In this document: in pieces, positions 1 to 44,212 of the stretch | Numbering within the stretch: position 1 is the stretch's first letter | Layout: the number at the start of each line of letters is the position of its first letter | NCBI GenBank assembly: GCA_964481585.1 | Contig: CAYZVT010000001.1 | Span: 1-44,212 of the forward strand | DNA from: an uncultured Pirellulales bacterium | Lineage (GTDB): Bacteria; Planctomycetota; Planctomycetia; Pirellulales; CAYZVT01 | Direction of reading: 5' to 3' | Length of the DNA: 44,212 bases | Program-made: the position numbers and the translations under genes | The notes under the pieces: model-generated | The model's input: the letters and a program-made list of their open reading frames with translations, nothing else | Databases searched by the model: none | Told to the model about the DNA's origin: nothing

Positions 1-168
1 CAGTTCAGGCAGCCCGCCGGGGGCCACGGGCGTTCCGCCCTCCCACGGGGCTGGCCGATCTCGTTTCGCAGCACAAGAGCACGGGCGAGACGCCCGTGGC
101 ACCCGCCGCGTCGAGGGATTCGTCGCATGGTGTGATTCCGAACCTTCGCCGGAGAGGAAAGAGCGCCG

Positions 169-615
169 TTAGGGGCGCTGGAGTTGGAAGTTAAAAACCT
201 GGTGCTCTGGCTCGGCCAGCACGTGGGCCGTGAGGCCCGACTCGTCGACCGACAGATACCGCTCGGGGATCAGCGGCGTGCTCTCGCCGGTTTCAAAATC
301 GGATTCGTAACTGAGCACGGCGACGCGGAACCGCCCGGGGATGACGCCATCTTCCGGCTCGAACGTGCCGAGCGAATAGGTTCCGTCGGGCTGGAGATGC
401 GCGGTGGCCGAGTGTCCGCCAGGCACGCTCTCGTCGGGAAAGAACGACACCATCCCTTGCGAAAGCGGCTCGCCGTCGATGGTGATCGTGCCGGTCACGT
501 AAACGCGCTTCGGGCCGGTATCGCTGTTGCCACAGCCGGCCGTCAGGGGCGCGATCAACCATAGCGCGGCAATCGCCGCGGCCCGCCTCGACATGCGTAT
601 TAGGGTCGCGTTCAT
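169..615 (-). CDS. small secreted lipoprotein, carboxypeptidase-regulatory-like (transthyretin-like) beta-sandwich
   Basis: 148-aa ORF. Signal peptide ends in the lipobox-like LTAGC. The motif VYVTGTITIDGEPL..G.V.F.P resembles the 26783..27190 paralog. It lies 6 nt downstream of the PEP-CTERM gene. Confidence 0.7.
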   Translation of the reverse strand: MNATLIRMSRRAAAIAALWLIAPLTAGCGNSDTGPKRVYVTGTITIDGEPLSQGMVSFFPDESVPGGHSATAHLQPDGTYSLGTFEPEDGVIPGRFRVAVLSYESDFETGESTPLIPERYLSVDESGLTAHVLAEPEHQVFNFQLQRP

Positions 616-621
616 CCTTGA

Positions 622-3138
622 TTACCGAGCGGTCGCGGACCGGCGGCGGCGCGTCAGCGCGAGTAGCGCCAGGCCGGCTCCCGCCAGGGAGAGCACGCTG
701 GCCGGTTCGGGCACGAGCATCACGTTGTTGAGCACGAGTTGCTGTAAGCCGCCGCTGCCGGAGATGATCGACAAATTCGCCAGGGACGAGTCGCCCGCGA
801 GGATTTCCCAATCCCACACGGGGTTCAGGTCGATGCCGTTGTCGGTCGTGAACTCGAACAGGACGATCGGCCCGGCGCCTTCCACGATGCGGACTTGGCC
901 CAGTTCCAGAACCCAGCCGCTATCGAGTTGCAGCCCGTCGGTGATCGTCACACCTCCGGTGCTGGCGGCGTAGATGCCGCCGCTTTGAAAGAGCGTATCG
1001 CCGGAGACGGTCAACGGGTTGGCGATGTTCCACGCCATCACGCGGCCTCCGGATGTGACGTCGAGACTGCCGCCAAGGCTTCCTGCGATGGCTTCGAGCG
1101 TGCCGCCGGCGTTGACGGTCGTTGTGCCGCTGGCGATCGAGCCGGTGAGCCGCAGGATGCCTTCGTTGATGGTGGTCGGGCCGGCGTAGGTGTTCGTGCC
1201 GCCGAGCACCTGCAATCCGCGCCCGGTCTTGGTGAGGCTGGCATTAGCACCGCTCAGGTTGCCCGAGTAGTTGGCCGTCGCGCCGTTGGCGACATCGAGG
1301 GTGAGCGACGTGACGTTGCCCGACAGCGCCAGGTTTCCGCCCCCCTTGAGTCCACCGAGGGTCGGTGCGTTGACCGACGTCAGATCGAGCGTGCCGCCGC
1401 CGGAGGTATTGAAGGCGCTGTTTTGCAGAGCCAGGTTGTGGTTCAGTTTGAGCGTGCCGCCGGAAACGGTGGTGTCGCCGCGATAGGTGTTGGCGGCATC
1501 GAGTTGCAGCGTGCCCGCGCCGGCCTTGGTCAACCCGCCGGAGCCGGAAATCGTCGAGGTAACGGAAGCCTCGACCCCGATGTTGGAATTTTCCGCAACG
1601 GTGAACGTGCGCGTGACCGTGCCGAGATCGAGCGAGCGGCTCCCGGCCGTGGCGCCGCCGAGGCGGATCGCATTGTTGCCGGTCCCCGTGCTGGTGAGGA
1701 CGACATTGCCGCCGCTTGCGCCGGTCAACGCCAGATTCACGTCGAGCAGCTTGTTCGCGTTTTGCGCCGAGGTGACTTGCAGCACGGTGCTGGCGGTGCC
1801 GGCCAGCGTGAGCGTCGAATTAGAGCTAACGGTGTTGGCATTGATGACGGCCGCGACCGTCTCGTTCTGGTCATTCAAGTCCCAGATGCCAAAGGAGCCG
1901 AACGTGACGGTCGAGGTATCGGCGATTTGGTCGGATTGCAAGAGCCGGAGCGTGCCGCCGTTGATGTTGACGTCGCCGGGGATGGCGATCGCGCGGCTCG
2001 ACTTGTTGAGTTCGAACGTGCCCCCGTTGAGGGAAAAGGCGCCGGAGATTGTGTTATCGGTGGAGCCGGTGATGTGGGCGTTCTTGCTATTGCCGAACGT
2101 GCGCCAGCCGTTCGTGCCAGAGATGACGCCGTTGATGATGATCGTCCCGTTGTCGCGGGAGTCGATTTCGCCCCAGGCCGTGCCGAAATCGACATGGCCG
2201 TTGATGGTCAGCGTGGGCGTGCCGCCGTTGTCGTCGATCGTGAGCCGGTTCGTGCGGAGGGTGCCGCCGCCGGTATTGACGACCCAGGTGTCGGCGGTCG
2301 CGGTGGCGTTGCCGACGCCGACGCTGCCGGTGGTGAGGTTGAAGCCATTGAGATCAACGGTGGCCCCGGTGGAACCGGGCGCGGCGGTCGGGTCGAAATG
2401 GACCAGGTTGTTGGACCAGGAGGTAAACGTCCGGCCGAGCTTGACGGCGCCCTGGGCGATAATCAGGCCGCTGCTGGGAGTACTGCCTGTCGCGGCGGCG
2501 CCGCTGCCGTAGGTGAAGGTGCCGGTGCCGACCTTGATGGCGCGGCCGCCCCCGAGAATCCGGCCGGCAAAGACTGAGTCGGCATTGTTGGTGCCGAAGG
2601 TGGTCACGCCGCCGGCGATTTCGTAGATGGCTGCGGAGTTGCCCGACAGCGAGGCAATGGTCTGGTTCTGATTGACGAAGATGCCGCCCGAGCCGGGGCT
2701 GTTGAGCGTCACCGGACCGTTGCCGAGTGCGTTGGGCGCAAGCGCGCGGATGATGCCGCCGTTGATCGTGACCGACGAGAAGGAGTTGGCGTGGGTGAGA
2801 TCGAGCCAACCATTGCCCGACTTCGTGAGCGCGCCGCCGTTGACGGCATTGGACTGAAAGACGTACGTGCCCCCGCTCGCCGAGACGGTGGTCGAGCCGG
2901 GCGTGACCCCGCCGCCTTGGATCGTGATCGTGCCGCCGGAGTTGCTGCTAAAGACGGCGTGGTCGCCTTCAACGTAGCGATTGGCGATAGGAGAACCGCC
3001 GGTCCAATTGCCGGTGGCGGTGTCCCAGGTGCCGGTGGCCGCGTTCCACGTGACGGTGGCGGCAGAAAGCGGCGCGGCAGCAAATAGCAGTGCCGCGAGT
3101 GCCGCGCTGGTGGTTAGCAAGTTTGTCGTTCTGGGCAT
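622..3138 (-). CDS. autotransporter-associated beta-strand repeat protein with C-terminal PEP-CTERM sorting signal
   Basis: Start trimmed to the ATG at 3138 (MPRTTNLL.. signal peptide). Many G-x-G-T-L-x-L-x-G-x-N-T-Y-x-G-x-T-x-V repeats (for example [27 protein letters not shown]). C-terminus is [25 protein letters not shown]. Confidence 0.8.
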
Positions 3139-3306
3139 ACTCACGGTGTTCTCCCTCTTGCGCGCCCGTCCGTGGATCGACCGCTTCCACTTGGGGATGA
3201 AAAGTGCTTGCACGAGCGCGACCTCCAACTGATTTGTGACAGTTTCGTAGACCAACGTAAAGCTTTTGGTCCGCCTCCCCGATGGGAGCAGCCAACAGCT
3301 TATGGA

Positions 3307-4893
3307 TTACTGGTAATGGGCTTTGCCCCAACTGGTCTCACTCTCAAAGGTAAAACCGCCGACGGCTGGATTGCAAATGTCGACCAGTTGCGCACGCCAC
3401 AGACGACCGCCTTCGTCGCTCCAGTGGACGAGCCAATTGGCCGCCAACGTGTCGCCAGGCTGGGGTGGATCGTCTTCCGCGCTCAAGAGCGACCAAGGAA
3501 CGGCGTACTCCAGCGTATAGCCCCGGCCGTCGCGGAGCGGGCGAAACGTCCCTTGCCATCCCGGCGGATTCACCCGGTCGCCATGAAAGTCCATGCCGTA
3601 GTCGACGTGTAGACATGCCTGGGCGCTGGGCTGGTGATGCCACAGCGTCAGGTGGACCAGCTTTTCGCTCACGTCGGCCGACCGCCGCCTTTGGGACTCG
3701 TCGACCAGCGGCCACGGCCGCGCGCGGTCGGTCGAGAGACGCACCTGCACGCTGCCGCCTTTCCAGAGCAGCGTCGGGTCGCTTTGGGGCGAGAGCACGC
3801 TGCGCATCGGCAGCGGATCGCCGACCTCGGCGGCGAGGTACAGATACTCCGCGTCGTACATCATCATGCCCGTCAGATGATAATCCACGTCGTACGGCGG
3901 ATCACAATGCGACGTAAAAGCTCCCGACCGATCCCACTCGTCGAGATTGCCGTCAATGACAATCTGCTGCGGAGCACGGACGACTTCGATCGAGTCAAAG
4001 CGGCTGGTGTTGTAGGGCTTGGCCGCTTCGTGGGGCAGAGAGCCGCGCGTCTCGGGGGCCGGAAAGCGGCGGACAAAGCGGTGCGGGTCGAACGGCACCG
4101 CGCGCCACGTGGCCGGCTCCACTCCGGCCAGCACGAGCGCTTCGCCGGTCGTTAGCCGTTCGGCGGGGCGGGCGGTATCACCCTTGCAGTGCGCATCGAC
4201 GGCGCCATTGAAGACCTGAAGCGTCGTGCCGCGCGTCGCGTCGACGGCCACGCCGAACTCGGTGCCTTGGTCGATCAGCGTGGCGGCGGGCGTATCGACA
4301 CGAAAGCCGATCGCTGGCGGCGGCACGGTCGCCACGACGTAACCGGCATGCAGAATACAGCGGTCAGCCGCGATAAGCTGCAACTCGACCGGCCCTTCGA
4401 GCAGCATGGTGACGCCATTGGATAGTTCGATCTGCGCCATGCCGCGCAGCAGTTCCAGACGCCCGGCCTGGAGCTTGTCGCCGGCCGCAAAGTCTTGATC
4501 GGTGGCCCAGGCCGCGCTCTCCAACGCCACCAGTCGCGCCAGCGGATGAGCCGTGCCGCCGGTCGTCTGGATTCCCACGGCCAGTAGCAGAACGGCCACG
4601 ACCGCCACGACGCCGCCATAGAGTCCGAACGAACCGAGCCTGCCGCTGAACCGGCCCACCGGAGGAGCGAGCGTGGGCGTCGGCTCCGGCGCGGCTTCGC
4701 CGCGCATGCCCCAGTAGAGGCCGGCGTGCAGACCGAGGTAAGCGAGAAAAAAGAGCTGGAACTGGCGATTGTCGCGCAGGCGCGCTTCCAGATCGGCGTG
4801 CTCCTCGGGCGCGAGCGTGCCGGCGCAATACTGGTCGACCAGCAGCGCCAGGTGCGGCGGCAGTTCGCTCGATTTTTGAAAAGGAGACGCCAT
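3307..4893 (-). CDS. FecR-family anti-sigma factor with large extracytoplasmic sensor domain
   Basis: Start at ATG 4893, 13 nt after the sigma gene stop. The N-terminal anti-sigma helix region is LVDQYCAGTLAPEEHADLEARL. One TM segment (GGVVAVVAVLLLAVG). FecR-like beta region (GFRVDTPAATLIDQGTEFGV). The C-terminal domain is of unclear family. Confidence 0.8.
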   Translation of the reverse strand: MASPFQKSSELPPHLALLVDQYCAGTLAPEEHADLEARLRDNRQFQLFFLAYLGLHAGLYWGMRGEAAPEPTPTLAPPVGRFSGRLGSFGLYGGVVAVVAVLLLAVGIQTTGGTAHPLARLVALESAAWATDQDFAAGDKLQAGRLELLRGMAQIELSNGVTMLLEGPVELQLIAADRCILHAGYVVATVPPPAIGFRVDTPAATLIDQGTEFGVAVDATRGTTLQVFNGAVDAHCKGDTARPAERLTTGEALVLAGVEPATWRAVPFDPHRFVRRFPAPETRGSLPHEAAKPYNTSRFDSIEVVRAPQQIVIDGNLDEWDRSGAFTSHCDPPYDVDYHLTGMMMYDAEYLYLAAEVGDPLPMRSVLSPQSDPTLLWKGGSVQVRLSTDRARPWPLVDESQRRRSADVSEKLVHLTLWHHQPSAQACLHVDYGMDFHGDRVNPPGWQGTFRPLRDGRGYTLEYAVPWSLLSAEDDPPQPGDTLAANWLVHWSDEGGRLWRAQLVDICNPAVGGFTFESETSWGKAHYQ

Positions 4894-4906
4894 GAGGGCC
4901 AATTCT

Positions 4907-5416
4907 TTAGGTGTCCGCGCCGGTAATGCAGTCGTAGAGTGCCAGGCGAATCTTGCGGACCGACTTGTACAGCGCGTTAGGAGTCTGCCCTTCCTGGCGG
5001 GCAATCTCCTTAATGAGCGCGTTGGGACGGTAACACTGTTGAATGAGCCGGCGCTGTTTGGGGGGAAGCTTTTCGATGCAGTCGGCCAGCGCGCGGTGCA
5101 TCCCATCGAGCAGCGATTGCTGTTCGAGTTGCAGCGAGGCCATCTGGTCGAGCAGCGTATCGCTAAATTGCACTTGCTGGTTCTGCTTTTTGCGCAAGTA
5201 GTTGCGCAGGTGGTTCATGGCGATGCCGCACGCCCAGCGGGTGAAGTCGCTCTCGGGATCAAACTCGTCCCAGCGCTGCCAAAGCGTGAGGCTCGTCTGC
5301 TGGAACAGTTCTTCCGCCTCGACCCAGCGTGGCACGACCGAAACAATGAAACGGAACACGCGATGCTGGTTCGCCAGAAACAGTTCGGTGAATACCTGTT
5401 GCTGCCGAGAAACCAT
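4907..5416 (-). CDS. ECF (sigma-70 family) RNA polymerase sigma factor
   Basis: 169 aa from ATG 5416. Region 2 motifs EELFQQTSLTLWQRWDEFDPESDFTRWACGIAMN. Region 4 HTH LIKEIARQEGQTPNALYKSVRKIR. It sits immediately upstream of the FecR-like gene. Confidence 0.85.
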   Translation of the reverse strand: MVSRQQQVFTELFLANQHRVFRFIVSVVPRWVEAEELFQQTSLTLWQRWDEFDPESDFTRWACGIAMNHLRNYLRKKQNQQVQFSDTLLDQMASLQLEQQSLLDGMHRALADCIEKLPPKQRRLIQQCYRPNALIKEIARQEGQTPNALYKSVRKIRLALYDCITGADT

Positions 5417-5702
5417 CGCGAAGCCCCATCTCCGGCTCGATTCAAGGACGGCGCAGCCGCCATGCCGCAACCCTATTAGGCTATTTAGTAGTGTCGCAGG
5501 GTGCCGAAAGTGGCCCGACCTTTTCTCAAAAAAGCCAAATTTTTCGCCAGCCGCGCGAAAAGTCGAAAAAACGGCCTCTTTTCAGGCCAATGCCTGGCCG
5601 CAGGGACAATAACTACTGGGAGGGTATAATTCCCCGAATCCCGCCTGCTCTCCCGCGCTTCTGGCCCGCCTTCCGCGTCTCCCTCCGACGAACCAGGTCG
5701 CT

Positions 5703-8225
5703 ATGCTTCTTCGCCGCACGTGGTCCCTGTTGCCGACGGTGCTGGGTTTGCTGGGGCTGATCCCGGCCGCTTCGCTCCCGGCCGCCGAGCCGACCTCTCC
5801 CGTTGCCGGACAGCCTGTTCCCACCCATGCAGCCGACTTTTTGCAGAACTACTGCTGGGAGTGTCACGACGATCAGACGGCGACGGCGAAGCTGTCGCTC
5901 GAAGCGCTCGCGCCGCACTTCGTCGATGCGCGGTGGGTGCGGGTTTACGACAGGCTCGTCGAGGGGCAGATGCCGCCGAGCGATGCTTCGCAACCGTCGC
6001 CCGAGGAGCGAAAGCAGTTCGCCGATTGGTTGCGGGGCGAACTATACGCCGCTTCGCGGGCAAAGCAGCAGGCCGAAGGACGGGTGATGCTGCGGCGCAT
6101 GAACCGCACCGAGTACGAACACACGCTCCACGACCTGCTCGGCATCACCGTGCCGCTAAAGGAGTTGCTCCCGGAAGATAGCCCGACAGGCGGCTTCGAC
6201 ACGGTGAGCAGCGGCCTGGAAACCTCGGCCACGCATTTGGTCCGTTATCAGGAAGCGGCGGAACGGGCGCTCGATGCCGCCTTGCCGGGGCGGCCGGTCA
6301 CGTGCGAACGGACCCGCCAGACCGGCCTCGAATATGTCAAGAGCCGGTATCCCATTCATCAGCAGATGATCGAGCCTTTCATCCGCTATGAAGGAGAAAC
6401 GATGGTGCTCTGCGCGCGGCTCTATAAGCACATGACGATTCAGACAGTGGCGGCGCCGGTCGCCGGGCGCTACCGCGTCCGCGCTGCGGTGCGTGCGGTG
6501 AACACCGACGGGCGGGCGCTGCCGGTCCTCATCGGCAAGATTCTGCCCGACCGCTTCGACCATGAAAAGCTGCTGCACATCATCGACTTTCAGGACGCGC
6601 CGGCCGACGAGACGAAGGTGATCGAGGTCGAAGTCACTCTTCCGCAGGGCGAGAAGGTGTATCTGGAAGCGCCTGATTTGGCGTCGTTTCATGACATAAA
6701 AAAGAGCCTCAACGACGCGCCGGTGGGCGATGATTTTGCTGGGCCGGGGCTGGCGATCGAGTGGATCGAGCTAGAAGGCCCGCTTGAACCCGACCTTGGC
6801 TACCGCCGGCTCTTTGGCGATCTGCCGCAACTGCCGCGGCGGTACGTCGAAGATTGGCTCGCCGGCAAGCCGGTTCCCGATACGTGGAAGCAGTGGCCGC
6901 CCAACGGGCACGAATACGCCCAGTCGCCGCTGGTTGCCGTCTCCAAAGAGCCGAAAGCCGACGCCGAGCGGCTGATTCGCGCTTTTTTGCCGCGCGCCTT
7001 TCGCCGGCCGATGAGCGAGGCGGCCGTCGATTATTTCGCGCACTTCGTGCATGAGCAACTCGACCAAGGGGTGAGTTTCGCCGACGCGATGCGGGCCGGG
7101 TACAAAGCCGTTCTCTGTTCGCCGCATTTTCTCTTTTACTTGGAGAAGCCGGGCAGGCTCGACGACCACGCCGTGGCCTCGCGGCTGGCGCGCTTCCTGT
7201 GGAGTTCGCTGCCGGATGACGAGCTGACCGAGCTAGCCGCGCAAGGGAAACTGACCGATCCCGGCGTGCTCCGCGCGCAAACCGAGCGGATGCTCCGCGA
7301 TCCGAAGGCGCGGCGCTTCACCGAGAGCTTCACGGGCCAATGGCTCGACTTGCGCAAGTTCCACGACATGAAGCCCGACGCGATCTATGTCGAATACGAC
7401 GAGAAGCTGGCCTGGTCAATGCCGCTGGAAACGAAGCGATTCTTTGCCGAAGTGCTGGAAAAGAATCTGCCCACCACGTCGTTCTTGCACTCGGATTGGA
7501 CGTATCTCAATCAGCGTTTAGCTCAGCACTACCTGATTGACGGCGTGGAAGGGATGGAGCTGCGGCGGGTGAAGCTGCCGCCCGACGCGCATCGCGGGGG
7601 CGTGATTACGCACGCCAGCGTGCTGAAACTGACGACCAACGCCAGTTACACCTCGCCGGTCAAACGCGGCGCGTGGGTGCTCGACCGCATTCTCGGCCAG
7701 CCTCCTTCGCCGCCGCCGCCCGATGTCGAGGCGGTGGAGCCGGACATTCGCGGCGCGGTCACGATTCGCGAGCAGTTGGAGCTTCACAAATCCGTCGCCA
7801 GTTGCGCGTCGTGCCATGTCCACATCGACCCGCCCGGCTTCGCGCTGGAGAATTTCGATGTCGTCGGCGGCTGGCGCGAGTATTACCGCGTCAAAGATCC
7901 TCCCAAGGACGGCCAGCGCGTGGAGCTTGCCAATTATCCGGGCGAGCAAGTCTGGCTCGCGCGGCCGGTCGAAGCCGGAGGGCAAACCGTCGAGGGAGAA
8001 TCGTTTGAAAACATCGACGAGTATAAGCAGTTGCTACTCCAGGACCCCGACCAACTCACGCGCAGTCTGGCCAGCAAACTGCTGATCTATGCGACCGGCG
8101 GTGAGTTGGAGTTTGCCGACCGTGAGGTCGTCGAACAGATCGTTCGCGATGTGAAGGCCAAGCAACACGGTTTTCGTTCTCTCGTTCATGCGGTGGTTCA
8201 AAGCCGCGTTTTCCTCTCCAAGTAA
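5703..8225 (+). CDS. DUF1592/DUF1588-family planctomycete heme-binding protein
   Basis: 840 aa with a signal peptide. CxxCH motif (NYCWECHDD) near the N-terminus. The long conserved body is typical of the DUF1587/1592/1595/1588/1585 proteins that pair with DUF1552. Confidence 0.8.
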   Translation: MLLRRTWSLLPTVLGLLGLIPAASLPAAEPTSPVAGQPVPTHAADFLQNYCWECHDDQTATAKLSLEALAPHFVDARWVRVYDRLVEGQMPPSDASQPSPEERKQFADWLRGELYAASRAKQQAEGRVMLRRMNRTEYEHTLHDLLGITVPLKELLPEDSPTGGFDTVSSGLETSATHLVRYQEAAERALDAALPGRPVTCERTRQTGLEYVKSRYPIHQQMIEPFIRYEGETMVLCARLYKHMTIQTVAAPVAGRYRVRAAVRAVNTDGRALPVLIGKILPDRFDHEKLLHIIDFQDAPADETKVIEVEVTLPQGEKVYLEAPDLASFHDIKKSLNDAPVGDDFAGPGLAIEWIELEGPLEPDLGYRRLFGDLPQLPRRYVEDWLAGKPVPDTWKQWPPNGHEYAQSPLVAVSKEPKADAERLIRAFLPRAFRRPMSEAAVDYFAHFVHEQLDQGVSFADAMRAGYKAVLCSPHFLFYLEKPGRLDDHAVASRLARFLWSSLPDDELTELAAQGKLTDPGVLRAQTERMLRDPKARRFTESFTGQWLDLRKFHDMKPDAIYVEYDEKLAWSMPLETKRFFAEVLEKNLPTTSFLHSDWTYLNQRLAQHYLIDGVEGMELRRVKLPPDAHRGGVITHASVLKLTTNASYTSPVKRGAWVLDRILGQPPSPPPPDVEAVEPDIRGAVTIREQLELHKSVASCASCHVHIDPPGFALENFDVVGGWREYYRVKDPPKDGQRVELANYPGEQVWLARPVEAGGQTVEGESFENIDEYKQLLLQDPDQLTRSLASKLLIYATGGELEFADREVVEQIVRDVKAKQHGFRSLVHAVVQSRVFLSK

Positions 8226-8239
8226 GCGGAGCGACTCGC

Positions 8240-9535
8240 ATGCACCCATTGCCTCACGGACGTCTCTCGCGCCGCACGTTTTTGCGCGCCGGCGCGGTCA
8301 GTCTTTCGCTGCCGCTGCTCGACGCGATGATTCCCAGCGCGTGGGGAGCCGAGTCGAGAGCCCGCGCCGCGACGCTGCGGCACCGCCGCATGGTGCTGAT
8401 CCATCGGCCGCTGGGAACTTATCACCCGTACATGTTCCCGGAAGCGACGGGACTGAAGTACGAGGCCACGCGGTATCTCAAGATTCTCGAACCGCATCGC
8501 GGCCGCTTCACCGTGATCTCGGGCATGGGCCATGTCGGCTACCCGAACTCGCATCATACCGAATCGGCGATTTTCACGGGGGTCGATCCCGAAGGCATTC
8601 GCCGCGCCGACGACATTCACAACACCGTCTCACTCGATCAGGTCGTTGCCGAGCAGATCGGTTCGCAGACGCGACTGCCGCATCTGGTGCTCAACCGGGC
8701 GGACGGAAGCGCCTCGCTCTCTTGGAACAAAAAAGGGGTGCCGGTTCCGCTGGAAAAGAACCGTGCCGCACTGTTCCGCCGACTGTTTATCAATGGAACC
8801 CCCGAACAAGTCGCTCGGGAGATCCGCCGTCTGGAAACCGGGCAGAGCATCCTCGACGGCGTGCGCGAGCAACTCGCCGCGCTCCACCGAACTCTCGGTG
8901 CGGGCGACCGCGCTCGGCTCGACCTGCTCGCCACTTCGGTACGCGAAGCCGAGGGCTTTTTGCAACAAGATCAGGCCTGGGCGGCCAAGCCGAAGCCGAC
9001 GGTCGAGGCAACCGAGCAGCAGTTTGCTCAGGCGGAACATTCATTCAGCGCCGAGCAGCAGTGGTACACGCTCGTTCACCTCGCCTTGCAAACCGACTCG
9101 ACGCGGGTGATCGTGCTCGGCCTGGGGCAGCACGACAACCGCAACCAGCCCGAACTGAAGATCGGCCACCACGACGCCTCGCACCACGGCAAAGATCCTT
9201 CTAAGATCGAGCAACTGGCGCGCTACGAGGACAAGGAGTATCACAACTTCGGCCAATTTTTGGGCAAGCTCGCCGACTCGCGGGAGGAGGGAGCCTCGCT
9301 GCTCGACAAAACGCAGGTGCTGTTCGTCAGCAATCTCGGCGATGCTTCCGCCCACTCCTCCGACAACCTCCCGGTGCTGATGGCCGGTGGCGGATTCAGG
9401 CACCAGGGGCATCTCGCCTTCGATCGCCAGAAGAACACCCCGCTCTCGAATCTCTACGTCCGCATGTTGCAGCAGATGGGCCTGGAAACCGACCGCTTTG
9501 GGTCCAGTACCGGCGTGTTTACCGAACTAGGCTAG
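8240..9535 (+). CDS. DUF1552-family protein with twin-arginine signal
   Basis: 431 aa. Tat-like signal SRRTFLRAGAVSLSLPLLDAM. It starts 14 nt after the DUF1592-type gene, which is the canonical planctomycete gene pair. Confidence 0.8.
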   Translation: MHPLPHGRLSRRTFLRAGAVSLSLPLLDAMIPSAWGAESRARAATLRHRRMVLIHRPLGTYHPYMFPEATGLKYEATRYLKILEPHRGRFTVISGMGHVGYPNSHHTESAIFTGVDPEGIRRADDIHNTVSLDQVVAEQIGSQTRLPHLVLNRADGSASLSWNKKGVPVPLEKNRAALFRRLFINGTPEQVAREIRRLETGQSILDGVREQLAALHRTLGAGDRARLDLLATSVREAEGFLQQDQAWAAKPKPTVEATEQQFAQAEHSFSAEQQWYTLVHLALQTDSTRVIVLGLGQHDNRNQPELKIGHHDASHHGKDPSKIEQLARYEDKEYHNFGQFLGKLADSREEGASLLDKTQVLFVSNLGDASAHSSDNLPVLMAGGGFRHQGHLAFDRQKNTPLSNLYVRMLQQMGLETDRFGSSTGVFTELG

Positions 9536-9611
9536 AGCGTGCCCAGGAAGCGTCGTGACTGCCAGCGCTCTTTAGTCCGAGGCCTCCACTTTGAAGCTAA
9601 CCTTGCGGATG

Positions 9612-9722
9612 CGTCATTCCCGCCTGCGCGGCAATGACGTGTAGGGGTAGCGGGGGCGCACCGCGATAGCGGAAGCCCTCGGCTGTTCTGGTCCAGATTC
9701 CCGCCTGTGCGGGAATGACGTG
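9612..9722 (+). repeat. two palindromic units (attcccgcctgYgcggSaatgacgtg) flanking a copy of a GC-rich 33-34-nt core repeat
   Basis: Unit 1 at 9612-9639 (7+4 bp stem). Unit 2 at 9697-9716 (perfect 8-bp stem, 4-nt loop). Core copy agcgggggcgcaccgcgatagcggaagccctcgg at 9649-9682. Confidence 0.8.
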
Positions 9723-9729
9723 TTTTTCG

Positions 9730-9757
9730 CTGACGGCTGACGGCTGACCGCTGATCG
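9730..9757 (+). repeat. period-7 tandem repeat, 4 units: (ctgacgg)x2, ctgaccg, ctgatcg
   Basis: Read directly. It ends 3 nt before ATG 9761. Confidence 0.85.
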
Positions 9758-9760
9758 CGG

Positions 9761-11971
9761 ATGGCCGACCGCTCTCCCTTGAGGAACCTTTCCTTGACAC
9801 GCTGCCTTTTGCCGCTGCTCTTGCTTTTTGCATCGACGACGATTGCCACGGCGACGCCGCCTCTGCCGGTGCTTAGCCGCGAGGAATGCGACGACTGGCT
9901 CAACGTCCGCACCGAGGTCGAGCCGCAGGCGGTTGGCGATGGCGTGGCCGACGACACGGCGGCGCTGCAAGCGGCGCTCGACCAGATGCACCCGCTGGCG
10001 GGCGGGCCGAAGATCGTCTATCTGCCGCCGGGGACGTACCGCATCACGCGGACGCTCACGATGCCCAACAGCGCGGCCTGCGCGGTACTCGGCCACGGGC
10101 GAGAAACCACGGTGCGCTGGGATGGCCCCACCGGCGGCGTTCGTGAAAACTTGGCGGTCATGCTGCATAGCAATGGTTCGGTGTTGAGCCGCTACGAGGG
10201 GATCATCTGGGACGGCGCGGGCAAGGCGAGCGTCGGCGTTCACCACCAAGCCCAGGGCCGCTTTGAAAACAAAATCCTGCATCAGCACCAGGCGTTTCTC
10301 AACTTCCGCTCCGCCGGCGTGCTGCTGGGGCCGCAAAAGCCGTATGCCACCTCCGAAAGCGAGTGGCGCAACTGCTGGTTCGAGCGCTGCGAGGTGGGCA
10401 TCTCGCTCGTTGATTTCAACTACTACAACGAGACCGCCGACGGCTGCGAGTTCCGCGACTGCGGCATCGGGATTTACTCGCAGCGATACGGCCAGATCTA
10501 CGCGCGGAACTGCCACTTCGAGCGCAGCCGCGTGGCGGACCTGCATCTGCAGGCATCGCACAAGCATTCGGTACGGCGCTGCACGTCGGTCGGCTCGAAT
10601 CAGTTCTTCGTCGGCTGCCAGACGACGATTCAAGATTGCCACGTCGAGGGCTGGCAGAGCGACGACGGCGCGATCCAACTGACGCCCGGCGCGCCGGCGG
10701 TGATTTTTGATTGCGTCTTCACCAAGCCCCCGTCGCGGCGCGCGCCGATTCGCGTTCCGGCAGATCAGAAGCTGATTGTGAGCAAAAACGAGAGCCGGGA
10801 GACCGAGACGATCGTCTCCGGCTCGACGAGCGTCGTGAACGTTCCGGCGGGTGCGCGGAGCGGGGCGGTGCAGTCGGCGTCGCAGAGCTTTTTTCAGTCG
10901 GCGGTGGCCATGCCGGGCAAGGTCTTTGACGCCGTGCGCGACTTTGGCGCGGGGCAGGGGGACTCGACCGCCGCCGTGCAAGCCACTATCGACGCGGCGC
11001 GGAAGCACGGCCGTGGCGCGATCGCCTACTTTCCTCCCGCTCGCTACCGCATCACGCGGACTTTGGACGTGACCGGAAGCGACTATTGCATCGGCGGGAC
11101 CGGCGCGTACTCCGAATTTCAGTGGGCGGGCGAGGAGGGGGGCGTGCTGATGCACGTTCACGACGCGGGACGCCTGACGCTCCAAGAATTTAACATCATC
11201 GGCCACAGCACGCCGCGCCGCATGACCGGCCTGCGCCATACCGGCGGGGCAAAGTCCTCGTCCGTGACCTACGACCGAGTGTTTCTGCCCGAAGGTTGGC
11301 AGACCGACGAGCAAGTGCAGGTACGCGGCATTCAGTTCGTGGGGCTAGGCCGTGAGGATCGCGTGCATGTGTGGCGGCTCTTTGGCAGTGCGGCCTTGGT
11401 CGACTCCGACGCCGCCGAGGTGCTCCTGCGCTTTCTCGATGGAAACATTTCGGTCCGTGGCACGCCCGCCACGCGGAACGGACGGTTGGGCGTTTTGGCC
11501 GCCAACGGCAACCGCGTTGACCTGCACGACAATCTCGACCTGGTGATCGGCGACTATTATTGTGAACAAGCCCGAAGTACCGTCCTTACCGTCTCCGGTG
11601 ATGGGCGTGCTCGGCAGGGACGGCTTACGATCGGCGCGGCGCGGCTGCATACGTTTGAGGAAGCGGGCGCGTTTGCGGAGATCGACAACTACGCCGGCGC
11701 GATCAGCTACGGCCATGCTCACGTCACGCAAGATAAATCTCCCGCCAGCTATCTGTGGCGGCACCGTGGCAGCCGGCCGCTCGATCTGGTGCTCTTTGCC
11801 AACAGCCAGTCGGCCTTCAGCTTCGACCTCAGCCCTTCGGCGCGCAAAATCCTAGTGCAAAACCACGGGCAGGAAAACATCGTGCCCGCAGGAGGCTTGA
11901 AATCGCTCGCGCGGGCGCTCGATCATTTTCGGGAGCTTGGCCAGCAGGACATCGAGTTCCGCCAGCCGTGA
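9761..11971 (+). CDS. secreted right-handed beta-helix / pectate-lyase-superfamily protein (two modules)
   Basis: 736 aa with a signal peptide. Two copies of the Pectate_lyase_3-like N-cap motif: GDGVADDTAALQAALD..IVYLPPGTYRITRTL and DFGAGQGDSTAAVQATIDAARKHGRGAIAYFPPARYRITRTL. Confidence 0.7.
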   Translation: MADRSPLRNLSLTRCLLPLLLLFASTTIATATPPLPVLSREECDDWLNVRTEVEPQAVGDGVADDTAALQAALDQMHPLAGGPKIVYLPPGTYRITRTLTMPNSAACAVLGHGRETTVRWDGPTGGVRENLAVMLHSNGSVLSRYEGIIWDGAGKASVGVHHQAQGRFENKILHQHQAFLNFRSAGVLLGPQKPYATSESEWRNCWFERCEVGISLVDFNYYNETADGCEFRDCGIGIYSQRYGQIYARNCHFERSRVADLHLQASHKHSVRRCTSVGSNQFFVGCQTTIQDCHVEGWQSDDGAIQLTPGAPAVIFDCVFTKPPSRRAPIRVPADQKLIVSKNESRETETIVSGSTSVVNVPAGARSGAVQSASQSFFQSAVAMPGKVFDAVRDFGAGQGDSTAAVQATIDAARKHGRGAIAYFPPARYRITRTLDVTGSDYCIGGTGAYSEFQWAGEEGGVLMHVHDAGRLTLQEFNIIGHSTPRRMTGLRHTGGAKSSSVTYDRVFLPEGWQTDEQVQVRGIQFVGLGREDRVHVWRLFGSAALVDSDAAEVLLRFLDGNISVRGTPATRNGRLGVLAANGNRVDLHDNLDLVIGDYYCEQARSTVLTVSGDGRARQGRLTIGAARLHTFEEAGAFAEIDNYAGAISYGHAHVTQDKSPASYLWRHRGSRPLDLVLFANSQSAFSFDLSPSARKILVQNHGQENIVPAGGLKSLARALDHFRELGQQDIEFRQP

Positions 11972-12004
11972 GCGTCGTCCGCGGTTGTCGTCTTTTTCGC
12001 GCGA

Positions 12005-12020
12005 GGCCGGTTCGCCGGCC
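12005..12020 (+). terminator. candidate weak intrinsic terminator hairpin after 9761..11971
   Basis: ggccgg-ttcg-ccggcc perfect 6-bp GC stem, 34 nt after the stop, followed by the T/C-rich stretch ttccgtccttccc. There is no clean U-tract. Confidence 0.3.
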
Positions 12021-12103
12021 TTCCGTCCTTCCCGCGCAGGCGTGAATCCGGGGGGGCAATGGTCAGCGATCAGTGATCCGAAGCCATCTCGCATGGGCGT
12101 CAG

Positions 12104-12194
12104 CCTCGCTTTCCGCTTTTAATCCGCCCTCCGCCCTCCGCCTTCCGCCCTCTTGCGCCCCGGGGGCTTCCGCTCCTCGCGGTGCGCCCCCGCC
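12104..12194 (-). repeat. composite intergenic repeat (core + period-7 purine-rich microsatellite), inverted copy
   Basis: The reverse complement reads ggcgggggcgcaccgcgaggagcggaagcccccg-gggcgcaaga-(gggcgga-type heptamers)-aaaagcggaaagcgagg. It matches 14221-14293. Confidence 0.8.
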
Positions 12195-12268
12195 ACTCAA
12201 TCGCTCGGCCCCGCCACCCAATCGCTCGCCCCCGCCACCCAATCGCTCGGCTCCGCCATCCAGCCGGC
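12191..12268 (+). repeat. 21-bp tandem repeat, about 3.7 copies (cgccacYcaatcgctcgScYc)
   Basis: Units start at 12191, 12212, 12233 and 12254 (the last is degenerate). It abuts the poxB-like stop codon at 12272. Confidence 0.85.
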
Positions 12269-12271
12269 TTT

Positions 12272-14056
12272 CTAATGCAGCACTTCCTGGATCTTGCCTT
12301 GGAAACTCTGGCGGACGATCTCGCCCGCGTCGGGATCTCCCTGCCAGAGTGCCGAGAGCATCGCGATGCTCTGGCTCCAAGTCGCATGCGGCGGCAGCGG
12401 CGGTACGTTCGGATCGGTGATGGCGTCGAAGACGACCGGCCGATCGGCCGCTAGCGCTTCGTCCCACGCTGGCGCGACCTCATCCGGCGAATCGACCCGA
12501 ATGCCCTTCAGTCCGAGCGCTTCGGCGAAGGCGGCATAGTCGCAGTCGGGCAGGTCTTGCGAGGCCTCGAACTTCGGGTTGCCCTCCATCGCCCGCATCT
12601 CCCAGGTAACTTGGCTCAGGTCGTTGTTGTGCAGCACCAACACGATTAGTTGCCGGTTGGACCAGCGCTGCCAGTACTTCTTGATGGTCAGCAGTTCGGC
12701 CATGCCGTTCATCTGCATCGCCCCGTCTCCGACGGTGGCGATCACCGGCCGGTCGGGATGCGCGAACTTGGCCGCAATCGCGTACGGCACACTACAGCCC
12801 ATCGTCGCCAGCGTGCCGGAGACCGACCCGCGCATTCCTTCGCGGAACTTCAGATTGCGGGCGTACCAGTTCGTCCCCGAGCCGGAATCGGCCGTGACAA
12901 TACAGCGATTGGGCAGCCGCGAAGAAAGTTCCCAAAACACGCGCTGCGGATTGAGCGGCGAGGCGTCGAGCATCGCGCGGGCTTCGACAATCTGCCACCA
13001 CTCGGCCACGTTGCTCTCGATCTTTTCCCGCCAGGAGCGGTCTTCCTGATGATTCAGCAGCGGCAGCAGCTCGCGCAGCGTCTCGCGGCTGTCGCCGACC
13101 AGGTTGATCTCCATCGGATAGCGGACGCCGATCATCTTGCCGTCGATGTCGATTTGCACGCCCCGTGCCTGGCCGAAGGGGGGCAGAAACTGCGGATAGG
13201 GAAAGCTCGACCCGATCATCAACAGCGTGTCGCAGTCCATCATCATGTCATAGCTGGGCCGCGTTCCCAGCAGTCCAATCGAGCCGGTCACGCCCGGCTG
13301 ATCGTCGGGCAGCACGTCCTTGCCCAACAGCGCCTTGGCGATGCCGGCTCCGAGCTTGTCGGCGACCGCGACGACTTCTTGGGCCGCGTGGCGCGCGCCC
13401 TGTCCGATGAGAATCGCCGGCTTGCGTCCGGCGTTGAGCAGTTCGGCGGCTCGTTTCACTGCGTCGGGATCGGGCACAACGCGCGGCTTGAAAACGCCCA
13501 GGCTGCTCGGACTGACCTTGAAATCGTGCGGCGTCTGGGGCACGGCATCCTCGTCCTGCATGTCGGCCGGAAGGATGAGGCAGGTCACGGTGCGTTCGAC
13601 GATCGCAATCCGCACCGCGCGGTCAATCAGCATCGGGAACTGAATCGGCGAAACCGCCATCTGCACGTACTGGCTGGCGACGTCTTTGAACAGACTCAGC
13701 AGATCAACCTCTTGCTGAAAATGCCCCCCCAGCGCCGTGCGCGGCTGCTGGCCGACGATAGCCACGACCGGCTGGTGGTCGAGCTTTGCGTCGTAAAGGC
13801 CGTTGAGCAGATGAATCGCTCCCGGCCCCGAGGTCGCCATGCAGACGCCGACTTTGCCGGTGAACTTGGCATGGCCGCAAGCCATGAAGGCAGCCATTTC
13901 TTCATGGCGGACCTGGATAAACTCCGGCCCTTGGTCTCCGGCGCGATGCAGCGCCCCGAGCAAGCCGTTAATCCCATCGCCCGGATAGCCAAAGATGCGC
14001 TCGACACCCCAGTCGCGCAAGCGCGCGAACAAAAAGTCGTTAACCTTCTCCGCCAT
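12272..14056 (-). CDS. poxB: thiamine-diphosphate-dependent pyruvate oxidase / pyruvate dehydrogenase (quinone) family enzyme
   Basis: 594 aa from ATG 14056, with GGGGAGAA Shine-Dalgarno (SD) sequence upstream. N-terminal TPP-pyrimidine domain (RIFGYPGDGINGLL..VRHEEMAAFMACGHAKFTGKVGVCMATSGPGAIHLLNGLYDA). TPP-binding motif GDGAMQMNGMAELLT..LVLHNN. Confidence 0.75.
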   Translation of the reverse strand: MAEKVNDFLFARLRDWGVERIFGYPGDGINGLLGALHRAGDQGPEFIQVRHEEMAAFMACGHAKFTGKVGVCMATSGPGAIHLLNGLYDAKLDHQPVVAIVGQQPRTALGGHFQQEVDLLSLFKDVASQYVQMAVSPIQFPMLIDRAVRIAIVERTVTCLILPADMQDEDAVPQTPHDFKVSPSSLGVFKPRVVPDPDAVKRAAELLNAGRKPAILIGQGARHAAQEVVAVADKLGAGIAKALLGKDVLPDDQPGVTGSIGLLGTRPSYDMMMDCDTLLMIGSSFPYPQFLPPFGQARGVQIDIDGKMIGVRYPMEINLVGDSRETLRELLPLLNHQEDRSWREKIESNVAEWWQIVEARAMLDASPLNPQRVFWELSSRLPNRCIVTADSGSGTNWYARNLKFREGMRGSVSGTLATMGCSVPYAIAAKFAHPDRPVIATVGDGAMQMNGMAELLTIKKYWQRWSNRQLIVLVLHNNDLSQVTWEMRAMEGNPKFEASQDLPDCDYAAFAEALGLKGIRVDSPDEVAPAWDEALAADRPVVFDAITDPNVPPLPPHATWSQSIAMLSALWQGDPDAGEIVRQSFQGKIQEVLH

Positions 14057-14220
14057 GATACGTTCTCCCCCGGAAACCGCGCTCTCCAGCCCGCGACACT
14101 TTGGTAGCGGGCGCGTCTGGTCTGTCGCTAGCACGAACGGAAGACCGTCACTGCAACACCCGAGGAAAGCCGTGCAACCGGCGCGCCTTTCGTGGCACGA
14201 GCTGCGGGGGCTTTTAGGGT

Positions 14221-14293
14221 GGCGGGGGCGCACCGTGACAGCGGAAGCCCCCGAGACGCAAGAAAGCGGAAAGCGGAAAGCGGAAAGCCGAGG
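14221..14293 (+). repeat. composite intergenic repeat (core + aaagcgg x3 + aaagccg heptamers), forward copy
   Basis: ggcgggggcgcaccgtgacagcggaagcccccg-agacgcaaga-aaagcgg aaagcgg aaagcgg aaagccg-agg. The core differs from the 12161-12194 copy by a few substitutions and 1 indel. Confidence 0.8.
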
Positions 14294-14305
14294 GTGGCGG
14301 GGACG

Positions 14306-15676
14306 CTACGGGCGCAAGGAGCTAGCGCGCTTTTGGAGCGAGCCGAACAGTGCTTCGGCGGTCTTGGGGCGGATTTGGACTTCGCCCTCGATCAGTTCGA
14401 TCTGGTAGCGATACTGGCGGCCGCGCGACATGAGCGGTTGCCGGGTTTGGAGCTTGTTCCACAGCCCCGGGCCTTCCCAGCCGAGCCAATCCCAGGCAAT
14501 CGCCACCGGCAGCACGTGTAGCTCGTCGGGAAACTTGTCGCGGTCGATCGGATAATACTGGGCCGACTTGCGGGCAGCCGTCTCGATCAGGTCCAGTAGC
14601 TCCGCGCGGCGGTAGTCGGGATCGTGTTCAAGGCAGAACGTCGCTAGAATCGCCGCATTCCGCGCCGCGCAGCCGGGGCCGAGCTTCCACCAGTAGCCGT
14701 TGTGGTGATACTTCAACAGACCGTCGGCCATCGCCCGGTGATGTTGGATCGGCATGCCACAATACGCATAGAGCCGCATCCAAACTTTCATCGCGCCGCT
14801 CATCCGGTCCAAGGGATTGCTCTTGCCGAAAAAGCCATCTTCGGGGCTTTGGTGGGCGAGCATGCGCTCGATTCCTTCCTCCAAGACCGGAATCAGTTCA
14901 GTCTGGTCATAGTGGTTGATCTGCCGAAAGAGCGACGAGCACTGCGAACCGGCGTGCGAACCGATGCTCCAGGGATGCTCGTCCCAGCGTTTTACATCGC
15001 CGCATTGGGCGAGAAACTCGTCCAGGTCGAGGCCCCCTTTTTGCCCTTTCGGCGAGAGGTCTTCGAGCGTGAGAACCGGCAGCGGATAGTTCGGCTCGCC
15101 GCCGTAGTAGTGGAGCAGGTCGAGCAGCCGCACGTGGTCCTTGTAAGGTTCGGTGCGGGCGGTCGCCTGCTGTCCGTTGCTGGCGTGCTTGCGCTCCAGA
15201 TCGGCATCGGTCGATGCTTTTTCAAACACGCCGCTCTGCGGGTTTTGCTGCGACTGGAGATGGGCGACAATCGCGGCGCGTTCCTTGGCAGTGAGCGGCC
15301 CCGTCCGATCCGTTACCTGATACTGCTCGGCAAAGACATTGAACTCAGCGAGCAGTTCCACATCGCCCGTCTTCCGGGCGTCGGCAATCTTTTTCACCAG
15401 TGGCCTCAGATAATGCTCCCGCACGCGCAGCGCCCACTCCGGCGCAGGCGTCTTTTCTTGACGGTAGCGCGGCGCGTTCTGCTCGTCCACCGCCTTACGA
15501 ATCAAAAGCCGATCCTCCGCCGTGGGCAGATAAGTCTTGGCCTGCGCTGAGCTGGATGGGCTGGGCTTCGTCGCGTTCGCCTCAGCGCCGATTGCCGAGG
15601 AGGTGAGCAGCGCACCTGCGCCGAGGGCAACCGCTAAGGACGTGAGGATCGAGTAAGCGGAGGAGAGAACACGCAT
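14306..15676 (-). CDS. secreted hypothetical protein (possibly alpha/alpha-toroid-like)
   Basis: ORF with a signal peptide (MRVLSSAYSILTSLAVALGAGALLTSSAIGAEA). ATG 15676 is preferred over TTG 15694. It is the last gene of cassette II. No confident family assignment. Confidence 0.55.
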   Translation of the reverse strand: MRVLSSAYSILTSLAVALGAGALLTSSAIGAEANATKPSPSSSAQAKTYLPTAEDRLLIRKAVDEQNAPRYRQEKTPAPEWALRVREHYLRPLVKKIADARKTGDVELLAEFNVFAEQYQVTDRTGPLTAKERAAIVAHLQSQQNPQSGVFEKASTDADLERKHASNGQQATARTEPYKDHVRLLDLLHYYGGEPNYPLPVLTLEDLSPKGQKGGLDLDEFLAQCGDVKRWDEHPWSIGSHAGSQCSSLFRQINHYDQTELIPVLEEGIERMLAHQSPEDGFFGKSNPLDRMSGAMKVWMRLYAYCGMPIQHHRAMADGLLKYHHNGYWWKLGPGCAARNAAILATFCLEHDPDYRRAELLDLIETAARKSAQYYPIDRDKFPDELHVLPVAIAWDWLGWEGPGLWNKLQTRQPLMSRGRQYRYQIELIEGEVQIRPKTAEALFGSLQKRASSLRP

Positions 15677-15760
15677 CGTGAGATTTCCTTGCAAGGTGGG
15701 AAGTGTTAGAGAGAAAAAATCTGGGCGGCGGGAGGCATTCGGCGTCGGGCGACGGTCCGC

Positions 15761-16804
15761 TCAGGGAAGTTCCACCGGCTCGCCGCCGGCGCGGGTGGCG
15801 AGGCTGCGGTAGAGGTCGAGTTCAATACCGTGTTGCAAGGGCCGCACCGATCCGTCGGCCATCGCAAAGTAGACGATGCCGGGATGGGGGCTGCCGAAAC
15901 TAAAATCGTTGCCCCACTGGCCGTTGCTGCCATCATTGGCAGCCATCGTCGCCGTGCTGGTGGCGTCCTCGGCGGGATTGATGCCGGCGGTGTGAAAGGG
16001 ATAGAAGACGTTGCGCGTGCAGTAGGCGTGCTGCGGAACGCTGGAAATGCCGGCGGAAAAGTCCGATTGCTGCCCTCCGAGCCAGGACGATTCGCCGACG
16101 ATCAACGTGTTGCTCAAGCCGTCGCGGACATGGGCGGCGCGGATATAGCGCGGCGGATCGAGATGGTTGGGATAGTCGACCGGATGATTCACCGCGAAGG
16201 TGAGGATGCCATTGGTTCCGACACAGCCAAAGGCACGCGTGCCGCCCCGGGCATGAAGGAACCCATTCGTCTGAAACCGGCATTCATCGGTATGGAACTT
16301 CCCCGCCATCACTCCGTAGTAATCGCCGCCGGTGCGGAACGTTTGCGCATTCGGACCCGCAGCGCTATCGGCCGCCAGGTCGTATTGGCGGACGCGGGGG
16401 TTGGTCCAGCTGGGACATTTATACTGCGGCACTTCCGCCGTGATGAGCCACTTCCCGCCACCCCAGCCATTGCTGCCCGAGGTGTCCTCGACTTTCTCAT
16501 AGAGCGCCGTCAGTTCCAGGTAGGGCAGAATCGTGACGAGAAAGCTGTGTGTCCCGTGACTGTTGGAATCGAGCGAGAATTGCGTGGCCCCCGGTGGAAA
16601 ATTTCCCTGTGCGGCGTGGTAGTTTTGAATCGCTAGCGCGATTTGCTTCAGGTGGTTCTGGCACTGCGTCTGCCGCGCACTTTCGCGTGCCGCTTGCACC
16701 GCCGGCAAGAGCAACGCGATCAAAATGCCGATGATCGCGATCACGACCAAAAGCTCGACGAGTGTAAAGCCTCGCCGGTGTTGGAAACGACCTCTTTTGT
16801 TCAT
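15761..16804 (-). CDS. DUF1559 protein with prepilin-type N-terminal cleavage/methylation domain (H-X9-DG family)
   Basis: N-terminus [47 protein letters not shown]-terminus [21 protein letters not shown]. Confidence 0.85.
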
Positions 16805-16830
16805 CGTTTTCGCTCACTTGCAAAGCGATT
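16781..16830 (-). repeat. 50-bp direct repeat, copy 1 (DUF1559 start codon + 5' leader)
   Basis: 46/50 identical to 18003-18052 by hand alignment. Confidence 0.8.
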
Positions 16831-16903
16831 TGAAAAGCAACTTTTTTCGCCCGTGCCGCCAGGCGGGTTAGCGATCTTCATGACCAAGCAATCTCACGCA
16901 TCA

Positions 16904-17827
16904 CTAACAGCGTTCGCCTCTGGTTGCTTCCGTCGAAGGTGAAACGCGCTGGGTTTCGGTTTGAGTTTGAAGGTTTACGCGGTCGGGCGTAGTTTCTTGT
17001 GGCTCCAATCTCTCCAACCGGCCTGGCGGCATGAGCGAAAAATATCCCAATCCCGCGCCAATCCTCTCGTGTTTGCGGCGATGCTGGCTCCACCAGCCGC
17101 CCAGCGCGGCGCCCAGGCCGATCAGCAGCAGGGTCCCCGGTTCAGGAATCGCCAGCGCATTGGGGCCCGCATAGCGCCAGATGCCATTGACTGAGCTGTC
17201 GAGATAGGCAGCGGAGCTAGTGTTGCTGTTATAGCGTGCCTTGCCCGGAACGATGCCTTCGCCCGAGGCGAAGGCGGGGGGGCTGCTATTGTCTCCGACG
17301 TCGAGAAACCCATTTTCGTCCCGATCGTAGATCGCCCCCAGGACATAGACCTTACCCGGCTCCAACCAGCGCCGCCCTCCATCGTCGAAGAAGGCATAGC
17401 GAAACTCCCCCTTGAGAAGTCCGCCCTCGCCGGCCGGCACGATCGTCTGGCCGAGCAAAATGCCCGTCTCTTCGTCCACCTTTTCCCACAGCGAGACGAT
17501 GCTGGAAACTTCCAGCCCATCGCCCGCCGATTGGCCAGAGATTTCGTTGGTGCCACTGGGGTTATTTCCCGGCGTCACGTGATTGCCCGGGGCGTCCCAC
17601 AGCCCGAGCATGTCCAGGTGCATCCTGCGCGTGACCGAAAACTCGTAGCCGACGGCGCCCCGGTGGCCCTGAAGCCCGTTGTTGCGCGTGCGATGGGTCG
17701 TCGCCGGTGGCTCCATAATGGCGGCCTGAAGCGGCGCCGCGGCGAGCAGCACGGCCAACAGAAGCAGGCTGATGCCAATCGCCTTGTCACTGCAACGTAC
17801 AAAGGAACGAGTGAGGTTGGCATTCAT
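16904..17827 (-). CDS. PEP-CTERM surface protein with atypical about 54-aa post-anchor extension
   Basis: Signal peptide. IPEPGTLLLIGLGAALGGWWSQHRRK motif about 54 aa before the stop. The anchor is nearly identical to that of 18023..18967. Confidence 0.65.
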   Translation of the reverse strand: MNANLTRSFVRCSDKAIGISLLLLAVLLAAAPLQAAIMEPPATTHRTRNNGLQGHRGAVGYEFSVTRRMHLDMLGLWDAPGNHVTPGNNPSGTNEISGQSAGDGLEVSSIVSLWEKVDEETGILLGQTIVPAGEGGLLKGEFRYAFFDDGGRRWLEPGKVYVLGAIYDRDENGFLDVGDNSSPPAFASGEGIVPGKARYNSNTSSAAYLDSSVNGIWRYAGPNALAIPEPGTLLLIGLGAALGGWWSQHRRKHERIGAGLGYFSLMPPGRLERLEPQETTPDRVNLQTQTETQRVSPSTEATRGERC

Positions 17828-17842
17828 GGCGTGCTCCCAGGA

Positions 17843-18026
17843 TCAAAGATCGGGGTTGGGCTGAGTCGGTGCGGAGCTTTCTACTTGGCTCGCCCGGTAC
17901 TTGTGCAGCATGTAATTTTTGATAGTTTCGCGTTCGGCATCTGGCAGTACGCGTTCGAAGGCGAGAACCTCAGCCACGCGCTCGGAAACGTCCGCGCCGG
18001 CGTTGGAAACCACCTCTCTTGTTCAT
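17843..18026 (-). pseudogene. gene remnants: 5' stub of a DUF1559 gene (MNKRGGFQRRRG, then out of frame) fused to a LamG-type C-terminal tail fragment
   Basis: 18026->17970 encodes MNKRGGFQRRRGRFRARG* and matches the intact DUF1559 start at 16804. A second frame gives ..VAEVLAFERVLPDAERETIKNYMLHKY.., matching the tail IAEILVYEEALDATPRQAVESYLQKRY of 19015..20679. Confidence 0.45.
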
Positions 18027-18052
18027 CGTTTTCGCTCACTTGCGAAGCGCTT
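18003..18052 (-). repeat. 50-bp direct repeat, copy 2 (overlaps the 3' end of PEP-CTERM gene 18023..18967)
   Basis: ttggaaaccacctctcttgttcatcgttttcgctcacttgcgaagcgctt versus ttggaaacgacctcttttgttcatcgttttcgctcacttgcaaagcgatt. Confidence 0.8.
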
Positions 18053-18967
18053 GCGCCGATGCTTGCTCCACCAGCCGCCGCAGGCGGCGCCGAGGACCAG
18101 TAGCAGCGCCGTGCTCGGTTCGGGGGCTGGGTAGGTGTAGGGGAGCACGTCGGCGGCGCTGCTGCCGTAGCGCAACTCGTCGAACGTGGCGCGGGTGAAA
18201 TTGCTGCCGCCGTTTCCACCGAACAGACGCAGGCTCAGGTAATCGCTTGGATCAAAGAGCGTTCCGTCGGCGCCGGTGTGGATGATGCGGTCGGTGTAAT
18301 GGTTATGGAGCGCATTCTGCCAGGCCGCGTCGTCCTCGCCGGCGGCGATTGCTTCCGCTAGTGCGCTGGCGAACTGCGCGACGTTGAGAACCCACATCGT
18401 GCCCGAGGCGCTGCTGGCGGTATTGAGGCCCTGCATCTGCGCGAGGAACAGCCAGGTTTGCCCGCTGCCGTCGCTAAATTGCAGCGAGGAGTTGCCGGTG
18501 ATCTGTGTTCGGTCGACTCCGAACGCGGCGGCCGTGCCCAAATTGAACGGCTCCGGCTCCATGCGGTAGGCTTGGTTGCCGCCGGTGCCGCCGTCGCGTT
18601 TCCAGAGGGCGTTGATTTCCTGGGCCACGCCCGAGTTGAGGTCGGAGCGATAGAGAAAGCTCGCCCAGAGGCTCGATGGCCCGTTGATGCCGACGCGCCG
18701 CCGGGCTTCCAGTCCCACGTTCGCGGTAAAGCCTTGCGCGGCGCCGCCGGACGTATCGAGCGTGCCGAAGGAAAGCCCGCCGACGATGTTAAAGCCGGTG
18801 GCGTTGCTCCAAGGGTCGGCCCAGCCGACGCCGCCGCTTTGGCCGGTGAGCGGCCCGTCCGCGTAGTCGAACGACTCCTCGATCAGCAGCGCCGCCGATC
18901 CCGGCCCCGCGCAGACACTAAGAAACAAAACGACAACTGGGATCAAACGAAACAGGATGCTAAGCAC
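18023..18967 (-). CDS. PEP-CTERM surface protein
   Basis: GTG start at 18967 preceded by GGGGAGGA. Signal peptide. C-terminus [35 protein letters not shown]. Confidence 0.7.
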   Translation of the reverse strand: MLSILFRLIPVVVLFLSVCAGPGSAALLIEESFDYADGPLTGQSGGVGWADPWSNATGFNIVGGLSFGTLDTSGGAAQGFTANVGLEARRRVGINGPSSLWASFLYRSDLNSGVAQEINALWKRDGGTGGNQAYRMEPEPFNLGTAAAFGVDRTQITGNSSLQFSDGSGQTWLFLAQMQGLNTASSASGTMWVLNVAQFASALAEAIAAGEDDAAWQNALHNHYTDRIIHTGADGTLFDPSDYLSLRLFGGNGGSNFTRATFDELRYGSSAADVLPYTYPAPEPSTALLLVLGAACGGWWSKHRRKRFASERKR

Positions 18968-19014
18968 AACAATCCTCCCCTTACGACGGCAACGGGCCGT
19001 GCGGTTTCGGTCAT

Positions 19015-20679
19015 TTATTTCGGGAGCGAATATCTTTTTTGCAAATACGACTCGACGGCCTGCCGCGGCGTCGCATCGAGCGCCTCTTCGTACACTAAAA
19101 TCTCCGCGATCTGGCCGTGGTAAAAGTGTTTCGGCTTCGTGGTGTGAAAGCCTGCGCCGATAAGCGTCGGCGCGCGCGCAATGCGATACGGCCGTGGATC
19201 GTGCTGCTCTTGGCCAACCTGCGCGGAATTATGAAAAAGGTATTGAACGCCCGCGTCGCGGACGTAGGCCCACACTTGCGGCTGCTGGAACTGCACGACG
19301 GGCGGCGACTCGACGGGCGACACCTGGCCGAAACGGGGAACGTAGGAGACGCCAATCAGTCGGCCATCGCTCTCGCAGGCGAACTGGAAGCCGCGATTGT
19401 TCAGCCCCGCCATCTTTCCGATGATGTAGCCGCGCGCATCTTCCGGCGGGGCGTGCGGGCGGACGACCGCGAAGATCGTCAGCCCTTCGGCCAGTTTGCC
19501 GCACGAATCGGGCAAGCGGAGCGTGTCCTCGACGCCGTCGAACTCTAAGGCCGGCTTGCCGCCGATCGCCCGGGCGCGAAAGCGCGGAGCTTGCTCCTCG
19601 GCGACGGCGTGGAACTCCCGGCCACTGGAGTCGGGCCAATGAGTGACCGCCTCGCCGTCGCGCAGCGTGAGCACATCGGCCCGCAGCCACAGATGGAGCG
19701 GCCCATAGGCACGCGGATTAAAGCCTTCGACGGCAATCGCCGTGGGCATTTCGGTAATAAAGCGTGCCCGATCCGCCCGGACCGCCGCGAGGCGGCGCGA
19801 AGCGGGTTCGTAACGGCGCGCATCGCCTGCAAAGAGCTTTTGGCTCGTCGCACGGTCGTTGATCGAGGTGTTGAGACGCACCTGCCCGGTGAAGACGTGG
19901 ACCTCGCTCGCGCCGGTTGAATCGACCGCCACGGCGAACTCGGTTCCCAGGTCCGTCACCGTCAAGTCGGGCGTGGCGACGACAAAGCCTTGCGCCTGCT
20001 GGGGCACCGTGGCCGCGAGCTTGCCGTGCCAGAGCTTGCCGCTGTCGGCGGAGAGCAGTTCCAGATGCAGGGGGCCTTGCAAGATCGCGCGGGCGCCGTG
20101 TGCGAACTCAATCTCGACCAGCCCGCGCCGCAAGCGAAGCTGCTCGCCGGCGCGCAGGTCCGCGCCGCCGCGCCGCGCCGCGTTGCCCGCTCCCCATTGG
20201 GGGCTTTCGCTCGCCACGATCCGCGCGACCACGCGGGGAAGCGCGGCGGGCCGGGAGTCGCTGGGATCGGCATTCGTGCCGATCCGTAGCACACCAAAAA
20301 GCGTCAGTGCGGCAAACAAGAAGGCGCTGGCGAAGATGAGCGAAAAGACCGCTGGCCGTTGAATCCAAGCCAGGCTCGTGTGCAAAACTCCCACCAGCCC
20401 AGGCGCGCGACGACTTGAGAGAGTAGGCAGCGCGGCGGCGGCTGAGTACGGCGGCTTCACCACCAAACTTTCAGCAGGAGAAAACGCCGGCTCCTCGCCC
20501 GGATAAAGCTGGAACAGATTGGCGTGCATTGCCAGATAACGCACGTAGGTCCGTCGCGCCGTCTCGTCGCTGAGCACTCGTTGTTCCAATTCCGCCGCGC
20601 TGTCCGCCGTCAATACCCCATGGCAGACCGCTTCGAGCAACTCCCGCAGCGGCAGGTCGCGGGCACTAGTCTCGCTCAT
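19015..20679 (-). CDS. FecR-family anti-sigma factor with C-terminal LamG (concanavalin-like) sensor domain
   Basis: Its ATG at 20679 overlaps the sigma gene stop (ATGA). One TM segment. FecR beta region (GFVVATPDLTVTDLGTEFAV). LamG-type tail G.IAEILVYEEAL...YLQKRY. Confidence 0.8.
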   Translation of the reverse strand: MSETSARDLPLRELLEAVCHGVLTADSAAELEQRVLSDETARRTYVRYLAMHANLFQLYPGEEPAFSPAESLVVKPPYSAAAALPTLSSRRAPGLVGVLHTSLAWIQRPAVFSLIFASAFLFAALTLFGVLRIGTNADPSDSRPAALPRVVARIVASESPQWGAGNAARRGGADLRAGEQLRLRRGLVEIEFAHGARAILQGPLHLELLSADSGKLWHGKLAATVPQQAQGFVVATPDLTVTDLGTEFAVAVDSTGASEVHVFTGQVRLNTSINDRATSQKLFAGDARRYEPASRRLAAVRADRARFITEMPTAIAVEGFNPRAYGPLHLWLRADVLTLRDGEAVTHWPDSSGREFHAVAEEQAPRFRARAIGGKPALEFDGVEDTLRLPDSCGKLAEGLTIFAVVRPHAPPEDARGYIIGKMAGLNNRGFQFACESDGRLIGVSYVPRFGQVSPVESPPVVQFQQPQVWAYVRDAGVQYLFHNSAQVGQEQHDPRPYRIARAPTLIGAGFHTTKPKHFYHGQIAEILVYEEALDATPRQAVESYLQKRYSLPK

Positions 20680-21221
20680 GAGCGCTCCTCCGCAGCGAGC
20701 GTGCGTTCGATGCACGTAAATAGATTGCGGCGGATACGGGTCAGCGCCTTGTAGACCGTCTTGGCGGGGCGGTTCAGTTGTTCAGCCACATCTTTGATCG
20801 CGGCTCCGTGCTGGTAGCAACGCTTGATGAGATCCCGTTCTTTGGGCGACAGTCGTTCGACGCAGCTGGCCAAAGCGCGAAGCTGGTCTGGCTGAGCGTC
20901 GGCGGTCTGCACCGCCTCGGCCGCGACTGCTTCCAAAAAGGCTTCGCTGAATAGTTCTGGCACGCGCTTTTGGCGACGCCGGAAGGCGAGCACCTGATAG
21001 TAGGCGACTTTGCAGGCCCAGGCCGGAAAATTACTGTTCGGCTCGAACTCAGAGAACGACTGCCAGAGGGCGACGTAGGTTTCTTGCAGCACGTCCTCCA
21101 CATCGTTCCACTCAGGCAGCAGCGTCCGCACATAGGCATGAATCCGCGCCTGGTGGATCGAGACGAGCCGCAAGAAGTCGGTGGTTTCCAGCCCTTCGCT
21201 CCCGCTTTCCCGCGTATGCAT
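20676..21221 (-). CDS. ECF sigma factor
   Basis: 181 aa from ATG 21221. Region 2 VEDVLQETYVALWQSFSEFEPNSNFPAWACKVAYYQ. Region 4 IKDVAEQLNRPAKTVYKALTRIR. Confidence 0.85.
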   Translation of the reverse strand: MHTRESGSEGLETTDFLRLVSIHQARIHAYVRTLLPEWNDVEDVLQETYVALWQSFSEFEPNSNFPAWACKVAYYQVLAFRRRQKRVPELFSEAFLEAVAAEAVQTADAQPDQLRALASCVERLSPKERDLIKRCYQHGAAIKDVAEQLNRPAKTVYKALTRIRRNLFTCIERTLAAEERS

Positions 21222-21520
21222 CGAAACCTCTGCCACCGAACTTGCTTCCGAACATGCCGATCTTTCCCCTTGCTCTAGGCGCTTGCCAGCCCGAAGCCGG
21301 CATTTTTTTTGAAACTTTTTAAAAAGCGTGGGCCTGCCAGGGCAAATCGCTGAAATTGCACCGCCCTGCAAGCGGCAAGGAGGAAACAGCCCGAGCCGCT
21401 CAGCCACAGGGCAGGGGCGCGGCTGCTGGAGAGAATCGGCCGGCGGCGAAGAAGCGGCGAAGCTCTGGCGGTGCTGGGGAGCGCCGCGCCCCAGGCGCCT
21501 ATCCGCCCACAGGCACCCGG

Positions 21521-22729
21521 TTAAGGTCCGGGCCGACTGGCGAGATTGCCGTCGCTGCGATGGCCGAGCCAGCGGTGAGCCTGCGCGTCGAGCGCGTAGC
21601 TTACGAGACGGATCGATCCATCGGCGAAGACGACGCTCCAGCCCGCTGGGTGGGCACTGCCGAAGACGTTGGGGTTGACCCGCGGCGCGTCGCGCTGCGG
21701 AGCGCCGTGATCAGGATTGGTCCAGCGGTGGGTGTCGTTGCTATAGCCGATGTACAGGTTCTGATTGTCGCCCGGATCAAGCCCGGTCTTGTAGTGATCG
21801 GCGCTGACGTACTTCTCACCCAGCAGATATGTATGGCTCGTCCCATCGTGAAGATCGCCGGCAGCCAACTTGCTGCGCTGGAAGCTGATGCCGGTTTGCG
21901 ACCGTTGTTGGTCCGTGGGAGTCCAGGTTCCGCTGAGCGCGGCCGGGTCGATGAGCGTGTCGTCCAGATCGTTGCCGATGCCCTCGCAAGCACCGTAGTA
22001 GTCGGCGTGATGGCCTAAGTGCGTGTCGAAGGCCGATTGATTGACGCTGATGGTTTGCGCGTTGGCCGGATCGCCGGGTGGGAAGTGACAGATGGTGATC
22101 TTGTTTCCGCCTCCTCCCCCGCCCTTGCCACCGGGGGCGCGTTGTACCGCACTTGCCATCGCGGCGCTCGTTGAGGCGCTGCCGGGCGCAGGAGCAGCCA
22201 AGCCGATGCGATTGCCGACGTCGCCCGCGTTGGCCGCGTAGTCGCTGCGGCCGGCGAGCGTCAGCGTCATCGCGCTAGAGGTCGCCGTGCGGTAATACCC
22301 GGCGTGGCTGTCGGGGTAGCCAGCCGCTGATCGCCGCGCAGGGCAGTGGAACACGGCGAGGGGCGTCGCCACCCGCGCCGCCAAGGCCTCCTCGCGACTC
22401 GTTCCACCTAGCTCGCCGCCCAATTCACGCAGGTGCGCTTGTTCGAGGTATGCCAAAATATTGAACGCCCAGCCGCCCGGCTGCTCCGCTCCGGTGCCCA
22501 ACTCTGGTTCCCCGATCCAATGAGGCCCCCAACCACCGGAAGGGAAGTAGCCGAGCGTTTCGTGGTGGATGAGCACCGCCAGGCCGAGTTGCCGGAGATG
22601 ATTTTGACACTGCGCGATCCGGGCTGACTCGCGCGCCGCTTGTACCGCCGGTAAGAGCAGCGCCACGAGCACGCCAAGAATTGCCACGACGGTCAGCAAC
22701 TCCACCAAGGTGAACGCGCGACGATTCAT
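21521..22729 (-). CDS. DUF1559 / prepilin-N-terminal protein with an inserted Gly-run + ICH-motif module
   Basis: N-terminus [44 protein letters not shown]-terminus [29 protein letters not shown] sequence upstream. The insertion is at about 21965-22207. Confidence 0.85.
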
Positions 22730-23065
22730 GACACAGCCTCCTAAGCGTCCCGTCGCCGGCCGAGGCTGCGGCGACAGGCGGATGGGGAAAGACTACCGGC
22801 TGCTGATGTCCACCGCCCTGTTCCGCGCCAACTATACCAAAACCCTCCGCGAGAGCAATTAGGTATTAGCCCAAAGGTGGCTAGTGTCTTTCCCGAAGCG
22901 GAGCTTGAGGCACGGGCCGAAGGAGATAGCCCTCCGGTCGGTTTGCTGCGCACCGGGCGCTCCATTTGCGGTAATTACCACAAGTGCATCGGCTCGGAGC
23001 AAGTGCGCTGCAAGAGGGCGGGGCGGAGCAGAGGGAAGGCCAGACCAGGAGGGGAGTATCTCGCT

Positions 23066-23476
23066 ATGCAAGCCAAAGCTGCCACGAACGAAACCACGTC
23101 CCGCTTTATGGAAGCACTGCAAGCGGCGGAGCAGTCCGGCAGCCTGGACGAACTGATCGCTCTGTTTAGCAACGAGGCGGAAGTCACCGGCATCGGACGC
23201 CCGCACGCCCAGGGGCGCGACGGGGCCGAAGCGTTTTGGCGCAACTACCTCGCCCAGTTCGACACGATCCGCTCGACGTTCACCCAGGTGCTCGAAGGCC
23301 CCGACCACGGCGTGCTGGAATGGACCTCTGTAGGAGCACTTTCCGGCGGTCATCCCATCTCCTACTCAGGCGTCAGCATTTTGCAGTGGCGAGATGGTCA
23401 GATCCACCGCTTCCGCACCTACTACGACTCCGCCGCGTTCCTCACGCGCAGCCAGCACGGATCTTCCGCGAGATAG
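23066..23476 (+). CDS. SnoaL-like / NTF2-fold protein
   Basis: 136 aa from ATG 23066, with an AGGAGGGGA SD sequence. The pattern ...FMEALQ..D.D.L..LF...AE...........G.....FW..Y...F......F......DHGVLEW is typical of ketosteroid-isomerase-like proteins. Confidence 0.65.
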   Translation: MQAKAATNETTSRFMEALQAAEQSGSLDELIALFSNEAEVTGIGRPHAQGRDGAEAFWRNYLAQFDTIRSTFTQVLEGPDHGVLEWTSVGALSGGHPISYSGVSILQWRDGQIHRFRTYYDSAAFLTRSQHGSSAR

Positions 23477-23524
23477 GCGGAAATTTTGAATCGGCTGGAG
23501 GGTGTATCAGCCGCGCTATGCGGT

Positions 23525-25621
23525 TTACTGCCAGACCGACTTGAGTTGGTAAATTTCGAGCGACTCAATTTCTAGCGGCACTTCGCGCGGGGAAAGCTCC
23601 AGCGTCTTGTCTTCGGGTGACGGTAGCATGCCCACGGAGATGGCCACTCGACCATCGTTGCCAAAAACTTCGAGCGAGCCGCGATCCACCAGCAGGTGGA
23701 GGCGGAGCCTGCCGTCGCGTGGCGCCAGCGGCACGCGAAGATTTTGCAGGTGCAGTTCTTGTTTGGCGGCGTTGTACGTGACGGGCACGCCGCGCAATTT
23801 GAACTCGAACGAGGAGCTTTCCGTGACGCGCACTTCGGCAAGCACTTCCCAAAGTTCACCGGAAAGATCGGCCAGCGGGTTCTCGCCCGGCTCGATCGAG
23901 AGGTCGGTCCAGGCATGCCGCGCCGCGCGCAAGCTCGCCAGCTCGCGGACTGGCTGGGCAAACATGCGGACTCCATCGTCGGTCGTACGCAGCGTCAGTT
24001 CGACCGGGACGGTCATCTGCTGGTTGAAAGGCATGCCGGGGAAGGTAATGCCACGGCCCCAGCCGATTTGAATCCGCCGTCCGTCGGGCGCGTCGCTAAA
24101 GGTTTGGGCGGCGTAAAAGTTGCCGTACCAGAGCTGCCGCTTCTTTCCCTCCGGCTGGAAGGTGTGGCCGTCGAACTCGCCCAGCGTGTAGCGCCCATCG
24201 GCGGCATAGAGCACCCACTTCGCCCGTTGGGGATCGCCGTCGATCGGCAGCGGGAACAGATCGGGGCACTCGAAGTAGCCGTCGATCGCGCTTTCAAACT
24301 GCCAGGTTTTCAAATCGGGCGAGCTGTGGAAGGCGATGCGTTTCGCGTTGTCCTGCATGTTGTAGACCGCCATGATCCAGCGCTTCGTCGGCTCGTGCCA
24401 AAAGATTTTCGGATCGCGGCCCTTGTGCTTCACCACGGGATTGCCGGCATAGACCTGGAACGAGCGGCCGCCATCGTTGCTGTAGGCCAGCGATTCGCCC
24501 GCTTCCGTGTCGGTGAACGCCAGCACCAGCACATCCTGCTCGCCGGTTTTGAAACCGGAGGTGTTGGCCCAATCGACAACGGCCGAACCGGAGTAGACCG
24601 CGCCGCGGGCATCGGCATAAGGATAGAGCGCCTCGCCCACTTCTTCCCAATGGAGCAAATCGCGGCTGACGGCGTGGCCCCAGTGCATGTTGCCCCACTT
24701 CCAGCCGTAAGGGTTGTGTTGATAGAAAAGGTGCCATCGGCCGCCGTGGTACACGAGGCCATTGGGATCGTTGAGCCAGCCGCGCCGCGAGGTGAAGTGA
24801 AACTGTGGACGATACATTTCGCGGTACAGTTGATCGCGGCCGGGATAATCGTCCGCCTGGGCAATGGCCTGGAGCGCTTGCGAACCGGGGGCCAGCGACT
24901 CGGCGCGGAGCACGGCGGTCTGCCCCTGGAAGGGGCGAATGTCGAGATAGACCCAAAAATCGGGCTTGCGCTTGGCGAGTCGGATATCGAACTGGCGCAT
25001 CGCGCGGCCGTCGATTTCCAGGCTCAGACGGCGCTTGGCAGCGCCGTTTTTGACCGGCAGGATGAGATAGTCTTCCTCCAGCACCATCTCGCGCGCCAAA
25101 TCGGCGGCGGCCGCTCGGTTGCTAAAGGTAATCTGATCGACGTTGATATGTCCCCAACGCCCGGTATGGCGGTCGACGATCGAGAGCTGCGCGGTCTTGC
25201 CGATCAACTCCTGGACGGAAAAGCTTTTCCAGGTGAGCGGTTCGGCGGCGTCGCCGGTGGCGGTGCGGACGATTTTTCCGTCGAGGAGCAGGTTCAGCGC
25301 CGTGCCGCCCGCATGCTTGCCGCCGCCGATCAAGAAGTTGATATACGGGTGTTCGATTTTGAAGGGGGGCGAAGTCAGCGCGCCGGTCGTGCCGTCCCCG
25401 TTGAGAAAGGTGTTGACCAGCCCTTGGCCCAGAAAGCCTGAAACCTGCTGCTGGCCGGCCAAGGTTCCGCGGGCGGGGCCGGTGCCAAAAGCCTCACCCG
25501 TCGCTTGCCACGTTCCGTAGTCGTTGCTCTCAAAGTCGGCAAACACCACGTCCTCCGCCGCATGCAGAGGCAGGGCGAAGATAAGCGCGCAAACCGAAGC
25601 GATACCTAGCAGGCGTTTCAA
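23525..25621 (-). CDS. glycoside hydrolase family 32 (beta-fructofuranosidase/levanase-like) with N-terminal accessory beta-sandwich
   Basis: TTG start at 25621 with a strong AAGGAGGG SD sequence. Signal peptide. GH32 catalytic motifs WLNDPNGLVYHGGRWHLFYQHNP, RDPKIFW and ECPDLF. Confidence 0.85.
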   Translation of the reverse strand: MKRLLGIASVCALIFALPLHAAEDVVFADFESNDYGTWQATGEAFGTGPARGTLAGQQQVSGFLGQGLVNTFLNGDGTTGALTSPPFKIEHPYINFLIGGGKHAGGTALNLLLDGKIVRTATGDAAEPLTWKSFSVQELIGKTAQLSIVDRHTGRWGHINVDQITFSNRAAAADLAREMVLEEDYLILPVKNGAAKRRLSLEIDGRAMRQFDIRLAKRKPDFWVYLDIRPFQGQTAVLRAESLAPGSQALQAIAQADDYPGRDQLYREMYRPQFHFTSRRGWLNDPNGLVYHGGRWHLFYQHNPYGWKWGNMHWGHAVSRDLLHWEEVGEALYPYADARGAVYSGSAVVDWANTSGFKTGEQDVLVLAFTDTEAGESLAYSNDGGRSFQVYAGNPVVKHKGRDPKIFWHEPTKRWIMAVYNMQDNAKRIAFHSSPDLKTWQFESAIDGYFECPDLFPLPIDGDPQRAKWVLYAADGRYTLGEFDGHTFQPEGKKRQLWYGNFYAAQTFSDAPDGRRIQIGWGRGITFPGMPFNQQMTVPVELTLRTTDDGVRMFAQPVRELASLRAARHAWTDLSIEPGENPLADLSGELWEVLAEVRVTESSSFEFKLRGVPVTYNAAKQELHLQNLRVPLAPRDGRLRLHLLVDRGSLEVFGNDGRVAISVGMLPSPEDKTLELSPREVPLEIESLEIYQLKSVWQ

Positions 25622-25701
25622 GATTTCCCTCCTTCAAGGAAAAGAGTTTTTGCGAGAACGGTTCAGCAGCCGCCTTGGCCGGTTGCCCCGCTTGTGGGCA
25701 G

Positions 25702-26745
25702 CTACAGCGCTAGCTGGAGCACTTCGCCACCTTGGCTGGTGCTCAGGCCGCGCCACAGCGCTAGGTCGGTGGAGTCACTAAAAAAACGGACCGCGCCGTC
25801 GCCCAGCGCGGCGTGGACGCCGCCGGGGTGTTGGCTGCGGGCGGCGTGATGCAGATTGGGTGGGAAGGGAGAACCCTCGCCGGGCGCTTGGGTCAAGCCG
25901 ACCACGCAGTTGATGCCCCGCAGATCGCCTTGATCGGGACAAGTTTGGTCCACCGCATCGGGAATGGGCGAATTGGGGCCGGTCCAGGTTTCAAAGCCCT
26001 GGCCGCCACGGCAAATGGTGCAATCGCCCAGCGAGCCTTGCCAGGATGCGCCTTTGGCGCTGATGACCTCCGCCAGCAGCAGCGTATTGCTGCTGCCGTC
26101 GCGCAGGTCGGCCATCGGGGTCGGCGTGTTCCAGGTAAACGCGGCGCCGCCAAAAGTTTCCGTGCCGCGCGTTGCCTGCTGGCTCGTGCTGGTGTTTCCC
26201 CAGCTCACCGCGTAGTTGTAGCGCACGCGGGACCAGGTCGCACTTTGCCACTCGTTTTCGGCCAGCCCGTCGGAAGGGCAAGCCATTAGGGCGATCTTCA
26301 CTTGGCGCGCGGGTTTGTTGTTGGCGTGACTGCAACTGAGCTTCAAGTCGAAACGGTCGTAGACGTTTTGCTGTTCGATGTAGGGCAGAATCGCGTGTGC
26401 CCAAGTGCAGTCGTCGTACCAGCGGAACCCTTGCCGGCCGGCCATGCCCGGCGCGAGCAGGCAGCCCGGCGGAAAGCTGCCGTGGCCGTCCAGATACAAA
26501 TGCATGCCCAACGCCAGTTGCTTCAGATTGTTGCTGCACTGCGCGCGCCGCGCTGCTTCGCGGGCGGCTTGCACGGCCGGCAACAGCAGCGAGATGAGGA
26601 TGCCAATGATCGCGATCACGACCAATAGCTCGACCAGCGTAAAGGCGTGTAGGGGCCGGGAGAGGCGGCCTCGCTGCGCAAGATGTCTGTGCTCCGCTTG
26701 ATCTTTGGCCCCGACACAGACAAAGGCGTGTAGCTGCTTCTTCAT
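25702..26745 (-). CDS. DUF1559 protein with prepilin-type N-terminus
   Basis: Start at ATG 26745 (GGAGGG SD sequence, avoids overlap with the upstream gene). N-terminus [46 protein letters not shown]-terminus HPGGVHAALGDGAVRF. Confidence 0.85.
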   Translation of the reverse strand: MKKQLHAFVCVGAKDQAEHRHLAQRGRLSRPLHAFTLVELLVVIAIIGILISLLLPAVQAAREAARRAQCSNNLKQLALGMHLYLDGHGSFPPGCLLAPGMAGRQGFRWYDDCTWAHAILPYIEQQNVYDRFDLKLSCSHANNKPARQVKIALMACPSDGLAENEWQSATWSRVRYNYAVSWGNTSTSQQATRGTETFGGAAFTWNTPTPMADLRDGSSNTLLLAEVISAKGASWQGSLGDCTICRGGQGFETWTGPNSPIPDAVDQTCPDQGDLRGINCVVGLTQAPGEGSPFPPNLHHAARSQHPGGVHAALGDGAVRFFSDSTDLALWRGLSTSQGGEVLQLAL

Positions 26746-26782
26746 CCTTACCCTCCGTAGGACATGCGGCGACCGCGAGGCC

Positions 26783-27190
26783 CTACAGCGCGAAATGCTG
26801 TTCTTCACGATCAGCCTGAACTTCGATTACCAGCCCGTCGGCATATTCGGGCGGAATCAGATCAATGCGTTCCGGTTGCAGTTCGTCGGTGGAAGACGAC
26901 TCGATCATCCGCCCGGTCTCTTGCATCGCGTTGAAGGTCACCAGCACTTTGCCGTGAGGGACTTCTTCGGCGCGGTAACGCCCGTTGCGAATCACGGCTG
27001 TGACTCCGCCCCCGCGATGCGGGTCTTGCGGCAGAAACATGATTTTGCCCTCCGTTAATGGCTGGCCGGCGACCGTCACCGTTCCAGCCAGCGTCGCGTG
27101 AGGGTAAGTCGGTTGCGGAGCGCCGCAGGCGACGATCCACGGCAACAGCAAGCCGGCCAGCGCGGCGGCGCTCAAGGGCGTTTTGTTCAT
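26783..27190 (-). CDS. small lipoprotein, carboxypeptidase-regulatory-like beta-sandwich
   Basis: 135 aa. Signal peptide plus lipobox IVAC. TLAGTVTVAGQPLTEGKIMFLP. Its start overlaps the upstream gene stop (ATGA at 27187-27190). Paralog of 169..615. Confidence 0.7.
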   Translation of the reverse strand: MNKTPLSAAALAGLLLPWIVACGAPQPTYPHATLAGTVTVAGQPLTEGKIMFLPQDPHRGGGVTAVIRNGRYRAEEVPHGKVLVTFNAMQETGRMIESSSTDELQPERIDLIPPEYADGLVIEVQADREEQHFAL

Positions 27191-29223
27191 CGGCCCAACT
27201 CCCGCCGGCGGTGACGCAGGACGCCCGCGATCAGCGCGAGTGCGCCCAGAGCGGACAGCAGCCAGGACGAGGGTTCGGGAACCGCGCTGTACTGCAAGTA
27301 ATCGAACTCGCTGGTGACGGTCCCGCCAAAGCCCTTGGCGAATAGCCCCACGAAGTCCAGATCTCGACTGCCCAGGTCGCGCGTGCCGATGCTGGTCCAG
27401 ATCCGGCCGTCGAAGGAATATAAAAAATCATACAGCGTATCGCTGCGAGTAATCCGCAGGAAGATTTCGTCGATCGTCATGCCGACCAGAGCGTCCAAAG
27501 GACCGCCGTTGTCGAAGGGGCCTTCCATCCGCAGGCTAGGCGTCCCGCCGGTGAAGATCGGGCCGAACATGATTGGGTCCCAGGTGTCGCCATCGGGGTC
27601 CACGAAACTCAGCAGCAAGCCCGTATGCGAGCCATTGCTCAGATCGGCGCGCGTCAGCCGCGTCTCCAAAGAGAAGTAGAGGTCGTTGTTGACGGCCAAC
27701 CGCAGTTGGGGAGCACGATTGATCGTCGACCATAGGTCGAGCGGTTGGCTGGCGATGTGAGGGACAACGAACTGGAATTGCCCCGTGCCGGCCAGTGTCG
27801 CGGTTGGGCTTTCGCCGGGCCGGTAGACCGACAGGTGAGCATCGAGTGTGGCTCCGTCGAAGGACGTGTGAAGGGTTCTGGCGCGCTCGGCGTCGAGCAC
27901 GCGGATTGAATCCACATTGACGTGTCCCCAGCTTCCCGTTCGCTCATCAACCACTTTGAACCGCACGGTTTGTCCAACGAGATTGTCGACGTTCCACTCG
28001 TACTCGCGCATCGGCTCGCCCTGGGCAGAGGAACTGGTGCGGGCATGGCCCGAGTCCTTGCGGGCGACGACCCACACGCCGGGACTGGCCTCGTGTTCTA
28101 ACTGCAGTTGCGTTTTTCCATCGGCGGTGGAGTCCCAGCCGCCGCCGCCGATGAGGGCTTGGATGGTGTTCGACTCCAGCACAAACGGAGTACCGGTCAG
28201 CGTGCCGGTCTGGCCGTCGCCCTGGGTTCCCGTGCCGCGATCCTGCTCGTCCTCGAACGTGCCGAGAAACCATTCGCCTTGCTTGTTGAAGTTCGCGCGA
28301 ACGGAGTTGGTCGGCTGCGTTCCAAAGGCCGTTCCGGTGGTCGTCCAACCGTCGGGCAACACGCCATTTTCAAAATCGTGGACGGCTTGATAATCGACGG
28401 TGCCTTGATTGAGTCCCCACTTGGTGTCCAGGTAATGAAGCATCTGGTAGTGCGCGGTGGTGCCCATCAGGTCGCGGTTGAAGATGACGATTTCCGCCAG
28501 ATCACCATCGAAGCGTTCCGTGCCGGTGGCAAGTTTGCCCCCCACCCGCACGCCGGAGTTGCCAACATTCAAACTCCCGGGATTCGCGGTGCGGCCCGAG
28601 TAAAGCTCGCCATTGTCCGTGATGCGGACATTATGCACGCTGGAACGGCCGATGGTGATGTCGTTGTTGATCGCCATCGCTGTGGAGCGCCACGCATCAG
28701 CAGTCACGGGGACTAGGTTGTGGCGATCATTGCCTTGGCCATTGAAGCCGTAGGTGGTGTTGGCGTGCAGCAAGGAGGCCCGGGCAGAACTCGCCACCGG
28801 ATCAGCCGCTTGTTCGACGACGACCTGCACTTGGTTCACGCGGGGTTTCCAGACGGCATAGACGGAGTAGGTGTCATCGCCGCCGGCGACCACCGCCGCG
28901 CCGGTGAGAAAATCGTTGTCGGTCGCGCCGCCAAAGGTGAGCACGTTTTTGCCGTGGAGCGCGTTGACGCCGGTTTGCGGTTTGTTGGAGAAGTTCGCTT
29001 GCGAAACCGTTCCCCCTCCGGCAGTCGATTTGTCGGTCCACTGCTGTACGAAACCGGAATGCGCCGCGTCGACGACGGTGGACGCATCGCTGGCGTCGAG
29101 CCAGAGCACGCTGCCGCTGATTTGGTTGGGATCGACGATCGCGGCTTGGAGCGCGGAGCTGCCAGGCACGCCGCTCAGCACCACGACGAGCAGGAAGAGG
29201 CAGAGAAGCATGTTGAATCGCAT
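27187..29223 (-). CDS. LamG-domain PEP-CTERM surface protein carrying a GH32-associated beta-sandwich module
   Basis: Start at ATG 29223 (MRFNMLLCLFLLVVVL signal peptide). LamG-like tail GDLAEIVIFNRDL. An internal module ends in WGHVNVDSI. C-terminus VPEPSSWLLSALGALALIAGVLRHRRR. Confidence 0.75.
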   Translation of the reverse strand: MRFNMLLCLFLLVVVLSGVPGSSALQAAIVDPNQISGSVLWLDASDASTVVDAAHSGFVQQWTDKSTAGGGTVSQANFSNKPQTGVNALHGKNVLTFGGATDNDFLTGAAVVAGGDDTYSVYAVWKPRVNQVQVVVEQAADPVASSARASLLHANTTYGFNGQGNDRHNLVPVTADAWRSTAMAINNDITIGRSSVHNVRITDNGELYSGRTANPGSLNVGNSGVRVGGKLATGTERFDGDLAEIVIFNRDLMGTTAHYQMLHYLDTKWGLNQGTVDYQAVHDFENGVLPDGWTTTGTAFGTQPTNSVRANFNKQGEWFLGTFEDEQDRGTGTQGDGQTGTLTGTPFVLESNTIQALIGGGGWDSTADGKTQLQLEHEASPGVWVVARKDSGHARTSSSAQGEPMREYEWNVDNLVGQTVRFKVVDERTGSWGHVNVDSIRVLDAERARTLHTSFDGATLDAHLSVYRPGESPTATLAGTGQFQFVVPHIASQPLDLWSTINRAPQLRLAVNNDLYFSLETRLTRADLSNGSHTGLLLSFVDPDGDTWDPIMFGPIFTGGTPSLRMEGPFDNGGPLDALVGMTIDEIFLRITRSDTLYDFLYSFDGRIWTSIGTRDLGSRDLDFVGLFAKGFGGTVTSEFDYLQYSAVPEPSSWLLSALGALALIAGVLRHRRRELGR

Positions 29224-29303
29224 GGATACCTCGCGCCGGCTAACAACAAGTCGGAGGAATTGGACCGTGAGCATGGCTGCACTTTTTCCCCTGCAATGCG
29301 CTC

Positions 29304-30953
29304 TCAGGGATGCGATGGCGGCGGCGCTGCGGTCGCCGGTACAGGCCCTGCTTCGAAAAGAATCTTGATCTGCTCGGCGCTCAGTGCTCGATCGTACAGA
29401 TGCACCTCGTCAACCGATCCTGCGAAGAAGGCGTCGCGTCCCCGGGCCGTGCCCCGCTGGTGGGCGAGCTTGCTGTGTCGCAAGCCCATCAGCACTTGGC
29501 TGTGGGCGGTGTCGTAGCGTTCCAGCTGCGCCCCGCGGAGGCGACCGTAGCGCTCTCCGTTGCGATAGAGCGTGATCGTGCCCGACGATTCGTAAGTGAT
29601 GGCCAACAGGGCCGTCTCGCCGGGCAGCATCGGCTCGGGGACGACAAACTGAGGCCGCTGCTGGGTCCGGCGAAAATAGTCGCTGCCGTTGATCCAGACC
29701 AGTGGCGCGATTTCGGCGAACACCAGACCGTCGAAAATCTGCGCGCGCGGCTTTTCGAGAATCACCACGCCGCCGCCTTGTTGTTCAAAATTGGCGGGCG
29801 CTACCCAGGCAACGAGCGAATACTCGCTAAGATCTTTCGCCAAGGGAGAGGCCCGCAGGTAGCCGTCCACGCCGTTGAGCAGCAGGCGTCCCTGCGCGAT
29901 TGTCGCGCTGCCGTGCAATGCGCCGTGCAGACCGCCGATGTGATCCAGGGCGCTATCGTCGTTGAACGTCCAGCGATGGATCAGCGCGCGTTCAAGCCCT
30001 TCGCGGGCGGCGGCGGCTACCATCTCGGGCAGGTCCGCTGTGCGCAAGAACCGTTCCGGCTGCGAGGAGTAGGTGGGCGACGTTTCGGGGGAAGGCGTTT
30101 TGGCAAGCCGCGTCGCCTGGCCGACCGCCAGCACGAGCGGTGGGGAGCCGTTGGTGGGCTGAACGAGCACGGACCCGGAGAAGACATGGATCTCGGCGTC
30201 TCCCCGCGCATCGACCGCCACGCCGAACTCGGTCCCCAGGTCCACCACCGTCCCCCGGGGCGTTTCAATCGCAAACTCCGCCGTCGCTTTGGCCACCAGA
30301 GCCGTAAGTTTGCCCCGTAGCAACCGCCCCCTGTGCGGCGCGGCCAACTGGAACCGCGCCGGACCGCTCAATACGACGCGGGTTCCCTCCTGAAAGGCGA
30401 TCTCGACCGTTCCCCGCTCCAGTTTCAGCACTTTCCCCTGCCGCAACGCCGCACCCGCCGCGATGTCTGGACTGCCCGCCGCCCACTGGCAGTCAATCGC
30501 CTGGGTCAATCGCGCCAGCACAGCGGGCGCCGAGTGAGGTTGCGGTAAAGGACTCGCCGGAGGCGGGACGCGGCGCACATGCACTTGCGCCGACGTCAAA
30601 AGCAGCGAGACAATCGCCACCAGCGCAAAGACCACCGAGAAGCCCGAAGTCCGCGTTAAGTAGTCGCGCACCGCCGCCCAGCCGCTGCGCGAGGGGTCGG
30701 GCAGCGGCGCGATGGTCAGCGGCACCGGCGGCGGAGCGGCCGTCTCCGGCAACGGCAAAACCGTCCGCCGCATCTCCGTCCGCCAATGGATCTCAGTGTG
30801 GAGATCAAAATACTCCAGATAAACCTGCCGCGCCGCCGGGTCGTTCGCCAGCAGCTGCTCTAGTTGCTGCACTTGCTGGCGAGTGAGCATGCCGCTGCAT
30901 AGGCCGTCGATCAGCGCCAGCAGCGTATCGCGTGATTCCTGCGGGGCGCTCAT
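29304..30953 (-). CDS. FecR-family anti-sigma factor with C-terminal LamG sensor domain
   Basis: Its ATG at 30953 overlaps the sigma gene stop (ATGA). One TM segment (FSVVFALVAIVSLLL). FecR region (AEFAIETPRGTVVDLGTEFGV). LamG-type tail FFAGSVDEVHLYDRALSAEQI. Confidence 0.8.
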   Translation of the reverse strand: MSAPQESRDTLLALIDGLCSGMLTRQQVQQLEQLLANDPAARQVYLEYFDLHTEIHWRTEMRRTVLPLPETAAPPPVPLTIAPLPDPSRSGWAAVRDYLTRTSGFSVVFALVAIVSLLLTSAQVHVRRVPPPASPLPQPHSAPAVLARLTQAIDCQWAAGSPDIAAGAALRQGKVLKLERGTVEIAFQEGTRVVLSGPARFQLAAPHRGRLLRGKLTALVAKATAEFAIETPRGTVVDLGTEFGVAVDARGDAEIHVFSGSVLVQPTNGSPPLVLAVGQATRLAKTPSPETSPTYSSQPERFLRTADLPEMVAAAAREGLERALIHRWTFNDDSALDHIGGLHGALHGSATIAQGRLLLNGVDGYLRASPLAKDLSEYSLVAWVAPANFEQQGGGVVILEKPRAQIFDGLVFAEIAPLVWINGSDYFRRTQQRPQFVVPEPMLPGETALLAITYESSGTITLYRNGERYGRLRGAQLERYDTAHSQVLMGLRHSKLAHQRGTARGRDAFFAGSVDEVHLYDRALSAEQIKILFEAGPVPATAAPPPSHP

Positions 30954-31483
30954 CGCGAGCGCTCCTGAGCGAGTGCCCGGTTGATGCAGTCGTAAAGCGA
31001 TTGGCGGATGCGTCGCAACGATTGATAGACGCCGTCGGCCGAACGCCCCCGGTGCGCGGCGACCTGCTTGATGCTGGTGTTGCGCTCGTAACACTGCTCC
31101 AGAAGCTGCCGGTCGGCAGGGCTCAATTTTTCCAAGCAGAAAGGCAGCGCCTCGCGCCGCGCCGCAAAGAGATCCACCTGAGCAGCCCGCTCCGCGCTTA
31201 GCGCGGCCAGCAGCGATTGGCTGAAGACGGTTTGCTGGCGGCGTTTACTTTGGACAAAGTTGTTCGCTTCGTAATAGGCAATCCGGCATGCCCAGGCGAA
31301 GAAATTGGTGTCGGGTTGGAACTCGTCGAACTTGCGCCACAAAATCAGGCTCGTCTGCTGCAACAAATCTTCGGCGTCGGCCGTGTTTTGCACCAGCGCA
31401 TGCAAGTAGCCCAGCAACTGGCGTTGATGCTGGGAAAACAGTTCCACAAAAGCGTCGGGCCGTTTCTCCGTTTTTCTCGCCAT
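30950..31483 (-). CDS. ECF sigma factor
   Basis: 177 aa from ATG 31483. Region 2 AEDLLQQTSLILWRKFDEFQPDTNFFAWACRIAYYE. Region 4 IKQVAAHRGRSADGVYQSLRRIR. Confidence 0.85.
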   Translation of the reverse strand: MARKTEKRPDAFVELFSQHQRQLLGYLHALVQNTADAEDLLQQTSLILWRKFDEFQPDTNFFAWACRIAYYEANNFVQSKRRQQTVFSQSLLAALSAERAAQVDLFAARREALPFCLEKLSPADRQLLEQCYERNTSIKQVAAHRGRSADGVYQSLRRIRQSLYDCINRALAQERSR

Positions 31484-31724
31484 ATGCCATCTCTGGATAG
31501 TCGCGCGAATCGAACCGGCTACCGCCGAGCCAGCTCCGCCCCACGCCGCGACGGTCCGCCCGACAGAACGCCCCGCCATATAACTAACGTGGCGATCGCG
31601 AAGAATCTGAGGCAATTTTTTGCAACAGGCTGGCCGTTCCCCAATCCGTTGCCGTCAGCGCTCTTTAGCCTCCTGTAGAAACCGCGCGGAAGCGCCGTGA
31701 AACCACGATCAGCAACAAAGAAAC

Positions 31725-31748
31725 GCCAGACGCGGGCAGGCGTCTGGC
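31725..31748. other. perfect 9-bp-stem hairpin in the 666-bp divergent intergenic region
   Basis: gccagacgc-gggcag-gcgtctggc, read directly. Function unknown. Confidence 0.5.
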
Positions 31749-32149
31749 ATTGGTGTAAAGCATTGGTGGCTAAGCAGTTTCGCCTGCGTCTTGTAGTGCC
31801 CCCTCATGGACGGGAACCACAAACCCTGTGACTAAGTGGAGCGGGCAATGCGGGGGTAAGACACAGCAACCCGCGCTTGGATCGCCGAGCGCGTCCGCCA
31901 GTGTCTGATTTTCCCGCCGGTCCAAGCGCCTGGCCAGCCTGCTGCGCAGCCGCGCCGGCGCGGCGTAACATGCGTACCACCATTCCGGTTACCTCAGTCT
32001 TGCCAGACCTACTGGAACAATTGAGGGGGTTGCGGTACACTAGGCGGACCCCACGGGTGGAGCGAGAACAGGCCTGGCATCCGCTACTGAATTTTCCCGA
32101 CAACGGCGCTTCTCGGCGCGCGCTGCGGGGCCTGCCAAGGAAATCTGCC

Positions 32150-33961
32150 ATGCCCGAACCCGAGGAACTGGCCTATCGGCGTTGGCTCGGCTGGAAGCAC
32201 TCAACCGCACCGAACCATTACGAACTGCTGGGCGTCCCTAGCGAGGTTGCCGACCCGGATCAAATCTCTGCGGCCGCGCAGCGGCGTCTGGCGCAACTGC
32301 GGCAAGCCCAGCCGACAGGCGACGCGGAGGCAGCGCAGCTCAAGCGGCTGCTGTACGAAGTGACGCGGGCGCGGCAGTGCCTAGTCGATCCGCAACTGCG
32401 TGCCCGCTATGACCGCAGCCTCGCCGCGCCGGCGCTGGAGCCGCTCGACTTGGCGCTCTGCCCGGACTTGCCGCTCGAACCGCTCCGCGCGCCCGTGGCG
32501 ATCGGTGGTCACTTGCCGCCCCGCCAAGTCCTGTCCCGTTCCCGCGCGCTGGGCAAGCTCTCCGCGGGCTGGTGGGCCGGTGCCGCCGGCTCGGGGTTGC
32601 TGCTGTTGACCGGCGGCTTGATTTACCTGACCCGCGACGCCGACGCGATCCCCGTCGCTCAAGCCGACGCGCCGAGCCGCGAAGAGGCGTCGGCCGACAA
32701 TGCGCCGCCTCCGCCGACGCCACCGCGTCCGTCCAATGCGCCTCAGCCGCAGCCGAATGAAGCGCCCTTGCCCACGCCGGAACCCGCGCTGCCGGCCCAG
32801 TCGCTCCCGAGCGGTCCGCCTCCCGCTCCGTTTGCCAGCCTGCCGGCCGAGACGGAGTTGCCCCGGCGCGTGCTCTCGCAGACATTGGGCGTCGAGGCTG
32901 CCGGTTCGCGGCGACTCGGCCCCGTAGCGCTGGCCGGACGCAAGTTGAGCGTCGCGCTTGACTGTTCGGCTTGCGATCTGCCCGGCAGTTATGCTTTTGT
33001 TGTCGAACCGCATCCCCAGAACGCCGAGCAATGGCTCGTGCGCCTTGCGCCGCGTCCTGCCGAGAACAATCCCGCGTCCGCAGAGGCGGCCGACTCGTCG
33101 CTCGCCGTCTTACCGGCATCGCTCGCGCCGGTGGCCTTGCTGACGGCGGCCGATGGGCAATTGGCGTTTCAGTGGAACGCGGAGAATACCGAGCCGCGGG
33201 CTGAACAGTTGCGCAACGCGGTGCTCCACCTGCGGGCCGGCGAGATGTCGCACGCGCTGCGGCTGCGCAGGGTGCGGCGCGTGCCGCCTTGGACGGTCGA
33301 CTTGGCCAGCGAGGCACACCGCATTGGCTTGGACCTGCCCCATCCGCCGCCGAGGGAGCAGTTGTTTTTGGAGATCACGGCGCTGGACGGTTTTGACCTG
33401 CAACTGGCGTACGTCGTGGCCGACCGCAAATTTGGCGTGGGCGAAGTGGCGGAGATTCCGATCCACGCCACCCCCGAGGCGAGCCTCAACCTGAGCTTGG
33501 TGCAACAGGACGAGGGTTGGGAGATCACCATCTTCAGCCATTACCAGATCGGTCGCCGCGCGACGGATTTACACGCCGAACAAGTGCGGACGACGCTGCT
33601 GGGTTTGAACAGGACGCTCCAGGAAAACGCCGCCGAGATGCGCGCCGCGCAAGCGGCGGTCGAAACGATCGGCCTCCGCTTGCGGTATCTACAGGGCCTG
33701 CCGGCTCCCACCGGGATAAGCCGCGAAATCCAGATGGCGGCACGGCTGCAAGAAGCGCGGAATCTGCAAGCGCAGCTCAAGAAGGCGCTAAGCACGATCC
33801 GCCGCTTTGAAAACTCGCTTCCCCGTACGCAGTTGGCGCTCCAGCAGATGACTTCCTTGGCGGCGGCTTGCACGGCACTGCATCAGCATGCGCGGGTCCA
33901 CTATCGCGTGGTGGCCGACACGCCCGCCGGGGAGCGGGAACTATCGATCGCCGGTCCCTAG
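32150..33961 (+). CDS. bitopic membrane protein: N-terminal J-like domain lacking HPD, TM, Pro-rich linker, beta-rich + coiled-coil C-terminal module
   Basis: ATG 32150 with AAGGA 9 nt upstream. In-frame TTG 31877 and ATG 31970 are possible but look non-protein-like. J-like sequence NHYELLGV...RRLAQLRQAQPTGD...LVDPQLRARYDRSL. TM segment at about 32567-32630. Confidence 0.65.
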   Translation: MPEPEELAYRRWLGWKHSTAPNHYELLGVPSEVADPDQISAAAQRRLAQLRQAQPTGDAEAAQLKRLLYEVTRARQCLVDPQLRARYDRSLAAPALEPLDLALCPDLPLEPLRAPVAIGGHLPPRQVLSRSRALGKLSAGWWAGAAGSGLLLLTGGLIYLTRDADAIPVAQADAPSREEASADNAPPPPTPPRPSNAPQPQPNEAPLPTPEPALPAQSLPSGPPPAPFASLPAETELPRRVLSQTLGVEAAGSRRLGPVALAGRKLSVALDCSACDLPGSYAFVVEPHPQNAEQWLVRLAPRPAENNPASAEAADSSLAVLPASLAPVALLTAADGQLAFQWNAENTEPRAEQLRNAVLHLRAGEMSHALRLRRVRRVPPWTVDLASEAHRIGLDLPHPPPREQLFLEITALDGFDLQLAYVVADRKFGVGEVAEIPIHATPEASLNLSLVQQDEGWEITIFSHYQIGRRATDLHAEQVRTTLLGLNRTLQENAAEMRAAQAAVETIGLRLRYLQGLPAPTGISREIQMAARLQEARNLQAQLKKALSTIRRFENSLPRTQLALQQMTSLAAACTALHQHARVHYRVVADTPAGERELSIAGP

Positions 33962-34022
33962 TTGATCGTCATGGCATTCGAGACGTAAGGCCACTTGTCC
34001 CTTGGAGCAAGAGCAAACAACG

Positions 34023-35375
34023 ATGAGCGCTTCGCGTGATTTGCGAATTCAGTTGCGGTCGCGGGTGACCTGCCCGCACTGCTGGAAAAGGTTTGCGCCG
34101 GAAGACGTGCTGTGGATCTCGACGCACCCGAGCCTGCTCGACGACCCGCTGTTGGGGAGCGACCACCAGCAGCGTTTTCTGCCGACGCGGTTTAATGTCG
34201 ATGGCAACGCAATCGACTCGCGCGGGTCCGTTTGTCAGGAGCTCGCCTGTCCGCATTGCCACCTGTCGGTGCCGCGGGCGTTATTGGAAGTCGCGCCGCT
34301 GTTTGTGTCGATCATGGGCACGCCGTCGTGCGGCAAGTCGTATTTTCTGGCCTCGATGACCTGGCAACTCCGCAAGCGGCTGCCGCAGTACTTCGCCATG
34401 ACGTTCGGCGACGCCGATCCGGTTTCGAACAAGATCGTGAACCACTACGAGGAAGAACAGTTCTTCAACCCCCGCCGCGATGAAGTCGTCAAGCTGGCGA
34501 AAACCGAAGAGCAAGGCGACCTGTACGACACGGTTCGCTATGGGGAGCAGGTGGTGACTTATCCGCGACCGTTTCTGTTCAGCGTTCATCCGGGGCGCGA
34601 CCATCCGCACCACGACAACGCCCGCAAGATCGCGCGAATCTTGTGCCTGTACGACAACGCCGGCGAATCGTTCGAGCCGGGCAAGGACACGGCGGCCAAT
34701 CCGGTGACGCGGCACTTGGCCCAATCGCAGGTGCTGATGTTCTGCTTCGATCCGACGCAAGATCCGCGCTTCCGCGACGCCTGCCGGGGCCATTCGCAAG
34801 ACCCGCAAGTGCTTGAACAGCCCGTTACCTCGCGGCAGGAAACCGTACTGCATGAAATCGCCGATCGCGTCCGCAAGCATACCAAGCTCAAGCAAGGAGA
34901 ACGCCACCAGCGGCCGCTGATCGTGATCGTCACCAAATACGACGCTTGGTGGCATCTGCTGGGCGAGCAGCACTTGGAATCCCCGTGGGTTTGGGGCCCG
35001 CAACAAAAATGGTGCGCTTTGCAAATGGCGCAGATCGACGACGTCTCGGCCCGGCTGCGGGCGGTGCTGTGGCAGCTCTGTCCCGAAATCGTCTCGGCCG
35101 CCGAGGGCTTTGCCGAACAGGTGGTCTACGTGCCGGTCAGCGCGACCGGCTGCGGCCCGCAGCGCGATCCGGCGACCGGCGCGCTGGGCGTGCGGCCGCG
35201 CGACATCAAGCCGCAATGGGTCGAAGTGCCGCTGCTGGTGGCGCTGGCCCGCTGGGGCGGCGGCATGATCGCCTACAAGCAACGCCCACGCTCGCAACCC
35301 CCTCATTCTCGTCCGGTCGCGGCCACCGCGCCGCCGTCGAGCAACGGCCATCCTCAGACGAAAGAGGCCCGATGA
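34023..35375 (+). CDS. Zn-ribbon + TRAFAC-class P-loop GTPase
   Basis: Two CPHC pairs (34071-34082 and 34248-34259). G1 GTPSCGKS (34317-34340). G3 DNAGE (34653-34667). G4 TKYD (34932-34943). G5-like VSATG. No TM segment. Confidence 0.8.
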   Translation: MSASRDLRIQLRSRVTCPHCWKRFAPEDVLWISTHPSLLDDPLLGSDHQQRFLPTRFNVDGNAIDSRGSVCQELACPHCHLSVPRALLEVAPLFVSIMGTPSCGKSYFLASMTWQLRKRLPQYFAMTFGDADPVSNKIVNHYEEEQFFNPRRDEVVKLAKTEEQGDLYDTVRYGEQVVTYPRPFLFSVHPGRDHPHHDNARKIARILCLYDNAGESFEPGKDTAANPVTRHLAQSQVLMFCFDPTQDPRFRDACRGHSQDPQVLEQPVTSRQETVLHEIADRVRKHTKLKQGERHQRPLIVIVTKYDAWWHLLGEQHLESPWVWGPQQKWCALQMAQIDDVSARLRAVLWQLCPEIVSAAEGFAEQVVYVPVSATGCGPQRDPATGALGVRPRDIKPQWVEVPLLVALARWGGGMIAYKQRPRSQPPHSRPVAATAPPSSNGHPQTKEAR

Positions 35376-37930
35376 GCCAGGAACTGATTTACACCTCCGC
35401 CCCGCGCGGCTTGAAAGTCGGCAGCCGGGGGTTTTGCACCGTCGCCAGTACACCCGGTATGGCCAAAAATCTGGCCGAACGGCTCGAAGCCCTGAGCGGC
35501 TATCGGCATGTCTTTCCGCCACAAGATCCGCAGGCCGCGCTCAACCCCGTGGCGTGGTCGTGCCTCGCGCTGCAACTGGGGCCACTGCGCTACTGGGTGC
35601 TTTCGCGCGTGGCCGACGCGGGGCTGGATTATTCGCAGCGCACCAATAAGCTCGCCCATCATTTGGTCCTGGCCCAAGGCGAACTGCCGGCCGCCGGCCC
35701 CGCCGCGACGCTTGCGCAGCCGGGCGTGATGGAGACCCGTTGGACGGGCGAGCCGCGCCTGCTCACCAGTGGTCGCCCGCTACCCAAGGGCGACGCGCCA
35801 CCGAGCGTCTGTCACGCTTGGCAGCAAACGGCCGGCGACGCCGGTTGGGCGGGCGTCCTGGCGCAAACGCTGATTGACGGCCCGCGCGAGGCGTGCTTAA
35901 TCTTCCGCCCGGGCCAAGACCTGCTGCCGCTGATCCGCGAGGCACAAGCCTTGCTGCCGGCTGCGCTGCGCTGGCAAGCGACGTTCAGTACCTACTACAC
36001 GAAACTGCCGGCGGGAGCCGAATGCGCGTGGCGGTGCGTCGTCGATGGCACGCCCGAAGCAACCGCCGCGCGGCGCGCGGCGCATGCCTTGGTGCTCGAC
36101 TTAACCCGTCCCCTCGGCGCCGCCCCACAAACCACGGCGACCACCGCCGCCCGGCAAGGCCAATTGCTCACCTTGCCCGCCCCGCGCAGCGCGACGCCCG
36201 ACGCCGCACCGGACGCCGCCACCCCCGAGTCCACCGCCGCCGGGCGGTCCAGCGGCGACTACGGCCTCGCGCCGCCCGCCCTGGTCCAACCGCCCGACCG
36301 AGGCTTCCCCCCGCCCCGCACCGGCGAACCCATCCGCTTCCACCGTCCCAAACGCCGCCGGCGCGGGATGTTGCTCGCGGCGTTAGTCGGACTCTTGGCG
36401 GGAATGGCAGGCGTGTGGGCCTGGCGTCAATATGGCACCGCCGCGCCCGTCGTAGCGACGGCCCCTAAAGCAGCGGCTGCATCGCCCGGCAAAGCGAAGC
36501 CCAAGAAAGTGGCGGAGAAGTCTGTAGAAACGGAGGCCGCTCGGCCCGTGCCGTCGGTGCCGGAGCAGAAAGATCGTGGCGCAGGTGGAGGCACTGCCAC
36601 ACCGCAAGGACGCGACATGGATGGCGACAATAATTCTTCGTCGAGGGACAGTGGTGACGCAGACCAACGCCAAAACTCAACGACCGAGACAGGCGGCGAA
36701 GGAGGATCGGAATCGACAGAGCCACGGAAAAAGAAGCATGCGGAAGCGCAAGAAGACAAGAAAGAGCCGAAGAAAGAGCCTCTCCCTAAACAAGAACCGG
36801 CAGCCAAGGATCCATTTGCCGACCTGCCGCTGGTGATTGTGATGAAAGAGACGGGAACTGGCAGCGGTTTGGGATCAGAACCAACCGACGATTCGATCAT
36901 CCTTCATGCCGATCCGAAATCTGTCGAGTTGGAGTTGATCCGGCTATTCGCAACTGCCCCGGGAGATGAACTTAAATTAAAAAATGAATCCGACGCAACA
37001 CAACGTACGTGGAACGTGATGTGGAATGCCACGTCGATTGGCAGCGTGAGCTTAACTTCCAACACGCCCAAAGAACGGCCTGCATCGGCGAAGCTCTCGT
37101 TCGAGTGGAAACTGCCCAAGGGCGAGGGCGAGGGCCTGAAGAAAAAAATTGCCGCATTCGGATTGCTCATTCGCGTGGGAAAAGAAAAGGTCGCTTGCCG
37201 GTGGATTACCGACAAGCCCTTGGCGACAAAAAATAGATTGACGCTTAGCCAGAGACACCAGGACGGCAGATTGATATTGCCAGGGTTACCTAAGGTGAAC
37301 TCACCGTTCGGATACGACCTTCAGATTCTTTCAGCTTCCTATCCCAATCCGAATCAATGGAACAAGAAGCTTTCTCGCGAGATGGTTTTGTTAGACTCGG
37401 GACCGATTGACAACACTGGCAATTACCATCGCCTCCTTTGCCGTTGCCGTCTGAGCCTTGACCACACCCAGTCAAGTATCGGATACGATCTTCGAGTCGT
37501 CGGCTTTACGCATGAACATACTCGAAGCCTGGAGTACGGCGAAAAGAGCATTGCAGACTGGCTTGAGCAGAACCGTGGGACTTCATCAGACAGGTTACAG
37601 CGCGTTACGAATGCTGAACAAAGGCGAGGCGATCTGAGCGGGGAAGTGGACGATATGACTCAACAACTTGAGAAAGCCCATGACAAAAATAAAAAGCAGA
37701 TAGAACAGCAGCTAGAAGACGCGAAAAAGAAGCTACGCAGCGCGGAGCATGAGCTAGCAAAGGTGCAATTTGACAAAGCCGTGGACGACTTTTCTCGGGC
37801 GCTTCAAAAGCAAGATGTCACGCTCTCCGTGCGCATCGTGCTTGTTGATCCTCAGAAACGCTTTCCTCCGGTTCCGGTTTTGGATTTTACTCGCGATACT
37901 CACAGCGAAACCCTTACGACGCGGAACTAA
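35372..37930 (+). CDS. GAP1-like (GTPase-associated protein 1-like) bitopic protein with charged low-complexity linker and low-GC C-terminal module
   Basis: Its ATG overlaps the GTPase stop (ATGA at 35372-35375). N-terminus MSQELIYTSAPRGLKVGSRGFCTVAS...DYSQRTNKLAHHLVL. TM segment at about 36368-36424. K/E/D/S-rich linker. The C-terminal 350 aa are encoded at 40-45% GC. Confidence 0.7.
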   Translation: MSQELIYTSAPRGLKVGSRGFCTVASTPGMAKNLAERLEALSGYRHVFPPQDPQAALNPVAWSCLALQLGPLRYWVLSRVADAGLDYSQRTNKLAHHLVLAQGELPAAGPAATLAQPGVMETRWTGEPRLLTSGRPLPKGDAPPSVCHAWQQTAGDAGWAGVLAQTLIDGPREACLIFRPGQDLLPLIREAQALLPAALRWQATFSTYYTKLPAGAECAWRCVVDGTPEATAARRAAHALVLDLTRPLGAAPQTTATTAARQGQLLTLPAPRSATPDAAPDAATPESTAAGRSSGDYGLAPPALVQPPDRGFPPPRTGEPIRFHRPKRRRRGMLLAALVGLLAGMAGVWAWRQYGTAAPVVATAPKAAAASPGKAKPKKVAEKSVETEAARPVPSVPEQKDRGAGGGTATPQGRDMDGDNNSSSRDSGDADQRQNSTTETGGEGGSESTEPRKKKHAEAQEDKKEPKKEPLPKQEPAAKDPFADLPLVIVMKETGTGSGLGSEPTDDSIILHADPKSVELELIRLFATAPGDELKLKNESDATQRTWNVMWNATSIGSVSLTSNTPKERPASAKLSFEWKLPKGEGEGLKKKIAAFGLLIRVGKEKVACRWITDKPLATKNRLTLSQRHQDGRLILPGLPKVNSPFGYDLQILSASYPNPNQWNKKLSREMVLLDSGPIDNTGNYHRLLCRCRLSLDHTQSSIGYDLRVVGFTHEHTRSLEYGEKSIADWLEQNRGTSSDRLQRVTNAEQRRGDLSGEVDDMTQQLEKAHDKNKKQIEQQLEDAKKKLRSAEHELAKVQFDKAVDDFSRALQKQDVTLSVRIVLVDPQKRFPPVPVLDFTRDTHSETLTTRN

Positions 37931-37932
37931 CC

Positions 37933-40851
37933 ATGCTGCGCCAGCACCAGTTTATTGATGAGATTCAGCAGGCCGTGTATGCGCCGATGTCGGCGGAGCC
38001 GGAGTTGTTGCGGGATGCGGCGGCGGAGTATAGCGAGGCGTGTAGCACGGCCAATGCGCGGCTGCGGCAGGTGGGTTACTTGTTGCGGCAGGGGCTGCGG
38101 AGCGAGGCGCTGCAGGAGGCCGAACGCGAGCCGAACTTGCTCGATCTGGTCGCGCTGCTCGATTTTCCCGAGGCACCGGTCTGGTGTGCGCTGTTGCAAC
38201 AGTGGGGCATGGCGACGCCGCCGGCGCTGGCGGTCGATGTCGCGGCCGATCTGAATCAAGCCTACGCCGATCAAGAGCCGCTCAAAGAGATGCTCAAAAA
38301 GCATCGGCTGTTGGCCCTGGCCCGTGCGCCGCTCCATGCCCGCATCCATACTTTGCGGCGCATCCGCCAGGCCGATCCGGACAACGCCGCCTGGTATGCC
38401 GATCTCCAAGCGTTGGAAGAAGCCCGGCTGAATCAACTCGCCCAGGAAGCGGAGCGGGCCTTTGCGCGGGCGGATGCCGAGCAACTGCGTGCCCTGGCGT
38501 CGGAACTGCAAGCGGGCGACTGGCTCGCGCCCCCCGCGCCGGAACTTGTGGCCCGCGTGCGGCAACTCGAACAACAGATCGCTGCGAGACAAGCGCGGCT
38601 GGCGCTGGAGCAGTTGGAGCCGGAATTGACGGCAGCCTACGCCGCCTTCGATGTGGAAGCAGGCGCTGCGCTCCGCACGCGCTGGGAAGCACTGGCCGCC
38701 CAGGCGCAGCTTGCGCCTCACGACCCGCTGGCCGAACGGGCGGAGCCGGCGCTGGAATGGTTGGCCGACCAGGATGAGCTGGCCGCTCGCCGCGCGGCGC
38801 ATCAGGCGGCGGTCTATCGGCTGGAGGAAGCGCTGGCCGACGATGCTACGCCTGGACAACTCGAAAAGCTCTACCATGCCGTGCCCGACCACGAGGAGGG
38901 CGTGCCGCTTCCGTTGCAAAATCGCCTCCGCGCGCGGGTTGCCGCCGCCGAGCTGAACCAGCGCCGCAAGCACATGCTGACCGTGGTCGGCATCGCGGGG
39001 GGATTGCTGCTCGTCGCCGGCGTGGTTTTTATGCTCCTGCGGATGCAACAGCACGGCCGGCAGGTCACCGCGAGCACGCAAAGCTTACGGCAACTGATCG
39101 ACCATGGCCGCTTGGACGAAGCCGACCAGTTTTTCGATAACCTCCGCACGAGCGCTCCCAAAGTCGCCGAAGCCGCCGAAGTCCAACAGCAGCTTGGCCG
39201 ACTGCGCGGCGCGCAATCCGACGAACAAGCACGCCGCGCGGCGTTCACCCAGGCGATCGAGCAAGCCGAAGCGGCAGGTCCAGAGCAGCCCGACGAAACG
39301 GCGCTGGAACTGGCCCGCGAAAAAGTCCGCACCGACAGCGAAAAGGCACGCCTCTCGCGATTTGAATCGGCCGTCGCCGCAGCCCGCCGCGCACAGCAGA
39401 AAGCGCGGGACGACATATTTTTGGCGAAACTCGCAGCGCTGCGCGACAAGCTCGCCCAGTTGGAAGAAAGCACCCGCGAGAATGAACAGTCGGAAGCGGA
39501 GCTTGCGCAGCTGGCCGCCGAGCTGCGCAGCCTGCGCGAGAGCAACGGGCTGGTCACGCGGTCGATCTTGGCCCAAGCCGATCCGTTGATCGTACGGACC
39601 GACGCGCTGCGCAAGCATGTGCGGACGCGGATCGCGCAGCAAAAGCAGTTGCGTGAAATCACTACTGCCGTGGGCGACGTGTCACGATTCAGCGAAGAGT
39701 TGGCGCGGTTTGCCACGCTGTATCCCGAAGCCGCCTCCGCCGCGGCGTTCCGCACGGTGGCTCAGGAAGCCGATACTTGGCAGGGCATGGTCGAATGGTC
39801 GCAACTGCTGGCCGCGCCCGAGCTGCGCCGACTCGCCGCGCTTTCGCCCAAGGCGGCCCAAGCGTTGTTGATGCGCGGCCAGGCGCTGCGGCAGCGTTAT
39901 GCCGGGATTCCGCTGGCGGAAGAGTTCGCCGACAAGGAACCGTACCTGCAGGACTTGGCGCAGCGGCAATTCGACTCCGACGATCCGCCCTCCGCTGCCG
40001 CGCCGCAAAACCAGACGAAGCAACTCCTGAACGATCCGCTCATCGCCAACATCTGGATGGTGCAAGAGGCCGACGGCACGCGCTACTATCTGACGCGCAA
40101 GCCGGACATGAGCAATGCCAGCGCGACGGGACGGGTGGCGATCGAGTACCTCGCCGGCTTCGATCTGAAAACGCAGCGCGCCGGCATTGAGACGCGCACC
40201 TTGACCTACAATGACGAAGCGCCGCAAACGCGGGCGGCCCGCCGGTGCCTGGAGCATCTCCGTGATCTGACGGCGAATAACTGGGAGGAGACGTATTTTC
40301 GGCTGTTGAAAGAAGTGCTCGACGACGAGCAAATCGACCCGATCCTCAAGCTGGTACTGGTCCAGCGCATCGCCTCGCATGGCGGGCTGGCGAGCACCAT
40401 CTTCCGCACCGCTTGGGAGCCGTGCGAACGGCATCTGAAAAGCGCCGAATTGCAACTTGGCGCGCCGTGGATGCTGCCCCGCGACGACGAGGCCGTGCAG
40501 GCCCGCAACGCCGCCGAGCATGTGCTCGCGACGCTTCCCCCCTGGAATGAAGCGGCGCGCGCGGCGGCGACGAAGCTGCGCGAGGTCCAGGCGCCGCCGC
40601 GGCATCAGTACCACTGGATCGGCTGGCTGGAGCATGATCCGCAGGCGGGCTGGCGGTGCCGCACGCCGAGCGGCGCGTTCTCCGACGGGAATTTGCTGGT
40701 GATCTATCGTCCGGCAGATGCCCAGCGGGCGGAACTCGCGCCCGTGGCCACGCGATCGGGCGGTAGCATCACCTGGCAGGCCGAAACCTCGACGGCATTT
40801 CAAGCCGGACGTCCCATTTTTTTACAAGTCACGGGCCGAGCCACGAAGTGA
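37933..40851 (+). CDS. 972-aa predominantly helical bitopic membrane protein
   Basis: ATG lies 2 nt after the previous stop. About 350-aa N-terminal helical region. One TM segment (MLTVVGIAGGLLLVAGVVFMLL, about 38974-39042). Long A/E/Q/R-rich coiled-coil stretch, then a globular C-terminal region. Confidence 0.7.
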   Translation: MLRQHQFIDEIQQAVYAPMSAEPELLRDAAAEYSEACSTANARLRQVGYLLRQGLRSEALQEAEREPNLLDLVALLDFPEAPVWCALLQQWGMATPPALAVDVAADLNQAYADQEPLKEMLKKHRLLALARAPLHARIHTLRRIRQADPDNAAWYADLQALEEARLNQLAQEAERAFARADAEQLRALASELQAGDWLAPPAPELVARVRQLEQQIAARQARLALEQLEPELTAAYAAFDVEAGAALRTRWEALAAQAQLAPHDPLAERAEPALEWLADQDELAARRAAHQAAVYRLEEALADDATPGQLEKLYHAVPDHEEGVPLPLQNRLRARVAAAELNQRRKHMLTVVGIAGGLLLVAGVVFMLLRMQQHGRQVTASTQSLRQLIDHGRLDEADQFFDNLRTSAPKVAEAAEVQQQLGRLRGAQSDEQARRAAFTQAIEQAEAAGPEQPDETALELAREKVRTDSEKARLSRFESAVAAARRAQQKARDDIFLAKLAALRDKLAQLEESTRENEQSEAELAQLAAELRSLRESNGLVTRSILAQADPLIVRTDALRKHVRTRIAQQKQLREITTAVGDVSRFSEELARFATLYPEAASAAAFRTVAQEADTWQGMVEWSQLLAAPELRRLAALSPKAAQALLMRGQALRQRYAGIPLAEEFADKEPYLQDLAQRQFDSDDPPSAAAPQNQTKQLLNDPLIANIWMVQEADGTRYYLTRKPDMSNASATGRVAIEYLAGFDLKTQRAGIETRTLTYNDEAPQTRAARRCLEHLRDLTANNWEETYFRLLKEVLDDEQIDPILKLVLVQRIASHGGLASTIFRTAWEPCERHLKSAELQLGAPWMLPRDDEAVQARNAAEHVLATLPPWNEAARAAATKLREVQAPPRHQYHWIGWLEHDPQAGWRCRTPSGAFSDGNLLVIYRPADAQRAELAPVATRSGGSITWQAETSTAFQAGRPIFLQVTGRATK

Positions 40852-40895
40852 GCACGAATCTCGCCTTCGCTTTTTGGAAACGTGAGGTGTCAATC

Positions 40896-41410
40896 ATGGA
40901 ACAAGCACTCTACATCCGCATTCGCGGCCGGGTTCAAGGTCCCTTCGAACCGGACAAGCTCAAGGCGCTCGCCAAGCGAGGGCAACTGAGCCGGATGCAT
41001 CAGGTTTCTCCCGACGGCGCGAACTGGCAGCGGGCGAGCGATTATCCCGACCTGTTCGTCACGACCGCGACCGTGCCGGCAGCCGCGATGGGCAACGGCG
41101 CAGTGGGTAACGGCGCGGCGAGCGCGCCCGCGTTTGAGGAGCAAACGACTTCGGCCGAACCGCTGGGGGCGCAAGGCTCGGCCCAATGGTACTACGCCAA
41201 GGGGGAGAGCCAATTCGGTCCCACCGACTTTGAGCACTTGCGGCAACTTGCCGCCAGCGGCCAACTCCGCCCTCAGGATGCCGTCTGGAGCGAAGGCATG
41301 AGCGGTTGGGCCACGGCCGACAGCATCGCCGGGCTAACCTTTGGCGCCGCGCCGCAAGTCGCCGGCTCTGAACACGGGGTGCATGGTTCTCAGACGAGCA
41401 TAGCCGGCCG
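40896..41410 (+). CDS. GYF-GYF domain protein, N-terminal part of a frameshifted gene
   Basis: ATG 40896 with a GTGAGGTG SD sequence. GYF_2-like motifs ALYIRIRGRVQGPFEPDKLKALAKRGQL and QWYYAKGESQFGPTDFEHLRQLAASGQLRPQDAVWSEGMSGWATADSI. After about 41410 the frame turns Arg/Gly-rich and junk-like, although it stays open to 42014. Confidence 0.55.
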
Positions 41411-41414
41411 GCCG
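41403..41414 (+). repeat. (GCCG)3 tetranucleotide tract at the GYF-gene frame junction
   Basis: Read directly: gccg gccg gccg at 41403-41414. Removing one unit fuses the two frames. Confidence 0.9.
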
Positions 41415-41454
41415 CACGTCGCGTCGCGAGAGTACGGAAGTCAGCGACAGCATC

Positions 41455-41856
41455 GTGCGGCCGCTGTTGGCTTCCAAAGGCTGGGTGACATTTCTCGGGG
41501 TCTTTGCGATTATCTTGGGCGGCATTGCGCTCTTGCCGGCCATGTTGCTCTTTTCCGCAGCGGCCCGCGAACCGGAGGTGCTGTTTCTAGGTCTCAGCCC
41601 TCTGCTGAACTGCGCGGTCTTAGTCACGACCGGAGTGCTGCTGCTGGGCTACAGCGGGGCAATCCGCGACCTGGCCTATACGCCCAGCACCGTGCGACTC
41701 GCCGCCGCGATGCGGAAACTCTCGACCTTCTGGACGTTCGCGGGGATTGTGGCGCTCGTGTTCCTGGGGCTCACGGTGGTGGTGGTTTTATTGATGGTCC
41801 TGGGACTGGTCGGCATGGCGGCTGCGCTGTCCGACGTGATGCTTCTGACTCTCTAA
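41455..41856 (+). CDS. polytopic membrane module (C-terminal part of the GYF gene, or a separate GTG-initiated ORF)
   Basis: The frame is open from 41404. It predicts 3-4 TM helices (WVTFLGVFAIILGGIALLPAMLLF, VLVTTGVLLLGY, FWTFAGIVALVFLGLTVVVVLLMVLGLVGM). Its stop lies 15 nt before the MotA-like start, matching the operon packing. Confidence 0.55.
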   Translation: MRPLLASKGWVTFLGVFAIILGGIALLPAMLLFSAAAREPEVLFLGLSPLLNCAVLVTTGVLLLGYSGAIRDLAYTPSTVRLAAAMRKLSTFWTFAGIVALVFLGLTVVVVLLMVLGLVGMAAALSDVMLLTL

Positions 41857-41871
41857 CTCGATCGGACCCTT

Positions 41872-42786
41872 ATGAATCTTTCGGCTACGACCGAGGCCTC
41901 GGCGGCCGCATCGGCGTCCAACCTAACTGGGCAAGAGCCGACCTTGTCGTGGGCCCGCCGCGACTTGGAGCAGCGGCTCGGCTTTCGCGGGGCGCGCTTC
42001 ACGCGCGTGAATAATCTGTTGTCGTTTCTGCTCGCGGGAGTGGCGACCGTCGGATTCTATCTGTTGCTGCTGCCGATCGCCGAGACGCCCCTGGCGGCGA
42101 TGTTTACCGAGCGCGGCCCGACTCCTTACTTCATCGCCTTCTTCTCCTGTTGGTCGCTGGCGATCCTGCTGCTTAAATGGGGGAAGCTGAAATTGCAGCG
42201 CCAAGCGCTCGCGCATCGCGTCGTGCCCGACGATCCGACCTTTGTGCTCTCGCCTAGCACGGCCGACGATGTGATGCACCGCATTTACGCCACGGTCGAT
42301 GATCCCCGGCATTTCTTGCTTTTCAATCGGATCGTGATCGCGCTGTCGAACCTTCGCAATCTGGGCCGCGTCTCCGATGTGGATGAGATTCTCCGCTCGC
42401 AAGCCGAACACGACGAGTCGTCGGTCGAAACCAGCTACGCGCTGCTCAAAGGCTTTATCTGGGCGATTCCGGTGCTGGGGTTCATCGGCACGGTGCTGGG
42501 CTTGTCGCAGGCCATCGGCGGCTTCGGCAGCGTGCTGGGCAATTCGCAAGACCTGAGCCAAATCGCCGCTTCGCTGAAGGGCGTGACGGCCGGGCTGGCA
42601 ACCGCTTTTGAAACGACGCTGGCCGCACTGGTTGCCGCGCTGGCGATTCAAATGCTGTTCACGTTCCTCAAAAAGTCCGAGGAAGAGTTTCTGGACGAGT
42701 GCGCCGAGTATTGCCATCGCCATGTGGTCAACCGCCTGCGGCTGATGCCGTTTGAATCCCAGGATGCGCAGCATGTCGCGTCGTAA
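41872..42786 (+). CDS. MotA/TolQ/ExbB proton-channel family protein
   Basis: 304 aa. TM helices plus the family signature region FIWAIPVLGFIGTVLGLSQAIGGF....LKGVTAGLATAFETTLAALVAALAIQMLF. Confidence 0.85.
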   Translation: MNLSATTEASAAASASNLTGQEPTLSWARRDLEQRLGFRGARFTRVNNLLSFLLAGVATVGFYLLLLPIAETPLAAMFTERGPTPYFIAFFSCWSLAILLLKWGKLKLQRQALAHRVVPDDPTFVLSPSTADDVMHRIYATVDDPRHFLLFNRIVIALSNLRNLGRVSDVDEILRSQAEHDESSVETSYALLKGFIWAIPVLGFIGTVLGLSQAIGGFGSVLGNSQDLSQIAASLKGVTAGLATAFETTLAALVAALAIQMLFTFLKKSEEEFLDECAEYCHRHVVNRLRLMPFESQDAQHVAS

Positions 42787-43597
42787 TCGGGATGTCACGC
42801 CATTTTCACTGTTCGCGTTTCAGGACATCATCACCGCGGTGACGGGCATCATCGTGCTGGTGACGCTGCTGTTGGCGCTGGACCTGTTCACCCGCAAGCC
42901 GAACACGCCCGACCTCGATACCCATGCGCTGGCCGAACAGGCTCGCCGGGCGATTGCCGCCGCGCAGGCGGAGCAGGTCGAGTTGGAGGCGCAACGGGCG
43001 CAGGATCAGACGGTCGTGTTGGCAACCGCCCGTCTTTCGCCGAGCGAGGTGGAACGGCGGCGGTACGATCTCACGCAGGAAAGTGCCCAGTTGCGGCGTG
43101 AATTGTCCGAGCTGGACGCGCAAGTGGCCCGTGCGGCGGCGGCCCGCGACAAACTGGAAGCGGAGCGTTACGAACGGCGCGACGACGCCGAGCAGCTCGC
43201 CGCGCTGCGGGCGCAGTTGGCGGCGCTCGAGGCGAAGCTGGCGGAGTTGGAGCAGTCGGAGCGGATGATTTACAACTTGCCCCCCGACGCCGAGAAGCAA
43301 GCCTGGCTGGTCGAGGTGGGCGAGGAGGAAGTGCAAGTGGCCCGCGCGGGGATCGACGAGCCGCCGCAAACGTACTCTGCCCGCGAGACTGTGCTCAGCG
43401 ACTCGCCGCTGACGGAATGGATTCGCACGCGCCAGCCAGCTCGCGAGTACTTCGTGCTTTTGGTGCGCCCGCAGGGGGTCCGCGTTTTCGACGACTTGCG
43501 CGAGCATTTGCGCCGGGAGGGATTTGAATACGGCTTCGATCTCATCGGCCGGGACGTGACGGTGTTTGACCCGGAACATGGAGCCGCCGCACCATGA
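42773..43597 (+). CDS. ExbD/TolR-like single-pass protein with inserted coiled-coil stalk
   Basis: ATG 42773 (AGGA SD sequence) overlaps the MotA-like gene by 14 nt. N-terminus FSLFAFQDIITAVTGIIVLVTLLLAL is ExbD-like. About 100-aa A/E/Q/R heptad region. C-terminus YFVLLVRPQGVRVFDDLREHLRREGFEYGFDL is ExbD-periplasmic-domain-like. Confidence 0.6.
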   Translation: MSRRNRDVTPFSLFAFQDIITAVTGIIVLVTLLLALDLFTRKPNTPDLDTHALAEQARRAIAAAQAEQVELEAQRAQDQTVVLATARLSPSEVERRRYDLTQESAQLRRELSELDAQVARAAAARDKLEAERYERRDDAEQLAALRAQLAALEAKLAELEQSERMIYNLPPDAEKQAWLVEVGEEEVQVARAGIDEPPQTYSARETVLSDSPLTEWIRTRQPAREYFVLLVRPQGVRVFDDLREHLRREGFEYGFDLIGRDVTVFDPEHGAAAP

Positions 43598-44212
43598 GAC
43601 GCCGCGCGACCGACGATCAAAGCAGCTTGGAACTGCTGCTCGACACGATCACAAATACGTTTGGCGGGGTGTTGTTCATTGCAATCCTGATCGCGATCTT
43701 GCTGCAACTCAGCGGCCGCATTGAGCGCGAAGCGCCGCAGCCGGTGCCGCAGGCCGAGTTGATCGCGCTGCGGCAGCAATTGGCCGACGCGCAAGCGGCG
43801 CTTGGGGCGCTGCGCGCGGCCGTGGAAGCCCAGGAGCAGGTAGCCGCCGATTTCAGCCCGCAGGCACTCAGCGACCAGGCGCGCGAGGTAGAGGCGCTGG
43901 AGCAGCAGCGCGACGCGCTGCGGACGAAGCGGCTGGCGCTGCTGGAACAACTGAGCGGGCTGCATGTGGAGTCGGGGGCGATTGCCGCCGAGTTGGAAAG
44001 ACTCGCTGCGGAGCAGGCGACCGTTGCCGAAGCGGTACGCCAGGCCGAGGCGGCACTACGGAGCGAGGTGGAGCAGCGCTCCGTCGCCGGACGATTGCCC
44101 AAAACCCGCCCCACCTACAAGCGCGAAGTGGCATGCCTCGTGCGGCACGGGCGGCTGTACTCGTACTTCCAAAACCCGCCCCAAAGGATGGTCGAGTCGC
44201 CCGTCGCGGAGC
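43594..44212 (+). CDS. second ExbD/TolR-like coiled-coil protein (paralogous architecture), 3' partial
   Basis: Not in the ORF track because it has no stop within the window. My translation from ATG 43594 (ATGA overlap with the previous stop) is open to the window end: MRRRATDDQSSLELLLDTITNTFGGVLFIAILIAILL, followed by coiled coil. Confidence 0.6.
   Translation, partial: MRRRATDDQSSLELLLDTITNTFGGVLFIAILIAILLQLSGRIEREAPQPVPQAELIALRQQLADAQAALGALRAAVEAQEQVAADFSPQALSDQAREVEALEQQRDALRTKRLALLEQLSGLHVESGAIAAELERLAAEQATVAEAVRQAEAALRSEVEQRSVAGRLPKTRPTYKREVACLVRHGRLYSYFQNPPQRMVESPVAE

Follow-up and report, generated by a model that had tools for sequence, protein, structure and literature searches.

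At the end of the window, by which we mean the whole 44,212-nucleotide stretch of DNA analysed here, lie eight co-directional plus-strand genes, g1 to g8 (32150-44212). Their neighbours in the window are chromosomal genes of an ordinary kind. A preliminary description of this DNA had listed these genes together with their junctions, and all of them were reproduced exactly from the window sequence. Gaps of 61, 2, 44, and 15 nt separate g1 from g2, g3 from g4, g4 from g5, and g5 from g6, respectively, while g6 and g7 overlap by 14 nt and two further pairs share an ATGA overlap (g2-g3 at 35372-35375 and g7-g8 at 43594-43597). No convincing plus-strand terminator was found in the gaps between the genes, and the overlapping or close junctions are consistent with translational coupling.

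One gene of the series, g5 (40896-41856), is interrupted. The internal frameshift listed before is confirmed: the frame encoding its two GYF domains and the frame encoding its membrane module differ by +1, and the shift falls at a (GCCG)3 tract (41403-41414, plus strand). Homologues of g5 at three loci (L006, L007, and L020) are each a single intact ORF, and removing one GCCG unit from the tract restores an uninterrupted ORF of 318 codons that can be aligned with them. Because g5 is frameshifted in this window, the system may be inactive here.

A GTPase, its GAP1 partner, and their membrane-associated neighbours

The product of g2 (34023-35375) is a P-loop protein in which a hydropathy scan found no transmembrane (TM) helix. 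Its match to DO-GTPase2 (PF19993) is borderline, at 25.7 bits against a Pfam cut-off of 27 bits, and 38 homologues keep its two CPxC pairs, its TKxD motif, and its Walker motifs (A, G.P..GKS; B, CLYDNAGE). On this evidence g2 is a soluble Zn-ribbon GTPase of the DO type; Walker A, TKxD, and a Glu-containing Walker B are all intact. The next protein, g3 (35372-37930), matches GAP1-N2 (PF20013, E=1.2e-28) and GAP1-M (PF20014, E=1e-14) in Pfam, bearing out a resemblance to the GAP1 N-domain that had been noted previously; most of the other domains named there were verified by Pfam profiles in the same way, including GYF_2 in g5 and MotA_ExbB in g6. A juxtamembrane linker rich in Pro connects the two GAP1 domains to a TM helix (aa 332-350). 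Beyond the helix lies an extracytoplasmic region of ~500 aa, which comprises a low-complexity stretch rich in acidic residues and Lys, a beta-rich part, and a coiled coil. The linker contains 15% Pro, compared with 7% in the N-terminal domains, and PPxP-type motifs are present in the GAP1 linkers of 28 of 40 homologues, although any Pro-rich linker would be expected to carry such a motif. We assign g3 as the cognate GAP1-N2/GAP1-M partner of g2, anchored in the membrane and with a large extracytoplasmic part.

The 972-aa bitopic protein encoded by g4 (37933-40851) has no assigned family. It consists of a helical N-domain (1-342), a TM helix (351-369), a helical region that ends near 700, and a C-domain (708-967) of mixed alpha/beta structure, and has no match in Pfam, NCBIfam, or PADLOC. 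Its AF2 model has a pLDDT of 87.9, and a Foldseek search of the PDB with this model returned nothing at E<=1e-3. A shorter homologue is retained at a divergent locus (L088). The adjacent g5 fuses a cytoplasmic GYF-GYF module (GYF_2 twice in Pfam, E=1.4e-27) to a DUF5362-like module with 3-4 TM helices (27 bits), and its GYF region matches the NCBIfam model gliding_GltJ at E=1.8e-6, far under that model's cut-off. GYF domains recur in genes that some relatives carry between g6 and g7. Of the extra genes compared with Pfam (10 proteins from 7 loci), all but one, which has no Pfam match, encode a detectable domain. In eight a GYF domain stands at the N-terminus and precedes, where it could be identified, a vWA, trypsin, or prenyltransferase-like domain; two have the C-terminal domain alone with no detectable GYF.

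The first gene stands apart from the others. The 603-aa product of g1 (32150-33961) begins with a J-like domain, continues through a Pro-rich stretch and a beta-rich region, and ends in a coiled coil. The J-like domain lacking an HPD motif holds up as previously described, with a DnaJ match (PF00226, E=0.003) whose 18 bits fall under the Pfam cut-off of 27.8. The description of g1 as bitopic needs correcting: the presumed TM segment is only weakly hydrophobic, and no segment there reaches a hydropathy of 1.6. Nor can g1 be kept as a core member: homologues were found 5' of the GTPase gene at only two loci, L045 (phmmer E=1e-24) and L020 (E=2e-20), and g1 is a lineage-specific 5' accessory gene outside the conserved core. 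In its place, 18 relatives have a conserved lipoprotein gene upstream of the GTPase; this lipoprotein has no Pfam domain and no such gene is found in the window.

A MotA-family channel with two stalk proteins

The 304-aa product of g6 (41872-42786) matches MotA_ExbB (PF01618) at 47.5 bits and has four hydrophobic segments and no long tail. Its GFIGTVLG and ATAFETT motifs are invariant and resemble the GTV.G and TT of TolQ/ExbB. Homologues number 2694, and the top 120 are at 60-76% identity. The nearest named families are TolQ and ExbB; these were also nearest when the g6 profile was compared with solved structures, at E~0.1 only and with no significant match to a stator. The profile and motifs together assign g6 as a channel subunit of the MotA/TolQ/ExbB family.

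Downstream lie g7 (42773-43597; 274 aa) and g8 (43594-44212), the latter cut at the window end after 206 codons, compared with ~302 aa in its homologues. The two are paralogous single-pass proteins (hhalign probability 99.1%, E=9e-19), each with a helical stalk of ~110 residues and a small C-terminal domain. In g7 a short N-tail leads into a TM helix that opens with an invariant FQDII (F16, Q17, D18, I19, and I20), and the TM, the long helices, and the small alpha/beta C-domain are all seen in its AF2 model (pLDDT 85); in g8 an invariant SLELLLD motif, including D17, precedes the TM helix. In both proteins an invariant Asp thus lies where the membrane helix meets the cytoplasm, the position occupied by the proton-carrying Asp of MotB, ExbD, and TolR. 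The earlier label of ExbD/TolR-like is apt as an architectural analogy but not as demonstrated homology: Pfam, PDB profiles, and Foldseek found no ExbD/TolR match for g7, whose C-domain gave only weak RNase-H-like/uS11-like matches, and, past the Asp-TM architecture, neither g7 nor g8 shows any resemblance in sequence or fold to ExbD, TolR, or MotB.

Conservation across Planctomycetota

At least 548 species-representative genomes contain a relative of g6, and every one of the 80 best matches comes from Planctomycetota. Collinearity was counted at loci from different genera and orders, of which 41 are informative upstream of MotA and 48 downstream. The GTPase and the GYF protein are collinear at 38 of the 41, GAP1 and the ~970-aa protein at 39, g7 at 45 of the 48, and g8 at 44. 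Independent locus contexts in relatives also support the linkage, and the gene order is fixed across several orders. The neighbourhood comparison called for by the preliminary description shows one co-conserved unit across the phylum, and the operon is, on this comparative evidence, widely conserved in planctomycetes rather than a product of chance adjacency. Conservation is uneven along it: the median identity to the window is 63% for MotA, 33-34% for g7 and g8, and 28% for g4, and the GAP1 C-terminus can hardly be aligned.

The array had been described as running off the end of the window. In relatives, the module stops at g8, with no conserved gene or effector following it. The window contains no nuclease, protease, or TIR effector, as stated before, while the suggestion that an effector might lie beyond its end finds no counterpart just past g8 in the relatives. 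The system was not found in 2.9 million viral contigs, nor in plasmids. A distant MotA relative accompanied by two small ORFs does occur in an Anabaena plasmid CRISPR/viperin island, and an integrase or transposase adjoins the locus in L003 and L005.

Proposed function and comparison with known systems

We regard the operon as a good candidate for a novel envelope machine under GTPase control. We propose, with a probability of about one half, that its products form one inner-membrane-anchored trans-envelope machine in which a cytoplasmic GTP switch controls a proton-motive-force (PMF) motor. In such a machine, g6 would form a pentameric ring and a g7:g8 heterodimer would sit in its pore as the proton-conducting 'transpore' pair, with a coiled-coil stalk of ~15 nm, if fully extended, transmitting rotation or tension through the periplasm. 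An envelope or external cue may be sensed by the GTPase and GAP1 acting with those domains of GAP1 and g4 that lie outside the cytoplasm, and this cue would set when the motor assembles or engages. The GYF domains could serve as cytoplasmic docking adaptors for Pro-rich linkers such as the GAP1 juxtamembrane linker, thereby recruiting to the motor both the membrane module of g5 and the variable GYF-X proteins. The GYF-X accessory genes, the Pro-rich GAP1 linker, and the GltJ-like GYF region of g5 were counted for this adaptor idea, as were the experimental precedent of the Myxococcus switch (PMC11135422) and that of Asp-bearing transpore partners in PVC bacteria (PMC12204202). Engagement might follow the logic seen in Myxococcus, where MglA-GTP and the ZnR-linker-GYF switch of GltJ engage AglR-AglQ-AglS. 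As to biological output, we lean towards envelope sensing or remodelling rather than classical abortive-infection defence, because the motor is strongly conserved across the class and there is no toxic effector; the lack of an effector after g8 and the absence from viral contigs and plasmids were likewise counted against a mobile or toxic-effector system.

An unlikely alternative is a classical conflict system against phage or other invaders, as proposed for all GAP1-N2 systems. The computational description of GAP1-N2-type GTPase-centric (DO-GTPase) systems by Kaur, Burroughs, Iyer, and Aravind (2020; eLife 9:e52696; PMC7159879) interprets the whole class in this way, and the operon belongs to that class. 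The extracytoplasmic GAP1 and g4 domains would then sense the invader, with the GTPase as a threshold; the motor would be a Zorya-like envelope sensor and signal transmitter, for which ZorAB is a precedent, or its channel a depolarising effector; and the role of effector would fall to the variable GYF-vWA, GYF-trypsin, and GYF-prenyltransferase-like proteins. The variation of these accessory genes, the hypervariable 5' gene (g1, the lipoprotein, or others), the fast evolution of the extracytoplasmic parts (g4, g7/g8, and the GAP1 C-terminus) relative to MotA, the integrase or transposase at two loci, and the Anabaena island all favour this. However, PADLOC models match only the MotA core, and weakly; no nuclease, NADase, or TIR-type effector lies in the window or is conserved downstream; the surroundings in the window are ordinary chromosomal genes; the viral and plasmid searches were blank; and patchy defence islands do not usually show a MotA at 60-76% identity and a fixed gene order across several orders of a single phylum, here in at least 548 species.

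Less probable still is a Ton/Tol-like energiser that delivers PMF to the outer membrane or cell wall for macromolecule uptake or outer-membrane tethering, with g4 and/or GAP1 as TolA/TonB-like transducers, joined in relatives by the lipoprotein, and the GTPase as an assembly factor only. In favour of this, g4 and GAP1 each cross the membrane once and have long helical or coiled regions outside the cytoplasm, the lipoprotein lies 5' of the GTPase in 18 relatives, g6 is closest to TolQ and ExbB, and vWA-type force transducers have been proposed beside tolQ-like genes and tolR-like pairs in PVC bacteria (PMC12204202). Against this, there is no TonB/TolA C-terminal domain, no conserved His in the TM among the invariant columns of g4, no TolB or OmpA-like Pal, and no linked TonB-dependent receptor, and the lipoprotein is without a Pfam domain and missing from this window. 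That the GTPase/GAP1 and MotA modules are two independent systems that are merely neighbours is very improbable: rare loci carry the motor module with no GTPase module nearby (L053 and L078) or the g7/g8 pair alone (L087), but co-conservation largely refutes this reading, with the two modules collinear at 38-39 of 41 loci spread over different genera and orders, GYF proteins interleaved through both halves, and overlapping stop and start codons.

The operon can be compared with several known systems. Zorya, too, pairs a MotA-family channel with an Asp-bearing protein, and it has been proposed to link an event at the envelope to a response in the cytoplasm. It was rejected here, in agreement with the preliminary description: PADLOC matches the MotA core alone (E~1e-6; ZorA models at E 4.5e-6), g6 lacks the long cytoplasmic tail, the peptidoglycan-binding ZorB domain, ZorC, ZorD, and ZorE are missing, and the operon instead encodes two distinct B-type subunits, each with a long stalk in the periplasm. 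TolQRA-Pal and ExbBD-TonB belong to the same PMF-driven 5:2-type motor family but, as already noted in the preliminary description, TolA/TonB, TolB, and Pal are missing here. For PVC bacteria there is a precedent of unusual Asp-bearing transpore partners of TolQ-like pentamers (PMC12204202), and vWA 'transpore helix' partners have been proposed (Mol Biol Evol 2025, msaf138). These systems share with the operon a heterologous Asp-bearing pair beside a tolQ-like gene and, in some relatives, linked vWA proteins; they differ in that the operon has no TPR gene and its partners carry coiled-coil stalks and a small alpha/beta domain rather than vWA. Compared with both the Tol/Ton and the PVC systems, the operon has an additional GTPase/GAP1/GYF layer.

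The closest working analogue is Agl-Glt of Myxococcus xanthus, in which experiments have established a GTPase/ZnR/GYF switch (the MglA GTPase and the ZnR-linker-GYF of GltJ) acting on a motor of one TolQ-like protein, AglR, with two TolR-like proteins, AglQ and AglS (PMC11135422). Both combine a single MotA/TolQ-like protein and two partners that differ from each other with a Zn ribbon and a membrane protein whose GYF domain faces the cytoplasm and binds Pro-rich sequence, the latter by analogy for the operon (the GYF region of g5 weakly matches the GltJ model). Both also include a GTPase, which in its GTP form engages the motor in Agl-Glt and would do so in the operon. The operon may work alike but is not a member: its DO-GTPase carries the ZnR itself, in place of a Ras-like MglA, MglB, AglZ, and the GltA-K set are missing, g7 and g8 are not detectable TolR homologues, and nothing ties it to motility. 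The preliminary description was thus right to exclude membership but too quick to dismiss the comparison.

With GAP1-N2 systems the operon shares a TRAFAC GTPase that has a Zn ribbon and a Walker B Glu, directly followed by the GAP1 protein (GAP1-N2, GAP1-M, and a C-terminal TM), a membrane-proximal setting, and GYF-trypsin proteins, here in relatives; in the planctomycete form, a linked gene also encodes a pair of GYF domains joined to a TM-rich region. The J-domain-bearing g1 recalls the DnaJ-fused component of the HSP70 theme, one of three linked-gene themes in Kaur et al. (tubulin; HSP70/GrpE; kinase/PP2C/vWA; PMC7159879). Unlike those themes, the partners here are a MotA-type channel, two Asp-TM stalk paralogues, and a ~970-aa bitopic protein, with a lipoprotein in many relatives; there is one GTPase rather than a pair, and Pfam detects no FNIII-repeat protein or GAP1-C domain. 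The operon had been called undescribed, which no longer applies to its core of ZnR DO-GTPase, GAP1-N2, and GYF-pair membrane protein, already set out by Kaur et al. (PMC7159879). The searchable text of that paper mentions neither MotA, ExbB, TolQ, ExbD, or TolR nor two stalk proteins and a ~970-aa protein, and relative to it what appears to be new is the joining of this core to a MotA-type motor, two stalk proteins, and the ~970-aa protein.

Operon structure and co-conservation

The preliminary description placed eight co-directional plus-strand genes between position 32150 and the end of the window, and this arrangement was confirmed by ORF listing and translation. The genes encode, in order, a J-like protein (g1), a GTPase (g2), a GAP1 protein (g3), a bitopic protein of ~970 aa (g4), a GYF-GYF protein with a membrane module (g5), a MotA/TolQ/ExbB-type channel (g6, here also MotA) and two stalk proteins (g7 and g8). 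Their junctions are also as described: a 61-nt gap, an ATGA overlap (35372-35375), gaps of 2, 44 and 15 nt, a 14-nt overlap and a second ATGA overlap (43594-43597), with no convincing plus-strand intrinsic terminator in the operon's intergenic gaps. One core gene, g5, is frameshifted in this particular window, where the GYF-GYF part is separated from the membrane module (41455-41856), which lies in the +1 frame. The gene is a single ORF in the closest relatives (loci L006, L007 and L020; L numbers denote homologous loci in other genomes). The shift occurs at a (GCCG)3 tract (41403-41414), and removing one GCCG restores a single ORF that aligns with the homologues. A one-unit change at this tract moves the frame by one, so the frameshift may stem from slipped-strand variation or from faulty assembly, or it may be a genuine inactivating mutation.

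Outside the operon, the window is an ordinary planctomycete chromosome with DUF1559/N-methyl, PSD/PSCyt, DUF1552 and GH32 proteins and two ECF-sigma/FecR-LamG pairs. A PSD/PSCyt multidomain protein (DUF1592/1588/1585/1587/1595) is followed by a DUF1552 (HXXSHH) protein at 5703-9535, a pairing typical of planctomycetes; the three DUF1559/N-methyl proteins are found elsewhere in the window. Both pairs of ECF sigma and FecR/LamG anti-sigma-like genes are on the minus strand (29304-31615 and 19015-21407), and one sits directly upstream of g1 in divergent orientation. A strong terminator-like hairpin (31722-31751, minus strand; 12-bp stem, 7 GC pairs, T-rich tail) is located in the 534 nt that separate g1 from this divergent ECF sigma gene. 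At L005, a sigma-70 r4 gene lies on the opposite strand just upstream of the GTPase gene.

The genes behave as one co-conserved unit, in agreement with the initial proposal. When the window proteins were compared with the relatives' loci by tblastn, and MotA was taken as the reference position, the genes upstream of it were collinear in 38/41 (GTPase), 39/41 (GAP1), 39/41 (g4) and 38/41 (g5) loci, and those downstream in 45/48 (g7) and 44/48 (g8), counts on which chance adjacency was rejected. Median identity to the window is 63% for MotA, 50% for the GTPase and 48% for GAP1, compared with 36% for g5, 28% for g4, 33% for g7 and 34% for g8, which indicates that the motor ring is much more constrained than the extracytoplasmic parts. 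The same order recurs in four independent contexts: GTPase, GAP1-N2/M, a ~970-990-aa protein, GYF(+TM) and MotA, followed by optional GYF-X genes, a ~245-275-aa protein, a ~305-335-aa protein and then unrelated genes. Homologues of g6 number in the thousands; the best 120 have 60-76% identity, and the named ones among them are from Planctomycetota. With each GTDB species represented by one genome, 548 genomes encode a g6 relative, the best 80 of which are all Planctomycetota, including Pirellulales, Planctomycetales, Isosphaeraceae and one Tepidisphaeraceae, as well as cultured Planctomicrobium and Botrimarina strains.

The array had been seen to run off the end of the window, leaving room for an effector beyond 44212. 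The window does cut g8, but the relatives hold no further conserved genes past it, the largest family after g8 occurring in only 6/46 loci. The module, whose 3' end is defined from relatives rather than from the window's own contig, therefore ends at g8, with no hidden effector just beyond 44212. Rare exceptions suggest that the operon comprises two sub-modules. For instance, L053 lacks the GTPase half and carries MotA, a GYF-vWA gene, g7 and g8; at L078 MotA stands by itself, and L087 (10001-11707) has a g7/g8 pair with no adjacent MotA, GYF or GTPase gene. The neighbours of the L087 pair are housekeeping genes (ribosomal protein L21, folC-like and MiaB-like). A divergent form at L088, on a contig that starts 263 nt upstream of the first gene, has four GYF proteins and a short g4.

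Predicted motor, switch and membrane partners

The assignment of g6 to the MotA/ExbB family holds, with a PF01618 score of 47.5 bits against a cut-off of 22.9. The protein has 304 aa, four TMs by hydropathy and the invariant residues G203, G206, T207, G210, T244, E247, T248 and T249; against solved structures, the MotA profile reached TolQ and ExbB at E~0.1 only, with none significant. Its two putative partners each have a single TM (18-36 in g7 and 19-37 in g8, by hydropathy) with an Asp at the start of the helix, D18 (FQD18II) or D17 (LLLD17T), invariant in 29-69 sequences. Both thus provide the single-TM partner with a conserved Asp near the cytoplasmic end found in 5:2 motors, and they are full-length paralogues (hhalign probability 99.1%, E=9e-19). 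The AF2 model of g7 (pLDDT 85) shows a TM helix (14-40), helices 48-84 and 90-161 and a beta-beta-beta-alpha-beta-alpha-beta C-domain. These proteins had been called ExbD/TolR-like, a name that suits their architecture and genomic position. In Pfam, they match no known family, neither ExbD/TolR (PF02472) nor the OmpA-like peptidoglycan-binding domain of MotB. Profile searches of the PDB gave coiled-coil artefacts only, and a Foldseek search with the g7 model returned weak RNase-H-like/uS11-like matches; no match of any kind reached E<=1e-3, and the top 50 included neither ExbD nor TolR nor MotB. An hhalign comparison with E. coli ExbD and TolR also gave no match, which is a lead only. "ExbD-like" is therefore used here for architecture and position, not for demonstrated homology.

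The GTPase scores 25.7 bits against Pfam DO-GTPase2, just below the cut-off of 27. An alignment of 38 GTPase homologues shows two conserved CPxC motifs, G.P..GKS, CLYDNAGE and TKxD, and these fit the published definition of a DO-GTPase, in which Walker B contains a Glu and the Zn ribbons are N-terminal (PMC7159879). By motifs and context, g2 is a DO-GTPase directly upstream of GAP1; by curated score it is borderline. The suspected GAP1 N-domain of g3 is clear, with GAP1-N2 (PF20013; E=1.2e-28, 100 bits) followed by GAP1-M (PF20014; E=1e-14, 55 bits), both above cut-off. GAP1-C was not detected and Pfam finds nothing past GAP1-M; a Pro-rich linker, the single TM (332-350, by hydropathy) and an extracytoplasmic region occupy its expected place. 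Among GAP1 homologues, Pro makes up 15% of the juxtamembrane linker and 7% of the N-domains, and 28/40 linkers carry PPxP-type motifs (PPPLPG in several), making the linker a plausible GYF ligand. The linker in the window includes GFPPPRTGEP, and the GTPase has a Pro-rich C-tail. Neither the GTPase nor GAP1 had a significant match among solved structures, and no fn3 match was found in any of the eight products (Pfam, E<=0.01); both g1 and the C-terminal portion of GAP1 appear rich in beta structure. The extracytoplasmic GAP1 part, with a coiled coil and a low-complexity stretch rich in Lys, Glu, Asp and Ser, coincides with a composition anomaly at 36001-38000 (GC down to 0.58, AT skew up to +0.20). 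At the Gimesia locus L003 (1-1765 and 14396-16485), a second GAP1-N2/GAP1-M gene lies upstream of the GTPase, and g8 is immediately followed by genes for an IS91-family transposase and a tyrosine recombinase.

The 5' gene is variable. For g1, described as a bitopic J-like protein without HPD, the DnaJ-like region is below threshold in Pfam and the HPD is indeed absent, but the presumed TM is only weakly hydrophobic. Homologues of g1 occur at L045 and L020 only, and homology between the extracytoplasmic parts of g1 and GAP1 is unsupported (BLASTP E=0.31). In 18 relatives, a conserved lipoprotein of ~200-280 aa is encoded directly upstream of the GTPase (L006:1327-1986; also L016, L020-L022, L031, L033, L039-L043, L046, L049, L051, L057, L058 and L063). 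It consists of a lipobox (L-x-G-C-S-G-C), a long disordered linker rich in Ser, Pro and Glu and a conserved helical C-domain of ~70 aa, with no Pfam or NCBIfam family and no OmpA domain. A six-frame hmmsearch showed it to be absent from the window.

The large protein g4 belongs to no Pfam family. It has a TM at 351-369 (hydropathy), and its model (pLDDT 88) shows a helical N-domain before this segment and, after it, a long helical stretch that leads to an alpha/beta C-domain; a Foldseek search of the PDB gave nothing at E<=1e-3 and generic helical-repeat matches at E>=3e-3. A TolA/TonB-like His motif was looked for in the TM, and no conserved His column was found. In g5, the described GYF-GYF plus polytopic module corresponds in Pfam to GYF_2, found twice, and a membrane module resembling DUF5362, with 3-4 TMs by hydropathy in the repaired protein. 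Against the GltJ model, the GYF part of g5 scores 27 bits (E=1.8e-6), the cut-off being 450.

Further GYF proteins are found between MotA and g7, where 18/45 loci have 1-3 extra genes. Pfam was searched with ten of the insert proteins, taken from seven loci. Eight start with a GYF domain, and the C-terminal domain, where Pfam sees one, is vWA, trypsin or prenyltransferase/terpene-cyclase-like; GYF-trypsin is present in L034. Two have only a domain of the C-terminal type and no detectable GYF, and one has no match at all. A prenyltransferase/squalene-hopene-cyclase-like domain is fused to GYF in the inserts of L036 and L035 and occurs without detectable GYF in that of L017. The same type of domain was found in L030:6415-7971, the sole member tested of an ORF family located just downstream of g8 at five loci (also L001:8023-9720, L020:12644-14230, L019:10525-12711, minus strand, and L043:12766-14910, minus strand).

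Possible mechanism and role

The case for this operon is built entirely on comparative genomics. The analysis establishes domains and motifs, the paralogy of g7 and g8, predicted topologies and the co-conservation, whereas every interaction, the stoichiometry, the gating and the output of the mechanism proposed here are inferred. In this model, g6 would form the ring and a g7:g8 pair the proton-carrying axle, with a stalk of roughly 15 nm, if fully extended, that reaches into the periplasm. GAP1 and g4, joined in relatives by the lipoprotein, would form an extracytoplasmic sensory or structural part, the GTPase/GAP1 cycle would gate assembly or engagement of the motor, and the GYF domains would dock g5 and the variable GYF-X proteins. 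The model draws on the Agl-Glt analogy, the GYF match to GltJ, the proline-rich GAP1 linker and a 2025 survey proposing that, in PVC bacteria, TolQ-like pentamers take "transpore helix" partners that bear an Asp and are unusual and often heterologous (PMC12204202). As a whole, we give it a probability of about 0.5.

As to its role, we lean towards envelope sensing or remodelling. Alternatively, the locus may be a conflict system, a reading that gains from its GAP1-N2 class membership, variable GYF-X genes, variable 5' gene and fast-evolving extracytoplasmic parts but sits less well with a fixed gene order, the lack of a toxic effector and a motor that is very conserved in at least 548 species. 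PADLOC likewise called no system on the operon, giving weak ZorA-core and coiled-coil matches only. The genomic setting points in both directions: an integrase or transposase is an occasional neighbour and a distant MotA relative resides in a CRISPR/viperin island, both in keeping with conflict, but relatives are absent from viral contigs, and on plasmids only MotA relatives of 25-30% identity were found. The closest of these (29%) is encoded on the Anabaena cylindrica PCC 7122 plasmid pANACY.03 (L086, 8914-11493), where a 466-aa MotA/TolQ/ExbB protein, followed by two small hypothetical proteins, lies in a defence island with a type III-B CRISPR module on one side and a viperin/deoxynucleoside-kinase pair on the other.

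There is also a bolder reading, which we regard as unlikely. The locus would then be no defence island but a PMF motor under GTPase regulation that belongs to the core of the class Planctomycetia and is inherited largely vertically. It would add a fourth, "motor" theme to the GAP1-N2 systems, bring in a new heterodimeric Asp-bearing stalk family and serve a basic envelope task. Members of the Planctomycetia are FtsZ-less and budding and have enlarged periplasms, and such a task might be outer-membrane/cell-wall coupling in budding, as in Tol-Pal, or the energising of macromolecule uptake. In a neighbour-joining tree of MotA, genus-level clades hold, but the tree is star-like and does not resolve the order level; with congruence at the genus level only, vertical inheritance is not established. 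If the bolder reading is true, the GAP1-N2 "conflict" systems of other phyla, linked to tubulin or HSP70, might also be cell-biological machines.

We know of no 5:2-type ion-driven motor that is wired to a dedicated P-loop GTPase switch in the same operon; in the nearest case, MglA with Agl-Glt, the parts are separately encoded and unrelated. The seven core genes form a compact, conserved and genetically testable set in cultivable Planctomicrobium, Gimesia, Schlesneria and Botrimarina. This set raises the questions of how a nucleotide switch could gate a PMF motor, which new partner proteins can fill the pore of a MotA-type ring and what roles bacterial GYF domains have beyond Myxococcus. A further question is whether immunity is really the task of the computationally defined "conflict systems" in multicellular or aggregating bacteria, or whether they are machines of the envelope and of cell biology. 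The locus is of interest for research on planctomycete cell biology, on 5:2 motors, on GYF/GTPase switches in bacteria and on conflict systems.

Comparison with known systems

Three systems had been set aside in the preliminary description, and rightly so. The operon lacks TolA/TonB, TolB, Pal and TonB-dependent receptor matches (Pfam, NCBIfam) and is not Tol-Pal or Ton. Nor is it Zorya: g6 lacks the long C-terminal tail of ZorA, PADLOC ZorA models match only residues ~187-276 of g6 (E>=4.5e-6), and ZorB-E are absent. The third, Agl-Glt, is excluded as a family: of its MglA/MglB, AglZ and GltA-K components, only GltJ gave a match, at the level of the GYF domain, and no other Glt or Mgl family was hit.

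The claim that the system is undescribed stands in part. "GTPase-centric systems" were defined computationally by Kaur, Burroughs, Iyer and Aravind (eLife 2020; PMC7159879), who described DO-GTPases with ZnRs, GAP1 proteins of N1 and N2 types, frequent TM segments and, in N2 systems, a component with rapidly evolving FNIII repeats. Three lineage-specific themes of linked genes (tubulin; HSP70/GrpE with DnaJ-fused components; kinase/PP2C/vWA) were all read as conflict systems (PMC7159879). The present operon shares with such systems GAP1-N2 and GAP1-M, the upstream GTPase and a GYF pair with a membrane module, as well as GYF-trypsin in a relative, but GAP1-C was not detected. In the main text, legends and one supplement of that paper, there is no mention of MotA, ExbB, ExbD, TolQ, TolR, stator or proton. 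The other literature searched does not mention GAP1-N2 or these Pfam families, one PSP paper naming DO-GTPases in passing, and yielded no experimental work on DO-GTPase/GAP1 systems or this operon. The switch half is thus of a known, purely computational kind. What appears undescribed is that it is obligately coupled to g4, a lipoprotein and a MotA-type motor that has two new stalk subunits.

Among working systems, Agl-Glt comes closest. The Myxococcus membrane protein GltJ carries a cytoplasmic ZnR-linker-GYF module, whose GYF domain binds a proline-rich sequence in AglZ; MglA-GTP binds the linker and frees the ZnR, which later recruits the GAP MglB (PMC11135422). It is through this switch that the Agl-Glt complex becomes engaged or disengaged; the complex has a motor of TolQ-like AglR and TolR-like AglQ and AglS (PMC11135422). 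The operon has the same ingredients in different proteins: the GTPase itself carries the ZnRs and has GAP1 as its cognate regulator, the GYF domains are on membrane proteins, as in GltJ, and one MotA/TolQ-like protein is accompanied by two different Asp-bearing partners. The locus may be viewed as a "motor theme" of GAP1-N2 systems and, equally, as a new branch of the MotA/TolQ-type motors, one that is regulated by a GTPase and has a partner family not seen before.

Follow-up and report, generated by a model that had tools for sequence, protein, structure and literature searches.

A DO-GTPase2-type GTPase with an N-terminal CPHC module, encoded beside GAP1 in a planctomycete paired-GYF locus

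Described GTPase-centric systems and the planctomycete locus

Systems centred on a DO-GTPase and GAP1 ('GTPase-centric' systems) were predicted by Kaur, Burroughs, Iyer and Aravind (eLife 2020; PMC7159879). The DO-GTPase family, whose name is based on presumed dimers, was described there together with its Walker-B glutamate, its zinc ribbons, the GAP1 encoded downstream and a planctomycete paired-GYF variant of TM-rich or trypsin type. The GTPases of this family were described as containing one or two N-terminal zinc ribbons, two being usual in the GAP1-N2 systems, and a rapidly evolving FNIII-repeat component was said to be typical of the GAP1-N2 systems (PMC7159879). Bacterial GYF domains are known to bind proline-rich segments, and in GltJ they link a GTPase to a TolQR-type motor (PMC11135422). 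No experimental work, biochemical or genetic, was found in the literature on any member of the DO-GTPase/GAP1 families, Psta_1114 of Pirellula staleyi included.

The window (the whole stretch of 44,212 nucleotides that was analysed, from an uncultured Pirellulales bacterium) was found to contain an operon of at least eight genes, which are tightly packed or overlapping from the GTPase gene through the window end (Table 1). The locus shares with the GAP1-N2 system of PMC7159879 a TRAFAC GTPase with a DxxGE motif and a putative N-terminal zinc module, a GAP1 immediately downstream with a C-terminal TM, a paired-GYF TM-rich protein, an adjoining J-domain-like protein and a planctomycete host. It differs from that system in the presence of a single GTPase paralogue, of one evident Cys4 site with a 55-residue conserved insert instead of two zinc ribbons, and of protein D, an additional helical membrane protein that is conserved. 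An FNIII-repeat protein was looked for and not found (for protein A, GAP1, protein D and the GYF protein, Pfam gave no fn3 match with E of 0.1 or lower), although the beta-rich parts of protein A and GAP1 may be divergent beta-sandwiches. The locus also contains a MotA/ExbB gene and two stator-like genes that are absent from the text of PMC7159879. The gene is real and very probably belongs to an already described family, and the locus is a new example of a predicted kind of system. The phylum-wide gene order, the ExbB gene with two stator-like genes (21 of 80 loci) and a confident model of the GAP1 N-terminal part go beyond PMC7159879.

Table 1. Features of the operon, with positions in the window
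Feature	Position	Strand	Remarks
Protein A	32150..33961	+	603 aa from ATG 32150; mechanical ORF from 31877
GTPase gene	34023..35375	+	450 aa; DO-GTPase2 family; subject of this report
N-terminal zinc-binding module (putative)	34071..34259	+	two CPHC, each flanked by short beta strands
First CPHC	34071-34082	+	aa 17-20
Second CPHC	34248-34259	+	aa 76-79
G1 / P-loop GTPSCGKS	34317..34340	+	aa 99-106
G2 candidate threonine T161	34503..34505	+	K160-T161 pair invariant; putative assignment
G3 / Walker B DNAGE (within LCLYDNAGE)	34653..34667	+	aa 211-215
G4 TKYD, guanine-specificity motif	34932..34943	+	aa 304-307; T304, K305, D307 invariant
G5 VSATG	35136..35150	+	aa 372-376; S373, G376 invariant; A374 at least 90% conserved
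GAP1 (GTPase-associated protein 1)	35372..37930	+	852 aa
GAP1 N2 domain	35372-35761	+	aa 1-130; Pfam GAP1-N2 (PF20013), 1.2e-28
GAP1 M domain	35810-36109	+	aa 147-246; Pfam GAP1-M (PF20014), 1e-14
GAP1 proline-rich juxtamembrane linker	36257-36349	+	aa 296-326
GAP1 TM	36365-36421	+	aa 332-350
Protein D	37933..40851	+	972 aa; no known family
Paired-GYF protein, TM-rich C-terminus	40896..41856	+	GYF_2 x2, E 1.1e-26
GYF domains	~40908-41057 and ~41187-41336	+	
4-TM part of GYF gene	41404-41856	+	other reading frame
MotA/ExbB/TolQ-family proton-channel protein	41872..42786	+	304 aa; PF01618, E 1.9e-12
G2, single-pass membrane protein	42773..43597	+	overlaps end of ExbB-like gene
H2, paralogue of G2	43594..44212	+	LLDTxxNxFGG motif; truncated by window end

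The GTPase and its zinc module

The ATG at 34023 was found to agree with the homologues, and a TTG at 34002 is a possible alternative start. No database record identical to the protein was found by exact-sequence look-up. In an alignment of 34 homologues (55-73% identity), the G domain was found to contain invariant G99, P101, G104 and K105, followed by K160 and T161, D211, N212, A213 and G214, T304, K305 and D307, S373 and G376. T161 lies in the AF2 model in the loop preceding strand 168-173. At least 90% of these sequences have E215, the family-typical glutamate after DxxG. All the motifs listed in the earlier note were found in place and were invariant or nearly so in the homologues. This conservation makes the motifs more than chance. 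An ATPase reading of the gene was rejected on the invariant [NT]KxD form of G4, and an inactive pseudo-GTPase was rejected on the invariance of all the motifs.

The insert reported between G1 and G3 was present, but its length was found to be about 100-104 residues rather than about 95. The protein had also been called stand-alone; it is not fused to another domain, but it is encoded in the operon of at least eight genes, in which it was the only protein with a Walker A motif. In the AF2 model, about 50 residues follow G5 and lead into a disordered tail.

The N-terminal module was found to contain invariant C17-P18-H19-C20, C71, C76-P77 and C79-H80 in the 34 homologues, together with a near-invariant H35, and the 56-residue spacing of the two CPHC pairs was confirmed as C20 to C76. 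DSSP on the AF2 model placed strands at residues 15-16, 23-24, 74-75 and 82-83, around the CPHC knuckles. The conserved loop between the knuckles contained an RFLPxRF motif and was modelled as disordered (pLDDT below 50 for residues 32-56). Read from the sequence, the two knuckles would form one Cys4 zinc site, the only evident one, and C71, H19 and H80 with H35 could form a second, putative one.

The Pfam DO-GTPase2 profile (PF19993) matched the GTPase over profile positions 86-174 of 226 (E 1.1e-5, 25.7 bits against a cut-off of 27). The same profile matched 31 of the 34 homologues (E below 0.01; best E 2e-9), the homologue L060 reached 30.7 bits, and many homologues were found to carry a precomputed PF19993 label. 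DO-GTPase2 and DO-GTPase1 were the only Pfam GTPase families matched by the window protein or its homologues. The GTPase had no match to a housekeeping GTPase family in Pfam or NCBIfam, where NCBIfam yielded noise only, and a PDB sequence profile search returned no real relative (ankyrin noise, and Der at E 0.1). For the AF2 model (pLDDT 81, pTM 0.82), each of the 50 PDB entries listed by the fold search was a TRAFAC GTPase (eEFSec, atlastin, EF-Tu, eIF5B, Rho/Rac and MglA; E 8e-6 to 8e-4).

The window GTPase very likely belongs to the DO-GTPase2 family. The test for the 'double-GTPase' families put forward in the earlier note was positive, with the profile matches of the homologues and with GAP1 encoded next. 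The non-housekeeping TRAFAC assignment made there was borne out by both the profile and the fold searches. The DO-GTPase2 and GAP1 core pair likewise supports the reading as a GTPase-centred system, in which the 'conflict' label itself is a published prediction only.

GAP1 and the membrane proteins of the operon

The stop of the GTPase gene and the start of GAP1 were found to overlap as ATGA at 35372-35375, from which a stoichiometric partner had been claimed. The overlap is real, and in 72 of the 80 loci the flank downstream of the GTPase gene contained GAP1 (directly adjoining in about 70; P. staleyi has it as well), but the overlap itself is not conserved, the tblastn matches of adjacent genes being mostly about 10-240 nt apart. 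GAP1 was found to contain a TM at aa 326-383 in 52 of 54 complete orthologues. The proline-rich linker ahead of the TM is cytoplasmic and is absent in the T2SSE clade. Past the TM, the translation and weak coiled-coil-type matches were read as showing a charged linker, then a region rich in beta structure and a coiled coil, and no further GAP1 domain model matched this C-terminal part.

The AF2 model of GAP1 N2-M (pLDDT 95.7) contained two alpha/beta lobes, the first with a beta-beta-alpha-beta-beta-beta-alpha order. Its best fold matches were TagF, DENND1A-Rab35, C9orf72-SMCR8-ARF1, the FLCN GAP complex and the longin proteins of GATOR/SEA, all of them weak (Foldseek E 1.5e-3 to 0.2, TM at most 0.41). 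Since the best matches of the model are GTPase regulators of longin/DENN type, it suggests that GAP1 may be a GEF, a GAP or an effector platform of the switch. GAP1 resembles TagF and the longin/DENN regulators (DENND1-Rab35, C9orf72-SMCR8, FLCN-FNIP and GATOR1) in the N2-M fold, weakly, and in adjoining a GTPase. It differs from them in having no sequence similarity, in its membrane anchor and in its large non-cytoplasmic part. No paper linking TagF to DENN was found in the literature. It is quite likely that the GTPase is a GTP switch paired with GAP1.

Protein A, whose start was picked by comparison with the L001 homologue, was found to contain a J-like helical domain, a candidate TM and a proline-rich linker, followed by a beta-rich region (by eye) and a C-terminal helical or coiled-coil-like part. 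The DnaJ match was weak and below the cut-off (E 0.003), and the HPD motif was absent. The candidate TM (WWAGAAGSGLLLLTGGLIYL) is one hydrophobic segment read from the translation and was not flagged by the hydropathy scan. Only 5-6 of the 80 loci had a relative of protein A ahead of the GTPase gene on its upstream side, with 24-26% identity, and a comparison of the C-terminal parts of protein A and GAP1 gave E 0.06, too weak to decide on a relationship.

In protein D, the N-terminal domain (aa 1-345) is helical and conserved; a single TM (aa 351-369) separates it from a long C-terminal part, helical and globular, and the alignment of the protein (A5) had 23 invariant columns. It had zero matches in Pfam, NCBIfam and PADLOC; its N-terminal domain matched nothing in the PDB and gave scattered chance matches only when 18 orthologues were searched with Pfam.

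The GYF gene was found to be frameshifted as assembled, by tblastn with orthologues, with GCCGGCCGGCCGC at 41403-41415; a single ORF was present in all 43 complete orthologues. The domain fused to GYF in the 43 orthologues was TM-rich in 36, a secretion ATPase in 7 (one was tested with Pfam, L070, and is T2SSE) and trypsin in 1 (L064). The variation of this fused domain across orthologues corresponds to the core-plus-variable-output pattern of GTPase-centric systems.

In 21 of the 80 loci an ExbB-like gene, with 48-69% identity, was found 3' of the GYF gene. In G2, a basic N-terminus is followed by a TM whose start has an invariant Asp (FQDIIT), then by a coiled coil and a C-terminal domain, and H2, whose start overlaps the end of G2 by ATGA, was found to be its relative (hhalign of A2 against A3, probability 98.7%, E 2e-16). 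G2 had no Pfam or PDB relative, and the PDB sequence searches with G2 and H2 returned coiled-coil noise. In the stator test, the channel subunit was present and G2/H2 contained the invariant Asp at the TM start, with no ExbD, TolR, MotB or OmpA domain match; G2 is a candidate stator partner of the ExbB-like protein. The linkage of an ExbB-type channel with two stator-like proteins suggests an output at the level of the membrane or of the proton-motive force.

Proposed role and the rival readings

The GTPase is, on balance, probably a catalytically competent and guanine-specific TRAFAC DO-GTPase2 with a Cys4 module, and the switch of a GAP1-N2-type planctomycete paired-GYF system, most likely a response system. 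The cytoplasmic GTPase would bind the N2-M module of the membrane-anchored GAP1, and it is probably a nucleotide-dependent homodimer because a single paralogue is present at the locus. N2-M, a unit of two alpha/beta lobes of which the first is longin-like, would set or read the GTP state according to what GAP1, protein D and protein A sense with their large non-cytoplasmic parts. The state of the switch would then act on an output module recruited via the GYF adaptor domains, which here would comprise the 4-TM protein and the ExbB-type channel with its two stator-like partners. Because these are encoded in the operon, the output may be a membrane or proton-motive-force change. The GltJ precedent and the proline-rich linker of GAP1 count in favour of this scheme. 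Counting against it are the window protein's Pfam score below the cut-off, the weak fold matches of GAP1, the lack of a detected FNIII-repeat component, the frameshifted GYF gene and the missing proline-rich linkers in the T2SSE clade. A regulated response to a conflict or an envelope insult, as predicted by Kaur et al., is most likely, rather than a constitutive machine; a conflict or stress role of the system is proposed tentatively.

The PADLOC-DB 2.0 scan returned no matches for the GTPase, protein D, the GYF protein and protein A. GAP1 had weak matches at aa 714-814 (E 0.003-0.075) that were read as coiled-coil noise, and the ExbB-like protein matched only the ZorA channel core, over 55-90 residues (E 4.5e-6 to 4e-4). 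The locus resembles Zorya, with its ZorAB proton-driven motor, in the presence of a MotA/ExbB-family channel in a multi-gene membrane cluster and in its abundant coiled coils. It differs from Zorya in having no equivalents of ZorB, ZorC, ZorD or ZorE and no other operon protein below E 0.001 in PADLOC. A known defence system in the operon or its neighbouring genes was rejected, the PADLOC scans having returned no system. No defence or mobile genes were found near the locus, and its context is neither island-like nor mobile; neither the plasmid nor the phage collection gave a tblastn match to the GTPase. Scanning for promoters revealed no sigma-70-like site, and terminator-like sites on the plus strand were few and located within coding sequence.

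The output type is lineage-specific and does not vary among close relatives. This, the gene order conserved across planctomycete orders, the lineage-tracking GTPase clusters, the lack of plasmid or phage copies and the lack of PADLOC, defence or mobile context stand against a conflict role.

The same switch could serve other biology, as part of a vertically inherited constitutive envelope machine of the Planctomycetota, namely an inner-membrane complex that the GTPase gates and the proton-motive force drives, with a logic like that of Agl-Glt, Tol-Pal or Ton. At least 542 genomes at species level carry a relative of the GTPase; the labels of their lineages are Pirellulales, Planctomycetaceae, Isosphaeraceae, Gemmataceae and Tepidisphaerales. 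The GTPase clusters follow lineage. The order GTPase-GAP1-D-GYF was conserved across the Planctomycetota, with GAP1 in 72, protein D after GAP1 in 51 and GYF in 45 of the 80 loci. The ExbB gene with two stator-like genes was linked in the 21 loci over many GTPase clusters and also in P. staleyi. These points and the absence of mobile or defence context favour a constitutive machine. A further point in favour is that the GYF protein weakly matched the NCBIfam model of GltJ, in the GYF region only (E 1.4e-6, 27.7 bits against a cut-off of 450), and GltJ couples MglA-GTP to a TolQR-type motor (PMC11135422).

The locus is like MglA-GltJ-AglRQS of Myxococcus Agl-Glt gliding in the presence of a GTPase, a zinc ribbon, a membrane GYF protein and a MotA/TolQ/ExbB-type channel. 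Unlike that system, its zinc module is on the GTPase and not on the GYF protein, its GTPase is not MglA-like, and no homologues of Glt, AglZ or MglB are present. The constitutive machine is opposed by the wider GAP1-N1/GAP1-N2 family, which was described with classical effector domains and a patchy distribution (PMC7159879), and by the trypsin or secretion ATPase fused to GYF in other lineages. The ExbB triad is moreover missing in cis at many loci, Stieleria and Singulisphaera included, and G2/H2 have no detectable ExbD/TolR/MotB domain. This alternative is regarded as rather unlikely. A narrower form, in which the planctomycete cluster is a phylum-wide envelope machine and not immune, with a longin/DENN-like GAP1 N2-M that controls a zinc-bearing GTPase gating an ExbB-type motor, is less probable still.

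The G4 motif of dynamins is TKxD. A dynamin/atlastin-like GTPase, remodelling membranes by nucleotide-dependent G-domain dimerisation with GAP1 and protein D as anchors, would agree with the TKxD form of G4, with the inserts that enlarge the G domain, with atlastin-1 among the best fold matches (E 8e-6, TM 0.26-0.35), with partners that are all membrane proteins and with a family name that rests on presumed dimers (PMC7159879). However, the TM-scores are low, no better than those for EF-Tu or Rho, Pfam gave no match to dynamin or GBP, and in the AF2 model the G domain is not followed by a stalk, a paddle or a helical bundle, so that this reading is highly improbable. A housekeeping GTPase of translation or ribosome assembly (Era, Obg, EngA or EF-like) beside unrelated genes, to which EF-Tu, eIF5B and eEFSec among the fold matches and a sequence match to Der/EngA that stayed below threshold (E 0.1) might point, is refuted by the profiles and the context, as no Pfam or NCBIfam housekeeping family was matched, GAP1 is a conserved partner, and the zinc module and the G1-G3 insert of about 100 residues are foreign to those families.

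The window is a typical planctomycete example of the systems predicted in 2020, and for the GTPase alone the result is the correct identification of a known family. The leads that it offers are the confident GAP1 N2-M model, the conserved fourth membrane component D and the ExbB-type channel with two novel stator-like proteins. The Planctomycetota are characterised by an unusual membrane biology and by FtsZ-less division. If the preferred reading holds in its conflict form, the locus would represent a widespread uncharacterised immune module of this phylum. If it is a constitutive envelope machine, it would bear on planctomycete cell biology, and in the longin/DENN-like form of that machine it would give longin/DENN-GTPase membrane regulation a counterpart among prokaryotes.

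Sequence motifs and family of the GTPase

The window has a G+C content of 62-67%, and long spurious ORFs are therefore frequent in it. Against this background, 2446 relatives of the GTPase were found in a large protein collection at E ≤1e-3 (all 120 of the matches listed had E 1.2e-163 or better) and 2127 cluster representatives were found in a profile search of a representative library at E ≤1e-3 (654 of them <1e-30), so the ORF is judged to be real. Each motif that the earlier note had placed in it was re-found by script at the same position, as was the ATGA overlap with the next ORF. In an alignment of 34 relatives (55-73% identity), both CPHC knuckles were found to be invariant together with C71 and H80, followed by the P-loop residues G99, P101, G104 and K105, the pair K160-T161, which was taken as G2, D211-N212-A213-G214, T304-K305-x-D307, and S373 with G376; E215 was retained by 90% or more of the aligned relatives. 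On sequence evidence, the earlier motif observation is confirmed and is not due to chance.

Features of the GTPase gene and its neighbours, with the number of related loci in which a counterpart was found by tblastn
Feature	Position	Strand	Description	Loci (of 80)
Protein A	32150-33961	+	weak J-domain match, one hydrophobic candidate TM segment, proline-rich linker	
GTPase ORF	34023-35375	+	450 residues	
CPHC, first	34071-34082	+	scripted motif placement	
CPHC, second	34248-34259	+	scripted motif placement	
GTPSCGKS	34317-34340	+	scripted motif placement	
DNAGE	34653-34667	+	scripted motif placement	
TKYD	34932-34943	+	scripted motif placement	
SATG	35139-35150	+	scripted motif placement	
ATGA stop/start overlap with next ORF	35372	+	scripted motif placement	
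GAP1 gene	35372-37930	+	GAP1-N2 1.2e-28, GAP1-M 1e-14 (Pfam)	72 (downstream of GTPase)
Protein D	37933-40851		972 aa	51
GYF ORF	40848-42014	+	two GYF_2 domains, 1.1e-26 (Pfam)	45
MotA/ExbB/TolQ channel protein	41872-42786	+	PF01618, 1.9e-12	21
First gene after channel gene	42773-43597	+	overlaps channel gene	18
Second gene after channel gene	43594-44212 (window end)	+	overlaps preceding gene	18

The sole meaningful Pfam match of the GTPase was DO-GTPase2 (PF19993; E 1.1e-5, 25.7 bits, gathering score 27 bits), spanning the central part of the profile only. In a Pfam scan of the 34 aligned relatives, DO-GTPase2 was matched by 31 (best E 2e-9) and DO-GTPase1 additionally by five, and the only other match was a zinc ribbon in one member; NCBIfam and PADLOC scans of the GTPase gave no useful match. 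The earlier suggestion of a 'double-GTPase' family was borne out by the DO-GTPase2 match and by GAP1-N2/GAP1-M in the neighbouring gene, families that originate with Kaur, Burroughs, Iyer and Aravind (eLife 2020; PMC7159879). One or two N-terminal zinc ribbons were reported there for 60% of the DO-GTPases.

The AlphaFold2 model built on the alignment (pLDDT 81, pTM 0.82) was of low confidence in the first 7 residues, in residues 32-56 between the zinc knuckles and in the C-terminal tail. It contained short strands on both sides of each CPHC, and the loop between the knuckles was conserved (RFLPxRF, G61, A63, D65, G68) yet modelled as disordered; the model fits a zinc ribbon of two knuckles split by a conserved loop, with a putative zinc-site geometry. 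Foldseek found 62 PDB matches at E ≤1e-3, and all 50 of those listed were TRAFAC GTPases, including eEFSec, atlastin-1, EF-Tu/eEF1A, eIF5B, Rho/Rac/Ras and MglA. The TM-scores were low (0.2-0.3 on query), so no close solved relative was found in the PDB, in agreement with a PDB-sequence profile search.

The GAP1 partner and the conserved operon

The window proteins were searched by tblastn in 80 related loci (L001-L080), many of which were too short for the distal genes. The operon genes in the window overlapped or stood 2 to about 60 nt apart. Pirellula staleyi DSM 6068 was found to contain a nine-gene same-strand cluster, with unrelated opposite-strand genes on either side, in the order 765-aa protein, 235-aa protein, GTPase (Psta_1114), GAP1, 987-aa protein, GYF protein, MotA_ExbB, 276-aa protein and 303-aa protein.

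GAP1 residues 1-270, modelled by AlphaFold2 from 40 sequences, gave a very confident structure (pLDDT 95.7, pTM 0.93) of two alpha/beta lobes, the first in the order strand-strand-helix-strand-strand-strand-helix. Its best Foldseek match in the PDB was TagF of Acinetobacter (E 1.5e-3, probability 0.90), with further matches to the DENND1A GEF domain bound to Rab35 (1.5e-2), TagF of Pseudomonas, C9orf72-SMCR8-WDR41 with ARF1 and, at lower ranks, the FLCN GAP complex and SEA/GATOR1 components; the fold statistics were weak (TM-score ≤0.41), and PAS/LOV domains were also among the matches. The eukaryotic proteins among these are longin/DENN-type regulators of small GTPases. A lead from the model is that GAP1 N2-M may be a platform that sets or reads nucleotide state. 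Neither DENN nor longin is mentioned in the text of the 2020 paper (PMC7159879).

GAP1 in the window contained one TM (aa 332-350), and a TM was found at aa 326-383 in 52 of the 54 complete orthologues, preceded by a linker of 70-127 residues, usually with PP or PPP motifs. The window linker, on the cytoplasmic side, was DYGLAPPALVQPPDRGFPPPRTGEP. Because bacterial GYF domains bind proline-rich sequences (PMC11135422), this linker is, speculatively and by analogy, a candidate GYF ligand; in Myxococcus, MglA-GTP is coupled to the Agl motor through the ZnR-linker-GYF module of GltJ (PMC11135422). Such motifs were absent from the linker in the single-GYF clade.

The GYF gene (40896-41856) was found in two frames, the GYF domains with 40896 and a 4-TM region with 41404-41856, the frame changing near 41404-41440, within or just after the GCCGGCCGGCCGC run. 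Since a single intact ORF was present in 43/43 complete orthologues, the gene in the window is either misassembled or a pseudogene. What is fused to GYF varied among these orthologues: a membrane part in 35 (at least two TM segments in 30, one in 5), a secretion ATPase in seven (Pfam T2SSE for L070, six from length and Walker A), and in one, Singulisphaera L064:17075-18517, a trypsin-like peptidase with one TM and a GYF pair. The secretion-ATPase loci (L066, L067, L070 (L070:13815-15704), L071, L072, L079 and L080) form a Fuerstiella-like clade with a single GYF domain, in which GAP1 and protein D are short and end just past the TM.

The channel gene and the two genes behind it followed the GYF gene in P. 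staleyi too. The last two products were paralogues (hhalign 98.7%, E 2e-16), each with a basic N-terminus, a single TM, a coiled coil and a C-terminal domain, and had no relative in Pfam or PDB. Their TM opened with an invariant aspartate (FQDIIT; LLDTxxNxFGG), which, beside an ExbB-type gene, recalls ExbD/TolR/MotB as an analogy only.

In protein D, 23 columns of the helical N-terminal domain (aa 1-345) were invariant over 18 orthologues, and neither Pfam nor the PDB gave a match for this domain; protein D is a conserved, so far unnamed member of the core set in planctomycetes. Relatives of protein A were detectable upstream of the GTPase in only 5-6 of the 80 loci, and the lack of the HPD tripeptide in its J-domain-like region makes a role as Hsp70 co-chaperone improbable. 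The C-terminal parts of protein A and GAP1 showed weak resemblance (E 0.06). Strong positive AT skew (0.10-0.20) was observed at 35001-41000, with G+C falling to 0.58 at 36-38 kb. Both coincide with the parts of the GAP1 and protein D genes that code for Lys/Glu-rich linkers and coiled coils, and do not mark the edge of an island.

Possible conflict or envelope role of the cluster

The locus is of a kind already described computationally in 2020, and the family guess of the earlier note was correct. Planctomycetes are among the hosts of GAP1-N2 systems, C-terminal TM segments are frequent in GAP1 (PMC7159879), and the window shares two GYF_2 domains and a one-TM GAP1 with the planctomycete GYF variant. 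That text makes no mention of MotA/ExbB/TolQ or of a protein resembling D. Apart from unrelated texts, full-text searches (family names, Pfam accessions, P. staleyi locus tags) returned the 2020 paper alone, and no experiment on any family member was found. In Stieleria bergensis, the gene of a 968-aa Ser/Thr protein kinase (L030:5612-8518), which shares the strand of the GTPase gene and stands two genes upstream of it, recalls the kinase theme reported for actinobacteria (PMC7159879).

A conflict or stress role of the cluster, as published, is tentatively proposed, and is supported by the core-plus-variable-output pattern and the classical effectors linked to the wider family; a role as a constitutive envelope machine is rated somewhat less likely. 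Several results point away from the conflict role. Relatives were present in at least 542 species-level genomes, whose lineage labels are Pirellulales, Planctomycetaceae, Isosphaeraceae, Gemmataceae and Tepidisphaerales, and the GTPases grouped by lineage (average-linkage clustering). The GTPase was unmatched in plasmid and phage collections, and the rest of the window contained ordinary planctomycete genes (PSD/PSCyt; DUF1552; DUF1559 with prepilin-type leader; PEP-CTERM; FecR/LamG with ECF sigma factor; GH32; TPP enzyme) without PADLOC or mobile-element matches.

In the same clustering, seven of seven secretion-ATPase-type loci fell in a single GTPase cluster, ExbB-linked loci were scattered over many, and six loci without adjacent GAP1 shared one with the canonical-operon loci L038, L045 and L064 (Isosphaeraceae-type). 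GTPase paralogues or orthologues without adjacent GAP1 were found in L042:9503-11263, L060:9956-11272, L033, L039, L046 and L055, that of L042 with an N-terminal extension of roughly 150 residues. Three FecR-domain proteins were present in the window (27187-31615, minus strand; 3307-5106; 19015-20715), two with a LamG-type domain. One of the three has as neighbours the gene of an ECF-type sigma factor (30950-31615) and a PEP-CTERM/LamG protein. These sets resemble the usual ECF signalling modules of planctomycetes, with no relation to the GTPase.

Proposed mechanism and meaning

The best explanation retained at the molecular level is a switch in which the GTP-bound state of the DO-GTPase2-family GTPase would be the control element, GAP1 would be the platform working with it, and a GYF-recruited membrane component would be the output. 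Beyond the family assignment, modest added interest attaches to the conserved protein D, to the ExbB/stator-like extension, to the longin/DENN-like model of GAP1 and to the phylum-wide, non-mobile distribution, which puts the 'conflict' label in question.

Follow-up and report, generated by a model that had tools for sequence, protein, structure and literature searches.

A predicted membrane-anchored GAP1 protein of the N2 subtype, encoded beside a zinc-ribbon GTPase in an uncultured Pirellulales bacterium

Encoded at 35372-37930 of the window, by which is meant here the whole analysed stretch of 44,212 nucleotides from an uncultured Pirellulales bacterium, is what its sequence identifies as a membrane-anchored GAP1 of the N2 subtype, i.e., a member of a family that already has been described. 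This protein probably is bitopic, residing in the inner membrane, and probably is a partner dedicated to the zinc-ribbon DO-GTPase2 that is encoded by the adjoining upstream gene. The two genes, and the parts of GAP1, are these:

34002..35375, + strand: partner GTPase, with an N-terminal zinc ribbon (CPHC...CPHC) followed by a P-loop GTPase
35362..35375, + strand: gene junction: AAGAGG, Shine-Dalgarno-like, at 35362-35367, then ATGA, the overlap of start and stop, at 35372-35375
35372-37930, + strand: GAP1 ORF, 852 aa, ATG at 35372, N-terminus MSQELIYTSAPRGL
35372..35761, + strand: GAP1-N2 domain, aa 1-130 (Pfam PF20013; AlphaFold2 model)
35810..36109, + strand: GAP1-M domain, aa 147-246 (Pfam PF20014), alpha/beta, packing on N2
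36110..36367, + strand: Pro/Ala-rich cytoplasmic linker by composition, aa 247-332, ending in KRRRR
36368..36427, + strand: single transmembrane helix, aa 333-352 (hydropathy scan)
36428..36811, + strand: polar spacer of low complexity, aa 353-480, with abundant K, E, S, T, G, D, and P
36812..37930, + strand: fast-evolving ectodomain, aa 481-852 plus stop codon, whose body is beta-rich, with a long helical hairpin and a pair of terminal strands

The first-pass annotation had recognized a GAP1-like N-terminal domain at 35372-36367, which corresponds to residues 1-332 of the GAP1 ORF, up to its sole hydrophobic segment, and the peptides quoted there are found in the plus-strand ORF that begins with the ATG at 35372. 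That identification was right, the region consisting of an N2-type module and then GAP1-M. With Pfam, that is, GAP1-N2 (PF20013) is matched over aa 1-130 with E 1.2e-28 and 100.3 bits versus a cut-off of 24, and GAP1-M (PF20014) is matched over its whole profile, at aa 147-246, with E 1e-14 and 55 bits, also versus a cut-off of 24, both being far beyond chance. As these scores are far over the curated cut-offs, and as more than 1100 homologues carry the GAP1-N2 and GAP1-M pair, the notion that the GAP1 likeness is a chance resemblance of motifs, with the ORF being something else, is refuted, its remaining probability being negligible. The same N-terminal start is seen in all 119 of the closest database relatives of GAP1 (56-69% identity), and therefore 35372 is the real GAP1 start; the TTG further upstream, at 34946, is ruled out as a start by this common N-terminus.

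No GAP1-C match was obtained in aa 251-852 even at E<=10, with a Pfam copy that may hold no GAP1-C model, and the 119 listed homologues possess N2 and M domains only. The position of GAP1-C is taken, in the GAP1 clade of this locus, by a proline-rich linker plus transmembrane (TM) segment. A TM segment followed by a large extracytoplasmic region had been claimed, and both the segment and a region of approximately 500 residues after it indeed are present, with the location of the latter outside of the cytoplasm being what the positive-inside rule predicts. The claim that such an architecture is atypical, however, fails. According to Kaur, Burroughs, Iyer & Aravind (2020, eLife; PMC7159879), C-terminal fusion to TM segments is frequent among GAP1-N2 proteins. 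A single TM at residue ~330-370 plus a tail of 450-500 aa is the normal arrangement, seen in about 115 of the 120 best GAP1 homologues.

The upstream partner, a zinc-ribbon P-loop GTPase, probably belongs to the DO-GTPase2 family. The Pfam DO-GTPase2 profile matches it with 25.6 bits (E 1.1e-5), just below the cut-off of 27, and is matched at E<=1e-3 by 40 of 45 GTPase orthologues, at best with 1e-8. The motifs present are GTPSCGKS, DNAGE, and TKYD, with C24/C27/C83/C86, G106-K112-S113, D218-x-x-G221-E222, and K312-x-D314 invariant among orthologues. TRAFAC-type features include GxxxxGKS, a Walker B glutamate (in DNAGE), and the CPHC...CPxC zinc-ribbon cysteines. That GAP1 adjoins this gene can be read directly from the DNA: in the context cgATGAgcc the ATG of GAP1 and the TGA that ends the GTPase ORF have bases in common, resulting in a 4-nt overlap. 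Among the junctions of 67 related loci, 24 possess a 4-nt overlap and 3 a 1-nt overlap, with approximately 40 falling within 20 nt. GAP1 proteins of the N2 subtype are encoded directly downstream of a DO-GTPase or fused to it, and the GAP1 gene here lies directly downstream; of 77 related loci, 66 have the GTPase as upstream neighbour. The overlap suggests translational coupling of GTPase and GAP1, as the first-pass annotation held, and such coupling would hold the ratio of the two proteins constant.

The linker that precedes the membrane is a candidate ligand of GYF domains encoded downstream. When the last 75 residues ahead of the TM are compared over 116 homologues, PP occurs in 111 of them and PPP in 77. 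Following the TM, the polar spacer (GC3 of 0.56) is not alignable among homologues. The ectodomain, in turn, is a sequence orphan, i.e., phmmer against 1.84e9 representative proteins returned solely itself. In the closest relative (L082) its identity is about 24%, versus 67-73% for GTPase, GAP1 N-terminus, and neighbouring protein. Its GC content is about 0.51 versus 0.69 in the N-terminal part, its GC3 is low, and in 55 of 56 loci its DNA has a higher AT content than the remainder of the GAP1 gene. No profile match to fn3 or cadherin was seen in the variable regions, nor was a diversity-generating repeat pair found. The AlphaFold2 model of the ectodomain (pLDDT 77, pTM 0.67, with pLDDT >90 over large stretches) was matched by no fold in either PDB or BFVD, and no FNIII or Ig structure was found in it.

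A second copy of this module is seen on the protein encoded upstream of the GTPase:

32150..33961, + strand: J-like bitopic protein, its J-like domain being degenerate, followed by TM and ectodomain; ORF open from 31877

An HMM of the GAP1 ectodomain matches this protein end-to-end (E 5e-26, 78 bits), with the motifs LxFxW, LRNxxL, and hYRhh among the matched positions, identifying its ectodomain as a paralogue of that of GAP1. Over approximately 100 homologues the length of the GAP1 ectodomain, its overall secondary-structure plan, and its short motifs (LxFxW, LRNCxL, and terminal hYhxV) have been kept, which, together with this duplication onto a second protein, implies a retained fold and function. 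The J-like protein matches Pfam DnaJ weakly (17.9 bits), and a homologue is found upstream in L082 as well. In systems of the GAP1-N2 type, one protein carries FNIII repeats that evolve rapidly, often in fusion with DnaJ (Kaur et al. 2020, PMC7159879); the J-like protein here is bitopic, with a fast-evolving, beta-rich ectodomain, and has no fn3 profile match.

In its AlphaFold2 model, which covers aa 1-262 of GAP1 (pLDDT 95.8, pTM 0.93), GAP1-N2 has a b-b-a-b-b-b-a topology that is longin/PAS-like. The best PDB fold match, using Foldseek, is TagF of A. baylyi (E 2.5e-4, prob 0.99, 247 columns), and next is the GEF domain of DENND1A bound to Rab35 (E 8.7e-3, prob 0.93, TM 0.44 on query, 282 columns). 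Weaker matches are to P. aeruginosa TagF, FLCN-FNIP2, C9orf72-SMCR8, and SEA-complex longin domains. These TM-scores are low, 0.30-0.44, and a profile search of PDB sequences with GAP1 yielded nothing relevant, that is, the fold likeness comes without sequence-level support. As modelled, the N2+M module resembles TagF and longin-DENN GTPase regulators at the level of fold only, and may form a TagF/DENN-type 'platform' with two lobes, one longin and one alpha/beta.

Downstream of GAP1 the window continues with five further genes:

37933..40851, + strand: conserved 972-aa protein, bitopic (TM at aa 346-372), its family unnamed
40848..41856, + strand: protein with two GYF domains and a TM-rich C-terminus (Pfam GYF_2), frameshift-split in the window
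41872..42786, + strand: MotA/ExbB/TolQ-family channel protein (Pfam MotA_ExbB, E 1.9e-12)
42752..43597, + strand: bitopic coiled-coil protein 1, with an invariant FQDI in its TM, the aspartate being ExbD/TolR/MotB-like
43594..44212, + strand: bitopic coiled-coil protein 2, with an invariant LLLDT in its TM; cut by the window end

Neither the 972-aa protein nor 38 of its relatives have a Pfam match. The two GYF_2 copies (E 1.1e-26) span 40848-41390. As indicated by a switch in both frame and GC3, this gene is split, with frame 0 extending to about 41400 and the TM-rich part found in frame 1, at 41455-41856, while in relatives both parts make up a single ORF of 300-318 aa; the frameshift may be an assembly error or, instead, may mean that the system is impaired at this locus. 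Planctomycete GAP1-N2 systems are coupled to just such a GYF-pair protein with a TM-rich region (Kaur et al. 2020, PMC7159879), and this planctomycete-variant gene is found at the locus, with GYF present in 47 of 51 related loci. Stator-type parts are present as well, consisting of the MotA_ExbB channel domain, in a protein that also weakly matches TolQ and ZorA, and partners with conserved TM aspartates. FQDI is invariant within the TM in an alignment of 22 homologues, and the ATG of the second coiled-coil protein overlaps the stop of the preceding gene (ATGA). The FQDI and LLLDT proteins do not match ExbD or MotB profiles.

Dozens of genomes of Planctomycetota show one colinear order, with GTPase, then GAP1, then the ~970-aa protein, and then the GYF-TM protein. 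At least 333 relatives were confirmed among species-representative genomes, and the 80 that were kept all are Planctomycetota save one record titled only 'uncultured bacterium'. The order is kept over loci titled Phycisphaerales, Tepidisphaerales, and Candidatus Kuenenia, among others. In loci with enough sequence the 972-aa protein follows GAP1 in 50 of 51. About half of loci, this one included, go on to the MotA/ExbB-like channel and two TM-aspartate proteins, with the channel gene in 24 and the FQDI protein in 19 of 51 related loci. Median identity in related loci is 52% for the GTPase and 63% for MotA.

The system might work as follows. The N2+M module would bind the GTPase in the cytoplasm, there either setting or reading its nucleotide state, and the TM helix would link that module to the fast-evolving periplasmic domain. 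An envelope event could thereby switch the GTPase or, from the opposite perspective, the state of the GTPase could reorganize a periplasmic assembly. The Pro-rich juxtamembrane linker of GAP1 would be the docking site for the GYF pair of the membrane protein encoded further downstream, as the GYF domain of GltJ binds a proline-rich sequence (PMC11135422), and the MotA/ExbB-like unit would supply ion-driven work. We infer these activities, i.e., GTPase binding, GEF or GAP activity, GYF docking, and transmembrane signalling.

To what end such a device is employed can be viewed in different ways. The published proposal is that of a GTPase-gated conflict system, with GAP1 and J-like ectodomains sensing an invader at the envelope, the GTPase acting as a threshold 'switch', and the GYF-TM protein and/or MotA-like channel serving as membrane-targeting effectors. 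This is a real possibility, if one short of probable. GAP1-N2 systems are classed in this manner, as possessing constant as well as highly variable parts (Kaur et al. 2020, PMC7159879), and the orphan status, divergence, AT-richness, and within-locus paralogues of the ectodomain all are consistent with it, as too is the second GAP1-N2 gene that adjoins the cassette in one related locus (L001). The window cassette nevertheless has no toxin or enzymatic effector domain, its core genes are without a PADLOC match, mobile-element genes were not seen among the window ORFs scanned, the repeat pair sought as a sign of diversity generation was not found, and a gene order kept across planctomycete groups looks more vertical than that of typical defence islands. 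Conservation of core proteins, and the near confinement of the relatives kept to Planctomycetota, are in keeping with another view, that of a housekeeping trans-envelope machine, its parts list like that of Myxococcus Agl-Glt or Tol/Ton and its GAP1 a membrane-anchored GTPase regulator. By analogy this could be so, though we would stop short of calling it likely. In its favour are the MotA_ExbB domain together with two partner families with invariant FQDI and LLLDT, and a weak match (26 bits) of the GYF region to the model of GltJ, a protein which couples MglA-GTP, GYF domain, and motor complex (PMC11135422). That match, however, is one of generic GYF similarity, with the cut-off being 450; the MotA module is found in merely 24 of the 51 loci; hypervariable ectodomains are odd for housekeeping periplasmic parts; and the analogy is one of parts lists, not of whole-system homology.

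Less is asked of the ectodomain if it is a weakly constrained spacer, with it and the TM doing no more than holding N2+M, and thereby the GTPase, at the inner membrane, in the manner of TagF recruitment by TagZ. TagF is the best structural match, bitopic TagZ brings it to the membrane, and the TagF phenotype can be complemented without the variable periplasmic domain of TagZ (bioRxiv 10.64898/2025.12.08.692957); fast evolution and low GC3 of the ectodomain fit as well. Simple tethering is rather unlikely, however, given an ectodomain that is confidently modelled over large stretches, has kept its length, fold plan, and motifs, and has been duplicated onto a second protein. Also improbable, on our assessment, is a bolder view in which N2+M is a bacterial, membrane-anchored regulator of the longin-DENN/TagF type and the cassette, consisting of GAP1, the J-like paralogue, the 972-aa protein, the GYF-TM adaptor, the MotA/ExbB-like channel, and two TolR-like partners, is a non-immune, GTPase-gated trans-envelope machine powered by ion-motive force. 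The DENN-type control of GTPases at membranes would then have a counterpart in prokaryotes.

With the GAP1 N2 systems of Kaur et al. (2020) the locus shares N2 and M domains, a position directly 3' of a zinc-ribbon DO-GTPase, a C-terminal TM fusion, a planctomycete host, and linkage to both a GYF-pair/TM-rich protein and a variable protein with a J-like domain. It differs in lacking GAP1-C, fn3, and cadherin matches, and the 972-aa protein, MotA/ExbB, and two TM-aspartate proteins are absent from the main text of that study (PMC7159879). TagF (T6SS accessory/checkpoint; PDB 9T0N, 6IZ8) is like the N2+M model in both of its domains, N-terminal alpha+beta and then C-terminal alpha/beta, and acts at the membrane via a bitopic partner with a variable periplasmic domain, an arrangement to which a single GAP1 polypeptide is comparable. 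Sequence similarity to GAP1, however, is not detectable, and TM-scores are ~0.3-0.35. No action on a GTPase is known for TagF, and the window is without T6SS genes. Longin-DENN modules (the Rab35 GEFs DENND1A/B; the GAP complexes FLCN-FNIP and C9orf72-SMCR8) have, as does the GAP1 model, a longin-like b-b-a-b-b-b-a lobe and then an alpha/beta lobe, with GAP1 too being in partnership with a GTPase, one that is obligatory at the level of the genome. The resemblance is nonetheless of fold only, whether from homology or convergence, no d-DENN lobe was identified in GAP1, and the partners are Rab/Arf/Rag rather than a DO-GTPase of the TRAFAC class. Agl-Glt (MglA, GltJ, AglRQS) has in common a GTPase switch, a zinc ribbon, a GYF membrane protein, a MotA/TolQ/ExbB-type channel, and two TolR/ExbD-like partners. 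These are generic domains alone, however: the GTPase family differs, the zinc ribbon is on the GYF protein rather than on the GTPase, and Glt outer-membrane components were not seen at the window locus.

GAP1/DO-GTPase systems, as a computationally defined family, are known from one comparative-genomics study alone, and no experimental work on any GAP1 family member was found in the literature searched. Simply as a family member the window locus adds little. What is new is a recurrent link of the GAP1 cassette to a MotA/ExbB-type ion-driven unit, a fast-evolving periplasmic module that is common to two proteins of the system, and a confident model that would put the GAP1 cytoplasmic module in the TagF/longin-DENN fold class, which suggests GTPase-regulator activity. 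If that fold relationship is true, then it would provide a rationale for the constant co-encoding of GAP1 and GTPase, and would extend DENN-like GTPase control to bacteria.

GAP1 in this window adds a member to a family that is already known and was defined computationally, and the literature searched includes no experimental study of a GAP1 or DO-GTPase protein. Pfam GAP1-N2 (PF20013) matches residues 1-130 (E 1.2e-28, 100.3 bits versus a curated cut-off of 24) and Pfam GAP1-M (PF20014) matches residues 147-246 (E 1e-14). The first-pass annotation, made from sequence alone, was thus correct in identifying a GAP1 N-domain, and the motif to which it pointed is, given these two matches, a genuine family signature. 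A permissive Pfam scan (E<=10) of the C-terminal 600 residues, on the other end of the protein, found none of GAP1-C, fn3, or cadherin. PADLOC and NCBIfam models match neither GAP1 nor the GTPase encoded upstream of it nor the 972-aa protein encoded downstream, and comparison of the GAP1 family profile with PDB sequences gave low-complexity or chance matches only. The genes of concern here are as follows.

31877 or 32150 to 33961 (within an ORF listed as 31832-33958), + strand: J-like bitopic protein, upstream of the GTPase gene.
35372 (ATG) to 37928-37930 (stop), + strand: GAP1, 852 residues as read from the sequence.
37933-40851, + strand: 972-aa bitopic protein, whose family is conserved in length (about 960-1000 aa) at 25-50% identity.
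40848-41856, + strand: GYF gene, encoding a GYF pair and then a TM-rich C-terminal part.
41872-42786, + strand: MotA_ExbB protein (Pfam E 1.9e-12).
42752-43597, + strand: bitopic coiled-coil protein with FQDI in its TM helix, invariant in 22 homologues.
43594 to the window end, + strand: second bitopic coiled-coil protein, with LLLDT in its TM helix, invariant in 19 homologues.

The GAP1 product begins MSQELIYTSAPRGLKVGSRGFCTVASTPGMAKNLAERLEALSGYRHVF, and its translation also contains LSRVADAGLDYSQRTNKLAHHLVL. A mechanical ORF list stretches this frame upstream to a TTG at 34946. That start is rejected, with 35372 taken instead, because the 119 closest relatives in the database all have their N-terminus at MSQELIYTS. 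Coupling to the GTPase, as had been claimed, is real at the level of sequence: at the junction (gaaagaggcccgATGAgcc) the GAP1 ATG has three bases in common with the TGA end of upstream ORF 34002-35375, and 4 bases 5' of that ATG is an AAGAGG element. Across 67 loci this junction is a 4-nt overlap in 24, and the two genes lie within 20 nt of each other in approximately 40. A promoter and terminator scan found nothing that would divide the cassette.

The only hydrophobic segment of GAP1 is residues 333-352, with KRRRR just before it, so that 35372-36367 is exactly the pre-membrane part. The combination of a TM segment with a large region following it had been called atypical, a description which does not hold. 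That is, among the best 120 homologues, most of them 800-900 aa in length, about 115 possess one strongly hydrophobic segment at roughly 330-370 and continue for a further 450-500 residues. Planctomycete GAP1-N2 proteins typically have this architecture, which has been described previously, and as the layout is the clade norm, the interest attached to it does not hold either.

The cytoplasmic module, i.e., N2 plus M, was modeled with AlphaFold2 (residues 1-262, 119 sequences; mean pLDDT 95.8, pTM 0.93). N2 is predicted to have the order b-b-a-b-b-b-a, with M an alpha/beta domain. Arginines R45, R79, R90, and R200 of this module are nearly invariant. The top Foldseek match in the PDB is A. baylyi TagF (9T0N; E 2.5e-4, probability 0.99, 247 columns), followed by the GEF domain of DENND1A with Rab35 (6EKK_B; E 8.7e-3, probability 0.93, 282 columns, TM 0.44 on the query). 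Ranked lower still are P. aeruginosa TagF and, as weak matches, FLCN-FNIP2, C9orf72-SMCR8, SEA-complex longin domains, and many LOV/PAS domains. TagF consists of an N-terminal alpha+beta domain plus a C-terminal alpha/beta domain, and is recruited to the membrane by bitopic TagZ, the periplasmic domain of which is variable (bioRxiv 10.64898/2025.12.08.692957). Kaur et al. (2020; PMC7159879) mention none of longin, DENN, roadblock, or TagF. As TM-scores are low, and as no PDB sequence-profile match exists, the predicted TagF/DENN likeness is kept as a fold-level lead. Such a fold does fit with the obligatory pairing of GAP1 and GTPase, and the model suggests that GAP1 may be a GTPase-binding regulator or platform.

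The presumptive partner, ORF 34002-35375, displays a CPHC...CPHC zinc ribbon, the P-loop GTPSCGKS, a glutamate-bearing Walker B (DNAGE), and the specificity motif TKYD, with P-loop, DNAGE, and TKYD invariant in an alignment of 45 orthologues. These are the same features as those of the DO-GTPase which Kaur et al. describe as the partner of GAP1-N2 (PMC7159879). The window GTPase scores 25.6 bits versus DO-GTPase2, just under the cut-off of 27; of the 45 orthologues, 40 reach E<=1e-3 with that model.

Beyond the membrane segment the picture is one of divergence. Versus the closest relative (locus L082), identity is 72.6% for the GTPase, 68.4% for the GAP1 N-terminus, and 67.5% for the start of the next gene, but approximately 24% for the ectodomain. 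The TM segment leads into a polar spacer of low complexity (residues 353-480). The AlphaFold2 model of residues 481-852 (pLDDT 77, pTM 0.67) predicts a body rich in beta structure, along with a long helical hairpin and two terminal strands, and its comparison with the PDB and BFVD returned nothing significant (best E 0.015, TM <0.2, with the helical hairpin behind the matches). With phmmer, residues 470-852 found only themselves among 1.84 billion representative proteins, and at E 1e-3 the ectodomain finds none of 119 homologues, though N-termini are 56-69% identical. Approximately 100 aligned ectodomains nevertheless retain LxFxW, LRNCxL, LRxP, and a terminal hYhxV strand.

An HMM built from that alignment matches the C-terminal half of the J-like protein end-to-end (78 bits), and the cassette thus has two membrane proteins with paralogous ectodomains but different cytoplasmic heads. 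The J-like domain itself is degenerate: inspection by eye shows no HPD motif, and Pfam DnaJ matches it only weakly. A homologue lies upstream of the GTPase in L082, with similar second copies in four other related loci (L002, L004, L007, L036). This protein probably is the ‘rapidly evolving’ DnaJ-fused component of Kaur et al., although no FNIII fold could be confirmed for it.

Base composition follows the same division. Spacer and ectodomain DNA (36428-37927) has a GC of 0.51 versus 0.69 for N-terminal coding DNA, and a GC3 of about 0.55 versus 0.78; 55 of 56 related loci likewise have the lower GC in this part of the gene (median GC3 0.54 versus 0.71). A diversity-generating retroelement as the source of ectodomain variability was considered and rejected, with no template/variable repeat pair found in 31000-44212. 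Also rejected is a horizontally acquired island: the GC drop does not extend beyond the ectodomain-coding stretch and is seen again in relatives, neighbors are ordinary planctomycete genes (ECF sigma/FecR-LamG pairs, DUF1559, PSD/PSCyt), and no mobile-element genes were found among the window ORFs scanned.

Those surroundings include FecR-domain anti-sigma-like genes at 3307-5106, 19015-21407, and 29304-31615, two of the three also with Laminin_G_3 and two of the three adjoined by an ECF sigma factor gene. Several DUF1559/N-methyl and PSD/PSCyt-domain proteins, typical planctomycete content, are encoded as well. The intergenic DNA that separates the J-like gene from a divergent ECF sigma gene contains a strong terminator-like hairpin (31722-31751, - strand; 12-bp stem, 7 GC pairs, T-rich tail).

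Scanning species-representative genomes by pattern yielded at least 333 confirmed relatives. Among the best 80 of these, 79 record titles name Planctomycetota and one reads only ‘uncultured bacterium’; groups named in titles include Pirellulales, Thermoguttaceae, Planctomycetaceae, Isosphaeraceae, Gemmataceae, Phycisphaerales, Tepidisphaerales, and Candidatus Kuenenia. Of 77 related loci whose upstream sequence suffices, 66 have the GTPase directly upstream of GAP1. Where at least 10.5 kb of downstream sequence is available (51 loci), the bitopic protein of approximately 970 aa follows GAP1 in 50, with GYF (47), MotA/ExbB-family (24), and bitopic coiled-coil (19) proteins also downstream. All of these are encoded in the window. 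Related locus L001 (GCA_021651095.1, 3322-8339) has, immediately upstream of the cassette and divergent from it, genes for another GAP1-N2/GAP1-M protein (800 aa) and for a WD40 beta-propeller; adjacent GAP1 paralogues therefore occur in some genomes.

Among the downstream products, the 972-aa protein and 38 relatives have no Pfam match, and a profile search of PDB sequences with this family likewise gave low-complexity or chance matches only. The GYF gene is apparently frameshifted, with the GYF pair in frame 0 to ~41400 and the TM-rich part in frame 1 (ORF 41455-41856), a change with which a GC3 frame switch at about 41390-41450 agrees. The shift zone holds a GCCGGCCGGCC run, and three relatives (L001, L007, L008) encode both parts in a single ORF of 300-318 aa. 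The frameshift could be genuine or could stem from an error in assembly. PADLOC and NCBIfam give the GYF region a weak generic GltJ match and the channel protein weak generic similarity to MotA/TolQ/ZorA, with coiled-coil noise elsewhere. An ATGA overlap (43594-43597) joins the two bitopic coiled-coil genes. In ExbD, TolR, and MotB a TM aspartate is essential, and it is this residue that the FQDI and LLLDT motifs recall. MotA, ExbB, ExbD, TolR, and proton-driven components go unmentioned in the main text of Kaur et al. (PMC7159879).

Nearly every homologue has a Pro-rich linker between GAP1-M and the TM segment (36110-36367 in the window), in which GPPP/APPP runs recur (PP in 111 of 116, PPP in 77 of 116). 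The ligand of the GltJ GYF domain is a proline-rich sequence (PMC11135422), and the linker is a plausible ligand for the GYF pair encoded downstream, with GLAPPALVQPPDRGFPPPRTGEP as a candidate peptide.

As to what the cassette does, the published conflict-system role and that of a housekeeping envelope machine are given equal weight. The hypervariable sensor-like parts support the conflict system. The housekeeping machine is supported by the broad, colinear conservation inside one phylum, the absence of any toxin-like effector, and the stator-like module.

Domain order, gene overlap, the conserved cassette, and the contrast in conservation between the two halves of GAP1 are observed directly. 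A mechanism may be envisaged beside them in which the N2+M module would bind the GTPase in the cytoplasm, there controlling or reading its nucleotide state, while the TM helix would connect that module to the periplasmic domain. The downstream GYF pair would dock on the Pro-rich juxtamembrane linker and, where present, the MotA/ExbB-like unit would supply ion-driven work. For this family it is the predicted TagF/DENN-like fold, the shared, orphan, low-GC3 ectodomain, and the MotA/ExbB-type link that may be worth following up.

What the first reader, a model, noticed from the sequence alone, without database searches (positions are those of the whole stretch)
36900..37930. Abrupt low-GC island coinciding exactly with the C-terminal module of the GAP1-like gene
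Seen, from hand counts of 60-nt windows.
- Inside the island: 36961-37020 = 24/60 GC, 37321-37380 = 26/60, 37681-37740 = 24/60 (40-43%).
- Just outside: 45/60 at 36301-36360 and 43/60 at 37981-38040, the latter immediately after the next start codon at 37933.

GC begins to fall at about 36600, in the charged linker, and recovers abruptly at the gene boundary. Inference: the extracytoplasmic C-terminal module (beta-rich region plus K/E-rich coiled coil) was acquired or swapped recently by recombination. This is the pattern expected for a diversifying specificity or sensor module in a conflict system. The alternative is strong amino-acid compositional constraint (Lys/Asn/Ile/Asp-rich sequence).
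Basis: seen in the sequence. Interest (0 to 1): 0.72.

Follow-up and report, generated by a model that had tools for sequence, protein, structure and literature searches.

The report
Hypervariable low-GC ectodomain of GAP1
The low-GC stretch is real and is the outward-facing end of a membrane protein from a predicted planctomycete defence system; this end is hypervariable between strains while everything around it stays conserved, and its low GC is a permanent feature of the whole protein family, not a sign of recent foreign origin.

Summary
Observation confirmed. GC falls from about 0.71 to 0.51 inside gene 35372-37930 (GAP1-N2 family, 852 aa). The fall starts just after the single transmembrane helix (about 36450) and ends at the stop codon. 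Synonymous sites shift too: four-fold-site GC is 0.59, against 0.86-0.90 elsewhere. Amino-acid composition alone therefore cannot explain it.

- Family-wide, not a one-off: 55 of 55 complete homologous genes from other Planctomycetota show the same drop, bounded by the TM helix and the stop codon. Module GC tracks host GC (r = 0.80) with a constant offset.
- No foreign source: an exhaustive search of 1.84 billion proteins found only the query itself. Profile comparison shows a very divergent member of the family's own ectodomain.
- Cassette-like and hypervariable in relatives: in four pairs of related homologous loci from other Planctomycetota, identity collapses only in this module. In the closest pair, 4.5 kb are 100% identical, then identity drops to 61-91%. 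Identity returns at or near the stop codon wherever downstream sequence is held.
- Selection: dN/dS is 2.1 in the closest pair and 0.4-0.5 in older pairs, against 0.07 in the cytoplasmic half.

No sister strain of this window exists, so a recent swap here cannot be shown. The cause of the low GC remains inferred.

The parts
34002..35375 (+). DO-GTPase-like gene directly upstream, overlapping the GAP1 start by 4 nt. It has two CxxC pairs (CPHC...CPHC) and a Walker A motif (GTPSCGKS).
   Evidence: Pfam DO-GTPase2 E 1.1e-5, 25.6 bits, just under the cut-off of 27. It is 72% identical to the gene at the same position in L084. The motifs are read from the translation. GC3 is 0.79.
35372..37930 (+). 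GAP1-N2 family gene, 852 aa, ATG start (MSQELIYTS), stop at 37928-37930.
   Evidence: ORF and start. There are 1137 homologs, and the named ones are all Planctomycetota.
35372..35761 (+). GAP1-N2 domain (aa 1-130), cytoplasmic, GC about 0.65-0.70.
   Evidence: Pfam PF20013, E 1.7e-28. It is 52-64% identical to all 119 homologs.
35810..36109 (+). GAP1-M domain (aa 147-246), cytoplasmic.
   Evidence: Pfam PF20014, E 1.3e-14.
36110..36364 (+). Cytoplasmic Pro/Ala-rich linker ending in RFHRPKRRRR. This is the highest-GC part of the gene (up to 0.81, GC3 0.90).
36365..36430 (+). Single transmembrane helix (aa 332-353, GMLLAALVGLLAGMAGVWAW). The basic residues before it predict an N-in / C-out topology.
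   Evidence: Hydropathy scans. 52 of the 55 homologous loci have a helix at aa 321-371.
36431..36811 (+). Extracytoplasmic charged, low-complexity linker (K/E/S/T/G/P-rich). GC3 and codon adaptation drop here.
   Evidence: GC3 0.56. CAI-like index falls from 0.61 to 0.51.
36812..37927 (+). Hypervariable ectodomain module (372 aa). Beta-rich part about 36884-37534, helical hairpin about 37550-37807, terminal beta-hairpin about 37820-37888. GC 0.51, GC3 0.57.
   Evidence: Composition. AF2 model pLDDT 68. The same order of elements appears in the pLDDT 89.5 model of the P0029 ectodomain. hhalign to the family ectodomain gives 91% probability, E 1e-6, over the W / LxFxW / LRNCLL-type motif region. 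The only sequence relative is P0002. The exhaustive search found only the query itself.
36614..37980 (.). Low-GC island as delimited by cumulative GC deviation (GC 0.514).
37933..40851 (+). Downstream conserved gene, 972 aa, mostly helical with one TM helix at about aa 346-368. Normal GC (0.66, GC3 0.77). It forms the 3' conserved flank of the cassette.
   Evidence: Its first 114 aa are 67.5% identical to the L085 homolog. No Pfam or PDB match.
40848..41760 (+). GYF x2 plus TM-rich gene, the planctomycete partner of GAP1-N2 systems. It is frameshifted in this window near 41340-41400.
   Evidence: Pfam GYF_2, E 1.1e-26. tblastn of homologs splits between two frames.
41872..43597 (+). MotA/ExbB-like gene (41872-42786) and a 281-aa gene with one TM helix and a coiled coil (42752-43597). 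Both are conserved at the end of the operon.
   Evidence: Pfam MotA_ExbB, E 1.9e-12. Weak ZorA hits in PADLOC. The same gene order occurs in L083, L087 and L088.

Best explanation
The island is the extracytoplasmic part (linker plus ectodomain) of a single-pass membrane GAP1-N2 protein. This protein belongs to a DO-GTPase/GAP1 conflict system of a planctomycete.

Shown:
- The cytoplasmic GAP1-N2 and GAP1-M domains, the upstream GTPase and the downstream genes are conserved. The ectodomain is a family-specific beta-rich module followed by a helical hairpin, and it is hypervariable.
- In related strains of other Planctomycetota it behaves as an intragenic replacement cassette. Divergent alleles are exchanged, with break points in the conserved flanks: the GAP1 N-terminal coding region on one side, and the 3' end of the gene or the next gene on the other.
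- Amino-acid change in the ectodomain is positively selected.
- The low GC, including at synonymous sites, is a steady-state property of this cassette throughout the family. It is about 0.08 below the host flanks and 0.13 below the N-terminal domain. It is not a trace of recent foreign origin.

Inferred:
- The ectodomain is the specificity or sensor surface of the system. It would meet an external, fast-changing partner such as a phage particle or another cell, and signal through the TM helix to GAP1-N2/M and the GTPase switch.
- The low GC arises because bacterial mutation is AT-biased. The forces that normally hold GC high would act weakly on a segment that is too divergent for ordinary homologous exchange and is repeatedly swept by selection. 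Those forces are GC-biased gene conversion and selection on codon usage.
For: Composition
- establish the island and its synonymous-site shift.

Family-wide pattern
- 55 of 55 complete homologous genes have lower GC in the last 360 codons than in the first 270 (mean -0.133). GC3 is lower in 54 of 55 (mean -0.17).
- Profiles aligned on the TM helix show GC3 of 0.72-0.77 in the cytoplasmic domains, easing to about 0.64-0.68 in the linker and TM helix, 0.58 just after the helix and 0.51-0.56 at the end. GC returns to flank level within 90 nt of the stop.
- The control gene downstream shows a contrast of only -0.027.
- Module GC tracks host GC: r = 0.80, slope 1.08.

Hypervariability
- Pairs with 100%, 99% and 93% N-terminal identity have 58%, 50% and 53% C-terminal identity. 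Some pairs at 85-88% N-terminal identity have no detectable C-terminal similarity.
- L027 against L029: GTPase 87%, GAP1 N part 78%, GAP1 C part 22%, next gene 63%.
- The window against its closest relative: 72%, 61%, about 25% and 67.5%.

Cassette behaviour
- L007 against L081: 100% nucleotide identity over 4.5 kb, then 61-91% from just after the TM helix. Identity returns about 90 nt before the stop.
- L082 against L083: 99-100%, then 33-83%, then 96-100% at the stop codon. A boundary zone has dS 0.33 and dN 0.065.
- L086/L087 and L088/L001 behave the same way. The latter is mosaic.

Selection
- Post-TM dN/dS is 1.68, or 2.14 on confidently aligned codons (bootstrap CI 1.36-3.99), in the closest pair.
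- It is 0.37-0.52 in older pairs.
- It is 0.07-0.08 in the cytoplasmic half in the two pairs where that half has diverged, 0.07 in the GTPase and 0.20 in the downstream gene.

Homology
- hhalign 91%, E 1e-6, plus a co-linear motif alignment.
- The two AF2 models share the same order of secondary-structure elements.

System context
- Pfam hits and Kaur et al. 2020, PMC7159879.

Background for the GC inference
- AT-biased mutation opposed by selection or gBGC: PMC2936529 and PMC4450053.
- A weak link between the degree of hypervariability and the GC3 drop: Spearman -0.44, p = 0.01.
Against: - No sister strain of this window is on record, so cassette exchange is shown only for homologous loci.
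- The sensor role is untested. The system is only computationally predicted, and no ligand or fold analog is known.
- The proposed cause of the low GC is not demonstrated. Substitutions could not be polarised. The correlation with hypervariability is weak. Three high-GC loci (L050, L054, L059) show almost no drop.
- The cytoplasmic linker is also poorly conserved yet has a GC3 of 0.9 in the window. Poor conservation alone therefore does not lower GC.
- An AT-rich allele pool carried by unknown mobile elements would give the same constant offset.
- The GYF-TM partner gene is frameshifted here, so the system may be inactive in this genome, or the assembly may carry an error.
- The pairs come from metagenome assemblies. 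Chimeric contigs cannot be wholly excluded, although four independent pairs agree.
Confidence: 0.7

Rival explanations
1. One-off recent horizontal acquisition: this genome recently received a foreign low-GC C-terminal module, and the GC has not yet ameliorated.
For: There is an abrupt compositional break and atypical codon usage (CAI-like 0.50 against 0.74). The module is an orphan at sequence level.
Against: - The same break occurs in 55 of 55 homologous genes across hosts with GC 0.44-0.71, and module GC tracks the host.
- The module is a remote homolog of the family's own ectodomain.
- Its only relative, P0002, also ranks first for the N-terminal domain by bit score.
- There are no hits in phages, plasmids, viral contigs or 1.84 billion representative proteins.
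- No repeats or mobile-element marks flank it.
Confidence: 0.05
2. Targeted hypermutation: a local mutator, such as a DGR-like retroelement, a deaminase or error-prone repair, diversifies the ectodomain-coding DNA and drives it towards AT.
For: - dS in the module is above zero (0.064) while 4.5 kb of flank has no difference at all in L007/L081.
- Multi-nucleotide changes are clustered, and transitions are fewer than transversions (130 against 164).
- dN/dS exceeds 1.
- The low GC is sharply confined to one segment in the whole family.
Against: - The 44-kb window holds no reverse transcriptase, template repeat or silent copy.
- The substitutions are not adenine-specific: 63% involve an A, against about 60% expected from composition.
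- A and T rise symmetrically at four-fold sites (19% and 22%), so there is no strand asymmetry.
- Many indels and mosaic blocks occur, and one pair has dS up to 1.8, too much for recent mutation.
- The variable tract is about 1.4 kb, far longer than known DGR variable regions.
Confidence: 0.1
3. Alleles are exchanged with an AT-rich mobile gene pool: ectodomain cassettes circulate on phages or other elements of Planctomycetota, which are typically AT-richer than their hosts. That would give a host-tracking offset.
For: The slope is about 1 with a negative offset of the kind I recall for phages and plasmids relative to their hosts (the phage/plasmid pattern is from my own knowledge, Rocha and Danchin 2002). 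Imported divergent alleles are demonstrated.
Against: - No GAP1 relative was found in 2.9 million viral contigs.
- The module has no phage or plasmid match.
- A viral structure library gives no match to the family ectodomain.
- Exchange break points lie in chromosomal conserved flanks, with no element borders.
Confidence: 0.1
4. Composition is set by protein or translation needs: Lys/Glu/Asp/Asn/Ser-rich sequence, or selected rare codons that slow translation for membrane translocation.
For: The module is enriched in K (9.3% against 2.4%), E, D and S, and depleted in A. GC2 falls from 0.60 to 0.40.
Against: - Four-fold-site GC falls from 0.86-0.90 to 0.59 regardless of which amino acid is encoded.
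- Other exported or membrane proteins in the window (DUF1559 pseudopilins, PEP-CTERM proteins, FecR/Laminin_G anti-sigma factors, MotA-like) show normal GC3. No other coding window falls below 0.63.
- The effect spans about 500 codons, not the tens of codons seen with known pause sites.
Confidence: 0.04
5. The domain is decaying: the ectodomain is under relaxed constraint and drifting towards AT as it loses function.
For: dN/dS is five to seven times higher than in the cytoplasmic half. 9 of 80 homologous loci have premature stops within or before the module.
Against: - 55 genes retain intact reading frames of about 500 post-TM codons.
- dN/dS is 0.37-0.52 in older pairs, which indicates purifying selection, and above 1 in the youngest pair, which indicates positive selection.
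- Motifs are conserved, and a confident fold is predicted (pLDDT 89.5).
- Many of the truncated genes come from long-read MAGs (isolate names prefixed MFD). I suspect, without having checked, that these are prone to frameshift errors.
Confidence: 0.03

Closest known systems
GAP1-N2-type DO-GTPase conflict systems (Kaur, Burroughs, Iyer, Aravind, eLife 2020, PMC7159879)
   Same: - GAP1-N2 and GAP1-M domains.
- A GTPase gene directly upstream, with zinc-ribbon-like CxxC pairs.
- A C-terminal TM helix on GAP1.
- A GYF-domain partner typical of planctomycetes.
- Constant core components combined with a highly variable, non-enzymatic part proposed to sense an invader.
   Different: - The passages of the paper that I read place the variability in FNIII-repeat partners and effector domains. 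They do not mention an intragenic hypervariable ectodomain cassette in GAP1 itself, sharp recombination break points, dN/dS above 1 or a family-wide GC drop.
- No FNIII domain is detectable here. The partner is a 972-aa helical single-pass membrane protein.
Replacement flexible genomic islands exchanged by homologous recombination (Lopez-Perez et al. 2014, PMC4033161)
   Same: - The genomic position is the same in all strains.
- The flanks are conserved and the content is unalignable or very divergent.
- The product is exposed on the cell surface.
- Boundary zones carry mostly synonymous substitutions: L082/L083 have dS 0.33 and dN 0.065 at the 5' border.
- There are no mobile-element marks.
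   Different: Here the replaced unit is part of one gene (about 1.4 kb), not a multi-gene cluster. It belongs to a predicted signalling or defence protein, not to a glycosylation or O-chain locus.
Polymorphic toxin, CDI and Rhs C-terminal cassettes
   Same: A constant N-terminal part is joined to a variable C-terminal part with a sharp demarcation. The cassette is exchanged between strains. From my own recollection, not checked here, such cassettes often have lower GC.
   Different: There is no toxin domain and no variable immunity gene. The gene downstream is conserved (63-95% in the pairs). The variable part is anchored to the cell by a TM helix and is not delivered.
Diversity-generating retroelement (DGR) target genes
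   Same: Hypervariability is confined to the C-terminal, ligand-binding end of a surface protein, with dN above dS.
   Different: There is no reverse transcriptase or template repeat. The changes are not adenine-specific. The tract is about ten times longer and contains indels.
Type I restriction HsdS target-recognition domains, type IV pilins and phage receptor-binding tail-fibre tips
   Same: Variable recognition domains are swapped by recombination between conserved segments, under diversifying selection. From my own recollection, they are often AT-richer than the genome.
   Different: The folds and functions are unrelated, and this is an analogy of evolutionary mode only. No structural match was found to tail fibres or any solved protein.

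Membership tests
GAP1-N2-type DO-GTPase system (Kaur et al. 2020) | GAP1-N2 N-terminal domain | tested here: met
   Pfam PF20013, E 1.7e-28, 99.9 bits against a cut-off of 24.
GAP1-N2-type DO-GTPase system (Kaur et al. 2020) | GAP1-M middle domain | tested here: met
   Pfam PF20014, E 1.3e-14, 54.7 bits against a cut-off of 24.
GAP1-N2-type DO-GTPase system (Kaur et al. 2020) | GAP1-C globular domain | tested here: inconclusive
   The region after GAP1-M matches no Pfam family except coiled-coil noise. It is a linker, a TM helix and the ectodomain instead. I could not check whether a GAP1-C model exists in the library.
GAP1-N2-type DO-GTPase system (Kaur et al. 2020) | DO-GTPase gene directly upstream of GAP1, usually with N-terminal zinc ribbons | tested here: met
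   Pfam DO-GTPase2, E 1.1e-5, 25.6 bits, slightly under the cut-off of 27. The sequence shows Walker A (GTPSCGKS) and two CPHC pairs. The position is conserved in L081, L083, L084 and L088.
GAP1-N2-type DO-GTPase system (Kaur et al. 2020) | Partner protein with rapidly evolving FNIII repeats | tested here: not met
   No FNIII hit in any operon protein, even at E up to 5. The 972-aa partner looks helical from its sequence and has one TM helix. This was a sequence-level test only.
GAP1-N2-type DO-GTPase system (Kaur et al. 2020) | In planctomycetes: a linked gene with paired GYF domains fused to a TM-rich region or to trypsin | tested here: met
   GYF_2, E 1.1e-26, two stretches. The TM-rich tail is present but in another reading frame.
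DGR target gene | Nearby reverse transcriptase and a template repeat about 90% identical to the variable region | tested here: not met
   No second copy of the module was found by blastn or tblastn in the window. No RT domain occurs among the 39 ORFs scanned.
DGR target gene | Variation restricted to adenine positions of the template | tested here: not met
   The L007/L081 spectrum is AG 88, AC 59, CG 48, CT 42, AT 37, GT 20, with indels present.
Polymorphic toxin / CDI-type C-terminal cassette | Variable C-terminal toxin domain followed by a co-varying immunity gene | tested here: not met
   No toxin family hit. The downstream gene is conserved, and identity returns at the stop codon.
Replacement-type island exchanged by homologous recombination | Same location, conserved flanks, divergent content, no mobile-element borders, flank zones enriched in synonymous changes | tested here: met
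   This was shown for homologous loci, not for the window itself, and the unit is intragenic.

The most novel reading that the evidence does not exclude
The GAP1-N2 ectodomain could be a population-level variable receptor of a bacterial immune or self/non-self recognition system, working in the manner of variable immune receptors. Its diversity would be produced or maintained by a locus-specific regime, either targeted mutagenesis or programmed allele exchange. The family-wide AT enrichment, confined to the base pair between the membrane helix and the stop codon, would be the footprint of that regime.
Probability: 0.15. Interest if true: 0.85.

Novelty: new variant of a known kind. Interest (0 to 1): 0.62.

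Why it matters
GAP1/DO-GTPase systems are known only from comparative genomics, and nobody knows what they sense.

- **A testable sensor surface.** The outward-facing end of GAP1 is the fastest-evolving, positively selected and recombinationally exchanged part of the operon. That points to a concrete specificity determinant. Cultured Planctomicrobium strains carry the system, so ectodomain swaps and phage or cell-contact assays are feasible.
- **A natural experiment on GC.** One reading frame shows a drop of about 0.2-0.3 in synonymous-site GC, reproduced in more than 50 species across a wide range of genomic GC. This could help separate mutation bias, biased gene conversion and selection.
- **A caution for genome scanning.** A sharp low-GC island does not have to mean recent foreign DNA.

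Tried and rejected
- **Foreign origin.** An exhaustive phmmer search of the module against 1.84 billion representatives found only the query itself. tblastn against phages and blastn against plasmids found nothing. No GAP1 relative was found in IMG/VR. The ectodomain alignment was too variable to scan collections with.
- **Fold assignment.** The window module model has pLDDT 68 and the P0029 ectodomain model 89.5. Neither has a PDB match with E at or below 0.001 (TM at most 0.22). The P0029 model has no BFVD match either. Pfam gives only coiled-coil noise, with Phage_scaffold at 19-20 bits against a cut-off of 35. PADLOC gives nothing for GAP1 beyond a weak coiled-coil hit to LmuB.
- **Diversification machinery.** No silent cassettes, template repeats, flanking repeats or meaningful tandem repeats were found.
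- **Strand-specific deamination.** Rejected, because A and T rise equally at four-fold sites.
- **[quoted passage not shown].** Rejected, because other exported proteins in the window have normal GC3.
- **Source contig.** A look-up of the window's own protein returned nothing on record.
- **Sequence clustering of C-modules.** This gave 76 components, with the window a singleton. A profile built from the window plus P0002 recruited no further members. Only the profile-profile comparison linked the window's module to the family.


Full report
**1.

The window averages 0.637 GC. A cumulative-deviation analysis delimits a single island at 36614-37980 (1366 nt, GC 0.514). No other 1300-nt window falls below 0.592 (mean 0.638, sd 0.019).

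The island lies wholly inside one reading frame, 35372-37930 (852 aa, start MSQELIYTS). GC recovers at the next start codon, 37933.

- GC1/GC2/GC3 are 0.72/0.60/0.80 for codons 1-360, 0.68/0.54/0.56 for the following 120 codons and 0.56/0.40/0.57 for the last 372 codons.
- At four-fold degenerate sites, GC is 0.905 in the N-terminal part, 0.856 in 21 other genes of the window and 0.59 after the membrane helix. A and T rise equally, to 19% and 22%.
- A codon-adaptation index referenced to the other genes is 0.724 in the N part and 0.498 in the C-module, against a background of 0.736 (sd 0.046, minimum 0.624).

**2. What the gene is**

Pfam finds GAP1-N2 (E 1.7e-28) and GAP1-M (E 1.3e-14) at aa 1-130 and 147-246. 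The rest of the protein reads, in order:
- a Pro/Ala-rich linker ending in RFHRPKRRRR;
- one transmembrane helix (aa 332-353);
- a charged low-complexity linker;
- a 372-aa module predicted to be beta-rich, followed by a long helical hairpin and a terminal beta-hairpin.

The basic cluster before the helix predicts an N-in / C-out topology, so the low-GC part is the extracytoplasmic part.

The neighbouring genes are:
- upstream, a DO-GTPase-like gene (Pfam 25.6 bits against a cut-off of 27, Walker A GTPSCGKS, two CPHC pairs);
- downstream, a 972-aa helical single-pass membrane protein, a GYF x2 plus TM gene, a MotA/ExbB-like gene and a 281-aa gene with one TM helix and a coiled coil.

This matches the GAP1-N2-type GTPase-centric conflict systems predicted by Kaur et al. 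(eLife 2020, PMC7159879). That paper notes C-terminal TM segments on GAP1 and a GYF partner in planctomycetes. Homologs carrying a source name are Pirellulales or Thermoguttaceae, and all 80 related genome loci are Planctomycetota. The rest of the window carries planctomycete-typical families such as DUF1559, PSD/PSCyt and PEP-CTERM.

**3. The low GC is not a one-off: it is a property of the whole family**

An N-terminal alignment (A1) retrieved 80 loci from species-representative genomes.
- In all 55 complete genes, the last 360 codons have lower GC than the first 270 (mean -0.133, range -0.034 to -0.265). The window's value is -0.196.
- GC3 is lower in 54 of 55 (mean -0.17).
- Aligned on the TM helix, mean GC3 is 0.72-0.77 in the cytoplasmic domains, 0.64-0.68 around the linker and helix, 0.58 in the first 30 codons after the helix and 0.51-0.56 at the end. 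GC is back at flank level within 90 nt after the stop codon.
- The gene immediately downstream, of similar length, shows only -0.027 in the same contrast.
- Module GC follows host flank GC (r = 0.80, slope 1.08, intercept -0.13) across hosts from 0.44 to 0.71 GC.

A shared foreign pool of fixed composition, or a single recent transfer, does not predict this.

**4. No foreign source, and remote homology to the family's own ectodomain**

- All 119 homologs are 52-64% identical to the window protein over the N-terminal 330 aa.
- The C-module gives a BLASTP hit only to P0002 (25% identity, E 2.6e-5). P0002 also ranks first for the N-terminal domain by bit score (61% identity; a few homologs are up to 64.5% identical over shorter stretches).
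- An exhaustive HMMER scan of 1.84 billion representative proteins with the module returned only the query itself.
- Phage and plasmid collections gave nothing. No GAP1 relative occurs in 2.9 million viral contigs.
- A profile of the window plus P0002 aligns to the profile of the largest C-module cluster with 91% probability (E 1e-6). The match covers the first beta subdomain (W ... LxFxW ... LRNCLL-type motifs).
- A 16-sequence alignment is co-linear from the LP motif to the terminal beta-hairpin.
- The window model (pLDDT 68) and a confident model of the P0029 ectodomain (pLDDT 89.5, pTM 0.84) share the same order of elements.
- Neither model has a significant analog in the PDB. The P0029 model has none in a viral structure library either.

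The module is thus an extremely diverged member of a family-specific ectodomain, not an alien domain.

**5. The module is hypervariable and behaves as a cassette**

I compared 162 family members all against all.

| N-terminal identity | C-terminal (last 330 aa) identity |
|---|---|
| 100% | 58.5% |
| 99.2% | 50.3% |
| 93% | 53% |
| several pairs at 84-88% | no detectable similarity |

Gene by gene, the ectodomain is the outlier.

| Comparison | GTPase | GAP1 N part | GAP1 C part | Next gene | Source |
|---|---|---|---|---|---|
| L027 vs L029 | 87% | 78% | 22% | 63% | |
| Window vs closest relative (L084/L085) | 72% | 61% | about 25% | 67.5% | |

L027 against L029 also gives 46% for the GYF gene and 85% for the MotA-like gene.

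At the DNA level, four pairs of related loci show the same picture.

| Pair | Flanks | Post-TM part of GAP1 | Recovery |
|---|---|---|---|
| L007 / L081 | 100.0% over 4.5 kb (two upstream genes plus GAP1 codons 1-360) | 61-91%, with indels | identical again about 90 nt before the stop, to the contig end |
| L082 / L083 | 99-100% over GAP1 nt 1-840, then about 87% for 300 nt | 33-83% | 96-100% exactly at the stop codon / next start |
| L086 / L087 | 81-92% | down to 52% | 88-91% at the stop |
| L088 / L001 | 88-95% | one mosaic block at 59-70% | — |

Sixteen of the 80 contigs end inside GAP1, twelve of them at aa 313-558. Strain heterogeneity breaking assemblies at this point would produce that pattern.

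**6. Selection and recombination**

Estimates use the Nei-Gojobori method.

| Pair and region | dN | dS | dN/dS |
|---|---|---|---|
| L007/L081, cytoplasmic half | 0 | 0 | — |
| L007/L081, post-TM | 0.225 | 0.134 | 1.68 |
| L007/L081, 321 confidently aligned post-TM codons | 0.137 | 0.064 | 2.14 (bootstrap 95% CI 1.36-3.99) |
| L082/L083, cytoplasmic half | 0.003 | 0 | — |
| L082/L083, post-TM | 0.45 | 0.86 | 0.52 |
| L086/L087 and L088/L001, post-TM | — | — | 0.37 and 0.38 |
| L086/L087 and L088/L001, cytoplasmic half | — | — | 0.07 and 0.08 |
| L086/L087, GTPase gene | — | — | 0.07 |
| L086/L087, downstream gene | — | — | 0.20 |

A 5' border zone in L082/L083 has dS 0.33 and dN 0.065.

Synonymous divergence that is large in the module and zero in the flanks shows import of divergent alleles, or local hypermutation. 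A ratio above 1 in the youngest pair shows positive selection on amino-acid change. Ratios below 1 in older pairs show that the domain is functional, not decaying.

The border zone rich in synonymous changes and the absence of mobile-element marks resemble the replacement flexible genomic islands exchanged by homologous recombination (PMC4033161). Here the pattern occurs within a single gene.

**7. Alternatives tested**

- *DGR-like or other local diversifier.* The window holds no reverse transcriptase, template repeat or silent copy. Substitutions are not adenine-specific, transitions number 130 against 164 transversions, and indels are common. Four-fold sites show no strand asymmetry. This is not excluded, but it is not favoured.
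- *Codon slowing for export.* Other exported and membrane proteins in the window have normal GC3.
- *Decay.* Frames are intact, purifying selection acts at depth, and the fold is confidently predicted.

**8. Why the GC is low (inferred, not shown)**

The offset is constant, tracks the host and affects all codon positions. It is confined to the segment that is hypervariable.

The explanation I favour has two parts. Bacterial mutation is AT-biased, and GC is normally held up by selection or GC-biased gene conversion (PMC2936529, PMC4450053). A segment too divergent for ordinary homologous exchange, and subject to repeated sweeps, would escape those forces and sit nearer the mutational equilibrium.

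The support is modest. More hypervariable lineages show larger GC3 drops (Spearman -0.44, p = 0.01), and the slowly diverging trio L050/L054/L059 shows almost no drop.

An AT-rich mobile allele pool would produce the same offset and cannot be excluded. One point counts against "poor conservation is enough": the cytoplasmic linker is poorly conserved, yet its GC3 is 0.9 in the window.

**9. Verdict**

The module is indeed a diversifying, recombinationally exchanged extracytoplasmic module of a conflict system. The low GC is a standing property of this module class, not evidence of recent or foreign acquisition. A recent swap in this genome cannot be tested, because no close relative is on record.

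The system type is known. The intragenic hypervariable, low-GC ectodomain cassette of planctomycete GAP1-N2 proteins is not mentioned in the parts of the describing paper that I read. I therefore file it as a new variant of a known kind.

Noticed in passing
window 40848-41860: The GYF x2 plus TM-rich partner gene appears frameshifted. Homologs' GYF part aligns to the frame of ORF 40848.. (about 40896-41340). Their TM-rich tail aligns to another frame (about 41407-41755). This explains the apparently low GC3 with normal GC at 41268-42014. It could be a pseudogene, an assembly error or a programmed shift.
   Followed up: partly
window 41872-43597; also L083 13091-14448, L087 8691-9923, L088 11100-12195: The operon ends with a MotA/ExbB-like protein that weakly matches ZorA models of the Zorya defence system (E 4.5e-6). 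It is followed by a protein with one TM helix and a coiled coil. The pair is conserved in homologous loci, which suggests a stator-like unit coupled to the GAP1 system.
   Followed up: no
L003, L004, L005, L010, L016, L019, L036, L052, L068, L071, L072, L080 and others: 16 of 80 genome contigs end inside the GAP1 gene, 12 of them at aa 313-558, where the hypervariable part begins. 9 further loci in long contigs carry premature stops at aa 244-592. The causes could be strain heterogeneity, long-read indel errors or real truncations.
   Followed up: partly
window 31877-34002 compared with L083 2407-4670, L084 532-3209, L088 1-2720: Homologous operons have a gene of about 208-232 aa between the first gene and the GTPase gene. 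The window has a single 694-aa ORF (weak DnaJ hit at aa 113-179) and no room for that small gene.
   Followed up: no
L007 4600-4860 and L081 4600-4890: Just after the TM helix, these alleles carry different numbers and arrangements of a repeated coiled-coil unit (KELHKLKAE-type). Repeat expansion and contraction therefore adds to the variation.
   Followed up: no
P0029 ectodomain (last 372 aa), model m7ebcc5fc8f84: This is a confident model (pLDDT 89.5, pTM 0.84): two beta-rich subdomains, a long helical hairpin and a terminal beta-hairpin. It has no significant analog in the PDB or in a viral structure library, so the fold arrangement may be undescribed.
   Followed up: partly
L052 and L057 (both from MAG 'clean381'): One genome carries two GAP1-N2 loci, so paralogous copies exist in some genomes. 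They could serve as recombination partners.
   Followed up: no

Follow-up and report, generated by a model that had tools for sequence, protein, structure and literature searches.

To our knowledge, the known classes of motors of the MotA/ExbB type are few, and comprise the flagellar, Ton, Tol, gliding/type IX secretion, Agl and Zorya motors. In the type IX secretion/gliding motor (GldL-GldM or PorL-PorM), a ring subunit is combined with a bitopic partner that spans the periplasm. DO-GTPase/GAP1-N2 systems are regulated conflict (immune-type) systems by computational prediction only, and DnaJ-fused FNIII components have been described for them (Kaur et al, 2020; PMC7159879). The text and one supplementary file of that study contain no MotA, ExbB, TolQ, proton channel or stalk proteins, and in the literature we found no description of a link between such a GTPase operon and the channel and stalk genes analyzed here.

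In the window, the 44,212-nt stretch of DNA that we analyzed, an ExbB/TolQ-type channel gene is followed by two genes encoding proteins with long coiled-coil stalks (genes 2 and 3; Table 1). We found that this trio is the conserved 3′ module of a Planctomycetota-specific DO-GTPase/GAP1-N2 operon. On balance, we favor the view that the trio is a divergent member of the 5:2 ion-driven motors, with a stalked axle, at the fixed end of the GTPase/GAP1-N2 operon.

Table 1. Coordinates of the operon genes and of key sites within the channel and stalk genes.
Feature	Position	Strand	Description or basis
694-aa protein, first gene of the same-strand cluster	31877..33961	+	Weak DnaJ match
DO-GTPase2-like GTPase, 457 aa	34002..35375	+	Pfam PF19993
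GAP1 (GTPase-associated protein 1)	35372..37930	+	GAP1-N2 and GAP1-M domains
972-aa protein, one central TM segment	37933..40851	+	Conserved operon member
GYF-GYF-TM-rich protein gene	40848..41856	+	Split between two reading frames in the window
ExbB/TolQ-type channel (A) subunit gene	41872..42786	+	304 aa; ORF scan, Pfam PF01618
Thr207 codon, channel protein (GTV motif)	42490..42492	+	Aligns with ExbB Thr148 (hhalign, E. coli ExbB)
Thr249 codon, channel protein (ETT motif)	42616..42618	+	Aligns with ExbB Thr181 (hhalign)
Gene 2, candidate B-type (axle) subunit	42773..43597	+	274-aa bitopic protein; ORF scan, homolog alignment, AlphaFold2
Gene 2 Asp18 codon (GAC), in FQDII motif	42824..42826	+	Alignment of relatives
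Gene 2 C-terminal alpha/beta domain	43265..43594	+	AlphaFold2 model
Gene 3, gene 2 paralog	43594..44212 (window end)	+	206 codons open; cut by window end
Gene 3 Asp17 codon, in TM helix	43642-43644	+	Asp invariant among gene 3 relatives

The operon runs in the order DO-GTPase, GAP1-N2 protein, 972-aa TM protein, GYF-TM protein, channel gene and the two stalk genes, a context of the trio that an earlier sequence-only reading of this DNA had missed. The GTPase matches PF19993 (DO-GTPase2) with an E-value of 1.1e-5 and a score of 25.6 bits that narrowly misses the cut-off of 27, and is found upstream in 24 of the 35 relatives with a full 10-kb flank (median identity 53%). GAP1 carries a GAP1-N2 domain (Pfam, E = 1.7e-28) and a GAP1-M domain (E = 1.3e-14), followed in the translation by a TM helix (MLLAALVGLLAGMAGVWAW), a polar stretch rich in K and E and, presumably outside the cytoplasm, a C-terminal region; the gene is kept upstream in 30 of 35 loci, with a median identity of 47%. 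With GAP1-N2 and GAP1-M domains encoded downstream of a DO-GTPase, an order that is repeated in relatives, the locus classifies by its domains as a GAP1-N2-type DO-GTPase system, the GTPase match itself being weak. The 694-aa protein, which matches Pfam DnaJ below the cut-off (E = 0.0033) and has a homolog upstream in loci L002 and L057, may be the repeat component that is fused to DnaJ in GAP1-N2 systems. The 972-aa protein has no match in Pfam, NCBIfam or PADLOC, and 36 of 37 loci have a homolog of it upstream, with a median identity of 29%. Pfam detected no FNIII domain in either of these two proteins, and rapidly evolving repeats may escape the models. The GYF gene is present in 41 of 44 loci and matches GYF_2 in two stretches (Pfam, E = 1.1e-26) and DUF5362 on its TM-rich ORF. 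Residues 1-141 of the intact 290-aa L002 ortholog map to 40896-41336 (frame 3) and residues 152-266 to 41413-41751 (frame 1); the gene is thus frameshifted in the window, so this copy may be non-functional.

The channel protein belongs to the MotA/ExbB/TolQ family, and is ExbB/TolQ-like in its model. PF01618 (MotA_ExbB) matches residues 167-275 with an E-value of 1.9e-12 and 47.5 bits, above the Pfam gathering cut-off of 22.9 bits. Hydropathy indicates four hydrophobic helices (residues 49-67, 83-101, 191-219 and 238-266) and, together with loop charges, predicts that both termini and a helical domain (residues 104-189) are cytoplasmic. When we searched with an AlphaFold2 model of the protein (pLDDT 89.3, pTM 0.83) in Foldseek, ranks 1-24 were all ExbB or TolQ, with a probability of 1.0 for all but one. 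The best matches were ExbB (5sv0/9ddo) and TolQ (9avi), with MotA and ZorA ranking lower; TM-scores reached 0.70 when normalized by target, with E-values of only about 1e-2. Thr207 and Thr249, the pore threonines of the last two TM helices, are invariant in 45 of 45 channel sequences. At a median of 62%, identity to relatives is the highest of the operon components, and an exact-sequence look-up in public assemblies returned no protein identical to the channel protein or to the gene 2 product.

The longest ORF of gene 2 spans 42752..43597, and the ATG at 42773 (MSRR...), which lies within a 14-nt overlap with the channel-gene stop, is the start that agrees with all homologs. The encoded protein has a basic N-terminus, a TM segment (residues 14-40), a two-segment coiled coil (residues 50-161) and an alpha/beta domain (residues ~165-274). 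In its AlphaFold2 model (pLDDT 86.9), the TM helix covers residues 14-40, two further helices cover 50-86 and 90-161, and residues 176-257 form a C-terminal domain, with pLDDT mostly above 90, ordered strand-strand-strand-helix-strand-helix-strand. Gene 3, whose start overlaps the gene 2 stop as ATGA, encodes within the window a TM helix, a coiled coil and the start of a C-terminal domain; its full-length relatives are ~300 aa long. The coiled coil of each stalk protein spans ~110 residues, and stalk length is tightly conserved, with modes of 160 and 153 residues in the two families. Profile comparison by hhalign identifies the two products as paralogs, with probabilities of 91.7% for the C-terminal domains (E = 7.8e-7) and 82% for the TM segments (E = 1e-5). 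These are real genes rather than chance ORFs, because relatives of gene 2 are found in the protein database (72 full-length), in genome loci and in clusters at 50% identity, of which 1,398 match the C-terminal domain; the best 150 of these all share the ~270-aa gene 2 architecture.

Both stalk families carry an aspartate 4-9 residues into the hydrophobic segment from its N-side, with ~20 residues after it. In gene 2, F14, F16, Q17, D18, I19 and I20 are invariant across 28 sequences, and the Asp column is 100% conserved across 81 locus-derived sequences. Small and polar residues are conserved after the Asp in a D-x-x-T-x-x-x-G motif. The N-terminal flank of gene 2 proteins contains on average 3.3 Lys/Arg versus 0.09 Asp/Glu, and these flank charges favor an N-in topology for the stalk proteins. 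By inspection, no operon proteins other than the two stalk proteins and the channel protein have a TM segment that contains an acidic residue. Much of the sequence-only reading is borne out by these data. The 304-aa protein that it called MotA/TolQ/ExbB is confirmed as such by Pfam, Foldseek and the aligned pore threonines, and the ORF scan and sequence agree with its two overlapping genes (14 nt, then ATGA) after the channel gene. The motifs that it quoted (FQDIITAVTGIIVLV, LLDTITNTFGGVLFIAIL and YFVLLVRPQGVRVFDDLREHL) are all found in the translations of the stalk genes, each of which does encode a basic N-terminus, a TM segment and a long coiled coil. Its proposed check for a conserved TM aspartate gave a positive answer, with the residue invariant in both families and near the cytoplasmic end of the helix.

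The same reading had also called the stalk proteins ExbD-like, for which we found no support. We detected no similarity of the stalk proteins to ExbD, TolR or MotB in Pfam, NCBIfam or PADLOC, and no MotB_plug or OmpA-like peptidoglycan-binding domain in Pfam or NCBIfam. When the stalk proteins were compared by hhalign with 13 diverse ExbD/TolR proteins, whose genes were drawn from plasmid records, probabilities stayed below 1%. A full-length gene 2 profile returned only coiled-coil noise from PDB sequences, and separate profiles of its TM segment and C-terminal domain were both negative against the same sequences. Thirty TM segments and 27 C-terminal domains of family members gave no ExbD, MotB_plug, PilN or PilO match in Pfam at E-values up to 10, and the 1.19 Mb of DNA that we examined, window included, contains no ExbD homolog. 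The end of gene 2 had been described as like the periplasmic part of ExbD, and its strand and helix order is one that we take to be that of the ExbD periplasmic domain. In Foldseek, the top 50 matches to this domain were RNase-H-like folds, all weak (best E = 3e-3), with ExbD and TolR missing from the list. With no sequence, profile or fold tie to ExbD, TolR or MotB, the axle role therefore rests on the aspartate, the topology and the gene linkage. The features of the axle class, namely a single N-in TM helix, a conserved Asp near its cytoplasmic end and genes next to the ring gene, are all present.

We identified 343 loci among 185,579 species genomes surveyed. In 50 of the 51 related loci with enough flank, the stalk pair is preceded by the channel gene on the same strand, and gene 3 directly follows gene 2 in 77 of 78. 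Genes 2 and 3 overlap by 4 nt or 1 nt in most tabulated loci, and translational coupling between them is nearly universal. The channel gene adjoins the stalk pair in about half of the loci, and in the rest 1-3.3 kb of GYF/vWA-type genes lie between them; in one locus (L030), no channel gene lies within 10 kb of the stalk pair. One MAG carries two copies of the locus (L022 and L081), and L002 lies in a transposase neighborhood. The accessory genes downstream of gene 3 vary (RelA/SpoT-SLOG-RyR, vWA, HSP70, alpha/alpha toroid and PD40), which fits the variable components described for GAP1-N2 systems (Kaur et al, 2020; PMC7159879). Median identities are 33% for gene 2 and 34% for gene 3; the proteins predicted or presumed to face the periplasm (gene 2, gene 3 and the 972-aa protein) evolve faster than the channel protein, the GTPase and GAP1. 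A promoter and terminator scan gave nothing informative inside the operon and no strong terminator-like site between genes.

By analogy with solved relatives, the channel subunit would form a pentameric ring, with the two bitopic paralogs supplying a central axle, most likely as a heterodimer. The invariant Asp would sit near the cytoplasmic end of each axle TM helix, as in MotB, ExbD and TolR, and each paralog would extend into the periplasm with its length-conserved stalk, capped by a small alpha/beta head. A coupling of proton flow in the ring to the state of this stalk and head could then link envelope events to the cytoplasmic GYF/GAP1/GTPase switch, much as ZorAB is proposed to relay envelope sensing to cytoplasmic effectors. 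We infer the 5:1:1 assembly, the periplasmic location of the stalks, the direction of signalling and the immune role; the trio probably serves to connect the periplasm with a GTPase switch that belongs to a predicted conflict system. Total lengths of the two stalk proteins covary weakly (r = 0.17), motif-anchored stalk-length covariation in 18 loci was driven by one outlier, and alignment-anchored lengths in 61 loci gave a trimmed r of 0.11; length changes were concordant in two cases and discordant in five. Stalk lengths thus show no robust covariation and lend no support to a heterodimer over two homodimers.

The same ring could instead serve as a proton-leak effector, with the stalk as a plug that firing of GTPase/GAP1 would free, collapsing the PMF and leading to dormancy or abortive infection. 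Such a role would parallel that of the pore-forming SLATT effectors that have been reported as GAP1 fusions in GAP1-N2 systems (Kaur et al, 2020; PMC7159879), and MotB, ExbD and TolR are established cases of a B subunit that acts as a plug (discussed in PMC11761067); the channel retains its pore threonines, and both stalk proteins their Asp. Effectors of such systems are usually variable, yet the channel gene is both near-constant and the best conserved, and the variable slot is the one after gene 3. A plug also has no obvious need for a length-conserved stalk of ~110 residues with a head domain, and we consider this role unlikely.

Less probable still is a non-immune, GTPase-regulated machine spanning the envelope, comparable to Myxococcus Agl-Glt and used for surface transport, motility or envelope remodelling. 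The parts run parallel (small GTPase, GYF protein, TolQ-like ring, two axles, vWA and propeller): the operon encodes a GTPase, the GYF-TM gene is the neighbor of the channel gene, relatives have vWA and PD40 propeller genes, and the GYF region gives a weak NCBIfam match to GltJ (E = 1.4e-6), a protein with zinc-ribbon and GYF domains that binds MglA-GTP (PMC11135422, PMC11761067). This likeness is one of domain types only, however, and as far as our tests go neither DO-GTPase nor GAP1 is related to MglA or MglB. The locus is found in only 343 species genomes, which we read as a patchy distribution, and the two-copy MAG, the L002 transposase and the RelA/SpoT-SLOG-type gene fit an accessory or conflict role better.

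The sequence-only reading had taken the trio for a self-contained force transducer of the Ton/Tol/Agl kind, independent of the upstream genes, whose heterodimeric plug projects torque into the periplasm. The architecture agrees with that description, and an AglR5-AglQ-AglS heterodimeric axle has been modelled (PMC11761067), yet in nearly every relative the trio lies inside the GTPase operon, where genes are not separated by a strong terminator-like site, and homology to ExbD/TolR is undetectable. That reading correctly noted that the window lacks an OmpA or TonB/TolA partner: our scan of the seven genes between 34002 and the end of the window found none, and no ExbD domain either. It had also allowed that a downstream gene of the TonB/TolA type might turn the trio into an ordinary Ton/Tol paralog, which we reject, since neither the window genes nor the scanned downstream genes of relatives encode a TonB, TolA, Pal or OmpA partner. 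We therefore regard a self-contained transducer as quite improbable.

PilN and PilO, which are encoded by adjacent paralogous genes, also combine a TM helix, a coiled coil and an alpha/beta head. That the stalk proteins are PilN/PilO-like or TolA-like scaffolds, outside the ring or unbound, with an Asp that serves another purpose, would fit this shared architecture, the lack of homology to any B subunit and the L030 locus with no channel gene nearby, but is the least probable reading of all, as the invariant Asp at the cytoplasmic helix end with its D-x-x-T-x-x-x-G motif is a B-subunit hallmark (compare YADFMTA of MotB), PilN/PilO Pfam matches and a TonB/TolA-type His motif are absent, and the operon encodes no other candidate axle.

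If the trio is indeed a stalked 5:2 motor, as we favor, its axle subunits would be of a new kind and its genes directly linked in the genome to a GTPase switch, broadening the uses of such motors. Such a motor would also supply a testable membrane mechanism for the computationally predicted GAP1-N2 systems, and a natural setting in which to ask what a heteromeric axle and a long stalk in the periplasm do to rotation and signalling. In hundreds of planctomycete genomes, the trio forms the fixed tail of a GTPase-based operon. We suggest, more tentatively, that it could represent a new, Planctomycetota-specific class of 5:2 proton motor, in which a heterodimeric axle unrelated in sequence to MotB, ExbD or TolR is combined with a ring wired to a double-GTPase/GAP1 switch; after Zorya, it would be the second independent case in which a rotary motor serves an immune-type system as its envelope-to-cytoplasm transducer.

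Among known systems, ExbB-ExbD and TolQ-TolR share with the trio a PF01618 channel protein with its pore threonines, on which our model superposes best, and partners with a TM Asp that are here predicted to be N-in and bitopic. Unlike theirs, the channel protein here carries one more TM helix on its N-terminal side, together with a conserved motif in its cytoplasmic N-terminus, and has two different partners rather than one. These partners have no ExbD domain, carrying instead a long coiled coil and an unrelated-looking head, and the genes lie in a GTPase operon with no TonB, TolA or Pal gene. Zorya ZorAB is likewise a MotA/ExbB-family motor in a defence-type system, proposed to relay an envelope signal to the cytoplasm, but its long coiled coil is cytoplasmic and on ZorA, whereas here it is on the partners and predicted to be periplasmic. 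We rejected membership in Zorya: PADLOC ZorA models touch only the TM core of the channel (residues 201-261, E = 4.5e-6), a protein of 304 aa compared with ~700 aa for ZorA. Among the seven proteins scanned, genes 2 and 3 included, PADLOC matched no ZorB (OmpA-like), ZorC or ZorD, and it holds no model for a GTPase/channel/stalk system. GldL-GldM and PorL-PorM share a long periplasmic part on the bitopic partner, but GldM is a homodimer with helical and then Ig-like domains and a TM Arg rather than Asp, and we found no sequence or fold match between these motors and the trio. AglR-AglQ-AglS resembles the trio in pairing one TolQ-like ring with two distinct TolR-like genes, modelled as 5:1:1 in Agl (PMC11761067), and in its association with a GYF-domain membrane protein and a GTPase (GltJ and MglA; PMC11761067, PMC11135422). 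AglQ and AglS, in contrast, are short, recognizably TolR-like and without a coiled-coil stalk, MglA (Ras-like) and its regulators belong to other families, and no Glt outer-membrane genes are found here. Finally, the window shares with the published GAP1-N2 systems a GAP1-N2 and GAP1-M protein, a DO-GTPase2-like GTPase and a paired-GYF protein with a TM-rich region, the last described there for planctomycetes (PMC7159879). Channel and stalk genes, unmentioned there, are near-universal in the planctomycete version, and the trio extends the published description by a component that is near-universal.

ORF scanning, together with a Pfam MotA_ExbB match to the first product (E = 1.9e-12, exceeding the curated cut-off), confirmed that a MotA/ExbB/TolQ-type gene (the channel gene) is followed by two overlapping genes, gene 2 and gene 3, as the sequence-only reading had observed; every peptide motif cited there was found in our translations. 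Gene 2 overlaps the channel gene, including its stop codon, by 14 nt, and gene 3 begins at an ATGA overlap. The interpretation attached to this observation, that the two products form an ExbD-like heterodimeric plug with long stalks, was backed only in part.

Genes of the trio and of the same-strand operon upstream of it. Locus counts give loci with the gene upstream on the same strand, among loci with enough upstream flank, after mapping of the window proteins onto the loci; identities are medians to the window protein.
Gene	Position	Strand	Loci	Identity	Remarks
694-aa protein	31877-33961	+			first operon gene; weak DnaJ match
DO-GTPase2-like GTPase		+		53%	
GAP1 (GTPase-associated protein 1)		+	30/35	47%	N2 and M domains, then TM helix, then polar region presumably outside the cytoplasm
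972-aa TM protein		+	36/37	29%	no family match
Paired-GYF protein	40848-41856	+	41/44		TM-rich region
Channel gene	41872-42786	+	50/51	62%	304 aa; ORF scan
Gene 2	from ATG 42773	+		33%	ORF scan; start backed by homologs
Gene 3	43594 to window end (44212)	+		34%	206 codons, all open

The channel protein has four hydrophobic segments, and its loop charges predict that both termini and a helical domain (residues 104-189) lie in the cytoplasm. Its AlphaFold2 model (pLDDT 89.3, pTM 0.83) was best matched in Foldseek by E. coli ExbB and by Acinetobacter or E. coli TolQ (probability 1.0; TM-score up to 0.70, normalised by target), with flagellar MotA and ZorA ranking lower. Because the Foldseek E-values are modest (~1e-2) and a profile of the channel family barely detects TolQ at the sequence level (E = 0.13), the protein is a divergent branch of the MotA/ExbB/TolQ family. 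An hhalign alignment to E. coli ExbB equates channel T207 with ExbB T148 and T249 with ExbB T181, and both threonines are invariant among 45 relatives. Just before the first TM helix, in a predicted cytoplasmic stretch (residues 25-47; window 41944-42012), we noted a strongly conserved motif, PLSWxRxDIEQRLGFxGGRFTRVN, with invariant W27, D31 and E33. ExbB and TolQ have no counterpart of this motif, which is a candidate docking site for GYF or GAP1 proteins.

Gene 2 encodes a family of ~270-aa proteins without a Pfam domain, and full-length gene 3 relatives reach ~300 aa, an example being the ortholog at 10819-11727 of locus L002. That the two are paralogous was borne out by hhalign of both their C-terminal domains (probability 91.7%, E = 7.8e-7) and their TM segments (82%, E = 1e-5). 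An AlphaFold2 model of the gene 2 protein built with 28 homologs (pLDDT 86.9) places a TM helix over residues 14-40. Two long helices come next, spanning 50-86 and 90-161 with a conserved Ser-Pro break in between, and in the C-terminal head three strands are followed by a helix, a strand, a helix and a strand. Gene 2 proteins carry a basic flank before the TM helix (mean 3.3 Lys/Arg and 0.09 Asp/Glu) and a net negative one after it, so their sequences favour an N-in topology. A TM Asp, noticed previously in single sequences, proved invariant in both families. In gene 2 proteins the invariant positions are F14, F16, Q17, D18, I19 and I20, and 81 locus-derived sequences show 100% conservation of the Asp column; in gene 3 relatives the Asp lies inside DSLELLLDTICNTFGG. 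The Asp sits 4-9 residues into the hydrophobic segment, the same geometry as MotB Asp32, ExbD Asp25 and TolR Asp23. The gene 2 motif around it, AFQDIITA, also looks similar to MotB AYADFMTA. Stalk lengths between anchor positions are tightly conserved (modes of 160 and 153 residues). Covariation of stalk length between the two paralogs was not robust and thus lends a heterodimer no support over two homodimers.

Tests for homology of the stalk proteins to ExbD, TolR or MotB, of which an ExbD-like nature had been proposed from the sequence, gave no support. Pfam, NCBIfam and PADLOC returned only coiled-coil noise, no relevant match emerged when 30 TM segments and 27 C-terminal domains were scanned with E-values up to 10, PDB sequence-profile searches with a stalk protein were negative, and in hhalign a set of 13 diverse ExbD/TolR proteins stayed below 1% probability. 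In Foldseek, the gene 2 model was best matched at E = 3e-3, and its top 50 matches, from which ExbD and TolR were absent, were RNase-H-like folds (ribosomal protein S11, integrase core, actin subdomains and pantothenate kinase). A nuclease role for the head is unlikely from its sequence, since we found no invariant acidic residues in the head alignment. Because the modeled order of secondary-structure elements equals that of ExbD, the gene 2 head and ExbD may still share a common fold.

Three relatives retrieved by exact look-up share the gene order of the window, ending in channel gene, gene 2 and gene 3. Among 185,579 species genomes scanned, we identified 343 loci, the best 80 of which are all from Planctomycetota. 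Gene 3 immediately follows gene 2 at 77 of 78 loci. At roughly half of the loci, GYF/vWA or toroid-type genes covering 1-3.3 kb intervene between the channel gene and gene 2. An exception to the synteny is locus L030, where the stalk pair occurs with no channel, GYF or GAP1 gene within 10 kb upstream; here (2761-11706) a 671-aa zinc-ribbon protein and a 1,625-aa PQQ-type beta-propeller protein precede the pair. One metagenome-assembled genome carries two separate stalk-pair loci (contigs DAORWD010001433.1 and DAORWD010000372.1), showing that the system can occur more than once per genome. The median identities fit a conserved engine with a fast-changing periphery.

The gene 3′ of gene 3 differs between relatives, encoding a TM helix with a squalene-cyclase-like toroid, a TM helix with a vWA domain, a RelA/SpoT-SLOG-RyR protein, a PD40 propeller or an HSP70. 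No TonB or TolA gene was among them, so the finding that the sequence-only reading had named as refuting it, a downstream gene of this type that would make the trio an ordinary Ton/Tol paralog, did not arise in these relatives. The RelA/SpoT-SLOG-RyR protein (900 aa; 11711-14410 of locus L014, directly after the stalk pair) has a nucleotide-signaling architecture typical of conflict systems. The HSP70 gene after the stalk pair of locus L017 (4907-6745) and the weak DnaJ match of the first gene of the window operon echo an HSP70/DnaJ theme that Kaur et al (2020; PMC7159879) described in other phyla for their GAP1-N2 systems.

The window copy of the GYF gene is split across two reading frames by a frameshift within 41336-41413, near a GCCGGCCGGCCGC run. 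Its orthologs are single genes of ~290 aa, and the split may stem from an indel introduced during sequencing or assembly, or this copy may have decayed to a pseudogene. At 36400-37900, G+C dips to 0.58 with a strong A-over-T skew (0.20); this region encodes the Lys/Glu-rich polar stretch of GAP1 past its TM helix, then its C-terminal domain and coiled coil. Farther upstream, the minus strand of 16900-31100 holds recurring cassettes typical of Planctomycetota, with FecR and LamG proteins twice, DUF1559 proteins with an N-terminal methylation motif twice, three PEP-CTERM proteins and, amid these, a glycoside hydrolase family 32 enzyme.

In the best-supported reading of our analysis, the trio would be a 5:2-type proton motor and the core membrane module of a planctomycete GAP1-N2 system. 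The two stalk proteins would form the axle, with stalks predicted to project into the periplasm, and the module may take part in signaling and in the immune role predicted computationally for GAP1-N2 systems. DO-GTPase/GAP1 systems were defined by Kaur et al (2020; PMC7159879), who noted that GAP1-N2 systems of planctomycetes are coupled to a protein combining paired GYF domains and a TM-rich region; the text and one supplementary file of that study do not mention MotA, ExbB, TolQ or a proton channel. The literature searched yielded no later work using the DO-GTPase/GAP1 system names, the channel/stalk group is not described among the MotAB relatives surveyed in a 2025 paper, and we found no description of the planctomycete module in searchable literature. 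We consider the channel-stalk module of moderate to high interest, as it is widespread, conserved and without a description in the literature searched. Its nearest published parallel is the heteromeric axle of AglR5-AglQ-AglS, which is associated with GltJ, a GYF protein, and MglA, a GTPase.
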